From: a plasmid
Sequence record: NZ_CP145108.1
Length of the DNA stretch: 23,228 nucleotides
Strand: one strand, 5' to 3'
Shown: positions 1 through 23,228 of the stretch, piece by piece
Numbering within the stretch: the first letter of the stretch is position 1
How the letters are laid out: each line of letters opens with the position of its first letter
The notes under the pieces: model-generated
Seen by the model: only the letters and a program-made list of their open reading frames with translations
What the model was told of the DNA's origin: nothing
The model's database searches: none
Position numbers and translations under genes: made by a program

Positions 1-86
1 GGGTATACCCTATTGGTCGTTTTTATTTCTGTGCTATACTAGGAATTACAAGTGTTCATTAGAACTGTCCAAAAGGAGAATCGGAA

Positions 87-671
87 ATGTCTAAAATCGG
101 TTATGCGCGTGTGAGTTCCAAGGAGCAACATTTAGATCGACAGTTAGCGGCTTTAAAAGACGTTGATAAATTATTTACGGATAAATTAAGTGGGGCTAAC
201 ACTAATCGGCCAGAACTGCAAAAAATGCTGGCCTATATTCGTGAGGGTGATATTGTAATGGTCACTGAATTAGATCGCTTAGGCAGAAACAACCATGATT
301 TGACTAAGATCATGAACTCCATTCAAAATAAGGGTGCCACCCTAGATGTGTTAAATTTGCCGTCCATGACAGGGATTGCTGATCCTAACTTGCGTCAACT
401 GATGACTAACCTTATCATTGAACTGTATAAGTATCAGGCCGAAAGTGAACGTAAGCGAATCATTGAGCGCCAGCAGCAAGGGATTTCCCTAGCCAAACAG
501 CAGGGCAAATATCATGGTCGCAAGCCTCAATACGCTGAAGATGATCCCCGCTTGCAACATGCTTTTAAGCTTTATCAGGCAGGCATGAGTGACATAGACG
601 TTGCCCGTAATACAGGAATTAAACGGACAACCTTTATAAGGTATCGAAAGAAATTTAATGTTAACAGCTGA
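87..671 (+). CDS. small serine recombinase / resolvase
   Basis: 194-aa ORF. N-terminal MSKIGYARVSSKEQHLDRQ catalytic-serine motif, C-terminal HTH-like tail. AAAGGAG RBS about 8 nt upstream. TGnTATACT-like -10 near 30-40. Confidence 0.9.
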   Translation: MSKIGYARVSSKEQHLDRQLAALKDVDKLFTDKLSGANTNRPELQKMLAYIREGDIVMVTELDRLGRNNHDLTKIMNSIQNKGATLDVLNLPSMTGIADPNLRQLMTNLIIELYKYQAESERKRIIERQQQGISLAKQQGKYHGRKPQYAEDDPRLQHAFKLYQAGMSDIDVARNTGIKRTTFIRYRKKFNVNS

Positions 672-799
672 AACTTGAAAGCTAATAATCACGCCAAAGG
701 CGTGTGGTTATTGGCTTTTTTAGCAAAAAAATAAACGCAAACTCTCCTGCGTTGTATACTTTAGTCGACCAAAGCCAAGATACAAAGGAGACTTACGTC

Positions 800-1516
800 A
801 TGAATATTATAAGACAAAAAAATACAGAAAACGAGCTTCACAATATTGTTCATCAATTTACTTCCCTCATTGGTCTATCTAAACTCACCAAATTGGTGAA
901 TTATCGCCGGCATTCAGAAATCAGCTTGATGAGGGTCATTGAATGGCTGCTCACGACAAAGTTCCTGGGACGCTCGCTTTATCGAGCCCATGAAACACCT
1001 AACTTTACCAGTCGCACCGTCAGAAATAATTTGAACGATGGACGGATCAATTGGCAACGCTTGGTTTGTCAAGTTGGGAGTCATTTAATCAAGCATTTAC
1101 GACCGTTTATTGACCGCCGGCGGCGGTTAGCATTGATCATTGACGATACACTCTTTTCCCGTGAGTACGCCACCCAAACCGAATTACTAGCGCGAGTCTT
1201 TGATCATGACAAACAATTATATATTAAGGGATACCGGGCTTTAACTTTGGGTTGGAGTGACGCCAATACATTCTTACCGATCAACTTTGCATTAATGTCT
1301 TCCAAGAAGCCACAAAACGTCCTTGGAAAATCAGCTAAAACAACCGATCAACGAACAATTGCTGGCCGGAGACGTCGCCAAGCACAGCAAAAAATGAACC
1401 TCGTTTCATTGCAACTTGTCAAGCAAGCCCTCGCAAATGGCGTTCTAGCTGACTATGTGTTATTTGATAGCTGGTATAGCTCACCAAAAATGTTCTATGA
1501 ATTAGGGTCCGTCTGA
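800..1516 (+). pseudogene. IS4-like DDE transposase, 3'-truncated by insertion of the adjacent IS
   Basis: ORF with AAGGAG RBS 8 nt before ATG at 800. DDE_Tnp_1-like motifs (LALIIDDTLFSR ... VLFDSWYS). Only about 239 aa with no C-terminal catalytic region. The reading frame ends inside the inverted repeat of the IS at 1507. Confidence 0.55.
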
Positions 1517-2395
1517 AAACTTTATTTCAGGTGAATCAGAATCGCCGTCAAGTAAACGCGTTCTAAATAAACGTGAGCTAACTTGTCATAGCGGGTCGCA
1601 ATTCGCCAGAAGTTCTTCAGTTGATTGAAGAAGTTTTCAATTAAGTGCCGTTCACGATACACGTAGTAGTCCACCGGCCATTTCTCTTTAGCGTTACTCT
1701 TGGGCGGAATGGTATAGGTGCCTTCCTCAGCTTCCAAGTATTGGCGAAAAGCCTCACTGCCATAGGCTTTGTCCGCAATCACATTGACGCCGGCAATTTT
1801 TAACTGACTGATTAAGGGTTGCGCAACTTGACTGTCGTGAACTTGACCACCCGTGAGGATCATTTTGAGCGGGTTCCCCAGGCCATCAACGACGACATGA
1901 ATTTTGGTCGTGAGGCCCCCGGCACTGCGGCCGATCGCTTGATTTTCTACTGTGCAGCGGGATTTTTTTGAGCCCCAGTGCCCTTTTGATGGACCCGAAT
2001 GGTCGTCGAGTCCAGGCTGACATTCTCCATGTCGGGATCGTCGTCCTCACAAATGATTTTGAAGATCTGTTCGAAGAGACCACTATCCGTCCACTTTCGG
2101 AACCGGCTATAAACGGTTTTCCAAGAACCAAACTCGGTAGGCAAGTCTCGCCAGGGTGAGCCGACCTTGAGTTGCCAGAGCACGGCATTTAAAGCCGCTC
2201 GATTACTTAACTTGGGTGGTCGATCAGTGGTATAGGCGGGAAAGAGCTGTTCAATTTGCTGCCACTTTTCATCAGAGATGGCGTGTCGATTAGTGGTTAA
2301 TGGAGGCTTAGTCATGCGGTGATTCCTCATTTCTTGTTTTTTAACCAGATTATACCGGAACTTTGGCTAAAAAGCTTGTTTTAAGACAGACCCTA
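1507..2395 (-). mobile_element. IS5-family insertion sequence, about 890 bp, with imperfect terminal inverted repeats
   Basis: Terminal IRs agggtccgtctgaaaac (1507-1523) and gttttaagacagaccct (2379-2395, reverse complement agggtctgtcttaaaac). Two consecutive transposase ORFs lie inside. Confidence 0.7.
1522..2330 (-). CDS. IS5-family transposase, orfA (1947-2330) plus orfB (1522-1863), presumably joined by a frameshift
   Basis: orfA carries an HTH and the conserved W..R/SPWRDLP motif. orfB carries the DDE C-terminal region (VIADKAYGS ... NFFNQLKNFWRIATRYDK). The gap between the ORFs is typical of split IS5/IS427-group transposases. Confidence 0.75.
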
Positions 2396-2454
2396 ATCAA
2401 CTGCGGCTTCTTTTAAATGATATTTTAAAGTATGAAACAAACCAACATACTAAG

Positions 2455-3045
2455 GTGCTAACAGTTGGTAACTGGGCAACTCCCAAGTCTAATTCAGCTA
2501 ATTTAATGCGCAGTTCAGATGTCATGCCTACGGCATTTGAACAATTTTATGATTTTTCACACAATCGTCAATGGTTAGTTATTAAAACTAAGATGCTTAA
2601 CCGACTGTTTCAATTAAGCAAACAGCACAAATCAGGCTTAGTTCCTGATTTTTCATGGGTAACTCAACATAATGCAAACTCTGTAAAGGGTGCACATATT
2701 ACCAATAAATACGCCAATGATTACTACTATAATGCCTGTAGAGTTCCTATGCTGTTAGCCCAAAGTCATGACCCATTAGCACAAAAAACATTGACTTCAA
2801 TGTTGCACTTTTTTGCCAAGCATTCTACTGTCACAGCAGGATATACTATGAGCGGCAAACCACTCAATGACTATCAGTCCGCAAGTTTTAGTGCGCCCTT
2901 GCTAATGGCGACCAGTTGGTATCTCAATCAAGGGTACGATTCATTATTTTTTCATCAACAGTGGATTTTTGCTAAAGCAATGACTAAACACGATTATTAT
3001 AATGCTACCTTGACCATGTATGCGCTTATGTTTTCGAGCATTTAA
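2455..3045 (+). pseudogene. glycoside hydrolase family 8-like gene, C-terminal portion only (5' end removed by the IS)
   Basis: 196-aa ORF starts 60 bp after the IS inverted repeat. Motif YYYNACRVPMLLAQ resembles the conserved Y.YDA.RV..W block of GH8 enzymes (BcsZ/chitosanase type). The length is far short of the roughly 350-400 aa of complete GH8 proteins. Confidence 0.4.
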
Positions 3046-3150
3046 TCCTTTTTATCTGACAATTATATAGTTGAGTTGTCTGTGTTCACATTACTATTGT
3101 CTTTTATGCGAATTCAAGTTGAATACTAGTTAATTATTATGAGAGCGTAA

Positions 3151-3498
3151 AATAAGGGTGCCACCCTAGATGTGTTAAATTTGCCGTCCATGACTGGAAT
3201 TACTGACCCTAATTTGCGTCAACTTATGACTAACCTCATCATTGAATTGTATAAGTATCAGGCCGAAAGTGAACGTAAGCGAATCATTGAGCGCCAGCAG
3301 CAAGGGATTGCCTTAGCTAAGCAGCAGGGTAAATATCATGGGCGCAAACCCCAATACACCCAAGACGATCCCCGCTTGCAACATGCTTTTAAGCTTTATC
3401 ATGCGGGCATGAGTGATGTAGATGTTGCCCGTAATACCGGCATTAAACGAACGACCTTTATCAGGTATCGAAAGAAATACAAGATTAAACGAAAATGA
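3151..3498 (+). pseudogene. resolvase gene fragment (C-terminal 115 codons), diverged duplicate of 321-671
   Basis: Nucleotide identity begins abruptly at 3151 (aataagggtgccaccctagatgtgttaaatttgccgtccatgac matches 321-364). The remainder is roughly 90% identical. There is no N-terminal catalytic domain. Confidence 0.8.
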
Positions 3499-3629
3499 CT
3501 AACAAAGCGGTACTTTTTGTAATGCAACTTAAGTTAGTTGCTTTTTTTGTGATTCTGTTTATTTACAAATAGCATGTAATGTGGTATTTTATATATACAC
3601 AATATAATGCAAATAAAGGAGAATGCTTT

Positions 3630-4679
3630 ATGGATATTTTTAGCTTAGATTTAGGAAACAAACAGACCAAATTAAAAAGTAGCAAAGCTGAATATGTACT
3701 GCCTTCAAGATATTTAAACCAAGCAGACATGCCGATGTCAGTTGGCAATTCTACAATGAATAATGACCTACACACTTATTCAGTCCCTTTTAGCGACGAT
3801 AAGTACGTATGGGGTCGAGATATTGACCGACTTCACCTTGACGAATATTTAGCGGATACAATCATGTATGGTGCTCGATACAATAGTGAAGCATTTAAAT
3901 TACTAGCCAATTTTGCGCTGGGATTACTAGCAAGTGATTTCAAAGCGGCTAAAGATCAAGTTTTAGAAGTAGTCGTCACTGCTGGGCTTCCAACTGGAGA
4001 TTATGCTGACCAAGGACAATTAAAAGCTTTATTAAAAGTCTTAGAGGGCCAACATCAAGTTACTATTGACGATAAAATTGTGACGGTAAGAGTTCGTAAA
4101 GTCTATATTTTGCCTCAACCAATCGGCACCTTATATAACGAATTACTAGACGATGAAGGCTTTATCCAGAACAAAGATCTATTAGACGAAAAAGTCGGCA
4201 TTGTTGACGTAGGTGGTGGAACAATACTGATTGATACGATTTTAAACTTTGAGCTAAGTGGCAAAAACCGCCATCAATTTAATACCGGCGTAAATGATCT
4301 ATATGAAGCCATTGCCAACGGGATTAATGGTGATACTAGCCTTTATCAATTAGAAAAAGATTTACGAAAGGGAAACCAGCAACATCATTGGAGCTACCGA
4401 TTTTCTAAAAATCGTCAAGATGATATTACTGATTTGGTTTGCAAGGAAATTGACCGGTTTACCCGGCGCTTAGTTGCTAATGTAACTTCAACGTTAAAGA
4501 ACCTTAATAGTATTGATACTTTGTTCTTTACCGGTGGTGGAGCCAATTTGCTTAACCAAAAAATCTTGAATACTACTTTCACTAACGCAGTTATTGTTAA
4601 AAATACAGAAGTTGCTAATGTTAACGGCTTTTATAAGTACGGATTAAGTCAACAAGCTCAAAACGAAGGGAGCAAGTAA
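3630..4679 (+). CDS. actin-like plasmid segregation ATPase (ParM/StbA/Alp family)
   Basis: AAGGAG RBS at 3616-3621, ATG at 3630 (MDIFSLDLGNKQTK is phosphate-1 like). DVGGGT phosphate-2 motif and FFTGGGANLL adenosine motif of the actin/Hsp70 fold. Confidence 0.8.
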   Translation: MDIFSLDLGNKQTKLKSSKAEYVLPSRYLNQADMPMSVGNSTMNNDLHTYSVPFSDDKYVWGRDIDRLHLDEYLADTIMYGARYNSEAFKLLANFALGLLASDFKAAKDQVLEVVVTAGLPTGDYADQGQLKALLKVLEGQHQVTIDDKIVTVRVRKVYILPQPIGTLYNELLDDEGFIQNKDLLDEKVGIVDVGGGTILIDTILNFELSGKNRHQFNTGVNDLYEAIANGINGDTSLYQLEKDLRKGNQQHHWSYRFSKNRQDDITDLVCKEIDRFTRRLVANVTSTLKNLNSIDTLFFTGGGANLLNQKILNTTFTNAVIVKNTEVANVNGFYKYGLSQQAQNEGSK

Positions 4680-4681
4680 TC

Positions 4682-4957
4682 ATGGTAAAAGTTAAAACCT
4701 TGAACGTCCGACTAAATCCCGAGAAAATTGTCGACAAAGAAATCCTTGATTACTTTGATAAATCATTAATTCCTAAAACCACACTTGTTAAAACCGCTTT
4801 AATTCACGAAATTGAACGGTTAAAGGCTCAAGGTGATCCTTATGTTAAAGATGAATTAAAAGCTCCAGAAGCACCTAAAAATAGCACAGAATCACCATCT
4901 GATTCCAAAGAACGCTTGCAAGGAGGATTTAATGCCTTTTCAGACAATGATATTTAG
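4682..4957 (+). CDS. ParR-like centromere-binding adaptor, putative ribbon-helix-helix type
   Basis: 91-aa ORF starting 2 nt after the ParM-like stop, implying translational coupling. N-terminal beta-strand-like KTLNVRLNPEK followed by helical segments. Position matches the adaptor gene of type II partition operons. Confidence 0.5.
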   Translation: MVKVKTLNVRLNPEKIVDKEILDYFDKSLIPKTTLVKTALIHEIERLKAQGDPYVKDELKAPEAPKNSTESPSDSKERLQGGFNAFSDNDI

Positions 4958-4972
4958 AAAGAGGGCCTTGTT

Positions 4973-5350
4973 ATGGGAATTCCAATAAGTGTTATATTTT
5001 TGTTTACCAGCCTTATTGTCTTTTGGATAATCCCAGCCATTGGAATTGCAAAAAATCACCTGGTAGATGACCGCTTTTTTATTCGACAGTGGTTATTTCC
5101 AATGCAGTATTGGTTACAGCTATTATTCGAAAGAATCAGCGGTAACCGTCGTATTGTCGTAAGAATTTTACAGATAATGTCTCTGTTTATCACGTATTTT
5201 TGCGGGTTACTTATGCTCCTCGTGTTTAGTGCTTTTGATATTAATACAGCCAAGCATTTTAGTGTTTTTATATTATTTGAATATTTACTGGTATCTTCTA
5301 TCGCCTACTGGTTTCAACCAAAAGCTGGTAAAATATACAAGACCAAATAA
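4973..5350 (+). CDS. hypothetical small membrane protein
   Basis: 125-aa ORF with three or four hydrophobic helices. GGAGG-like RBS (agagggcc) upstream. No recognisable family. Confidence 0.4.
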   Translation: MGIPISVIFLFTSLIVFWIIPAIGIAKNHLVDDRFFIRQWLFPMQYWLQLLFERISGNRRIVVRILQIMSLFITYFCGLLMLLVFSAFDINTAKHFSVFILFEYLLVSSIAYWFQPKAGKIYKTK

Positions 5351-5424
5351 AGTTGCCGCTAGGTAAGCGCTATGCTAGACTAAGATTAATTTAACAACCG
5401 AATAAAGAGATCAAGCTAAACAGA

Positions 5425-5463
5425 AAAATCCCCGATTCACGAGGAATCAGGGATTTTTGGTTT
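5425..5463 (+). terminator. rho-independent terminator after the partition/membrane-protein operon
   Basis: 14-bp stem aaaatccccgattc / gaatcagggatttt with one mismatch, loop acgag, followed by TTTTTGGTTT. Confidence 0.6.
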
Positions 5464-5614
5464 AGCAAGTAGCTACAGGACAGCTACTTAGATTCAGTCG
5501 ATTTAGACCTGCAAGTTAAAATCGACTGAACATTGTTCTTAATTTGTAGGTTAATTATACCGCAAACCAGTCCAAAAGGACAAGTTAAGGATAGTTAAAA
5601 AACAAATTAAATCC

Positions 5615-5662
5615 AATGGACTAAGTAGCTAACTGGAGCTATTTAGTCCATTTTTTGTTGTT
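5615..5662 (+). terminator. hairpin plus T-run, terminator-like, in the repA upstream region
   Basis: aatggactaagtagct / agctatttagtccatt 16-bp stem with one mismatch, 6-nt loop, then TTTTTTGTTGTT. Confidence 0.5.
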
Positions 5663-5854
5663 AGAAATTAAAAAAGTTGCCGAATGGGCAACCAAGAATA
5701 GACACATGCTGGTGAAACTACAAAGCCGATCACGACCAATGTTCGCTTTGTAATTCAGTTAGAGCATATCAGATTTGTATTTTAAAGCAAATCAAATGTT
5801 TTAGCAACTCTCTTTTGAGACAGCGTGTGTCAGTCAAGAAAGGGAGTTTTTATT

Positions 5855-6949
5855 ATGACACAATTTAATTTTATTCGATCACAAAATGCTTATGGAACTA
5901 AGTTTTTTCAACTACCACAGGTATTATTATATGGCGAAAAATATAAAGAACTAAGTGACAGTGCCAAATTAGGTTATGTAGTTTTGCGTGATCGTTTGGA
6001 ATACTCATTGCAAAATAATTGGATAGATGATGAAAATAGAGTGTACTTTATTTTTACCAATCATGAATTACAAAATTTATTTGGTTGGAGTGACCGAAAA
6101 ATATCAAAAGTAAAAAAGGAGTTGGAAGAAGCAGGACTGTTATTCCAAATTAATCAAGGATTTGATCCCAAGAAAAAGAAAAATTTACCCAATCGACTTT
6201 ACCTTGCTGATTTGGAAGTTACAGCAAAAGACGTGTATATTAAACAGGATTTTGCTAATAAAACGGCTGGAACCCTTGATAAAAGCGGACTAGCACAAAT
6301 GCAAGCTCGACAAGAAAAAATCAAAACGGCTGGAACCCTTGATAAAAGCGGACTAGCACAAATGCAAGCTCGACAAGAAACGGCTGGAACCCTTGATAAA
6401 AGCGGACTAGCACAAATGAGACACAATCTATACAATACTAATAACTTAGATACTAATAGATACAATATAGATACTCAAAAGTTGGACTTTTCCACAGTCA
6501 ATTTCTCACCAGCAGAACTAGAAAAGCAAAACCAGGATTTGGTGAACCATGCTAATGACTTCTTAACTGATGAAGACAGTGGCTTACCGGTTTTCTTAGA
6601 ACCAGAAGCTGTGCAACTACTTAGTTTTTGGTGCCGTACCCCACACCAAATGCGGCGCTTCATTGGCATTATCTTAAATGCTAAGTACCGAGTTGAGAAA
6701 GATCACAAAGATATTGGTGTCATAATCCCACTTGATGATGAAGAACTTAAACCGCTAATGACTAAAGCCTTGAGACGCTACTTTAACGTCCTAAGAAGTA
6801 ATGAGAAGCACATCAAGAACGTGGAAAATTACCTGTACGGCACCATGCAAAACCTATTTGGCGTTTGGTGGAATAAACAAGCGGCTAAAGAATATGCGGC
6901 CAAACACCCCGAAAAACAGAACACTGACAATGAGCCTTATTGGAATTAA
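5855..6949 (+). CDS. repA: RepA_N-family plasmid replication initiator
   Basis: AAAGGGAG RBS, ATG at 5855 (MTQFNF). N-terminal region SDSAKLGYVVLRDRLEYSLQNNWIDDENRVYF ... KVKKELEEAGLLFQ closely resembles the RepA_N domain of staphylococcal and lactobacillal theta plasmids, as recalled for pSK41 RepA. Confidence 0.9.
   Translation: MTQFNFIRSQNAYGTKFFQLPQVLLYGEKYKELSDSAKLGYVVLRDRLEYSLQNNWIDDENRVYFIFTNHELQNLFGWSDRKISKVKKELEEAGLLFQINQGFDPKKKKNLPNRLYLADLEVTAKDVYIKQDFANKTAGTLDKSGLAQMQARQEKIKTAGTLDKSGLAQMQARQETAGTLDKSGLAQMRHNLYNTNNLDTNRYNIDTQKLDFSTVNFSPAELEKQNQDLVNHANDFLTDEDSGLPVFLEPEAVQLLSFWCRTPHQMRRFIGIILNAKYRVEKDHKDIGVIIPLDDEELKPLMTKALRRYFNVLRSNEKHIKNVENYLYGTMQNLFGVWWNKQAAKEYAAKHPEKQNTDNEPYWN
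6260..6416 (+). repeat. tandem direct repeats (63, 63, 54 bp) inside repA; candidate origin iterons
   Basis: Unit aaaacggctggaacccttgataaaagcggactagcacaaatgcaagctcgacaagaa starts at 6260, 6323 and 6378. It encodes (K)TAGTLDKSGLAQMQARQE(KIK) x3. RepA_N plasmids carry their origin inside the rep coding sequence. Confidence 0.7.
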
Positions 6950-7255
6950 ACGCCGTATAAGCTTATTTAAGCCGTTTTAAGTGTTACATGCATAATTTAT
7001 TAAAATCGCTTTAAAATCGCTTAGAAGCAAAAATAGACACCTTGAGTGGCTGAATTGGCGCTTGGTGGAATAAACAAGCGGCTAGAGAATACGCGGCCAA
7101 ACACCCTAACGATGAGCGTGCTTAAAACTAAAAAGCTATATAAGGCCATTTAAGATGTTTTAAACAGATAGAGCATAATTATATTAAACGAGTTTTAAAA
7201 TGCGCTTACGGGCACTTTAGGAACGTTGTATAAGTGCCATTGCGGAAAGGACAGC
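6858..7255 (+). repeat. diverged tandem duplication, about 199-bp period, of the repA 3' end plus downstream sequence
   Basis: ggcgtttggtggaataaacaagcggctaaagaatatgcggccaaacacc at 6858 recurs as ggcgcttggtggaataaacaagcggctagagaatacgcggccaaacacc at 7057. The downstream AT-rich gttttaa-containing segments are also parallel. Confidence 0.55.
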
Positions 7256-7291
7256 AAACTTAAATTCACAACTTTTAAAGAAGCAGGCTAA

Positions 7292-7320
7292 TTGAGATGG
7301 TACTCAAAGATTAGTATAAT
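7292..7320 (+). promoter_or_regulatory. sigma-70-type promoter for the RHH/antitoxin/zeta-like operon
   Basis: TTGAGA (7292-7297), 17-bp spacer, TATAAT (7315-7320). G-rich RBS aaaggggggg before ATG 7353. Confidence 0.5.
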
Positions 7321-7352
7321 GTGAGTAGTAATAAAGGGGGGGCGAGAAAATC

Positions 7353-7634
7353 ATGGCAGTTAAGGAAAAGAAACGCGTACAAGTCCAGATTGACAAAGAA
7401 TTGGCAGATAATACCGAAGCCGTTTTAAGCCAGTTAGGTCTAAACCCAACTACCGCGATCAATATGTTTTATAAGCGGATCGTAGCTGACGCAGCATTAC
7501 CGTTTAAACCAGCCCTGAGCGAAGCCGAAAGAGCTAATTTAAGCCTTTTAAAGGCTACCAAAGAGACACCAGTAACAGAGTTCAAAGACGCTAAAGAAGT
7601 CGCTGATTGGCTCAATGATCCAGATGAGGACTAA
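7353..7634 (+). CDS. RelB/DinJ-like ribbon-helix-helix protein; antitoxin or omega-like regulator
   Basis: 93 aa. VQVQIDKELADNTEAVLSQLGLNPTTAINMFYKRIVADAALPF matches the DinJ/RelB antitoxin RHH pattern. Confidence 0.75.
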   Translation: MAVKEKKRVQVQIDKELADNTEAVLSQLGLNPTTAINMFYKRIVADAALPFKPALSEAERANLSLLKATKETPVTEFKDAKEVADWLNDPDED

Positions 7635-7671
7635 TGGCTTATCAGATTAAATAAATTAATAACTTGGAAGT

Positions 7672-7866
7672 GTGATGAACATGAAAGATACAATCACAAT
7701 TAATGACTTTTTTGAAATTGCCAAAGAAACTGATTTAAAAGATTTACTTGATAAGTCATTACATGAGCCAGATCCAGAAAAGCGCAAAGTATATGACGCT
7801 TTATATACCTACTTTTTAGATAAAAGGCAAGATGAGGTTATTAAGCGAAAGGACTTTGTCCGTTGA
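7672..7866 (+). CDS. small acidic helical protein, candidate epsilon-like antitoxin
   Basis: 64-aa acidic ORF. Its TGA stop (7864-7866) overlaps the TTG start (7863) of the downstream kinase-like gene (TTGA overlap), implying translational coupling. No RelE/YafQ-like features. Confidence 0.45.
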   Translation: MMNMKDTITINDFFEIAKETDLKDLLDKSLHEPDPEKRKVYDALYTYFLDKRQDEVIKRKDFVR

Positions 7867-8543
7867 TAGATAAACCTCAATATATAATTGTTGCTGGTAT
7901 TAACGGAGCAGGAAAAAGTACGCTATACGATACATTTCCCATCTTGTTTGACAAAACAAAACGGATTAACGCTGATGAACTTTTAAGACAAATGGGTGGC
8001 GATTGGCATAAAGATAGTGACAACTTAAAAGCCATGAAAGAAGAAATCAAACAACTACACTATGCTTTAGATCACCAGCAAAGTATTCACGTAGAAACAA
8101 CACTGGCAGGTAGAGGCAAAGCTCAACTCAATTTGATTGACAAAGCTCACAAAAATGGCTTTGAAGTGACTTTATTATATGTTGCTTTGCGAGATGAAAA
8201 TTTAGCTATCCAAAGGGTCAACGAACGGGTACAAAAAGGTGGCCACGGTGTTCCAGTAGCAACGATCAAGAAACGTTATCAGCAATCCAAACATAATTTG
8301 CCATTAGTGGCCTTTAAATCTGATAAGGTCATGATCTATGATAATAGCGAAAAGTTTACCTCTGTTTATGCAAGAGAGAAGGGACAAGTTTTTAAGAACG
8401 ATTTGAGGCATTTTCCTTGGATAAACCAAAATATTACTTATCCAGAAAATGTGCAAAAGCAGTTACAAAATTTTGCAGATCAAAACCCAGAAGTAAAGCC
8501 TAAAAATGATCCAGAAAATAAAAACGATCGGCCTAGTTATTAG
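7863..8543 (+). CDS. zeta-toxin / AAA_33-family P-loop kinase-like protein
   Basis: 226 aa. Walker A IIVAGINGAGKSTL at the N-terminus. Overall layout resembles zeta toxins (UNAG kinases) and related plasmid ATPases. Shorter than canonical zeta (about 287 aa). Confidence 0.65.
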   Translation: MIDKPQYIIVAGINGAGKSTLYDTFPILFDKTKRINADELLRQMGGDWHKDSDNLKAMKEEIKQLHYALDHQQSIHVETTLAGRGKAQLNLIDKAHKNGFEVTLLYVALRDENLAIQRVNERVQKGGHGVPVATIKKRYQQSKHNLPLVAFKSDKVMIYDNSEKFTSVYAREKGQVFKNDLRHFPWINQNITYPENVQKQLQNFADQNPEVKPKNDPENKNDRPSY

Positions 8544-8557
8544 GTTGATCGTTTTTT
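8521..8557. terminator. candidate bidirectional terminator between convergent genes
   Basis: aaaaacgatc ... gatcgttttt inverted repeat with A-run and T-run flanks. The loop is long (17 nt), so this is weak. Confidence 0.3.
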
Positions 8558-8811
8558 AATTTATCCGGTTTATGGGCGTTAACATAATCAGCAAATGTTT
8601 TTAAAAGTTCTTCGGCTTCTTCGACCGATAGGTTATCAGCTTGAAAGTATTTTTCGAGCAAAGCCCCTTTTTGAATTAATCGGCGAGAACGGGCTTTGCG
8701 GGCTTGCCGATTTTCGTAGTATTTAGATTGCCGTAATTTAAAATCTTTTCGCTCAATTTTTTGTTTTAAACGCGCTTGCTGCTCGACTAGTTTTTCATAT
8801 TGATTAGACAT
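8533..8811 (-). CDS. small coiled-coil protein, DUF3847-like (plasmid transfer-region associated)
   Basis: 92 aa. KLKQKIERKDF ... RKARSRRLIQKGALLEKYF resembles the R..ERKARTHRLIERGA core recalled for DUF3847 proteins of Firmicutes mobilizable elements. Confidence 0.4.
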   Translation of the reverse strand: MSNQYEKLVEQQARLKQKIERKDFKLRQSKYYENRQARKARSRRLIQKGALLEKYFQADNLSVEEAEELLKTFADYVNAHKPDKLKNDQPNN

Positions 8812-8833
8812 GGAATTTCCCCATCTCGTATGG

Positions 8834-9082
8834 CTAATGATCTACGGACTTTACCTTTAAAAATTCAGAAAATTGCTTGGCTAAAAGCTTAATCTGATCG
8901 TTAGACAAATTAGCATAATCTAAATTGGCTTGACTGATGATTTGTTTACCTAGCCGTTGTTTAATCTTATTTTTTTCGTCCTTAATTTTTTGATTAAGGG
9001 CTTTTAATTTAGCTTCTTGTTTTTCTAAGTTACTTTGAGACATAACGATCCCTCCAATCATATTAGAAATAATCACCGACAC
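8834..9082 (-). CDS. small coiled-coil hypothetical protein, possible paralogue of the neighbour
   Basis: 82 aa. Lys/Glu-rich helical sequence (EKQEAKLKALNQKIKDEKNKIKQRLGKQIISQANL). GGAGGG RBS upstream on the minus strand. Confidence 0.35.
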   Translation of the reverse strand: MSVIISNMIGGIVMSQSNLEKQEAKLKALNQKIKDEKNKIKQRLGKQIISQANLDYANLSNDQIKLLAKQFSEFLKVKSVDH

Positions 9083-9191
9083 TATATCATAAGGGAAACG
9101 TTAAGTCAAAGTATAAAAGTTGAAATAGCGAAGCGGAAGGCATACACTAAGTTAAAGTTAAGAGAATCAGAAGACCGAGTGAAACGAGGTC

Positions 9192-9228
9192 AATGCGCAC
9201 TTACACCCCACTAAATTCTTGTGGGGTA
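9192..9228 (-). other. candidate oriT (MOBQ/RSF1010-like nick region)
   Basis: Minus strand reads ccccacaagaatttagtgggg (inverted repeat) followed by tgTAAGTGCGCatt. RSF1010 oriT has an inverted repeat followed by GGTAAGTGCGCCCT. Located about 90 bp upstream of mobA. Confidence 0.5.
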
Positions 9229-9313
9229 AATCGTGCTAAAATCCTGTATTAGAAGTCGCCGATGGCGACAACAAGGTCAAAACCCATAGAATCAAAGGAA
9301 GACGGTGACTGAC

Positions 9314-11377
9314 ATGGCAATATTCCACATGAGTTTTAGTAATATTAGTGCTGGTAAAGGACGCAGTGCGATTGCCAGTGCCGCTTATCGAAGTGGTGAA
9401 AAGCTATTTGATGATAAGGAAGGTCGCCACTATTTTTATGCCCGATCGATCATGCCAGAAAGCTTTATTTTGACGCCAAAAAATTCACCTGAATGGGCGA
9501 GTGATCGAGAGCAGTTGTGGAATGAAGTTGAAAAGAAAGATCGTAAATCAAACTCACGGTATGCAAAAGAGTTTAACGTGGCTTTACCGGTAGAATTAAG
9601 TGAATCCGAACAGAAAGAATTACTGACAAAATATGTGCAAGAAAATTTTGTTGATGAGGGCATGGTAGCCGACGTGGCAATTCATCGCGACCACCCAGAT
9701 AATCCGCACGCTCATGTGATGTTAACTAATCGGCCGTTTAATTCAGATGGAACATGGGGAATTAAGAGCAAAAAGCAATATATTTTAGATGAGAATGGCA
9801 ATAAAATGTATACCGGAACTAGCAAGTACCCTAAGAGTAGAAAGATACTGATGGTCGATTGGGATAAAAAAGAAAAAATAACTGAATGGCGGCACAATTG
9901 GGCGGCAAGTGTCAATCAGGCTTTAGAGCAAAAAAACATTCCTGATCGGATCAGTGAAAAATCATTTGTGGAACAGGGAATAGCTGACACACCAATGCAA
10001 CACGAGGGAATCAATAGCAAACGGCATGAAAGAAAGGCATTTAATCAACAAGTTAAGAACTATCGTAAGTCCAAAGCTGGCTATAAAAATATGCAGGAGA
10101 AAGTAGTTAATCGAGGCCACTTGGATAGCCTAAGTAAACACTTCTCGTTTAACGAGAAAAAAGTGGTCAAAGAGTTAAGCCACGAACTGAAAACTTATAT
10201 TAGTTTGGAAAGTTTAGATGATAAGCGGCGCATGCTATTTAATTGGAAAAACAGTACCTTAATTAAGCACGCTGTTGGTGAAGATATCACTAAGCAATTA
10301 TTGACGATTAACCAACAAGAAAGTTCACTAAAAAAAGCAGATGAACTCTTAAATAAAGTGGTTGATCGCACAACTAAAAAACTTTATCCAGAGCTTGATT
10401 TTGAACAGACAACCGCGGCTGAACAACGGGAATTGATTAAAGAAACTAATAGTGAACAAACGATTTTCAAAGGCAGTGAATTAAACGAACGTTTAATGAA
10501 TATTCGTGATGATTTATTGACCCGACAATTATTGACCTTTACCAAACGGCCATACGTTGGCTGGAAGTTATTAATGCAACAAGAAAAGGAAGTCAAAATC
10601 GAACTGAAATATACGCTGATGATTCATGACGATAACTTAGAAAGTCTAGAACACGTCGATCAAGGGTTACTAGAGAAATATTCACCAACCGAACAGCAAA
10701 AGATTACTCGCGCAGTCAAAGACCTACGGGCAATCATGGCCGTTAAGCAAGTCATTAAAACGCAATACCATGAAGTATTGAAAAGGGCCTTTCCCAAAGG
10801 CGATTTAGATGGATTGCCATTGATTAAACAGGAACAAGCCTATACAGCCGTGATGTACTATGATCCTGTTTTAAAGCCATGTCAGGCTGAAACAATTGAA
10901 CAGTGGCAAGCAAATCCACCACAGGTGTTCAGTCCCCAAGAACATCAACAAGGACTAGCTTATTTATCGGGACAGCTTAGCTTAGATCAGTTAGAAAATC
11001 ATCACTTACAACGGGTTTTAAAGCATGATGGCACTAAACAACTCTTTTTGGGTGAATGCAAAGCCGATCCGACGATTAAGAACAGTCAGATCGAGAAAAT
11101 CCAAAAGCAGTTAAAAGGGCAACAAGCCAAGGACGACCAGTATAGAAAAGTAAATATTGGACATTATCAACCGCTAAATTACAAGCCAGTTAGTCCAAGC
11201 TACTACTTAAAGACGGCCTTTAGTAACGCAATCATGACCGCCCTATATGCCCGTGATGAAGATTACGAACGGCAAAAACAGGCGCAAGGTTTAAAGGAGA
11301 CTGAGTGGGAAATGACGAAAAAGCAACGGCAACACCAAACTCGAAACCGGCATGAAGATGGGGGCATGCACTTGTAA
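9314..11377 (+). CDS. mobA: MobA/MobL-family relaxase
   Basis: [32 protein letters not shown]-terminus with the catalytic Tyr motif. HxDxxxPHAHVM histidine triad. Long coiled C-terminal domain. Confidence 0.9.
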
Positions 11378-11479
11378 TCACAAAATTAGCGACTGGTTAA
11401 TTGGTATGAATGGTAGCCCATAATGTATTTTATATTGAGAAAAATTTGGTACGTAGAGCGTGCTCGATTAGTTACGTAT

Positions 11480-11958
11480 AGCTGCCAGCCTTGTGTATGG
11501 TCTATCAAAGAGACCAGGTAAACAAAACCTTTAAGCCGGAACCCTATTTTGAACTAAATGCGGAAATTTTAGCTAATCAGCAAGAATTCGTCGCAAAATT
11601 AGACCCCTATCAGCGATTTAAAGACGAAACAGGGCTAATAACATTCATGCAAGCTAAACACGTTCAGAAAGGCTCACAGACTGGTTTAATCAAGGGCATT
11701 CAAAACAAGGCTAAAAAGCGTGCTAGTCCCCAACTATTCTCACTATCCAGTCTCCAGAGTGCCATGAATAAACGTTATCATGCCAGTGCCAGCCAGACTT
11801 TGGCGGCCATTCAGAGTTTATACGAAGACAAACTGCTCAGTTATCCCCGCACCGATTGTGCTTATATCACTGATGAAGAATTTGATTATTTAGTGGCTAA
11901 TCTGACGAAGTATCTGGGGTTGGTCTCTAAGAAGCTGTCCAAGATCTATGCTTTTTGA
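11480..11958 (+). pseudogene. type IA DNA topoisomerase (Topo III-like) internal fragment
   Basis: Contains LLSYPRTDCAYITDEEF, the active-site tyrosine block of type IA topoisomerases. Only about 155 codons are in frame. The 3' end abuts an IS. Confidence 0.55.
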
Positions 11959-11959
11959 T

Positions 11960-12800
11960 ATACTTCTATGTAAAAAGCGAGTTTAAGCTATGAAAAATTA
12001 TCCCAGCAATATTACTCGGCAACAATTTGAATTAATTCGACCAGCTTTAGAAAATTTTCGTAAGCGAACTAAGCCTCGAAAATATGACCTCTACGAGGTC
12101 TTCTGTGCGGTCCTATATGTCTTGAAAACCGGTTGCCAATGGCGTCAAGTCCCCGGTGATTTCCCAGAATGGCGGTCAGTTTACAACTATTACAAAATTT
12201 GGTCAACTAAAGCTGAGCCTACGGCTGATTCTTTATTGGAACAAGTTTTAAAAAAATTGTCATTGCTCGGCGAACTTACCAAGGACGTTCAGCTTTAACT
12301 TCCTTTATTATCGTTGACGCTCAGAGCGTCAAAAACACCGCTACTGCTGAAAACAAAGGTTACGACGCTGGTAAGAAAATCTCGGGGATTAAGCGCCATC
12401 TGGCAGTTGATATCAATGGCTTTCCGCAGGCCATTCACATGACGCGAGCGAACGTCTCTGATCGAGACGGGGCCAGTGCAATGATCGCTTTACATGCCAT
12501 GCATTTACGCCAGGTTCAAAATGTCTTAGTTGATGGTGGTTATTCAGGCGTTAATTTTCAGCTCGATGTAGCCAGTAATTTAAACGCAACCGTGCAGGTT
12601 GCGAAGCGCAATGAGTTGCATCGATTCGAAGTCATGCCCCAACGTTGGGTAGTCGAACGATCTTTTAGTTGGCTAGAGAATTGTCGGCGACTTTGGAAAA
12701 ATTGTGAGCGTCAATTAACCACCAGTCTGCAAATGGTCGTTTTAGCGTTTTTAGCACTATTACTTAAGAGATTTTAGACAGCTTCTAAGTATTTTGACAT
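11960..12800 (+). mobile_element. IS5-family (IS427/IS1031-like group) insertion sequence; boundaries approximate
   Basis: Contains a frameshifted transposase. The ends are inferred from the ORF limits and weak IR similarity only (atacttctatgtaaaa vs atacttagaagctgtctaaaa on the reverse complement). Confidence 0.5.
11990..12777 (+). CDS. IS5-family transposase expressed by programmed -1 frameshift
   Basis: orfA frame 2 (W..R/QWRQVPGDFP motif) ends at 12298. A_AAA_AAA slippery heptamer lies at 12250-12256. After a -1 shift, frame 1 runs on through KKIVIARR...FIIVDAQSVKNTATAENKGYDAGKKISGIKRHLAVD to the DDE C-terminus ending at 12777. Confidence 0.8.
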
Positions 12801-12957
12801 AAACAGGCTTCTCAATGATCATTGAGAAGCCTGTTACTATCTTTATCTAAGTGTGGATTACGTGATAAGTCACAACGATTAATTACAGCCTAAGATAATC
12901 AGAAGAACAATTCCCATTCTAACGTTAGCAAAGGGACCATTTCTAAATAAAAAAGAG

Positions 12958-13116
12958 CGAACACCTGAATGTTTGTGTCTGTAATTCCCAGTAATTTAAG
13001 TGTATTATCTAGTTGAGACATCTATTCCTACCCCGCTTATCTTGAGTTTCGTCGCTTAAAGCATAGCACTAGGGAGGCTTAGATGCCTTTTTTTGTTATC
13101 AAAAAGGGCCTAGTAC
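12958..13116 (-). mobile_element. ISL3-family IS end remnant: terminal IR plus first 21 codons of the transposase
   Basis: Identical over about 150 bp to 23027-23174. Minus strand encodes [21 protein letters not shown], then loses frame. The copy at 23027 continues into an ISL3-type zinc-finger N-terminus. Confidence 0.65.
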
Positions 13117-13411
13117 TTTTGGAATGGAAATACTTTCCAACACCAAAAATTCTAGACCCAATGGTTCCACCACTAATCGTCAAGGTATCGTTCGCAATTT
13201 GCCAAGTGACACCTCCGTCAAGGGTGCCGCTGTTATTGTCCTCTGCTTGGTCTTGAGTGGCAATAGTTGTGATCGGTGATGTTTGGGTCGTGGAAGTGGG
13301 GCTGGTGGCAGCAAAAGCTGGCATTAGAACCCCTGTCAATAATAAAAATGAAGCCCCCACTGAAGCCGCTGCAATTATTAGTAATTGATTCAATTTATTC
13401 GTAAAAAACAA
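13079..13411 (-). pseudogene. secreted or surface protein gene, N-terminal part only, truncated by the ISL3 end
   Basis: Signal peptide (LIIAAASVGASFLLLTGVLMPAFA), then GVTWQIANDTLTISGGTI as in N-termini of LRR/BspA-type Gram-positive surface proteins. The last 7 codons and the stop come from IS sequence. Confidence 0.5.
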
Positions 13412-13658
13412 CTCCCTCTAGAAAAATAGCTTGGTTACCACTCAAAAATTCCCCCGGATTATCGAGTGATCCCTTATCAAAGGAATATAACCTCTTTTTC
13501 GCCATTTATGTTTGGAGAATTGTCCAAAATTTTTCGGCATTTTTTGGAGAAAGCTCTAAAAGAGAATAATCATTAAAAGCGGCCACCGCCAAAGGAATAT
13601 ATCCCTCCCTTTGGCAGCAGTCGCTTTGTTTGAATCAATATTAGCGGGATCTAATCAG

Positions 13659-14462
13659 TTAATACCCCTCCGTTGTAAAGTACCAACGAACGTTGTCCCC
13701 ACTCTTAAGCTTCGTTAAGTTTGAAGCATGGTCAATAAATTTCTTGTTAACACTGAACATCCAACCGGAACCGGCCTTAACGTCATTTTCCTTGAGGCCG
13801 TTAATGCCGTTCACGTAAACGGAGGGGCCCGGAATATAACTAATCTTCAGGTTCGTTTGCTTTAAAATCGAAAACGCGTTGGCGCCCTTTTTAACGCGCA
13901 TCCGCTTCGAATAGAAAACTTTTTTGTATCCATCAACCGTTAAATGGATTTGAATTGTATTCTTAGCATTAGACGACTTTTTAGCCGCATGATGCGTATC
14001 CTGAACCACCTTGGTTTCTGCTTTGTGGTTAATTTTACCCAGCTTATCAGATTTAGGGGCATTTGACCGCTTAGTTTTAGCGACCTTGTTAGGACTTGCC
14101 TTTGCACTGGATCCGGTTGTCCGATTAGTTTTAGCGACCTTGTTAGGACTTGCCTTTGCACTGGATCCGGTTGTCCGATTAGGGCTTGTGCTTGATTGAG
14201 AACTAGCAGTTTGGGGCTTGTTGGCTGTTTTTTGAGCCCGCCTATCTGCTTTTGGTTTTGCTTTGCTTGCACCCTTTGCTTTTTGCTGGTGACTTGGCTG
14301 TTTAAGATGACTTGAACTGGTCGAACTTGAACTTGAAGAAGTCACTTGTTTAGAAGTTGTCGGCTTAGGGGCTGCGTCTCTCGATGAAATCACCTGTTGG
14401 GCACCAAAAGCGATTCCAATTGTGAGAATGAACGCAAGAATGAAGCCAATTGCTTTTTTCAT
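13659..14462 (-). CDS. N-terminally membrane-anchored protein with Ser/Thr/Lys-rich linker and C-terminal DUF4430-like domain
   Basis: N-terminal TM helix. Low-complexity basic linker with an 18-aa tandem repeat. C-terminal segment IHLTVDGYKK ... KKGANAFSILKQ ... YVNGINGLKENDVKAGSGWMFSVNKKFIDHASNLTKLKSGDNVRWYF has the DUF4430 pattern (related to the transcobalamin beta-domain). Confidence 0.65.
   Translation of the reverse strand: MKKAIGFILAFILTIGIAFGAQQVISSRDAAPKPTTSKQVTSSSSSSTSSSHLKQPSHQQKAKGASKAKPKADRRAQKTANKPQTASSQSSTSPNRTTGSSAKASPNKVAKTNRTTGSSAKASPNKVAKTKRSNAPKSDKLGKINHKAETKVVQDTHHAAKKSSNAKNTIQIHLTVDGYKKVFYSKRMRVKKGANAFSILKQTNLKISYIPGPSVYVNGINGLKENDVKAGSGWMFSVNKKFIDHASNLTKLKSGDNVRWYFTTEGY
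14071..14178. repeat. perfect tandem duplication, 2 x 54 bp
   Basis: ttagttttagcgaccttgttaggacttgcctttgcactggatccggttgtccga occurs at 14071 and again at 14125. It encodes NRTTGSSAKASPNKVAKT twice. Confidence 0.85.
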
Positions 14463-14496
14463 ATTGTTTTGTCACTTCTCACTCAAAATTTGGCGA

Positions 14497-15543
14497 TTAA
14501 TTAATCGTGTAAACTGAACGATTCTTTAAAGCAGCTTTATAAGCGGCAACCGCTAAATTTACCTGACCGACACCATAGAGCTGAGTAGCTGCGTTTTTAA
14601 TTGAACCGGATTTATTGACATAGGTCAGCATTGCATAAAGCGGCGTCCTAGTTTGACTTGTTTTCATCGCCGTGTTATTCACATATTTCTTCATGCCAAA
14701 ATCATTTGATAGGGCAATAATTGCTTCAGCGGTTGAATTGGCATTTGGCGTTGTTTTGTCATTAAACGTGTAGCCAAATGCACCACTGGGCTGCACAATA
14801 CCAGTAAGAAATTTTTGCCCCTTCAGCAAGCTGTCCTTGACGTTAGTTGTATTAACCTTTCCTCGAGCCAGACCGGTTAGAACCATGCTGGTCGTGTCGG
14901 CATCCCTAACTCCTTGTTGGTTATTATACGTCCAACCGTGATTATTTAATTGAGCTTTCACTAGCCGAGCACTCAAGCTTGCTTTGCTAAACTTCGCTCC
15001 CTTTGGCTGCTTGAACTTTGAGCTCATCGAAATGGCAATCAGCACTTGTGCCTGGGCACTTGTCGTTTGTTTGGAAACACTTGTCCGGTACAACTTGGTT
15101 ACCAGATTGATTCCCTTTTTGTGGCCATATGGCTTATAATCTCTAGCGTTGAGCCCCATCGCCTGAACGGCCATCACGGCATTGGCCATTGTTGCAGCAG
15201 GGGTTGTCTTTTTGATTACCAAGTTTTTTCGCAGCAACGTTTTTTCCTTGGTATTAAATTTATAACCGTTTCCCTTGAGCCCTAACAGAAAGTCAGAGTA
15301 CCCCGCAGCCGCACCAGTATCAGGATTGAGTTTCTTACTAAAAATAGAACTGCTTTGACCGGAAAGTCCGGTCTTATTTTCTTTAATCATCTTTTTGGCA
15401 TAGGAATAAGTACGGGCAATTCTGCTGTGAATGGTGCTGGTACTAGCCTTCCTAATTGACGCAGCGTTGGTAGTTGTTGAGAGCGTCAAAGCGGCGATAA
15501 CCAAAGTTGCAGAAGTCAAGACTGATTTTATATATTTATTCAT
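14497..15543 (-). CDS. secreted protein, tentatively alpha/alpha-toroid (prenyltransferase/squalene-oxidase-repeat-like) fold
   Basis: AAGGAG RBS. Signal peptide ending TTTNAAS. Repeated G(W/F)xY ... (D/N)(T/A)TSM(V/A)L(T/A)GL-type segments (NNHGWTYNNQQGVRDADTTSMVLTGL; SGAFGYTFNDKTTPNANSTAEAIIAL) are reminiscent of terpene-cyclase-like repeats. N-terminal 60 aa are paralogous to the N-terminus of the next gene. Confidence 0.45.
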   Translation of the reverse strand: MNKYIKSVLTSATLVIAALTLSTTTNAASIRKASTSTIHSRIARTYSYAKKMIKENKTGLSGQSSSIFSKKLNPDTGAAAGYSDFLLGLKGNGYKFNTKEKTLLRKNLVIKKTTPAATMANAVMAVQAMGLNARDYKPYGHKKGINLVTKLYRTSVSKQTTSAQAQVLIAISMSSKFKQPKGAKFSKASLSARLVKAQLNNHGWTYNNQQGVRDADTTSMVLTGLARGKVNTTNVKDSLLKGQKFLTGIVQPSGAFGYTFNDKTTPNANSTAEAIIALSNDFGMKKYVNNTAMKTSQTRTPLYAMLTYVNKSGSIKNAATQLYGVGQVNLAVAAYKAALKNRSVYTIN

Positions 15544-15630
15544 AGGTGTGATCTCCTTAGATAATGCATAAAAGTGGCTGGGGCCTCATTTCCCCCCAAC
15601 CACTTTGATATTTGATTGTTAGATGAAGAA

Positions 15631-17133
15631 TTACTTATTGTAGGTCATCGAAATTGAATCGCCATCTTTCAAAGTATAAACACCCATCGATGAACCAGGT
15701 TCGGTGCCATTAACTGAGTAGAGCCAGCCAGTCATCGTACCGGCCGGACCGGCGTTAAACCCATTGATCCCGGTAACATAAGCGGTCGCCCCGGATCCTG
15801 TATAGGTTAAAGCTAACCCTTTCTGTTGGGCAAAGGCTTGTAACGCATCAAACGCAGTGGCTCCCTTCTTAACTTTGACGCTGCCACTTGCGATGGTCGC
15901 CCCATCGGCATGAATACTAATAGTGGTTGTGATGGTTTTAGCATCGTTTGATGGCGTAACAGGATTTGTGGGTGCCACTGGCAAAGTTGGCGTGGCACTA
16001 GGTGAATTATTAGTAGTTGTGGTTGTCCCTGTGGCTGTCCCCGTCGTTGCCGTCGGCTTAGAGCTTGTCGTCGTTGTCGTAGTCGCTGTTGACCCTGAGT
16101 TAGTCGGTGGGGTACTCGTTGACGTCCCTGTGGTTGTGGCCGTAGGTGTGCTTGGACGAGTATTTTGGGAGCTCTTCTTGATCTTAGTAGCCAAGATGAG
16201 CTTCTTGTTAGCAGTGATGTAGCGGCCATTTGTAAGTTGCATCCGGTTGGAACGCCCATAGTTAACAACTTTTCTGACGCTTAATGACGCATTCTTTTTA
16301 ACGTGGCGCTTCTTGCTCGTTAAGTTAACCTTACCATACTCGTTGATTCCCTTAGGATTGATGACTTTAATGCGGGTCACCTTTGCGGAATAGTAGGCGT
16401 GGGCAAAATACTTTGAACCAGAAAGCGTATAACCGGTTTTGCCTGAATTCATGTCCTTTACTCGATAGATCGCATGGCCCTGTTTATTAGTTTGTTGGCT
16501 AATCACCAGAAACATTGGGCGATTAACTCGAGCTCGCTTTGGATAGGTCTTGATCAGACTTGATTTAGTAAAATTCGAGTTTCTATATAATTTAATGGTT
16601 GTCAGTGCATATACAACTGACCGCTGTCTTGCCTTTTTAACGGGCTTCTTGGAAACAGTCGGCTTACTTGTCGGCGAACTACTGGATGAAGAAGCAGGTG
16701 TCGCTGCTGAGGAACTCGCTGCAGTAGAAGAACTGGCAGGATTATTTGCATCCTTTACAATGTCAGCAACTAAATTCTTACCATTCACATTAGTTGGATC
16801 TTTGCCGATTGCCACCAAACCATTGACGGCAGAAACATCAGAGATCCCGTTTAACCCTTGACTGCCACCACTGAGAAAGTCGTTATTCTTAAGAATTGAT
16901 TTGTAAGCATATTGAGCCTGCAAATCAGTAATGCCGTTGTCCCCAAACACTAAACATGTGGCATCCCAAGCATCAATTTGGGACCCTCGTTGTGTGATCT
17001 CCGTTAACCCAGTGGAAATTGCCGAATTGACGTCTGATGCTGTATCAGCCCTGGCTGAATTACCACCACTGAAAAATATCAGAAAAATCCCTAATACAAT
17101 TGAAAGCCAATATAGAAATTGTTTTCTTTTCAC
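15631..17133 (-). CDS. secreted multidomain surface protein: N-terminal module, Ser/Thr-rich linkers, basic cell-wall-binding-like middle domain, C-terminal DUF4430-like domain
   Basis: GTG start with GGGGAG RBS. Signal peptide. Poly-S/T tracts. Lys/Arg-rich middle (RVKDMNSGKTGYTLSGSKYFAHAYY ...). C-terminus IHADGATIASGSVKVKKGATAFDALQ ... YVTGINGFNAGPAGTMTGWLYSVNGTEPGSSMGVYTLKDGDSISMTY matches the DUF4430 pattern. Confidence 0.7.
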   Translation of the reverse strand: MKRKQFLYWLSIVLGIFLIFFSGGNSARADTASDVNSAISTGLTEITQRGSQIDAWDATCLVFGDNGITDLQAQYAYKSILKNNDFLSGGSQGLNGISDVSAVNGLVAIGKDPTNVNGKNLVADIVKDANNPASSSTAASSSAATPASSSSSSPTSKPTVSKKPVKKARQRSVVYALTTIKLYRNSNFTKSSLIKTYPKRARVNRPMFLVISQQTNKQGHAIYRVKDMNSGKTGYTLSGSKYFAHAYYSAKVTRIKVINPKGINEYGKVNLTSKKRHVKKNASLSVRKVVNYGRSNRMQLTNGRYITANKKLILATKIKKSSQNTRPSTPTATTTGTSTSTPPTNSGSTATTTTTTSSKPTATTGTATGTTTTTNNSPSATPTLPVAPTNPVTPSNDAKTITTTISIHADGATIASGSVKVKKGATAFDALQAFAQQKGLALTYTGSGATAYVTGINGFNAGPAGTMTGWLYSVNGTEPGSSMGVYTLKDGDSISMTYNK

Positions 17134-17208
17134 TACTGAACGCTCCCCAAAACAAATTTAACGGTCGTTAACCGCTATTAATGCTGGACTGGTTAGACTT
17201 TCTGCAAC

Positions 17209-17241
17209 ACAAAAAAGCCTAGCTAGTACCCTAGCTAGAGC
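17209..17241 (-). terminator. intrinsic terminator-like hairpin inside the 5' leader; candidate riboswitch expression platform
   Basis: Minus strand reads ctagctag ggta ctagctag followed by gcTTTTTTgtg. It sits between the aptamer and the GTG start at 17133. Confidence 0.55.
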
Positions 17242-17353
17242 CATCTTCTATCATTAATAACTAACGTCCGACATTTTTGGGCAGACTAATCCCGGAAAGT
17301 TTATTATTAATTGACAAAGTCGACCCTAAGAAACTTTGCAATCAGTATAATAA

Positions 17354-17480
17354 GCGTCTCCTGACTTGATCTCATCCCCAAATGTCTTCTTCCCGGCTTT
17401 AGCCAGTGAGTTGCGACATTTCAGTCAATCTTACAGTAGCGAAGGGGCTGTAAAGGCTTTTCACCTTTTTCCTGTTCATT
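17354..17480 (-). ncRNA. cobalamin (AdoCbl-type) riboswitch aptamer
   Basis: Minus strand carries, in canonical order: AACAGGAAAAAGGUGAAAAGCC, CAGCCCCUUCGCUACUGUAAG, CACUGG, GGGAAG, and B12-box-like AAGUCAGGAGACGC. These match the conserved GGUGnAAnUCC / CnGCCCCCGCnACUGU / GCCACUG / GGGAAGGC / AGYCMGGAGAC blocks of the cobalamin riboswitch. The 3' end of the B12 box departs from CCUGCC. Confidence 0.7.
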
Positions 17481-17499
17481 ATACTTTCTAACATTAATC

Positions 17500-17535
17500 A
17501 TTATAGCATGGCGCGCGTTTGTTTAGAAGGGGGCT
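17500..17535 (-). promoter_or_regulatory. candidate promoter for the riboswitch-led operon
   Basis: Minus strand has TGcTATAAT (extended -10, plus coordinates 17500-17508) with a weak TTCTAA -35 seventeen bp upstream. Confidence 0.4.
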
Positions 17536-17544
17536 ACGAAGTCC

Positions 17545-18396
17545 TTGTACATCTATCGGAAATACGCTTTTAAAATTCGCCAGATAGCCCCGCAATCATC
17601 CGCGCAATCTCGGGTTGACCTCAGTCGCATTCAGGCCTCACCACAAGTGCTGGGATTAATCCTCAGCTACTATGTGAACTATGGCATCTCCGCTGCCAAG
17701 ACTGCCGCGTTAATGTACGACATCCATGGCATCAAGATTTCCAAGCAAACCATTCTCAATTACGCACAAGCCGTGGCGGCCAATGTTCGACCCTTCCTGG
17801 ATAATTATCCGTATCAGCTTTCCAGCCAATTGGTGGGTGACGAAACTTATCTGCGCGTGAAAGGAAAATGGCACTATCTGTTCTACTTCTATGACGTGAA
17901 CAAAAAAATTATCCTGGCAGATTACGTGACCCCCAAGCGAACCACTGAATCAGCGTGCATCGCGATCTATCAAGTCCTCAAAAAGTATCAAGTGATTCCT
18001 GAGAACCTGCGGTTCACGGTTGACGATAATCCCATCTATCGAGTGGCCAGACTATATTATGCACATCAGGAAGGCATCAACTTCGACCTTAATATCGTTA
18101 AAGGCTTAACCAACGAAACCGAGGTGGCGAAGGAATATCGCCCCGCCAAGCAAACCATTGAACGCTTAAATCGCTCACTGAAAGCTAATTATCGCCCAAT
18201 GGGGGGCTTTAAGTCAGCCAGCGGCTCTATCACTTACGTGACGCTGTATTCACTCTGCCATAATTTTTTACGGCCCCATCAAAGTCTGGGATACCATCCA
18301 CCAGTTGAAGTTCCTGAATTAACGGGACTTACCCGCATGCCAGACAAGTGGTTGAGACTCATCAAACTCGCTCAAGAACAGCTACCAATTGCTTGA
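17545..18396 (+). CDS. DDE transposase, distant IS6-family-like
   Basis: Blockwise resemblance to IS26/IS257 Tnp: YGIS HTH region, VGDETYLRVKGKWHYLFYFYD (compare HMDETYVKVNGRWAYLYRAVD), FTVDDNP, QTIERLNRSLK, GFKS. Longer than typical IS6 Tnp. Start codon uncertain. High-GC gene. Confidence 0.55.
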   Translation: MYIYRKYAFKIRQIAPQSSAQSRVDLSRIQASPQVLGLILSYYVNYGISAAKTAALMYDIHGIKISKQTILNYAQAVAANVRPFLDNYPYQLSSQLVGDETYLRVKGKWHYLFYFYDVNKKIILADYVTPKRTTESACIAIYQVLKKYQVIPENLRFTVDDNPIYRVARLYYAHQEGINFDLNIVKGLTNETEVAKEYRPAKQTIERLNRSLKANYRPMGGFKSASGSITYVTLYSLCHNFLRPHQSLGYHPPVEVPELTGLTRMPDKWLRLIKLAQEQLPIA

Positions 18397-18804
18397 TTTT
18401 GGTAATTGGAGCCCGGTGGTTCTTTATCGTCAAATGGCGGTAGCGAACACTTGACAAGCCGAAAAGCCAATGGGTTAAACTTAAATGACCCGAGGCTTAT
18501 TTAAGTGGCCTTGATTTCGTCTAACCATCGCCTCGGCACCGCTGAGCCAACCCATTGGCCGGCTTGTCAGGTGCATTTGACGATTACGACCACGTAGTAG
18601 ACTGCAAACCTGAATGGAAACTATATTAGAATCTACTTTTTCATGGAACTTTGGACATTACCGATTTCCTAACGTTTATAGTTTAGCACTGGAAAACCCA
18701 AAAGGTGTCTGACAGCACTTGGTATTAGCCACCATACAAAAAATCCCCATTCAGTCCGAAAACTGATGAGGATCGTCACGCAAAACTTATTAATTTAACC
18801 ATGA

Positions 18805-18933
18805 TTACTTCTGTTGGCCTTTCAATACCGAATTCCAGAAAAGACGTGAATTCAAATCATCTTTCAAGGTTCCTGAACGGCGATTCTTTCTTTCAGTGGT
18901 TCTTGCAAATAAATTCTTCAAAGTCTTTGGCAT
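18805..18933 (-). CDS. small basic ORF of 42 aa with a strong Shine-Dalgarno sequence; function unknown
   Basis: Minus strand AAGGAGG 8 nt upstream of ATG (MPKTLKNLFARTTERKNRRSGTLKDDLNSRLFWNSVLKGQQK). Intergenic location between the IS6-like gene and the ECF operon. Confidence 0.3.
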   Translation of the reverse strand: MPKTLKNLFARTTERKNRRSGTLKDDLNSRLFWNSVLKGQQK

Positions 18934-19395
18934 AAAACATTCCTCCTTGGTCAATTCTATGAAGCTTATCAATCTTCTCTCTACTAAGTAGTATAGCGCT
19001 ACTGTCGACCAGGGAGATAGTAATATGCTTATAAAATTTACCAAAGCAAAGCCCCGACACGGATGACTTTTTCCGCCTCGGGATGTTGCTTGAAGGATGT
19101 TGCAGCTTTTGCTTTCAATGATTTTCAGAAAGTTATTTACGTGTTAACCACCTCGCTTGTTCGGATGAACCCGTATAAATGACAGCTTAGCAGGTCACGG
19201 TAAATTTAGTGTAAAAATGGTGTAAAAAGGCTGTACATAATATCCAAAAGGTGATAAATCAGTTCGCAAATTTCACCATTTAAAAACGCCTCAAAATAAT
19301 ACTAGCCACCACACAAGATATGCCGTTTACCACCCTTGGCAACGATGATATACTGTTGGAAGGGCTTACTAACCCTTAGAAAGTCGGGATTTTCC

Positions 19396-20367
19396 ATGAC
19401 ACACACCCCAATCAAGATGACGTTTTTTTCGCAGCTTCATCCAGTAGCGCTCACGCTGTACTTTACTGAGCTGATCGTCTGCCTCCTGCTGTTTAATCAC
19501 GTGGCGGTCGCGGTGGCTGAGTTCATCGCGCTCACGATCACAGCCACCTACTACCTTGGCGGCCGAAAGACGGCGCGCCAACTGAAATACGCCGTTTCAT
19601 TTCTATTAATGATTCTATTTTTCAATACGCTCCTCAATCAAAAGTTTCCGCCGATTCTTTGGCATTTCAAATGGGGCATTCTGACGTTCAAATTTTCGTA
19701 TCCGGCATTTCTGTACGGCATTGCGATGGCAATTGTCCTGATCGCAATGCTGTTTGTTTTTTCAGTCCTAAACGCGGTTCTGACCCCCAGCAAGCTGATC
19801 TACGTGTTCTCGCCGATTGTGCCCCGGCTGGCAGTACTGGTCACCATTTCGTTTACGCTGGTCACCAGCTTCACCGATAGGCTCAAACGGATTTTGCGCC
19901 TGCAAAAAACCCGCAACGTCGACGTGGTTAATGGATCATTGAAGACCCGCACCCAAAAGACGCTCCACATCTTCGAAATTCTTCTGCAGGACGCCCTGTC
20001 TTCTGCGATGGAAACCGCCAATTTAATGGACGCCCGCGGATTTGGCGCCGCCAAGCGGACCCACTACCGCTCGTATCACTGGCAGTTTAGTGACCTGCTG
20101 TTCATCACGATTGCCACCGTCATGCTAGTTGCAACTATCGGCGTCCGGATTCTTTCAATGGGCACCAGTCGTTCAGTCGCCAATTTCACCACCATTTTTA
20201 CGCCGGGCGATACTTGGCCCATCGTCGTCACGGCACTCCTATTCTTACTACCATTAATCTCAGAGGGGTCTATCGTTCATGCAAAAATTAGCTACCGTGA
20301 CCCATCTCACGTTCACCTATCCCGATCAATCAACCCCCGTTCTGGACGACGTCAACTTCACCATTGA
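19396..20367 (+). CDS. ecfT: ECF transporter transmembrane (T) component, CbiQ/EcfT family; start uncertain
   Basis: Multi-TM protein with the EcfT signature Ala-Arg-Gly region (ETANLMDARGFG). The longest ORF starts at 19336, the ATG at 19396 is used here, and 19420 is also possible. The C-terminal 30 codons overlap the ATPase gene. Confidence 0.7.
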   Translation: MTHTPIKMTFFSQLHPVALTLYFTELIVCLLLFNHVAVAVAEFIALTITATYYLGGRKTARQLKYAVSFLLMILFFNTLLNQKFPPILWHFKWGILTFKFSYPAFLYGIAMAIVLIAMLFVFSVLNAVLTPSKLIYVFSPIVPRLAVLVTISFTLVTSFTDRLKRILRLQKTRNVDVVNGSLKTRTQKTLHIFEILLQDALSSAMETANLMDARGFGAAKRTHYRSYHWQFSDLLFITIATVMLVATIGVRILSMGTSRSVANFTTIFTPGDTWPIVVTALLFLLPLISEGSIVHAKISYRDPSHVHLSRSINPRSGRRQLHH

Positions 20368-21943
20368 CCCCGGCGATTTTATTGTGATTGCCGGTAATAC
20401 CGGCAGTGGCAAGACGACCCTGCTTAACCATTTGAAAAGGGAGCTCATGCCCAAAGGAGCCCGAACTGGTGACGTTCAAATTGCCGAAACACCGGTTGCT
20501 GACATGCCGAAGTTGGTGAGTGCCCAAACCGTCGGCTATGTGGCCCAAGATCCACAAACCCAGCCGGTGATGGCAACGGTGATCGAAGAACTGGCCTTCC
20601 CATTAGAAAATATTGGCTGTCCCAGCAATGAAATCGAACGCCGGATTACCGAACTGGCAAATTTCTTAGGTTTGGATCAAAACCTCGATCGCCAAATACA
20701 TCAATTATCCGGCGGCCAGCTTCAGTTGGTAAACCTGGCTTCGGTTCTCATCTTGCGCCCAAAATTAATTTTACTGGACGAACCCACGTCCCAGTTGGAT
20801 CCGCTGACCGCTCAGCATTTTCTCACCGTTTTAGGGCGGATTAATCAAGAATTAGGGATTACAATTATGTTGACTGAACACCGGCTGAGCACGGTAGCAG
20901 CCATGGCCAACCGGATGATTCTCCTGCAGGATTACCACCTGACCTTTGACGGTGATCCCCACAGCGGCTTGGCAAAAATGGCCACTGATGCCCACTTGAC
21001 CTATTTCGTACCGTCAATTCCCAAGCTCTTCTTAGATCAACAGATTCGAACCTCCCAATTGCCGATTTCAGTAGCCGATGCCCAGTCGGCGATTCGGACT
21101 CACCATCTTCAATTTCAATCAGTGACGACCGGCGGCAAGGTTGCGCAATTACCCCCAGCCGAAAAACCAATTCTAACCGTCAATAACATTTCCTTTAGCT
21201 TCGACGGCCAACATAACGTCCTCCATCACCTGAACCTGGCGATTAATCCCGGTACGTGGTTGGCAATTGTCGGCAAAAACGGCTCCGGCAAATCAACCCT
21301 GTTAACGCTGATTTGTGGACTAATGACGCCGCAGCACGGCAAAATTCGTTTCGTCCACCAGTTAGTTTGGAAAATGGCCATTAACCAGCGAATGGCCAAA
21401 CTGGCATTTCTATCGCAAACTCCCCGTCTCCAATTTACAGCCGATACCGTTCGTGAGGAGCTGGAAGTTCAGGCGGCTGAATTACGGTTGCCAGACGCTA
21501 AGGCCCAAGTTGACCATATGATTAATCAATTTCATTTGAACCGTATTGAGAAACAAAATCCATTTGACATTAGTGGCGGCCAACAACAGCTGGTTGGATT
21601 AGCAATCGCACTGATGGCGACCCCTGATCTGTTGGTTCTGGACGAGCCAACCAAGGGACTGGATCCCTACACCAAAATTCAGGTGGGCAACCTGCTGAAA
21701 CAGTACCAACAAGCCGGTATGACCATTGTGATTGCCAGCCACGACATGGAATTCTGTGCTAAATTTGCCGACAAATGCACGTTTATGTTTGATGGCCATC
21801 TCAACACGCTGCTTGCCACGCAATCATTTTTTGCCGATAACTTTTTCTTCACCACGCCAATTAACCGGATTGCCCGTGATCAGGTTAAGGACGCCCTACT
21901 GCCAGTCGATCTGAAGCTGGCGAACCATCCAGAAAGGGGGTGA
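20279..21943 (+). CDS. ecfA: fused tandem ECF ATPase (EcfA-EcfA' in one polypeptide)
   Basis: Two complete ABC cassettes. Walker A GNTGSGKTT and GKNGSGKST. Signatures LSGGQLQ and ISGGQQQ. Walker B/D-loops LLDEPTSQLD and VLDEPTKGLD. AGAGGGG RBS. Confidence 0.85.
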   Translation: MQKLATVTHLTFTYPDQSTPVLDDVNFTIDPGDFIVIAGNTGSGKTTLLNHLKRELMPKGARTGDVQIAETPVADMPKLVSAQTVGYVAQDPQTQPVMATVIEELAFPLENIGCPSNEIERRITELANFLGLDQNLDRQIHQLSGGQLQLVNLASVLILRPKLILLDEPTSQLDPLTAQHFLTVLGRINQELGITIMLTEHRLSTVAAMANRMILLQDYHLTFDGDPHSGLAKMATDAHLTYFVPSIPKLFLDQQIRTSQLPISVADAQSAIRTHHLQFQSVTTGGKVAQLPPAEKPILTVNNISFSFDGQHNVLHHLNLAINPGTWLAIVGKNGSGKSTLLTLICGLMTPQHGKIRFVHQLVWKMAINQRMAKLAFLSQTPRLQFTADTVREELEVQAAELRLPDAKAQVDHMINQFHLNRIEKQNPFDISGGQQQLVGLAIALMATPDLLVLDEPTKGLDPYTKIQVGNLLKQYQQAGMTIVIASHDMEFCAKFADKCTFMFDGHLNTLLATQSFFADNFFFTTPINRIARDQVKDALLPVDLKLANHPERG

Positions 21944-21950
21944 GTGTTAC

Positions 21951-22661
21951 TTGAAACAATCTTCGTTACTCAACCGGTATCGGTTATTAATTGCGTTACT
22001 GTTAATGTTTATTTTTCTGCTATTCATTGTCTTATTGAAGGGAAAGCACTACCTATTATTTAGCTTTATGTGCCTAATCTGTAGCCTTTTACCCGCGTAC
22101 TGGCGCTTCGAACACGATCCAATCAGCACCCAAACGTTGATGTTTGTCGCCGTTTTGATCGCGTTGGCGGTTGCCACCCGGGTCCCACTGGGCGCCATTC
22201 CTGGTGTGCAGGGAGCCAGCTTCGTCGTAATTCTAAGCGGTGTCAGTCTCGGCCCGGAACTGGGCTTTATCACAGGATCTACCACGGCACTGGTTTCCAA
22301 CATGTTTATGGGTCAAGGACCATGGACGCCTTGGCAGATGGTCGCCTGGGGCTTAATGGGGTTAACCGCTGGCCTCTTCATGAAGGCCCGATTGTCCCAT
22401 AGTCTGATTTTTATGATCGTGTTTGCCTGCGTCTGGGGCTATTTGTTTGGCTGGATCATGGACCTCTGGTACGCCCTGGCCTACGTATCACCGCTGACCA
22501 TCAAGAGTTTTATCTTGGCTTTTGCGGCCAGTTTCTTTCCATTTGACACGTTCCACGCAGCATCCAATGCCTTTCTCATCGCGCTATTTTACAAACCATG
22601 GGAGAAGCTGTTTCACCGCTTAGTCACCAAATACAATATTTTACCGGATAAAAACCAATAG
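21951..22661 (+). CDS. ECF transporter substrate-specific (S) component
   Basis: 236-aa, six-TM small integral membrane protein immediately after ecfA (TTG start, GGGGTG RBS). General S-component architecture. Specificity cannot be assigned from sequence alone. Confidence 0.55.
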   Translation: MKQSSLLNRYRLLIALLLMFIFLLFIVLLKGKHYLLFSFMCLICSLLPAYWRFEHDPISTQTLMFVAVLIALAVATRVPLGAIPGVQGASFVVILSGVSLGPELGFITGSTTALVSNMFMGQGPWTPWQMVAWGLMGLTAGLFMKARLSHSLIFMIVFACVWGYLFGWIMDLWYALAYVSPLTIKSFILAFAASFFPFDTFHAASNAFLIALFYKPWEKLFHRLVTKYNILPDKNQ

Positions 22662-22680
22662 AAAAAGGATGGATTAATCA

Positions 22681-22890
22681 ATGAAATTAACATCAAAGCT
22701 ACTCATGATCTCTGCTTCAACCCTATTAGGATTTGGCAGTATCGCACCAGCCTTCACCGCCAATGCAGCCAGCGTTAAGACCGCCAGTCGTGCTTATCAA
22801 AATAGCAAGATCAAAGCCAACTACCGTTACGCGAAGAATCTGATGATTAAAAACAAGACCGGATTGTCAGGCAAGACGACCGCGACATGA
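22681..22890 (+). pseudogene. 5' fragment of a paralogue of the 14497-15543 / 15631-17133 secreted proteins, truncated by the ISL3 remnant
   Basis: Signal peptide, then [18 protein letters not shown], compare YAKKMIKENKTGLSGQSS in the 348-aa protein. The reading frame runs into antisense ISL3 transposase sequence at about 22890. Confidence 0.55.
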
Positions 22891-23184
22891 GTGAGCTTGT
22901 GTCCGTTAGGGTGCAACGTATTGTATCCACAGCTGGGACAGCGCCTGAGTGTGTAGGTAAGCTCTGCCTGGATGACCAAATACTTTTTGCGACCCGAGCC
23001 CCGACCATGAAATTCCTCACGAGTACCGAACACCTGAATGTTTGTGTCTGTAATTCCCAGTAATTTAAGTGTATTATCTAGTTGAGACATCTATTCCTAC
23101 CCCGCTTATCTTGAGTTTCGTCGCTTAAAGCATAGCACTAGGGAGGCTTAGATGCCTTTTTTTGTTATCAAAAAGTACTAGGCC
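22890..23184 (-). mobile_element. ISL3-family IS remnant: terminal IR plus N-terminal about 65 codons of the transposase
   Basis: Minus strand encodes [65 protein letters not shown] (ISL3-type N-terminal zinc-finger). The 23027-23174 stretch is identical to 12958-13105. The element is cut off internally at about 22890. Confidence 0.65.
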
Positions 23185-23228
23185 CTAATTTAAAAAGCCA
23201 TTGATAATGGATCAAAAACGGCCAATAG

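Follow-up and report, generated by a model that had tools for sequence, protein, structure and literature searches.

Architecture of the plasmid and its cargo slot

The window, by which we mean the whole stretch of 23,228 nucleotides analysed here (sequence record NZ_CP145108.1), is a circular, mobilizable plasmid of the RepA_N/ParM/zeta/MobQ type. Its circularity is evident because the alignments to p4 of L. plantarum and pDH5 of L. kefiri run unbroken over its end/start join, and the relaxase, a MobQ protein, bears out the mobilizability claimed in an earlier note on this DNA. Comparison with pLBN-6 places a variable cargo slot between mobQ and the resolvase-parM junction, and it is here that about 14.5 kb of IS-scarred DNA (11873-23228 plus 1-3148) has built up, the island considered below included. 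Neither the exact plasmid nor its island-free form is present in PLSDB.

The left edge of the accretion zone is formed by an IS5-family, ISLpl3-like element with a split transposase frame (11926-12786, plus strand; ORFs 11990-12298 and 12439-12777; 97.9% identity to the IS5 element of pDH5), and backbone homology with other plasmids stops at 12786-12789. Adjacent to it lies a 171-bp orphan fragment (12787-12957) that in other plasmids precedes a cupin gene and that matches pLDW-12 of P. inopinatus and another region of pDH5 at 98-99%; the match stops at 12958, where the fragment meets the left IS1165 stub in a deletion junction. At the right edge, what remains of the resolvase gene native to the backbone, its C-terminal part (3149-3498, plus strand; repeat D1, 91%), stands directly upstream of parM, collinear with the resolvase-parM arrangement of pLBN-6. 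A full-length serine recombinase (resolvase) gene at 87-671 (plus strand; PF00239, PF02796), with 90-93% identity to the genes of p4, pDH5 and pLBN-6, came in with the cargo, and resolvase is thus present twice on the plasmid.

Gene content and composition of the two modules

Two modules, which meet at 17544/17545, make up the island (13160-22883). Module A (13160-17544, minus strand) is a surface-protein operon headed by a full-length match to the cobalamin riboswitch aptamer (17336-17503, minus strand; Rfam RF00174, 72.4 bits against a gathering score of 31.5, E = 2e-16). A terminator-like hairpin followed by a T run (17218-17239, minus strand), placed between aptamer and start codon, probably provides the expression platform for an OFF switch. 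The first gene under this control (15631-17133, minus strand) encodes a 500-aa surface protein with DUF5776 (PF19087, E = 2e-18) and a C-terminal DUF4430 (PF14478, E = 5e-13), whose relatives measure 740-810 aa. The second (14497-15543, minus strand) specifies a putatively secreted protein of 348 aa that RefSeq labels 'fucose-binding lectin II' and that has no sequence match in Pfam, NCBIfam or the PDB. Its AlphaFold2 model (pLDDT 82) predicts an (alpha/alpha)6 barrel, for which Foldseek retrieves terpene cyclases, GH105 enzymes, transcobalamin (4zrp_B, E = 5e-4) and intrinsic factor (3kq4_A); judged from the modelled fold, the protein may serve as the alpha subunit in a split binder of transcobalamin type. 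Its nearest chromosomal relative, from L. otakiensis, shares 73% identity. The third gene (13659-14462, minus strand), which contains a 54-bp tandem duplication at 14063-14170 (repeat D4), encodes a putatively secreted protein with a C-terminal DUF4430 of the transcobalamin beta-domain family (PF14478, E = 5e-15). Transcobalamins are described as carrying DUF4430 as their C-terminal domain (PMC4350170). Acting together at the cell surface, the module A products would make up a split binder resembling transcobalamin, the DUF5776-DUF4430 protein being predicted to associate with the wall.

A 110-codon ORF at 13079-13411 (minus strand), with an N-terminus that looks signal-peptide-like by eye, has a native part at 13160-13411 and draws its final 27 codons from IS1165. 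No intact homologue was found in PLSDB or among 5.8 billion proteins, the database relatives consisting exclusively of IS-fused forms of 107-112 aa; truncation by the IS is plausible.

Module B (17545-22883, plus strand) begins with a 5'-truncated DDE transposase gene (17545-18396, plus strand), which retains 283 of about 440-460 codons and an IS6/IS240-like domain (PF13610; NF033587 scores under its cut-off). The gene marks the junction with module A: it is full-length in pMF1298-5 and p47-5, homology to the window begins at 17547, and in other relatives ISLre2 is inserted exactly at 17544/17545. There follow, all on the plus strand, genes for an ECF transporter T component (19396-20292; GC3 64%), so annotated in pDH5, p47-5 and pMF1298-5 at >99% nucleotide identity, for a fused A-A' ATPase with two ABC_tran domains (20279-21943; TIGR04520 above and TIGR04521 just under the cut-off), and for an S component of 236 aa (21951-22661; PF07155, PF12822). 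The S component is a distant relative of B12-specific CbrT, matching PDB 6FNP chain A with E = 1.8e-9; that entry is ECF-CbrT, the vitamin B12 ECF transporter of Lactobacillus delbrueckii (PMC5997447). Judged by this homology, the substrate of the module would be B12; against this count that no riboswitch of the ECF module's own was found and that heme was proposed for a homologous operon of L. sakei. The module closes with a gene for a barrel-protein paralogue that is reduced to its first 68 codons (22681-22883, plus strand). Homology to the full-length genes, which encode 347 aa and are intact in L. kefiranofaciens, L. helveticus and L. parafarraginis, stops at 22883, where the paralogue is cut off at an internal point of IS1165. 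The earlier note's statement that IS ends truncate genes for secreted proteins on both sides is thus secure on the right (68 of 347 codons) and plausible on the left. Its assignment of the cargo to B12 acquisition is sustained by the cobalamin riboswitch, the two DUF4430 domains and the CbrT-like S component.

The division into two modules, rather than one segment of one composition, follows from differences in GC3 and in nearest relatives. The backbone core (3499-11958) has 37.5% GC, with genes at 31-43% where the earlier note had estimated 25-38%. The island stands at 45.8%, made up of a surface operon at 44.0% (42-45% in the note), ECF genes at 48-51% and a DDE gene at 47%, for which 50-55% had been given. 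GC3 rises from 33.7% in the backbone through 43.5% in the surface operon to 58.8% in the ECF genes, every pairwise comparison being significant (chi-square, p < 1e-7). In 1-kb windows, GC separates the island from the rest (Mann-Whitney p = 0.001), but the Markov-corrected tetranucleotide signature is deviant in the ECF part only, which correlates with the backbone at r = 0.09-0.16; the two backbone halves correlate mutually at 0.35, and the surface operon with the backbone at 0.30-0.31. The proposed contrast between island and backbone therefore stands for GC and GC3, with the amendment that it comprises two compositions. IS fragments at 1500-2330 are GC-rich as well, so high GC is not exclusive to the island.

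IS1165 stubs and the palindrome beside the resolvase gene

A perfect direct repeat of 149 bp (100% identity, one pair) recurs at 12958-13106 and 23027-23175, 1 bp past the coordinates of the 150-bp end reported earlier; chance recurrence of an exact 149-mer within 23 kb is impossible. Its attribution to the ISL3 family was correct: the repeat matches IS1165, an ISL3-like element found in more than 300 Lactobacillaceae plasmids. IS-derived DNA extends past the repeat on both sides, and what brackets the island are two unequal stubs rather than symmetrical ends. The left stub (12958-13159, minus strand; 202 bp, IS positions 1340-1541) is 100% identical to IS1165 of Leuconostoc pLm1 up to the IS end at 13159 and holds the first 21 transposase codons, the leader and a genuine terminal inverted repeat (IRL, 13133-13159, minus strand; GGGTCTAGAATTTTTGGTGTTGG). 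With the inverted repeats defined from the 1541-bp copy in L. helveticus, this IRL is the sole terminal inverted repeat match within the window. The right stub (22884-23175, minus strand; 292 bp, IS positions 1197-1488; 99.7% to pLm1 IS1165, 100% to that of p4) retains the first 69 transposase codons, not the 21 previously ascribed to both ends, and lacks the outer 53 bp as well as either inverted repeat. The left stub thus turns its true IS end toward the island and the right stub an internal breakpoint.

The outer end of the right stub bears the scar of a deletion that reached into an inverted copy of the same 53-bp terminus, 10 bp of which survive at 23176-23185 (plus strand; TACTAGGCCC; inverted repeat I1). 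In three other plasmids, pLBN-6 among them, the inverted 53-bp terminus is complete and delimits the resolvase module on its left, and in pCUR341 a direct IS1165 end adjoins the spot bordering that module. About 45 bp outside the right stub, upstream of the resolvase gene, lies a palindrome (CCAATAGGGTATACCCTATTGG; left arm 23222-23228, right arm 1-16) that is a putative res crossover site. In a comparison covering two relatives, p4 and pDH5, there are 0-2 mismatches over 22601-23228 plus 1-12, followed by 7-10% divergence with the first mismatch at 13. The end of the shared DNA at the palindrome argues that res-site recombination contributed in addition to the IS.

Spread, assembly and known counterparts of the unit

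A 10-kb block of vitamin-B12-scavenging genes circulates among food and gut lactobacilli. The ECF genes of module B recur at 99% identity, on small contigs (9-54 kb), in 13 or more species from 5 Lactobacillaceae genera, and a 97% copy resides in a chromosomal scaffold of L. helveticus (DSM 20075). The nearest chromosomal relative of module B (79%) belongs to Lentilactobacillus parafarraginis and lies beside a pdu operon, with the ECF, barrel and eutP genes convergent with genes for FMN reductase, phosphatase, PduO, BMC and PduG; a plasmid of L. kefiranofaciens retains the oxidoreductase, phosphatase and BMC genes. The search for a chromosomal source thus yielded a related locus, but no ECF gene donor above 80% identity was found, and the source lineage is accordingly approximate. 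That the segment is foreign and horizontally mobile, as the earlier note had held, is upheld by the cross-genus identity, the L. helveticus chromosomal copy and the pdu-linked Lentilactobacillus relatives.

In relatives, IS1165 copies mark the borders of the unit. The L. helveticus island has a complete 1541-bp IS1165 on its left, which is the only testable copy and shows no target duplication (flanks ACTTTTTT and AATGGTTC), and on its right a stub with the window's internal breakpoint and a normal outer end. Breakpoint 22884 is joined to a truncated eutP there and to barrel-gene codon 68 in the window, two different partners that a simple one-step history does not predict. In pDH5, which carries the same unit with an identical right junction, the left IS1165 is nearly full, lacking some 175 bp at the far end (IRR) and interrupted by ISLpl3. 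An L. kefiri contig covers exactly 13160-22883. In p4, which lacks the island, a full-length IS1165 occupies the right-hand position next to resolvase-asnB, and its outer junction is the same scar as in the window (100% identity over 345 bp).

The best explanation as a whole, which we consider rather probable, is that a two-module corrinoid-scavenging unit with a dedicated ECF transporter (13160-22883) was integrated by IS1165/IS1165 recombination, underwent deletions and was further shaped by a res step; IS-mediated capture of a foreign B12 island is thereby retained in part, with resolvase recombination as an additional contributor. Modules A and B would derive from chromosomal loci of Lentilactobacillus-type heterofermenters, the module B locus lying beside a B12-dependent pdu operon. 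The unit would have borne an IS1165 copy inserted next to the small secreted-protein ORF and entered new replicons by recombination of that copy with a resident IS1165 in direct orientation. An event of cointegrate or circular-unit type would leave two directly oriented copies, the left keeping the donor's true end adjoining the ORF, the right keeping the recipient flank, in which IS1165 may already have lost its outer 53 bp against the inverted repeat bordering the resolvase module. Subsequent deletions would have pared the copies down, to 202 bp on the left and 292 bp on the right, and taken the rest of the second barrel gene together with eutP. Since the palindrome is where nearly complete identity to p4 and pDH5 breaks off, recombination at res by the resolvase is suggested to have joined the block to the resolvase region of the present plasmid. 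No targeted conservative mechanism is known for the ISL3 family; RecA-dependent and transposase-made recombination would look alike in sequence. No intermediate, neither a circular unit nor a single-IS form, was observed. RecA-dependent recombination between the 149-bp repeats could still excise the 10,069-bp unit as a circle.

A share in the right-hand junction could also be read as the whole event, a serine recombinase alone having swapped the block between plasmids at res, with the IS1165 stubs as passengers. The stop of near-identity inside the palindrome, the duplicated resolvase gene, the different cargo that pLBN-6 bears in the same slot beside the same resolvase module, and the fixed point at which homology upstream of resolvase starts in many plasmids all fit this reading. 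Nevertheless, we consider it unlikely: a res event accounts for the right edge only, with a truncated IS1165 abutting an unrelated fragment on the left; on the L. helveticus chromosome the unit is flanked by IS1165 on each side, and the 21.6-kb locus around it gave no match to resolvase; and the L. kefiri contig breaks precisely at the IS borders.

Less probable again is a classical compound transposon, in which two IS1165 moved the intervening genes via their outermost ends and later decayed. IS1165 sequence does flank the unit on both sides, the left copies are fuller in pDH5 and L. helveticus, and the unit is found in different replicons, but no relative has a right-hand copy with both ends bordering the island, and the right outer junction pre-exists without the island in p4, which recombination into a resident IS fits better. 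Compound transposition is likewise not indicated by the complete left copy of L. helveticus, the one testable copy, given its missing target duplication. Hardly credible, finally, is that the compositional contrast reflects amino-acid content and expression of membrane and surface proteins rather than foreign origin, and that the repeat is an assembly duplication. The surface proteins are indeed rich in Ser, Thr, Ala and Pro, giving a GC2 of 44-52%, and the surface operon is as near to the backbone in Markov-corrected tetranucleotides as the backbone halves are to one another. Yet the largest contrast falls at third codon positions (34% vs 59%), the DNA is 99% identical across several genera and also chromosomal, and the two-stub structure recurs, with different outer flanks, in the independently assembled complete pDH5; cross-genus identity, chromosomal copy and GC3 already contradict this account.

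As mobile-DNA mosaics go, the window is an ordinary one, with junctions readable in unusual detail. IS1165, an element of Leuconostoc and lactobacilli, occurs in many plasmids in copies that match the stubs at 99.7-100%, and the left stub retains a genuine terminal inverted repeat; the stubs differ in being without transposase coding, the right one without any inverted repeat. The L. brevis plasmid pLBN-6 has the identical backbone order resolvase-parM-parR-repA-TA-mobQ at about 93% identity and a variable region between mobQ and resolvase, as in the cargo-slot mosaicism of Lactobacillaceae RepA_N/MobQ plasmids. Its slot, however, holds a KxYKxGKxW surface-protein gene and only a solo 53-bp IS1165 terminus, whereas the window carries B12 cargo and a second resolvase.

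As regards the cargo, bacterial transcobalamin-like SLBB plus alpha/alpha-toroid proteins were described by Burroughs et al. 2007 (PMC1796856), and heme import was proposed for lsa1836-1840 of L. sakei (bioRxiv 10.1101/864751), an ECF operon that includes genes for transcobalamin-like subunits, alpha and beta. The window shares with that operon the ECF S, ATPase and T genes and separate, secreted-looking alpha-toroid and beta (DUF4430/SLBB) proteins; it differs in its plasmid location between IS remnants and in having its binder genes duplicated, with a set of them in an operon of its own under riboswitch control, where a DUF5776 wall-binding protein is added. With ECF-CbrT (PDB 6FNP; PMC5997447) it has in common a detectably homologous S component and an ECF architecture with T and A components. 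The L. delbrueckii ECF module is shared with other S components (PMC5997447), while that of the window is dedicated, is operon-encoded with a fused A-A', has an S component of 236 rather than 182 aa and a presumptive substrate, and is coupled to secreted-binder genes. In its mobility, the unit resembles IS26-type pseudo-compound transposons and translocatable units, exemplified by the IS1216E-flanked Tn7086 (PMC13055272): directly oriented IS copies surround cargo without target duplication, the same block occurs beside a resident IS copy in unrelated replicons, and loss or gain of a circle via the repeated IS is possible. The window is distinguished by an IS of the ISL3 family with both copies reduced to inert stubs, and by an integration that may have been plain homologous recombination.

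IS1165 remnants around a composite cargo

The segment at 13160-22883 is very probably horizontally acquired cargo bracketed by insertion sequence (IS) remnants. It has features of a genomic island, namely deviant composition and near-identical copies in distant hosts (99%; 97% in L. helveticus), and features of a pseudo-compound structure, with directly oriented IS copies around the cargo and no target duplication. The only long direct repeat bracketing the region, 12958-13106 and 23027-23175 (149 nt, 100% identity), belongs to the ISL3-like element IS1165. Alignment of the window to the 1541-bp L. helveticus IS1165, on which the inverted repeats were defined, and to the copy of the Leuconostoc plasmid pLm1 reveals that IS-derived DNA extends beyond this repeat, in stubs that are 99.7-100% identical to IS1165 over 202 and 292 bp. 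The left stub (12958-13159) reaches the true element end with its terminal inverted repeat (IRL), and the right stub (22884-23175) begins inside the transposase gene and ends 53 bp before the element end. The earlier note had described a 150-bp identical ISL3 end, co-oriented on both sides of the island. The orientation was borne out, the transposase start lying on the minus strand in both stubs, and the repeat is exact, but the stubs are longer than it and are not equivalent, since the left one meets the island with its true end and the right one with an internal breakpoint. On their outer sides the stubs end in an internal truncation at 12958 and a deletion scar at 23175/23176. The single inverted-repeat match in the window lies in the left stub (13133-13159), the right stub being without any, and 21 and 69 N-terminal transposase codons are left, with no intact DDE transposase gene; both IS1165 copies are remnants, not elements.

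The compositional contrast between island and backbone, which that note had drawn from spot counts, is real, although the counts overstated both extremes. By windowed and per-gene GC, the backbone core stands at 37.5% and the segment 13160-22883 at 45.8%; inside the segment, the surface-protein operon (in module A, minus strand, 13160-17544) has 44.0% and the ECF genes (in module B, plus strand, 17545-22883) have 49.7%. The GC3 values of 33.7% (backbone), 43.5% (surface operon) and 58.8% (ECF) differ in every pairwise comparison (p < 1e-7), and the island thus consists of two compositional classes rather than one. GC and GC3 are not uniform, but the tetranucleotide signature, corrected for lower-order composition, deviates in the ECF segment only.

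Borders of the unit and the route of its acquisition

An intact ISL3 copy at one of the border positions, for which a search had been proposed, is found in the L. plantarum plasmid p4: full-length IS1165 occupies the right-hand position there, with the same scarred outer junction followed by resolvase and asnB, no island, and 100% identity to the window over 345 bp. The L. kefiri plasmid pDH5 has the same 13160-22883 unit with identical IRL/ORF and right junctions; its left IS1165 lacks only ~175 bp at the far (IRR) end and is split by ISLpl3. One L. kefiri draft contig spans exactly 13160 to 22883. On the L. helveticus chromosome, a complete IS1165 borders the unit on its left side, and on its right side lies a stub with the same internal start as in the window and a normal outer end. 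That stub adjoins a truncated eutP, where the window has codon 68 of a barrel-protein gene, so the internal breakpoint is the same in two lineages with different neighbours. The unit lies next to a pre-existing IS copy in several replicons (the window, pDH5 and the L. helveticus chromosome), p4 representing an unoccupied right-hand IS. A further internal IS1165 position recurs where a remnant lies by a small secreted ORF (window 13042; 5001 in p47-5, locus L002; 13574 in pMF1298-5, locus L003; also loci L010 and L015), and its flanks differ: a GH25 lysozyme gene in p47-5, a different serine recombinase gene in pMF1298-5, L010 and L015. An intact version of the secreted ORF on the left was sought by tblastn in PLSDB and among 5.8 billion proteins, and only the same IS-fused forms turned up.

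Movement as a compound transposon, with two IS1165 copies mobilizing the DNA between them, does not fit these borders. The truncation at 12958 and the scar at 23175/23176 leave no usable outer IS ends, L. helveticus shows no target duplication around its intact left copy, and the left copy keeps a donor flank while the right one has a flank that pre-existed elsewhere. The ISL3 family is not known to use transposase-dependent targeted integration. Direct orientation, absence of target duplication, donor flank on the left with pre-existing flank on the right, and recurrence on plasmid and chromosome alike fit an integration in which a unit carrying one IS1165 copy would recombine with a resident IS1165 in shared sequence, with deletions following. 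Exchange mediated by the plasmid resolvase would account for where recent identity ends on the right, though not for the chromosomal copy of L. helveticus. We consider it somewhat probable that IS1165 recombination, deletions and a contribution of the resolvase site acted together.

A more specific role of the transposase was considered for the shared internal breakpoint. It lies 346 bp from the IS1165 left end, and of the internal sites scanned it agrees best, in matching orientation, with the opening 21 nt of the opposite inverted repeat (13/21, rank 1/3036); the rank drops to 72 at 30 nt, the length of the compared stretch having been picked post hoc. Because the scan was post hoc, use of such pseudo-ends by the transposase, with an IS1165 left end that would be more than a plain inverted repeat, is regarded as rather unlikely, although their use in adjacent deletions would explain the shared breakpoint. 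If true, IS1165 would yield miniature elements and adjacent deletions with fixed breakpoints, and the B12 cargo would pass between lactobacilli as a unit that depends on IS1165, not via chance recombination.

The outer right junction retains traces of its own. The final 53 bp of the IS1165 left end form a self-contained near-palindrome, GGGTCTAGAATTTTTGG...CCAAAAGTACTAGGCCC. In plasmids of P. acidilactici, C. crustorum and L. brevis (pLBN-6), the resolvase module opens with this 53-bp terminus in inverted orientation and the flanks diverge up to its first base; in L. curvatus pCUR341, a direct-orientation IS1165 end adjoins the same spot by the resolvase module. The window, p4 and pDH5 share the junction ...ATCAAAAAG|TACTAGGCCC|TAAT..., which we infer to be the leftover of a deletion that ran from one AAAAG repeat to the other in two termini facing each other. 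With its inverted repeat lost in the scar, the right-hand IS copy is immobile. Inverted repeat I1 of the window could be read as a 9-bp "inversion" involving both IS ends, a reading rejected in view of the full inverted 53-bp termini beside resolvase genes in other plasmids. Across related loci (L071 1475-1527, L072 1463-1515, L075 11427-11481, L073 ~405-457), the terminus occurs solo or with the IS body, in both orientations and always a few bp from the same point upstream of resolvase genes, which looks like an insertion hot spot or else a miniature element. Upstream of the resolvase gene in the window, a 22-nt palindrome, CCAATAGGGTATACCCTATTGG (23222-23228 plus 1-16), is a putative res crossover site. 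Relative to p4 and pDH5, the stretch running from 22601 across the join to position 12 shows 0-2 mismatches; from position 13 on, in the right arm of the palindrome, differences set in and amount to 7-10% through the resolvase gene.

At the junction of the two modules (17544/17545), the riboswitch leader joins a DDE transposase gene at about codon 156, and the window is without ~4.5 kb (cob operon and 5' part of the DDE gene) present in p47-5 and pMF1298-5. ISLre2, whole or partly deleted, sits exactly at this position in pDH5, L. kefiranofaciens and L. helveticus. The simplest reading is that ISLre2 inserted into a window-like ancestor of these other lineages, with deletions from ISLre2 following; being simpler, it displaced an ISLre2-mediated deletion in the window itself.

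The plasmid slot and the source of the cargo

The backbone encodes a resolvase, ParM, a RepA_N-type RepA, a RelB/zeta pair and a MobQ relaxase, and hundreds of Lactobacillaceae plasmids are similar to it at 91-95% identity. PLSDB holds neither the exact plasmid nor an island-free version, and none of its records covers at least 80% of the backbone. Alignments of p4 and pDH5 continue unbroken over the 23228/1 join, so the window behaves as a complete circle; one additional G at the join, compared with both plasmids, could be an artefact of circularisation. Two copies of the resolvase gene are present (325-624 and 3149-3448, 91% identity), the one directly upstream of parM being a truncated C-terminal remnant. 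Since the sole resolvase of pLBN-6 occupies the place directly upstream of parM, the backbone's own gene in the window is the remnant at 3149-3498, and this comparison indicates that the full-length copy came in with the cargo. The variable slot, delimited by comparison with pLBN-6, accordingly comprises 11873-23228 plus 1-3148; in pLBN-6 it is occupied by a different surface-protein gene. Its further content (704-2330, 2455-3045, 11491-11958) includes DDE_5 transposase fragments, a frameshifted IS5-family element (48-52% GC), a GH8 glycosidase gene and a topoisomerase gene. Elsewhere on the backbone, three direct repeats of ~58 nt each lie in the repA reading frame (6260-6434) and a 52-nt repeat pair (6858-6909 / 7055-7106) straddles the repA end; they are probably iteron-like origin repeats. 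The PLSDB record NZ_CP101853.1 (46,560 bp, labelled Xanthomonas oryzae) matches like the Limosilactobacillus panis plasmid NZ_CP081856.1 (46,566 bp) and is probably mislabelled or a contaminant.

Copies of the ECF ATPase gene with 99% identity occur in at least 13 species belonging to five genera (Lactobacillus, Lentilactobacillus, Levilactobacillus, Secundilactobacillus and Companilactobacillus), all on 9-54 kb contigs, and a 782-kb scaffold of L. helveticus bears one at 97%. The next relative, from L. parafarraginis, is at 79%; its ECF genes, barrel gene and eutP run convergently towards the terminal part of a pdu operon (FMN reductase, tyrosine phosphatase, PduO, BMC, PduG), and no plasmid or IS genes were found near that locus. 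A L. kefiranofaciens plasmid retains oxidoreductase, phosphatase and BMC genes beside eutP, tying module B to a pdu-type chromosomal locus. In L. hilgardii, L. farraginis and Levilactobacillus, remoter versions on the chromosome (48-53%) are arranged canonically as ECF T-AA-S, barrel protein, DUF4430 protein, and the nearest relative of the barrel protein in the riboswitch operon is a chromosomal gene of L. otakiensis (73%). By these relationships, the donor would be Lentilactobacillus-like. The source lineage sought in the earlier note is thereby located approximately, the best ECF match beyond L. helveticus being that at 79%.

Only two PLSDB records cover at least 80% of the island, and no description of this plasmid island was found in the literature. 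Rearranged versions occur in p47-5, pMF1298-5 and eight draft genomes, among them a barrel-gene hybrid and an additional S-component-cobS-phosphatase operon. In pMF1298-5-type loci (L003 11297-11318; also L008, L010-L015), the two barrel paralogues have recombined to one hybrid (window 22863 joined to 15391), so that the DUF4430 gene comes after the ECF operon. Extra corrinoid genes adjacent to the island in p47-5 (11485-13889) and pMF1298-5 (2654-5298, 314-850) encode a second ECF S component, CobS, a histidine phosphatase and a PduO-type adenosyltransferase; the window version is thus a reduced derivative.

Corrinoid uptake and relation to known systems

Module A is headed by a cobalamin riboswitch (RF00174; 72.4 bits against the Rfam gathering threshold of 31.5), covering the full model (positions 1-189) on the minus strand, 200 nt upstream of the gene at 15631-17133 and followed by a terminator-like hairpin. 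The operon encodes, in order, a DUF5776-DUF4430 protein, a 348-aa protein (14497-15543) without family match and a DUF4430 protein. DUF4430 (PF14478), present in two island proteins, is the C-terminal domain of transcobalamins (PMC4350170). Sequence searches of PDB, Pfam and NCBIfam gave no match for the 348-aa protein. Its AlphaFold2 model (pLDDT 82) is an (alpha/alpha)6 barrel, for which Foldseek returned transcobalamin and intrinsic factor (E = 5e-4 to 6e-3), terpene cyclases and GH105 enzymes scoring equally; the predicted fold match is informative but not specific. With the DUF4430/SLBB domains of its neighbours, the barrel protein is a candidate alpha-toroid partner in a split transcobalamin-like binder. 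The low-complexity part of the DUF4430 gene contains a 54-bp tandem duplication (14063-14170, 96% identity) and the DUF5776 protein has 500 aa in the window versus 740-810 aa in relatives, so repeat-number variation touches the surface proteins.

Module B encodes, on the plus strand, a 5'-truncated DDE transposase gene, an ECF T component identified via annotation in relatives, a fused A-A' ATPase (TIGR04520 above cut-off, TIGR04521 slightly below) and an S component matching chain A of PDB 6FNP, the L. delbrueckii B12 transporter ECF-CbrT (E = 1.8e-9); the final ORF consists of the initial 68 codons of a barrel-protein paralogue (22681-22883). A search for a second cobalamin riboswitch ahead of the ECF operon, made with permissive thresholds in the window and also in five to six related loci, found none, so it is from homology and linkage that we infer B12 to be the substrate. 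Of what the earlier note put forward, the observation largely holds, and the IS-mediated capture of a foreign B12 island is borne out in part: horizontal acquisition and IS bracketing stand, and the B12 part is an assignment of this kind.

A near-identical block for putative corrinoid scavenging has moved among kefir, sourdough, beer and gut lactobacilli and also onto a chromosome, which bears on B12 competition in fermented foods and on plasmid-conferred traits of starter and spoilage strains. The history of the plasmid is readable from its junctions, with three kinds of scar within one 14.5-kb slot: IS recombination, deletion between two facing inverted repeats, and a breakpoint at the resolvase site. 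Current understanding is unchanged by it. SLBB-plus-toroid surface proteins of bacteria were described in 2007 (PMC1796856). In L. sakei, a homologous ECF operon has transcobalamin-like alpha and beta subunits encoded separately after it, and heme uptake was proposed for it (bioRxiv 10.1101/864751). Cargo bracketed by IS copies was already on record for mosaic lactobacillus plasmids, as were ECF operons that include transcobalamin-like binders, and the present case is understood as pseudo-compound, IS-bracketed cargo of such a plasmid, carrying an ECF/transcobalamin-like operon of known type.

Follow-up and report, generated by a model that had tools for sequence, protein, structure and literature searches.

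Transcobalamin, intrinsic factor and haptocorrin of animals are single-chain, soluble carriers that are recognized by receptors. In Bacteroides, BtuG and its relatives are surface proteins that bind corrinoids with high affinity and feed a membrane transporter, and they are encoded behind a B12 riboswitch. For Gram-positive bacteria, Burroughs et al. (2007; PMC1796856) predicted transcobalamin-like B12 uptake proteins that carry a signal peptide, a toroid and an SLBB/DUF4430 domain and bind B12 outside the cell; that paper describes no riboswitch control, no DUF1542/DUF5776 insert and no linkage to ECF genes. Verplaetse et al. (2019; bioRxiv 10.1101/864751) described a split arrangement in L. 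sakei, in which the operon that encodes an ECF S component, a fused ATPase and a T component also encodes two separate exported proteins, Lsa1839 (beta-like) and Lsa1840 (alpha-like). The two halves were proposed to clamp a tetrapyrrole and pass it to the S component, and the system was tied experimentally to heme uptake. Among ECF importers, CbrT is a proven cobalamin/cobinamide S component (PMC5997447) of the ECF-CbrT or CbrTUV type (Rodionov, 2009; Santos et al., 2018, PMC5997447).

The window analysed here is a 23,228-nt stretch of a lactobacillus plasmid (NZ_CP145108.1), in which an exported-protein operon and an ECF operon were compared with their relatives (Table 1). An earlier, sequence-only reading had listed three minus-strand ORFs of 500, 348 and 267 amino acids (genes 1, 2 and 3), and the ORF list reproduces these with exact coordinates. 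That reading also held that no characterized Gram-positive system has the same layout, which is incorrect given the two studies of 2007 (PMC1796856) and 2019 (bioRxiv 10.1101/864751). This kind of system had already been predicted and partly described, and the window is a well-supported variant of it rather than a new class. Both the window and L. sakei Lsa1836-1840 come from Lactobacillaceae and share a parts list (ECF S, fused A-A', T, and exported beta and alpha proteins), although Lsa1839 and Lsa1840 are likened to the window proteins by their published description, not by sequence. Whereas the L. sakei genes form a single, heme-linked operon for which the authors mention no riboswitch, the exported proteins of the window are encoded in a separate operon that a cobalamin riboswitch precedes and that diverges from the ECF genes, and they include an additional, putatively wall-associated beta protein with a DUF5776 module. 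Unlike the proteins of Burroughs et al., and unlike the animal carriers, the window carries the two halves on separate polypeptides, and its one originally fused gene has lost its toroid. BtuG represents the same concept, but with a beta-propeller fold, in a Gram-negative outer membrane and with a TonB-dependent transporter.

Table 1. Features of the window, with coordinates, strand and basis of assignment.
Feature	Position	Strand	Basis or detail
Left copy of 149-nt perfect direct repeat	12958..13106	.	Repeat search; IS1165/ISL3-related
Gene 3, 267-aa short beta protein	13659..14462	-	ORF; C-terminal DUF4430 at 13674-13886, Pfam E 5.4e-15
Gene 2, 348-aa secreted stand-alone alpha/alpha toroid ('alpha' half)	14497..15543	-	
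Gene 1, 500-aa exported protein	15631..17133	-	ORF; Pfam
DUF4430/transcobalamin-like beta (SLBB) domain of gene 1	15637..15864	-	Pfam
DUF5776 (SH3-like, GW-related) module of gene 1, aa 247-313	16195..16395	-	Pfam PF19087, E 1.9e-18
Gene 1 deletion junction	16732..16746	-	One direct-repeat copy left, AATAATCC(T/G)GCCAG, peptide NNPAS
Expression platform: intrinsic terminator hairpin and U-tract	17208..17239	-	Terminator scan; between aptamer and start codon
Cobalamin riboswitch aptamer RF00174	17336..17503	-	Rfam, 72.4 bits (gathering score 31.5), E 2e-16
Putative extended -10 promoter element TGCTATAAT	17500..17508	-	Read from sequence; immediately 5' of riboswitch
DDE (IS240/IS6-type) transposase segment	17545..19108	+	Inserted or replaced; between both operons
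ECF T component (CbrV-like)	19396..20367	+	ORF; annotation of 99% identical L001 gene
Fused double ATPase (A-A', CbrU-like)	20279..21943	+	Two ABC_tran domains, E 1e-60
ECF S component, CbrT-like	21951..22661	+	Pfam ECF-ribofla_trS and ECF_trnsprt
Remnant (69 codons) of second toroid gene	22681..22890	+	After S; ended by IS fragment; tblastn 42% over 66 aa
Right copy of 149-nt perfect direct repeat	23027..23175	.	Repeat search

The cobalamin-type riboswitch proposed for the leader of the exported-protein operon was recovered by the Rfam model, with the B12 box (AAGTCAGGAGAC) near position 17367. The end coordinate first given for the locus, 17480, leaves the aptamer short of its first 23 nt. 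The terminator hairpin has a predicted dG of -19.3 kcal/mol (z -3.87), and its stem is retained in an alignment of 7 species with changes on both arms. An element of the form TG(c/t)TATA(a/c)T occupies the same position in the leaders of 7 species, which suggests that TGCTATAAT serves as the promoter. The aptamer, too, is conserved across these 7 species. Orthologous aptamers were identified by Rfam in three other loci (L001, L002 and L005), and a B12 box lies upstream of all 17 riboswitch-type ('type B') loci from about 10 species. No riboswitch was found 5' of the ECF operon, either in the window or in 10 ECF-linked ('type A') loci tested. Repression by B12 through cobalamin riboswitches is typical of uptake genes.

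The earlier assignment of an alpha/alpha-toroid fold to the gene 2 protein is backed by the tool results, but its best structural matches are terpene cyclases, which outscore transcobalamin. The Cobalamin_bind model, which had been suggested as a check, does not match the toroid, and no sequence method used links it to that Pfam family or to transcobalamin, intrinsic factor or haptocorrin. One alternative is that the protein is an enzyme or lectin unrelated to B12, for example a terpene cyclase/prenyltransferase-like or glycoside hydrolase-like protein, or the 'fucose-binding lectin II' of its RefSeq annotation. However, Pfam yields no lectin or hydrolase family match, and its Prenyltrans and SQHop_cyclase_C matches are marginal and confined to 3 of 32 members. 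Terpene cyclases carry a DxDD motif, and the conserved D-x-D-T-T of the toroid (D214, D216, T217 and T218 in the alignment) lacks its third Asp. Moreover, the toroid is a secreted protein with a DUF4430 protein as its constant partner, and its gene lies either downstream of a B12 riboswitch or within an ECF operon. Its distant homologs are mostly DUF4430 fusions: one or more DUF4430-like domains are present on the same chain in 92 of the 149 best. We therefore conclude that the toroid and beta halves belong together, and regard the enzyme or lectin alternative as highly improbable. The functional pairing proposed earlier is thus upheld by the fusion statistics together with the approximately 40 conserved operons described below, both of which are new points.

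The gene 1 protein consists of a signal peptide, a toroid remnant, an S-rich linker, DUF5776, a T-rich linker and the DUF4430 beta domain. Attachment to the cell wall by basic and S/T-rich linkers, as first proposed, is not borne out, and the SH3-like DUF5776 module is the likelier candidate for a wall-binding element; according to PMC12208459 the family is related to SH3 domains, and its binding to the wall has yet to be demonstrated. The C-terminal DUF4430 domain claimed for this protein was found, but its 500-aa length is not native. Orthologs are 750-810 aa long, and the form in the window derives from a protein of ~780 aa by an in-frame deletion; it lacks 843 nt (281 codons) that are present in relatives, as mapped by blastn and by the positions of motifs relative to the L. 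kefiri gene on pDH5. This deletion removed most of the N-terminal toroid plus DUF1542-like helices. In full-length orthologs the toroid is fused to the DUF4430 beta domain, with DUF1542 and DUF5776 inserted between them, and these proteins, like most distant gene 2 homologs, share the fused architecture of the Burroughs et al. proteins.

The gene 3 protein combines an N-terminal hydrophobic anchor or signal, a long basic S/T-rich stalk and a C-terminal DUF4430 domain. It had been described as a membrane-anchored DUF4430 protein; the domain is confirmed by Pfam, and membrane anchoring we infer. All orthologs begin with MKK followed by about 20 hydrophobic residues, and a lipobox is present in none. 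The short beta gene follows the toroid gene in about 45 loci, and 47 distinct pairs of adjacent toroid and short beta genes were counted.

The ECF operon comprises a T component (longest ORF beginning at 19336), a fused ATPase and an S component, and the authors who reported L. plantarum MF1298 plasmid pMF1298-5 named a 99.6% identical region CbrV/CbrU/CbrT. In the PDB, the S component is best matched by 6fnp_A (E 1.8e-9), its counterpart in the B12 transporter ECF-CbrT, although similarity to CbrT is modest. The window resembles CbrTUV in its S relative and in having a dedicated T and fused ATPase, whereas L. delbrueckii ECF-CbrT uses a shared ECF module with no extracytoplasmic helpers described (PMC5997447). 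In about 40 chromosomal type A loci of Lenti-, Levi- and Secundilactobacillus, ECF-T, the fused ATPase, the CbrT-like S, a toroid and a short beta protein are encoded in one operon that often adjoins pdu; in Levilactobacillus its neighbours are PocR and the pdu operon for the B12-dependent diol dehydratase. These conserved operons and the CbrT-like S component bear out the suggested link between the exported proteins and the neighbouring importer. To our knowledge, ECF S components normally do not need an extracytoplasmic binding protein.

It could be argued that the module scavenges heme, or tetrapyrroles generally, with the alpha/beta clamp binding heme and the ECF transporter importing it. 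When lsa1836-1840 was deleted in L. sakei, the content of 57Fe-hemin fell 5- to 8-fold, whereas overexpression increased it, and that study modelled Lsa1839 as the beta half and Lsa1840 as the alpha half of transcobalamin (bioRxiv 10.1101/864751); most type A operons surveyed also lack a B12 riboswitch. However, the L. sakei effect was seen only at hemin concentrations of at least 5 uM, and that operon was automatically annotated as cobalamin transport (bioRxiv 10.1101/864751). In addition, the exported-protein operon lies behind a cobalamin riboswitch here and in every type B relative, PocR and B12-dependent pdu genes adjoin type A operons, the closest solved relative of the S component is a cobalamin transporter, and the window contains no heme-related gene. 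Heme scavenging therefore seems unlikely.

The exported proteins might instead bind corrinoids without feeding the ECF transporter, serving as a surface store or for competitive sequestration resembling BtuG-type piracy. This would fit the chromosomal type B modules (riboswitch, fused toroid-beta protein and toroid) that lie distant from ECF genes (L005, L021, L023-L025 and L063), the putative wall-binding DUF5776 of gene 1 orthologs, which suits display over delivery, and an ECF operon without its own riboswitch. Yet the approximately 40 type A loci place this toroid and short beta pair in one transcript with ECF-T, ATPase and S genes; species with a type B module also carry a type A ECF operon at another site, and L. 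parafarraginis has both on one scaffold (L013, L033); and B12 repression fits uptake genes. We consider this alternative rather unlikely.

The 1.56-kb DDE segment (transposase gene 17545-18396; Pfam DDE_Tnp_IS240) is missing from L. kefiri pDH5; in plasmids of L. plantarum and L. brevis it accompanies the ECF operon. The 149-nt repeats, whose matches carry IS1165 annotation, bracket a 10-kb B12 module. The sequence-only reading overlooked this DDE segment, the DUF5776 module, the gene 1 deletion and the shortened second toroid gene. At the position of the last, L002 and L010 have a full-length 53% paralog.

The cassette could accordingly be viewed as a decaying remnant that no longer forms a working system: gene 1 is short of 281 codons and with them its toroid, only 69 codons are left of the toroid gene after S, the transposase segment splits the operons, IS-derived repeats bracket the module, and a 1-nt deletion in a G-run near 20265 replaces the last 7 codons of ECF-T. 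Against this, the gene 1 deletion is in frame and spares the signal peptide, DUF5776 and beta domain, and the 500-aa form recurs in another assembly (P0093). The T frameshift touches only the extreme C-terminus and may reflect an error in sequencing. The riboswitch, promoter and terminator remain intact, as do genes 2 and 3 and the genes for the ATPase and S, and all of them match copies from several species at 98-100% identity. A non-working remnant is thus improbable, although the window copy may be impaired because of the lost gene 1 toroid and the ECF-T 3' frameshift.

Against corrinoid capture we have weighed the result for L. sakei lsa1836-1840, the only system of equivalent architecture with an experiment behind it, which pointed to heme rather than B12, as well as the terpene-cyclase structural matches, the absent sequence link between the toroid and transcobalamin, the ECF operon without a riboswitch, the usual independence of ECF S components from extracytoplasmic binding proteins and the possible impairment of the window copy; the independent earlier prediction (PMC1796856) agrees with it. 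With moderate confidence, we interpret the locus as a plasmid-borne, B12-repressed corrinoid-capture module for the Gram-positive cell surface. What the analysis itself establishes is the riboswitch and its terminator, the folds of the domains, homology between the two toroids, toroid-beta fusions among relatives, and a conserved operon link to ECF and pdu genes. When intracellular cobalamin is low, the leader would permit terminator read-through and all three genes would be transcribed. The gene 1 product, probably held at the wall by DUF5776, would display a transcobalamin-type beta domain, while the gene 2 product would be a free secreted toroid and the gene 3 product a beta domain tethered to the membrane by a long flexible stalk. 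On the model of transcobalamin, intrinsic factor and haptocorrin, toroid and beta domain would clamp one corrinoid between separate polypeptides. The tethered beta protein may keep the loaded complex near the membrane, where the corrinoid would be passed to the CbrT-like S component and imported by the divergently encoded ECF transporter.

The three minus-strand open reading frames on which the sequence-only reading was built are present at exactly the coordinates that it had claimed, and the cobalamin-type riboswitch leader that it placed ahead of these exported genes is confirmed by a match to Rfam model RF00174 that far exceeds the gathering score. The aptamer is full length, as evident by the fact that model positions 1-189 are all matched, and its B12 box (AAGTCAGGAGAC) resides at about position 17367. 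A terminator-like hairpin followed by a U-tract is located between this aptamer and the GTG start codon of gene 1. An alignment of leaders from seven species shows the aptamer to be retained together with its -10 element and terminator, and reveals sequence changes in both arms of the terminator stem. Because these three elements are kept, the leader appears to be a functional, transcription-terminating B12 'off' switch, wherein the presumed direction of switching is taken from general knowledge of such riboswitches. No second riboswitch was detected before the ECF operon of the window, even at a relaxed Rfam threshold.

Features of the B12 module and its surroundings in the window
Feature	Coordinates	Strand	Remarks
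Topoisomerase fragment and IS5-family transposase split in two ORFs	11491-11958 and 11990-12777		between relaxase gene and B12 module
149-nt perfect direct repeats	12958-13106 and 23027-23175		IS1165/ISL3-related; flank the 10-kb B12 module
110-aa ORF	13079-13411	-	begins within 149-nt repeat; outside operon
Gene 3 (267 aa)	13659-14462	-	short beta protein
Tandem 54-nt duplication	14063-14170		96% identical; in low-complexity stalk of gene 3
Gene 2 (348 aa)	14497-15543	-	stand-alone toroid
Gene 1 (500 aa)	15631-17133	-	
Terminator-like hairpin and U-tract	17239-17208	-	dG -19.3 kcal/mol, z -3.9
Cobalamin riboswitch RF00174	17503-17336	-	Rfam 72.4 bits, gathering score 31.5
Extended -10 element TGCTATAAT	17508-17500	-	abuts aptamer
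ECF-T gene	19396-20367	+	
1-nt deletion in G-run, GAGGGGG to GAGGGG	20260-20270 (about 20265)		near 3' end of ECF-T gene
Fused A-A' ATPase gene	20279-21943	+	
S component gene	21951-22661	+	
Toroid remnant, 69 codons	22681-22890		directly after S component gene; cut off by IS fragment

A genome scan, after which the parts of each locus were mapped by tblastn, yielded 58 related loci, all of them from Lentilactobacillus, Levilactobacillus and Secundilactobacillus except for those that were transferred to L. helveticus and L. kefiranofaciens. About 40 of these have an arrangement that we term type A, in which the genes for ECF-T, the fused A-A' ATPase, the S component, the toroid and the short beta protein form a single operon. 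Type-A operons of Levilactobacillus adjoin PocR and an operon for B12-dependent diol dehydratase (pdu), and Rfam searches identified no riboswitch ahead of the type-A operon in ten loci. Type B encompasses 17 loci, the window included, and has the order B12 box/riboswitch, long toroid-DUF5776-beta protein, stand-alone toroid and, sometimes, short beta protein. The B12 box is kept in all 17, and the riboswitch is verified by Rfam in each type-B locus scanned, namely the window and three others. Many Lentilactobacillus species carry both modules. In L. parafarraginis, a type-A ECF operon adjoins a type-B riboswitch module on chromosomal scaffold 24 (loci L013 and L033), near PocR and pduC, and this arrangement may resemble the source of the plasmid cassette.

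A regular expression for the B12 box also produced matches upstream of ECF-T in four loci (L049, L056, L057 and L059). These were dropped as false positives because Rfam finds no riboswitch at the same sites. An AdoCbl riboswitch (RF01482, 83.9 bits) does reside at positions 10669-10822 of L059, which derives from Levilactobacillus wangkuiensis, where it is located just downstream of the ECF-toroid-beta operon and ahead of another gene. A further observation concerns the PocR-type AraC regulator encoded beside pdu, which is found in many loci (e.g. 12871-13968 of locus L007) and has a DUF4430 domain of its own. This protein matches the kind of intracellular SLBB sensor that Burroughs et al. 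(PMC1796856) predicted, and its gene neighbours that of an extracellular DUF4430 protein.

The C-terminal DUF4430 domains (PF14478) proposed for genes 1 and 3 both surpass the Pfam gathering threshold of 23.8 bits (49.7 bits, E 5e-13 and 56.0 bits, E 5e-15, respectively), and they adopt a beta-grasp fold that can be superposed on the transcobalamin beta domain. The protein encoded by gene 3 has an N-terminal hydrophobic segment, a long basic S/T-rich stalk and the beta domain. All short beta proteins begin with MKK and about 20 hydrophobic residues, and none carries a lipobox. The tandem duplication in the stalk gives the gene 3 product 18 residues more than its 249-aa orthologs. Gene 1 additionally encodes a DUF5776 module (E 2e-18 in Pfam) that was overlooked in the sequence-only reading. 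DUF5776 is an SH3-like, GW-related repeat of autolysin and endolysin wall-binding regions, and is a putative binder (PMC12208459).

A homolog search with the whole gene 1 protein, which gave orthologs of 750-810 aa, made it possible to recognise that the window copy has suffered a deletion; a query comprising only its first 135 aa returned two matches. Relative to the L. kefiri copy, 843 nt are missing in frame, and the deletion is flanked by two copies of AATAATCC(T/G)GCCAG, which code for NNPAS. The shortened protein still has its signal peptide, some four helices, DUF5776 and the beta domain, and the 500-aa form is also present in another assembly (P0093). For P0094, a full-length ortholog of 784 aa (98% identical), we obtained a structural model in which the N-terminal domain (aa 31-302) is composed of 12 helices with pLDDT values of 70-95. 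This domain is followed by a DUF1542-like helical segment, low-confidence linkers with DUF5776 and a well-predicted C-terminal beta domain. The N-terminal domain matches the gene 2 family with an hhalign probability of 94.7% (E 6e-8). On the basis of this match and the structural model, ancestral gene 1 is predicted to code for both halves of a transcobalamin-like binder, with a wall-binding spacer between them.

The alpha/alpha-toroid fold suggested for gene 2 agrees with its structural model, which is an all-helical toroid, and the domain models named for it fared differently in Pfam: matches to Prenyltrans and SQHop_cyclase_C are present but only marginal, whereas Cobalamin_bind is found in none of 32 family members at E values up to 10. 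Searches against PDB sequences, with either the single sequence or the profile, returned nothing. When a profile of the gene 2 family was searched against 1.84 billion representative proteins, 1384 relatives were recovered, 229 of them at E <= 1e-10. Among the relatives listed, stand-alone proteins of gene 2 size make up only two or three clusters, the nearest other one being from Pediococcus acidilactici, and the remainder belong to large surface proteins that carry SLH, Big_2, LPXTG or MucBP modules. An HMM made from the beta domains detected at least one DUF4430-like domain in 92 of the best 149 of these 1384 relatives. Such fusions are classic 'Rosetta stone' evidence, from which toroid and beta domain are predicted to act together, and 47 operon pairs of the two were compiled as a toroid-linker-beta alignment.

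An entirely different function for gene 2, as an enzyme or a lectin, is considered extremely improbable. The combination of a catalytic DxDD motif with an above-threshold profile score, as examined for class II terpene cyclases and prenyltransferases, was not found, and an enzymatic role was rejected. The name 'fucose-binding lectin II' is widespread among toroid orthologs in RefSeq and UniRef (P0010, P0022, P0037 and others). However, a PA-IIL-type lectin is not supported by any Pfam match, and the fold is an all-helical toroid rather than a beta-sandwich. Since profile and fold evidence both fail to support it, the name looks like a propagated mis-annotation.

The best solved match to the S component is CbrT of L. 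delbrueckii ECF-CbrT (6fnp_A; E 1.8e-9 over 158 residues), a transporter whose substrates are cobalamin and cobinamide (PMC5997447). This homology is modest, and the specificity of the window protein is predicted from it. The window carries a CbrT-homologous S component, a dedicated T component, whose identity comes from the annotation in locus L001, and a duplicated ATPase in the form of one 554-aa protein with two ABC_tran domains, which are the parts of an ECF-CbrT/CbrTUV transporter. A 99.6% identical ECF region on L. plantarum plasmid pMF1298-5 was named CbrV, CbrU and CbrT by its authors, among plasmid-borne B12 genes. Due to the 1-nt deletion, the last seven codons of ECF-T (VYRSCKN) give way to a tail of 32 residues, overlapping the ATPase gene. 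The extra G is present in all relatives, and its loss may reflect either a true mutation or an error in sequencing a homopolymer. Together with the deletion in gene 1, this altered terminus is what might be expected of a partly decayed cassette. The function of the window copy may thus be compromised, even though the cassette is intact in most of its parts.

The plasmid itself is a Lactobacillaceae mosaic encoding a resolvase, a ParM-like partition protein, RepA, zeta toxin, a MobA/MobL relaxase and several IS fragments, and near-identical segments are present on plasmids of Lentilactobacillus kefiri, Levilactobacillus brevis, Lactobacillus kefiranofaciens and Lactiplantibacillus plantarum. 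Its type-B operon is joined divergently to a type-A ECF operon, from which it is separated by a 1.56-kb transposase-bearing segment. The 149-nt repeats on both sides suggest that the B12 module is mobile or was assembled through recombination between IS remnants. In seven loci (L014-L019 and L026), the same ECF genes (99-100% identical) lead directly into a toroid gene that is chimeric (89-90%) and then into the short beta gene of the window (98-99%). The window retains only a remnant of the toroid gene that normally follows the S component gene, and this remnant has the same N-terminus as the chimeric toroid. The chimera shows that toroid paralogs have recombined. Two smaller features were also noted. 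The ORF that begins within one repeat, a hypothetical gene according to the annotation of L. kefiri pDH5, codes for a T-rich segment as well as a signal peptide and resembles the 5′ portion of a surface-protein gene that has been truncated. The topoisomerase fragment (155 aa) covers Topoisom_bac positions 50-185.

The statement in the sequence-only reading that no characterised Gram-positive system with such a layout is known is contradicted by two reports. In 2007, transcobalamin-like bacterial proteins of toroid+SLBB type were predicted to serve B12 uptake (Burroughs et al.; PMC1796856), and an ECF transporter accompanied by separate alpha and beta proteins, L. sakei Lsa1836-1840, was described in 2019 (10.1101/864751). 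Gene 2, a secreted toroid, is assigned to the 2007 family because many of its homologs are fused to SLBB/DUF4430-like domains, and full-length gene 1 orthologs share with that family the union of toroid and beta domain. All parts of the L. sakei system (S, fused A-A', T and separate exported beta- and alpha-like proteins) are present in the window, but as two divergent operons rather than the single operon of about 40 related loci. L. sakei is absent from the loci of the genome scan and from the best 150 of the 1384 toroid-profile matches. In animal transcobalamin, intrinsic factor and haptocorrin, an alpha6/alpha6 toroid and a beta domain of the same polypeptide enclose one cobalamin, whereas the window encodes both folds on separate exported polypeptides, as had been claimed. 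Our literature search for later biochemistry on DUF4430/transcobalamin-like bacterial proteins found nothing beyond these two reports. Relative to the literature found, four things appear to be new: the type-B module with its riboswitch control, the order toroid-DUF1542-DUF5776-beta in the product of its first gene, the wide occurrence of the type-A operon beside pdu, and the toroid-beta fusion statistics.

Heme is the sole substrate with experimental support for an equivalent system, that of L. sakei (10.1101/864751), and the module of the window might serve the same compound. We regard this as quite unlikely given the riboswitch, the pdu neighbourhood and the similarity to CbrT, a context that points to corrinoids as the substrate. 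From the folds, regulation, fusions and operon links observed here, we infer corrinoid binding, complex formation, anchoring and hand-off as follows. Low B12 would permit read-through into the operon of genes 1-3, from which gene 1 would supply a beta domain associated with the wall, gene 2 a free toroid and gene 3 a beta domain on a stalk that is tethered by the N-terminal hydrophobic segment. Toroid and beta domain would clamp a corrinoid in the manner of transcobalamin, and the corrinoid would then be handed to the CbrT-like S component. The toroid and its tethered or wall-bound partners would constitute a two-piece 'bacterial transcobalamin', an extracytoplasmic corrinoid-capture device for an ECF transporter, to which we tentatively give somewhat less than an even chance. 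The exported proteins might instead sequester corrinoid without delivering it, given that chromosomal type-B modules are situated away from ECF genes, but we consider this unlikely.

To our knowledge, ECF transporters are defined by their independence of extracytoplasmic binding proteins, and B12 capture outside the membrane of Gram-positive bacteria is poorly understood. The locus is a compact and mobile combination of a riboswitch, a toroid, beta domains and an ECF transporter of CbrT type that lends itself to testing, and its regulation speaks for corrinoids. Its value lies not in surprise but in comparative evidence and in a handle on an open question. If a capture device of this kind is indeed present, the 'heme' system of L. 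sakei would be primarily for corrinoids. Plasmids spread the cassette among lactobacilli of food and kefir, such as L. helveticus, L. kefiranofaciens and L. plantarum, and competition for B12 during fermentation may be affected as a result. The locus is also relevant to the proposed bacterial origin of animal B12 carriers, an idea that is already known, and, if the reading holds, this family from lactobacilli would represent, in living form, the unfused and fused ancestors from which animals acquired transcobalamin, intrinsic factor and haptocorrin.

Follow-up and report, generated by a model that had tools for sequence, protein, structure and literature searches.

The leader of a predicted surface-protein operon on this plasmid raises two questions: whether it contains a genuine cobalamin riboswitch, as an earlier note on this DNA had proposed, and by which mechanism such an element would govern the genes that follow it.

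Identity and extent of the aptamer

The window (hereafter, the whole stretch of 23,228 nucleotides analysed) was compared by cmscan with all 4227 families of Rfam 15, and a single family, RF00174 (Cobalamin), matched at the gathering threshold. The match lies on the minus strand at 17503..17336 (72.4 bits, gathering score 31.5, E 2.3e-16), spans model positions 1-189 of 189, lies well outside what chance would give and is taken as the extent of the aptamer, which the covariation described below supports. The earlier note had named a score below the gathering threshold as grounds for abandoning its proposal; the score obtained was more than twice that value. The element is a genuine cobalamin (vitamin B12) riboswitch. 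The hallmark sequence blocks that the note had listed were all present on the minus strand: the L4 T-loop GGUGAAAAGCC (about 17466..17456), the block CAGCCCCUUCGCUACUGUAAG (17450..17430), CACUGG...GGGAAG, which corresponds to the P6 extension (17407..17389), and the B12 box AAGUCAGGAGACG (17367..17355), the last being supported by both the RF00174 alignment and covariation. The spacings given in the note also held, with about 113 nt between the B12 box and the downstream hairpin and about 78 nt between the U run and the GTG codon. The P1 helix is formed in the alignment by 17484..17476 (GUAUAAUGA) and 17353..17345 (UUAUUAUAC). The L5 loop CCCCUUCG (17440..17447), located by its place in the Rfam alignment, is the proposed kissing partner of the L13 loop described below. 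From its sequence, with the P6 extension present, the aptamer appears to be of class-I type (AdoCbl-type), and we infer that it binds corrinoids.

Conservation of the predicted structure was assessed with an alignment of 13 leaders, comprising that of the window and 12 others found on plasmids or chromosomes of Lentilactobacillus, Levilactobacillus and Lactobacillus. Within the aptamer, 10 of the 42 predicted pairs changed on both sides. For P1 and P3, 99.3% of the positions were paired and five pairs covaried, values reached by none of 500 shuffles. Covariation was strong in P1, for which the variants GUAUAAU/AUUAUAC, GCAUAAU/GUUAUGC, GUACCAU/AUGGUGC and ACAUCAU/AUGAUGU were found across the leaders.

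The 3' end of the B12 box had been described as atypical (GACGCUU rather than GACCUGCC) and as a possible mark of either a variant or a damaged element. The deviation is real: on the 3' side of the aptamer, the core AAGUCAGGAGAC (17367..17356) agrees with the consensus expected for a B12 box (about AGYCMGGAGACCKGCC), and its 3' continuation, GCUU, departs from that consensus. In the consensus, the GG of aGGGAA pairs at this point with the CC of GACCu. The leaders aligned here have CGGAA (not GGGAA) on the 5' side and GACG on the 3' side, giving a second P3 pair that is C-G, not G-C, in 12 of the 13. C17356 pairs with G17472 (alignment columns 65/184, GC in 13 sequences), and the partner of G17355 is base 17473 (columns 64/185, CG in 12 sequences and a non-pair in one). 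Since G17355 has a 5' C as its pairing partner in all but one of the 13 leaders, GACG represents a flipped pair and no loss; the end of the box is a family-wide compensated variant, and the suggestion of damage can be set aside. The window itself has an A at 17473, where all 12 relatives have a C, so that the second P3 pair becomes an A.G mismatch. A loss of function through this substitution is possible but unlikely, because the Rfam score is hardly altered (72.4 bits for the window; copies with C at 17473 score 73.4 and 71.9).

Promoter, terminator and alternative folds

An extended -10 element, TGcTATAAT, is located at 17508..17500 on the minus strand. The sequence ATGCTATAAT or GTGTTATAAT occurs with little or no change in all 13 aligned leaders, where the invariant form of the element is TGnTATAAT. 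This near-invariance suggests that 17508..17500 acts as a promoter, with a predicted transcription start about 7 nt downstream; the -35 sequence is weak (TTCTAA, 17528..17523) and still lies within the conserved DNA. Homology to plasmid pDH5 extends up to 17544, beyond which a 1.56-kb segment with a DDE transposase (17545-19108) stands in for 506 bp of the pDH5 intergenic region. The promoter region has thus been retained, because pDH5 homology resumes at 17544. In pDH5 itself, a plasmid of L. kefiri, the surface-protein operon and the ECF operon are opposed across one intergenic region.

The terminator-type platform postulated in the earlier note was recovered independently by a terminator scan, as the hairpin CUAGCUAG-GGUA-CUAGCUAG followed by six U (17241..17211, minus strand; stem of 9-10 bp, loop of 4 nt). 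The stem-loop occupies 17241..17217 (stem strand GC(U)CUAGCUAG, loop GGUA, stem strand CUAGCUAGGC) and the run UUUUUU occupies 17216..17211. In the alignment, the nine pairs of the terminator were 98.9% paired, and three of them showed two-sided changes. The arms were GCUCUAGCUAG/CUAGCUAGGC in the window as against GCCCUGGCUAG/CUAGCCAGGGC in chromosomal relatives and, by clade, CUAGCUAG/CUAGCUAG as against CUGGCUAG/CUAGCCAG; in every case they paired, and 6-7 U came after them. Diverged relatives have kept this hairpin and its U run, with compensatory changes. The possibility that the hairpin is the mere duplication of a palindrome was considered and ruled out by the covariation among chromosomal leaders. 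Downstream, the scan detected a second, weak terminator-like hairpin (17177..17159), just upstream of the ribosome-binding site, which occurs in plasmid-type leaders only and is absent from chromosomal leaders. The ribosome-binding site GGGGAG (17148..17143) and the GTG start codon (17133..17131) lie where the note had placed them, on the evidence of the sequence and the list of open reading frames, and the GTG aligns with ATG in relatives.

Directly 3' of P1 lies a further hairpin (17342..17310, minus strand) which, from its position and loop, we assign to P13/L13. It consists of AUUGCAAAGU (17342..17333), the loop L13, UUCUUAGGGUCG (17332..17321), and ACUUUG-U-CAAU (17320..17310). Nine of its 10 pairs are invariant and one covaries (UA in six leaders, CG in five and UG in one); the hairpin was also formed in the prefix folds of 7/7 leaders. 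The sequence of L13 is unchanged in the 13 leaders, as is the CCCC of L5. The CCC(U) of L5 (17447..17440) can pair with the (A)GGG of L13; both loops are conserved, with zero covariation, and their complementarity would allow an L5-L13 kissing interaction. The earlier note had seen only the terminator and had missed this switching element. The sequence TTGCAAAGTTT, just 3' of the aptamer, resembles a terminal repeat of the IS6 family, and it was therefore suspected that an insertion sequence had cut off the expression platform. This identification was rejected: the sequence is invariant in chromosomal relatives and is the 5' arm of P13.

Between P13 and the terminator, a helix referred to here as c:c' (17309..17253; UAAUAAU, 17309..17303, with GUUAUUA, 17261..17255) encloses a spacer hairpin of variable sequence and is supported by pairing in the alignment and by the folds. 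Its seven pairs were 98.9% paired, and pairing survived one-sided changes. In the folding models, c:c' is shared by both states of the platform and serves as the predicted site of nucleation of the antiterminator. The latter, the predicted ligand-free state (17329..17235), was delineated from pairing in the alignment and from prefix folds. Its 5' strand (17329..17303) comprises UUAGGGUCG of L13, the 3' arm of P13 and c; its 3' strand (17261..17235) comprises c', a linker and the 5' arm of the terminator, UGGCUCUAG in the window and CGGCCCUGG in chromosomal copies. The 25 pairs of the antiterminator were 92.9% paired, with one-sided changes only. The lack of two-sided covariation, here and in the L5-L13 interaction, follows from the invariance of L13.

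The existence of terminator and antiterminator alternatives, which the earlier note had suggested checking by folding, was borne out by the models. Prefix folding was performed on the full transcripts of seven diverse leaders. Right after the synthesis of P13, both P1 and P13 were formed in all seven; once the 5' arm of the terminator had emerged, P1 persisted, P13 dissolved and the GGGUCG of L13 paired with that arm, again in 7/7 leaders. At this decision point, before the 3' arm of the terminator is made, the antiterminator was the minimum-energy fold for the window and six diverse leaders. When P13 was forced and L13 was kept single-stranded, a constraint that mimics the kissing complex, P13, c:c' and the complete terminator were obtained in all 10 leaders with an intact terminator. 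With L13 free to pair, an antiterminator-like state was favoured by 5-7 kcal/mol in chromosomal relatives. For the complete platform of the window, P13 plus the terminator was calculated at -38.2 kcal/mol, as against -32.3 kcal/mol for the forced antiterminator. Since the complete platform favours the terminator state, the decision in the window, and with it any read-through, would have to be under kinetic control. Such control is customary among transcriptional riboswitches.

In the full-length minimum-energy fold of the window, the 3' strand of P1 was paired with AAUAAUAA downstream of P13 (an “extended P13”). The register of this pairing varied between clades, and it was never of minimum energy in prefix folds at the decision point. 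A hand-specified structure consisting of P1, P3, P13, c:c' and the terminator had 99.1% of its alignment cells paired, versus 22-49% when the partners were slid; nine of its pairs changed on both sides, a result reached by 0/500 shuffles.

Proposed switching and rival explanations

The identity of the aptamer, the covariation of the helices, the conservation of the terminator and the existence of an alternative fold were computed directly. Combined with the folding models, they make it highly probable that the element is an OFF switch acting through transcription termination, upstream of an operon for secreted or anchored, putative B12-capture proteins. Transcription would begin at the extended -10 promoter (17508..17500). 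The aptamer would fold first, closed by P1 (17484..17476 with 17353..17345), and P13 (17342..17310) would form directly after it. With a corrinoid bound, the CCCC of L5 (17447..17444) would kiss the AGGG of L13 (17327..17324) and lock P13, leaving only c:c' and the terminator (17241..17217 plus six U) able to form downstream; because nothing else could then form, RNA polymerase would stop before the GTG codon at 17133. With the corrinoid absent, P13 would be unlocked, and the emerging c', linker and 5' arm of the terminator would invade it from c:c', pairing with its 3' arm and with L13. The resulting antiterminator would sequester the 5' arm of the terminator, and the operon would be transcribed. 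The operon proteins and the adjacent ECF-CbrT-type transporter, whose functions are judged from domain matches and models, probably scavenge corrinoids, in which case the switch would exert negative feedback on B12 uptake.

Related leaders were sought with nhmmer in 58 genomic loci and three plasmids. A leader of the window type was found in 16 loci, comprising plasmid-type copies and one chromosomal clade, the 348-aa protein of which (the counterpart of gene 2 below) is 68-74% identical; the arrangement of leader and operon was common to 15 related loci. RF00174 was present in every nhmmer-found locus scanned; with scores of 59-74 bits, it lay upstream of the orthologous operon at six loci beyond that of the window. 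No RF00174 match was obtained within 6 kb at seven loci encoding paralogues of the 348-aa protein with about 50% identity, nor at locus L010 (89%). The leader of the window was restricted to loci with at least 68% identity in this protein, and the protein family to Lentilactobacillus, Levilactobacillus and Secundilactobacillus. In three sister plasmids (L002, L003 and L004), one arm of the terminator is removed by a deletion of 13-14 nt, and the leader of L002 also lacks CCGGGAAGAA of the aptamer. Natural variants with deletions in the terminator or aptamer occur on plasmids of L. brevis (p47-5), L. kefiranofaciens and L. parakefiri.

Such decay of the same leader in sister plasmids, affecting the terminator arm in all three and the aptamer in L002, raises the possibility that the window copy is itself a decaying relic, with the operon constitutively terminated or constitutively expressed. 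Of the 13 leaders, only that of the window has an A at 17473, and the DNA upstream of -45 has been exchanged with the arrival of the segment 17545-19108; either the P3 mismatch or this replacement could weaken the function of the window copy. However, the Rfam score is nearly the same as in copies with C at 17473, and a lone A.G mismatch in a 2-bp helix beside a 9-bp P1 is often tolerated. The window and pDH5 do not differ in the promoter, P1, L5, P13/L13, c:c', terminator or ribosome-binding site, none of which is damaged, and we regard decay as unlikely. Even less probable is a control that is mainly translational, through sequestration of the ribosome-binding site, or dependent on Rho or RNase, with the U-run hairpin as an incidental feature. 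The sequence CTAGCTAG is palindromic, the hairpin could be a tandem duplication of which some sister plasmids lack one copy, and the second hairpin (17177..17159) lies beside the ribosome-binding site; this second hairpin is nevertheless absent from chromosomal leaders, and the U-run hairpin is compensated in chromosomal relatives, with the non-palindromic arms GCCCUGGCUAG/CUAGCCAGGGC. Conservation is lacking over the 55-80 nt that separate the terminator and the start codon, a conserved anti-RBS sequence was not seen, and the translational reading is unsupported because this stretch lacks conservation.

Activating (ON) corrinoid riboswitches are known (PMC10327014), and the element could in principle resemble that of Alkalihalobacillus halodurans cobT, with P13 as the antiterminator. 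For the window, such an arrangement is excluded for practical purposes because no base belongs to both P13 (17342..17310) and the terminator (17241..17217), between which 68 nt intervene. Moreover, the forced formation of P13 was accompanied by a complete terminator in each of the 10 leaders with an intact terminator, and the regulated genes resemble those for uptake, a function that B12 normally represses.

The operon, its plasmid setting and known systems

The description of the downstream genes as a surface-protein operon is reasonable, given their N-terminal signal or anchor sequences and their DUF5776 and DUF4430 domains. Gene 1 (15631..17133, minus strand; 500 aa) encodes an N-terminal signal or anchor, a DUF5776 domain (1.9e-18) and a C-terminal DUF4430 domain (5.3e-13). 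Gene 2 (14497..15543, minus strand; 348 aa) encodes a secreted protein, named “fucose-binding lectin II” in RefSeq, with a predicted (alpha/alpha)6 barrel. In the product of gene 3 (13659..14462, minus strand; 267 aa), an N-terminal anchor is joined by a low-complexity linker to a C-terminal DUF4430 domain (5.4e-15). DUF4430 (PF14478) scored above its cut-off in genes 1 and 3. A fourth gene (13079..13411, minus strand), for a hypothetical protein of 110 aa, may close the operon; it occupies the same position in related plasmids, and family searches with it gave no matches.

The DUF4430 domain occurs at the C-terminus of vertebrate transcobalamins (PMC4350170). An AF2 model of the gene 1 domain, of moderate confidence (pLDDT 72) and built from a two-sequence alignment because a homologue search with the isolated domain returned one protein only, was closest to the beta domain of human transcobalamin (5NO0; TM 0.74/0.71, 22% identity). 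Its top 14 PDB matches were all transcobalamin, haptocorrin or intrinsic factor, which are B12 carriers. The model of gene 2 (pLDDT 83) displayed a clear (alpha/alpha)6 barrel, for which Foldseek returned terpene cyclases, GH105 enzymes and transcobalamin/intrinsic factor (4ZRP_B, E 5e-4, TMq 0.52). The likeness to the transcobalamin alpha domain in this model is suggestive only, because transcobalamin scores no better than terpene cyclases and GH105 enzymes (E about 2-5e-4) and the match is non-specific. The name “fucose-binding lectin II” appears to be a misannotation. PDB sequence searches with the 348-aa protein, gene 3 and the two-sequence DUF4430 profile gave nothing significant, and a description of this operon was not found in the literature on DUF4430, transcobalamin-like bacterial proteins and Lentilactobacillus riboswitches.

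Divergently oriented on the plus strand is an ECF transporter operon (19471..22661) encoding a T component, a fused double ATPase (ECF ATPase TIGR04520, 2e-97) and an S component, which resembles CbrT (21951..22661; 1.8e-9 against PDB 6FNP_A). ECF transporter components are also annotated in pDH5. This operon is functional context and is not under the cobalamin riboswitch; upstream of it, a second riboswitch was sought and no Rfam match was found, even at E values up to 1. The location of the riboswitch, leading the DUF4430 operon and adjoining a CbrT-type ECF transporter, fits B12 genes and, given this neighbour, the simplest interpretation is that B12 represses a system for capturing corrinoids at the surface. 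The plasmid origin of the window, also claimed in the earlier note, is evident from its backbone, with a RepA_N initiator (5825-6949), a ParM-like protein (3579-4679), a MobQ relaxase (9305-11377), a zeta toxin and a resolvase, and from an identity of 92-99% with plasmids of Lactobacillaceae; the plasmids matched ran into the hundreds and came from Lactiplantibacillus, Levilactobacillus, Pediococcus and Lentilactobacillus.

Cobalamin riboswitches are among the most widespread riboswitch classes. The present one is in itself routine, and any Rfam-based annotation pipeline would detect it; both its class and its mechanism are already known. Its 13 diverged copies nonetheless provide a clean natural example of the recently dissected P13/antiterminator/terminator logic, in which the bases of the L13 loop seem to have a dual use, in the kissing loop and in the antiterminator. 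The riboswitch also flags as B12-related an operon that is poorly annotated in RefSeq (“fucose-binding lectin II”, “DUF4430”), and the operon hints at transcobalamin-like surface capture in Gram-positive food and gut lactobacilli needing AdoCbl. We propose, as a tentative model on which we would place slightly less than even weight, that a mobile plasmid encodes a “split transcobalamin”, made up of the barrel protein and two anchored DUF4430 proteins that deliver to ECF-CbrT, and that the arm-deletion variants are derepressed, constitutive scavengers. If this is correct, corrinoids captured at the surface would be handed to the adjacent ECF-CbrT transporter, the module would be spreading among kefir, beer and sourdough lactobacilli, and the natural 13-nt deletions of the terminator arm would mark constitutive-scavenger variants. 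Sister plasmids whose leaders have lost terminator sequence or a portion of the aptamer are in effect ready-made regulatory mutants.

The closest mechanistic parallel is the repressing metE corrinoid riboswitch of Priestia megaterium, in which the kissing loop stabilises P13 and the terminator forms; otherwise, the 3' side of P13 pairs with the terminator's 5' side, a logic demonstrated by compensatory mutagenesis (PMC10327014). Both leaders have P13 directly after the aptamer, an L13 complementary to L5 and a destabilising bulge in P13, and spacers of 0-82 nt between P13 and the terminator were reported among 38 riboswitches (PMC10327014). In contrast to metE, the predicted antiterminator of the window also recruits the L13 bases GGGUCG, and the same nucleotides would therefore serve the kissing loop and the antiterminator; in addition, kissing is proposed to occur through CCC(U):(A)GGG here, rather than CCG:CGG. 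With respect to RF00174 (clan CL00101), the L4 T-loop GGUGAAAAGCC, the L5 CCCC, the four-way junction, the P6 extension and the B12 box core AGUCAGGAGAC are all shared, P1 closes the aptamer and the helices covary. The window departs from the family in the second P3 pair (C-G versus the consensus G-C, hence GACG versus GACC, with an A.G mismatch in the window copy) and in its very AU-rich P1.

As in ECF-CbrT of Lactobacillus delbrueckii (PDB 6FNP), an S component matching CbrT stands beside an ECF T component and ATPases, but in the window the ATPases are fused into an A1A2 protein of 554 aa, the transporter genes run divergently and the riboswitch would control predicted extracellular binding proteins instead. 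Finally, the predicted beta fold of DUF4430 and the predicted barrel of gene 2 recall transcobalamin, intrinsic factor and haptocorrin, each of which combines an alpha6/alpha6 barrel with a beta domain. Unlike in these eukaryotic cobalamin carriers, the putative halves in the window would be carried by separate polypeptides, with two beta-like proteins and an identity of 13-22%.

Sequence variation in the riboswitch leaders

The aptamer of the window carries a private substitution at position 17473 on the minus strand, where an A is present rather than the C found in all 12 related leaders. This base is the 5' partner of G17355, at the 3' end of the B12 box, and the C-G pair of the family in P3, the short helix beside P1, is replaced by an A.G mismatch in the window.

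Sister copies of the leader display larger lesions. One arm of the terminator has been lost from those of L. brevis p47-5 (L002:10700-11122), L. kefiranofaciens (L003:10790-11216) and an L. parakefiri contig (L004:1238-1670), through a deletion of 13-14 nt aligned to window positions 17239..17226 that probably originated by slippage between two copies of CTAGCTAG. The terminator stem is shortened in the L. helveticus scaffold copy (L008), and constitutive read-through is predicted for the leader copies with a deleted or shortened terminator. The aptamer of the L. brevis p47-5 copy also looks to be decaying, because it lacks CCGGGAAGAA (aligned to about 17398..17389 of the window), a stretch that supplies the GGGAAG block and the 3' side of the P6 extension, and its RF00174 score has fallen to 59 bits. 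A second terminator-like hairpin, UAGCGGUUAACGACCGUUA followed by AAUUUGUUUU (17159-17177, minus strand), precedes the ribosome-binding site by 10 nt. Only plasmid-type leaders conserve this hairpin, and the chromosomal relatives lack it.

Riboswitch control is confined to one clade of the gene family encoding the 348-aa protein. No cobalamin riboswitch was found within 6 kb at eight other loci with homologues of this protein, with about 50% identity at seven of them (L023, L025, L032, L034, L039, L044 and L050) and 89% at the L. senioris locus (L010).

Transporter and plasmid surroundings

The genes of an ECF transporter on the plus strand (19471-22661) diverge from those under the riboswitch; its ATPase is a fused double protein of 554 aa, and its S component resembles CbrT. 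The region upstream of the transporter genes (18300-19450) contained no detectable RNA family. On a related L. plantarum plasmid (NZ_CP013155.2), part of the module of the window occurs together with nrdJ, encoding an AdoCbl-dependent ribonucleotide reductase. Among these related plasmids, B12-uptake and B12-dependent genes seem to move jointly.

The segment 17545-19108 substitutes for 506 bp of intergenic region present in L. kefiri pDH5, with a junction about 40 bp upstream of the -10 element of the riboswitch promoter. It contains a hypothetical gene and a DDE-type transposase ORF (17545..18396) that resembles IS6/IS240 weakly, with scores that do not reach the cut-offs of these families. 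In four other plasmids this segment also adjoins ECF operons. Truncated genes for a topoisomerase (155 aa, 11491-11958), an IS5-family transposase (112 aa, 12439-12777) and a GH8 protein (196 aa, 2455-3045), all on the plus strand, indicate that the plasmid is a heavily rearranged mosaic.

Proteins of the riboswitch operon

Gene 1 (15631-17133, minus strand) encodes 500 aa in the window, versus about 740-810 aa in related plasmids. An 831-bp in-frame block (9682-10512 of the pDH5 locus, L001) is missing, with the junction near 16732-16743, consistent with a change in copy number in the DUF5776/low-complexity repeats. The 348-aa secreted protein (14497-15543, minus strand), labeled “fucose-binding lectin II” in RefSeq, had no match in Pfam or NCBIfam, and its family is distributed only in heterofermentative lactobacilli. 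Modeling predicts an (alpha/alpha)6 barrel, and the structure matches of this predicted fold include the alpha domains of transcobalamin and intrinsic factor.
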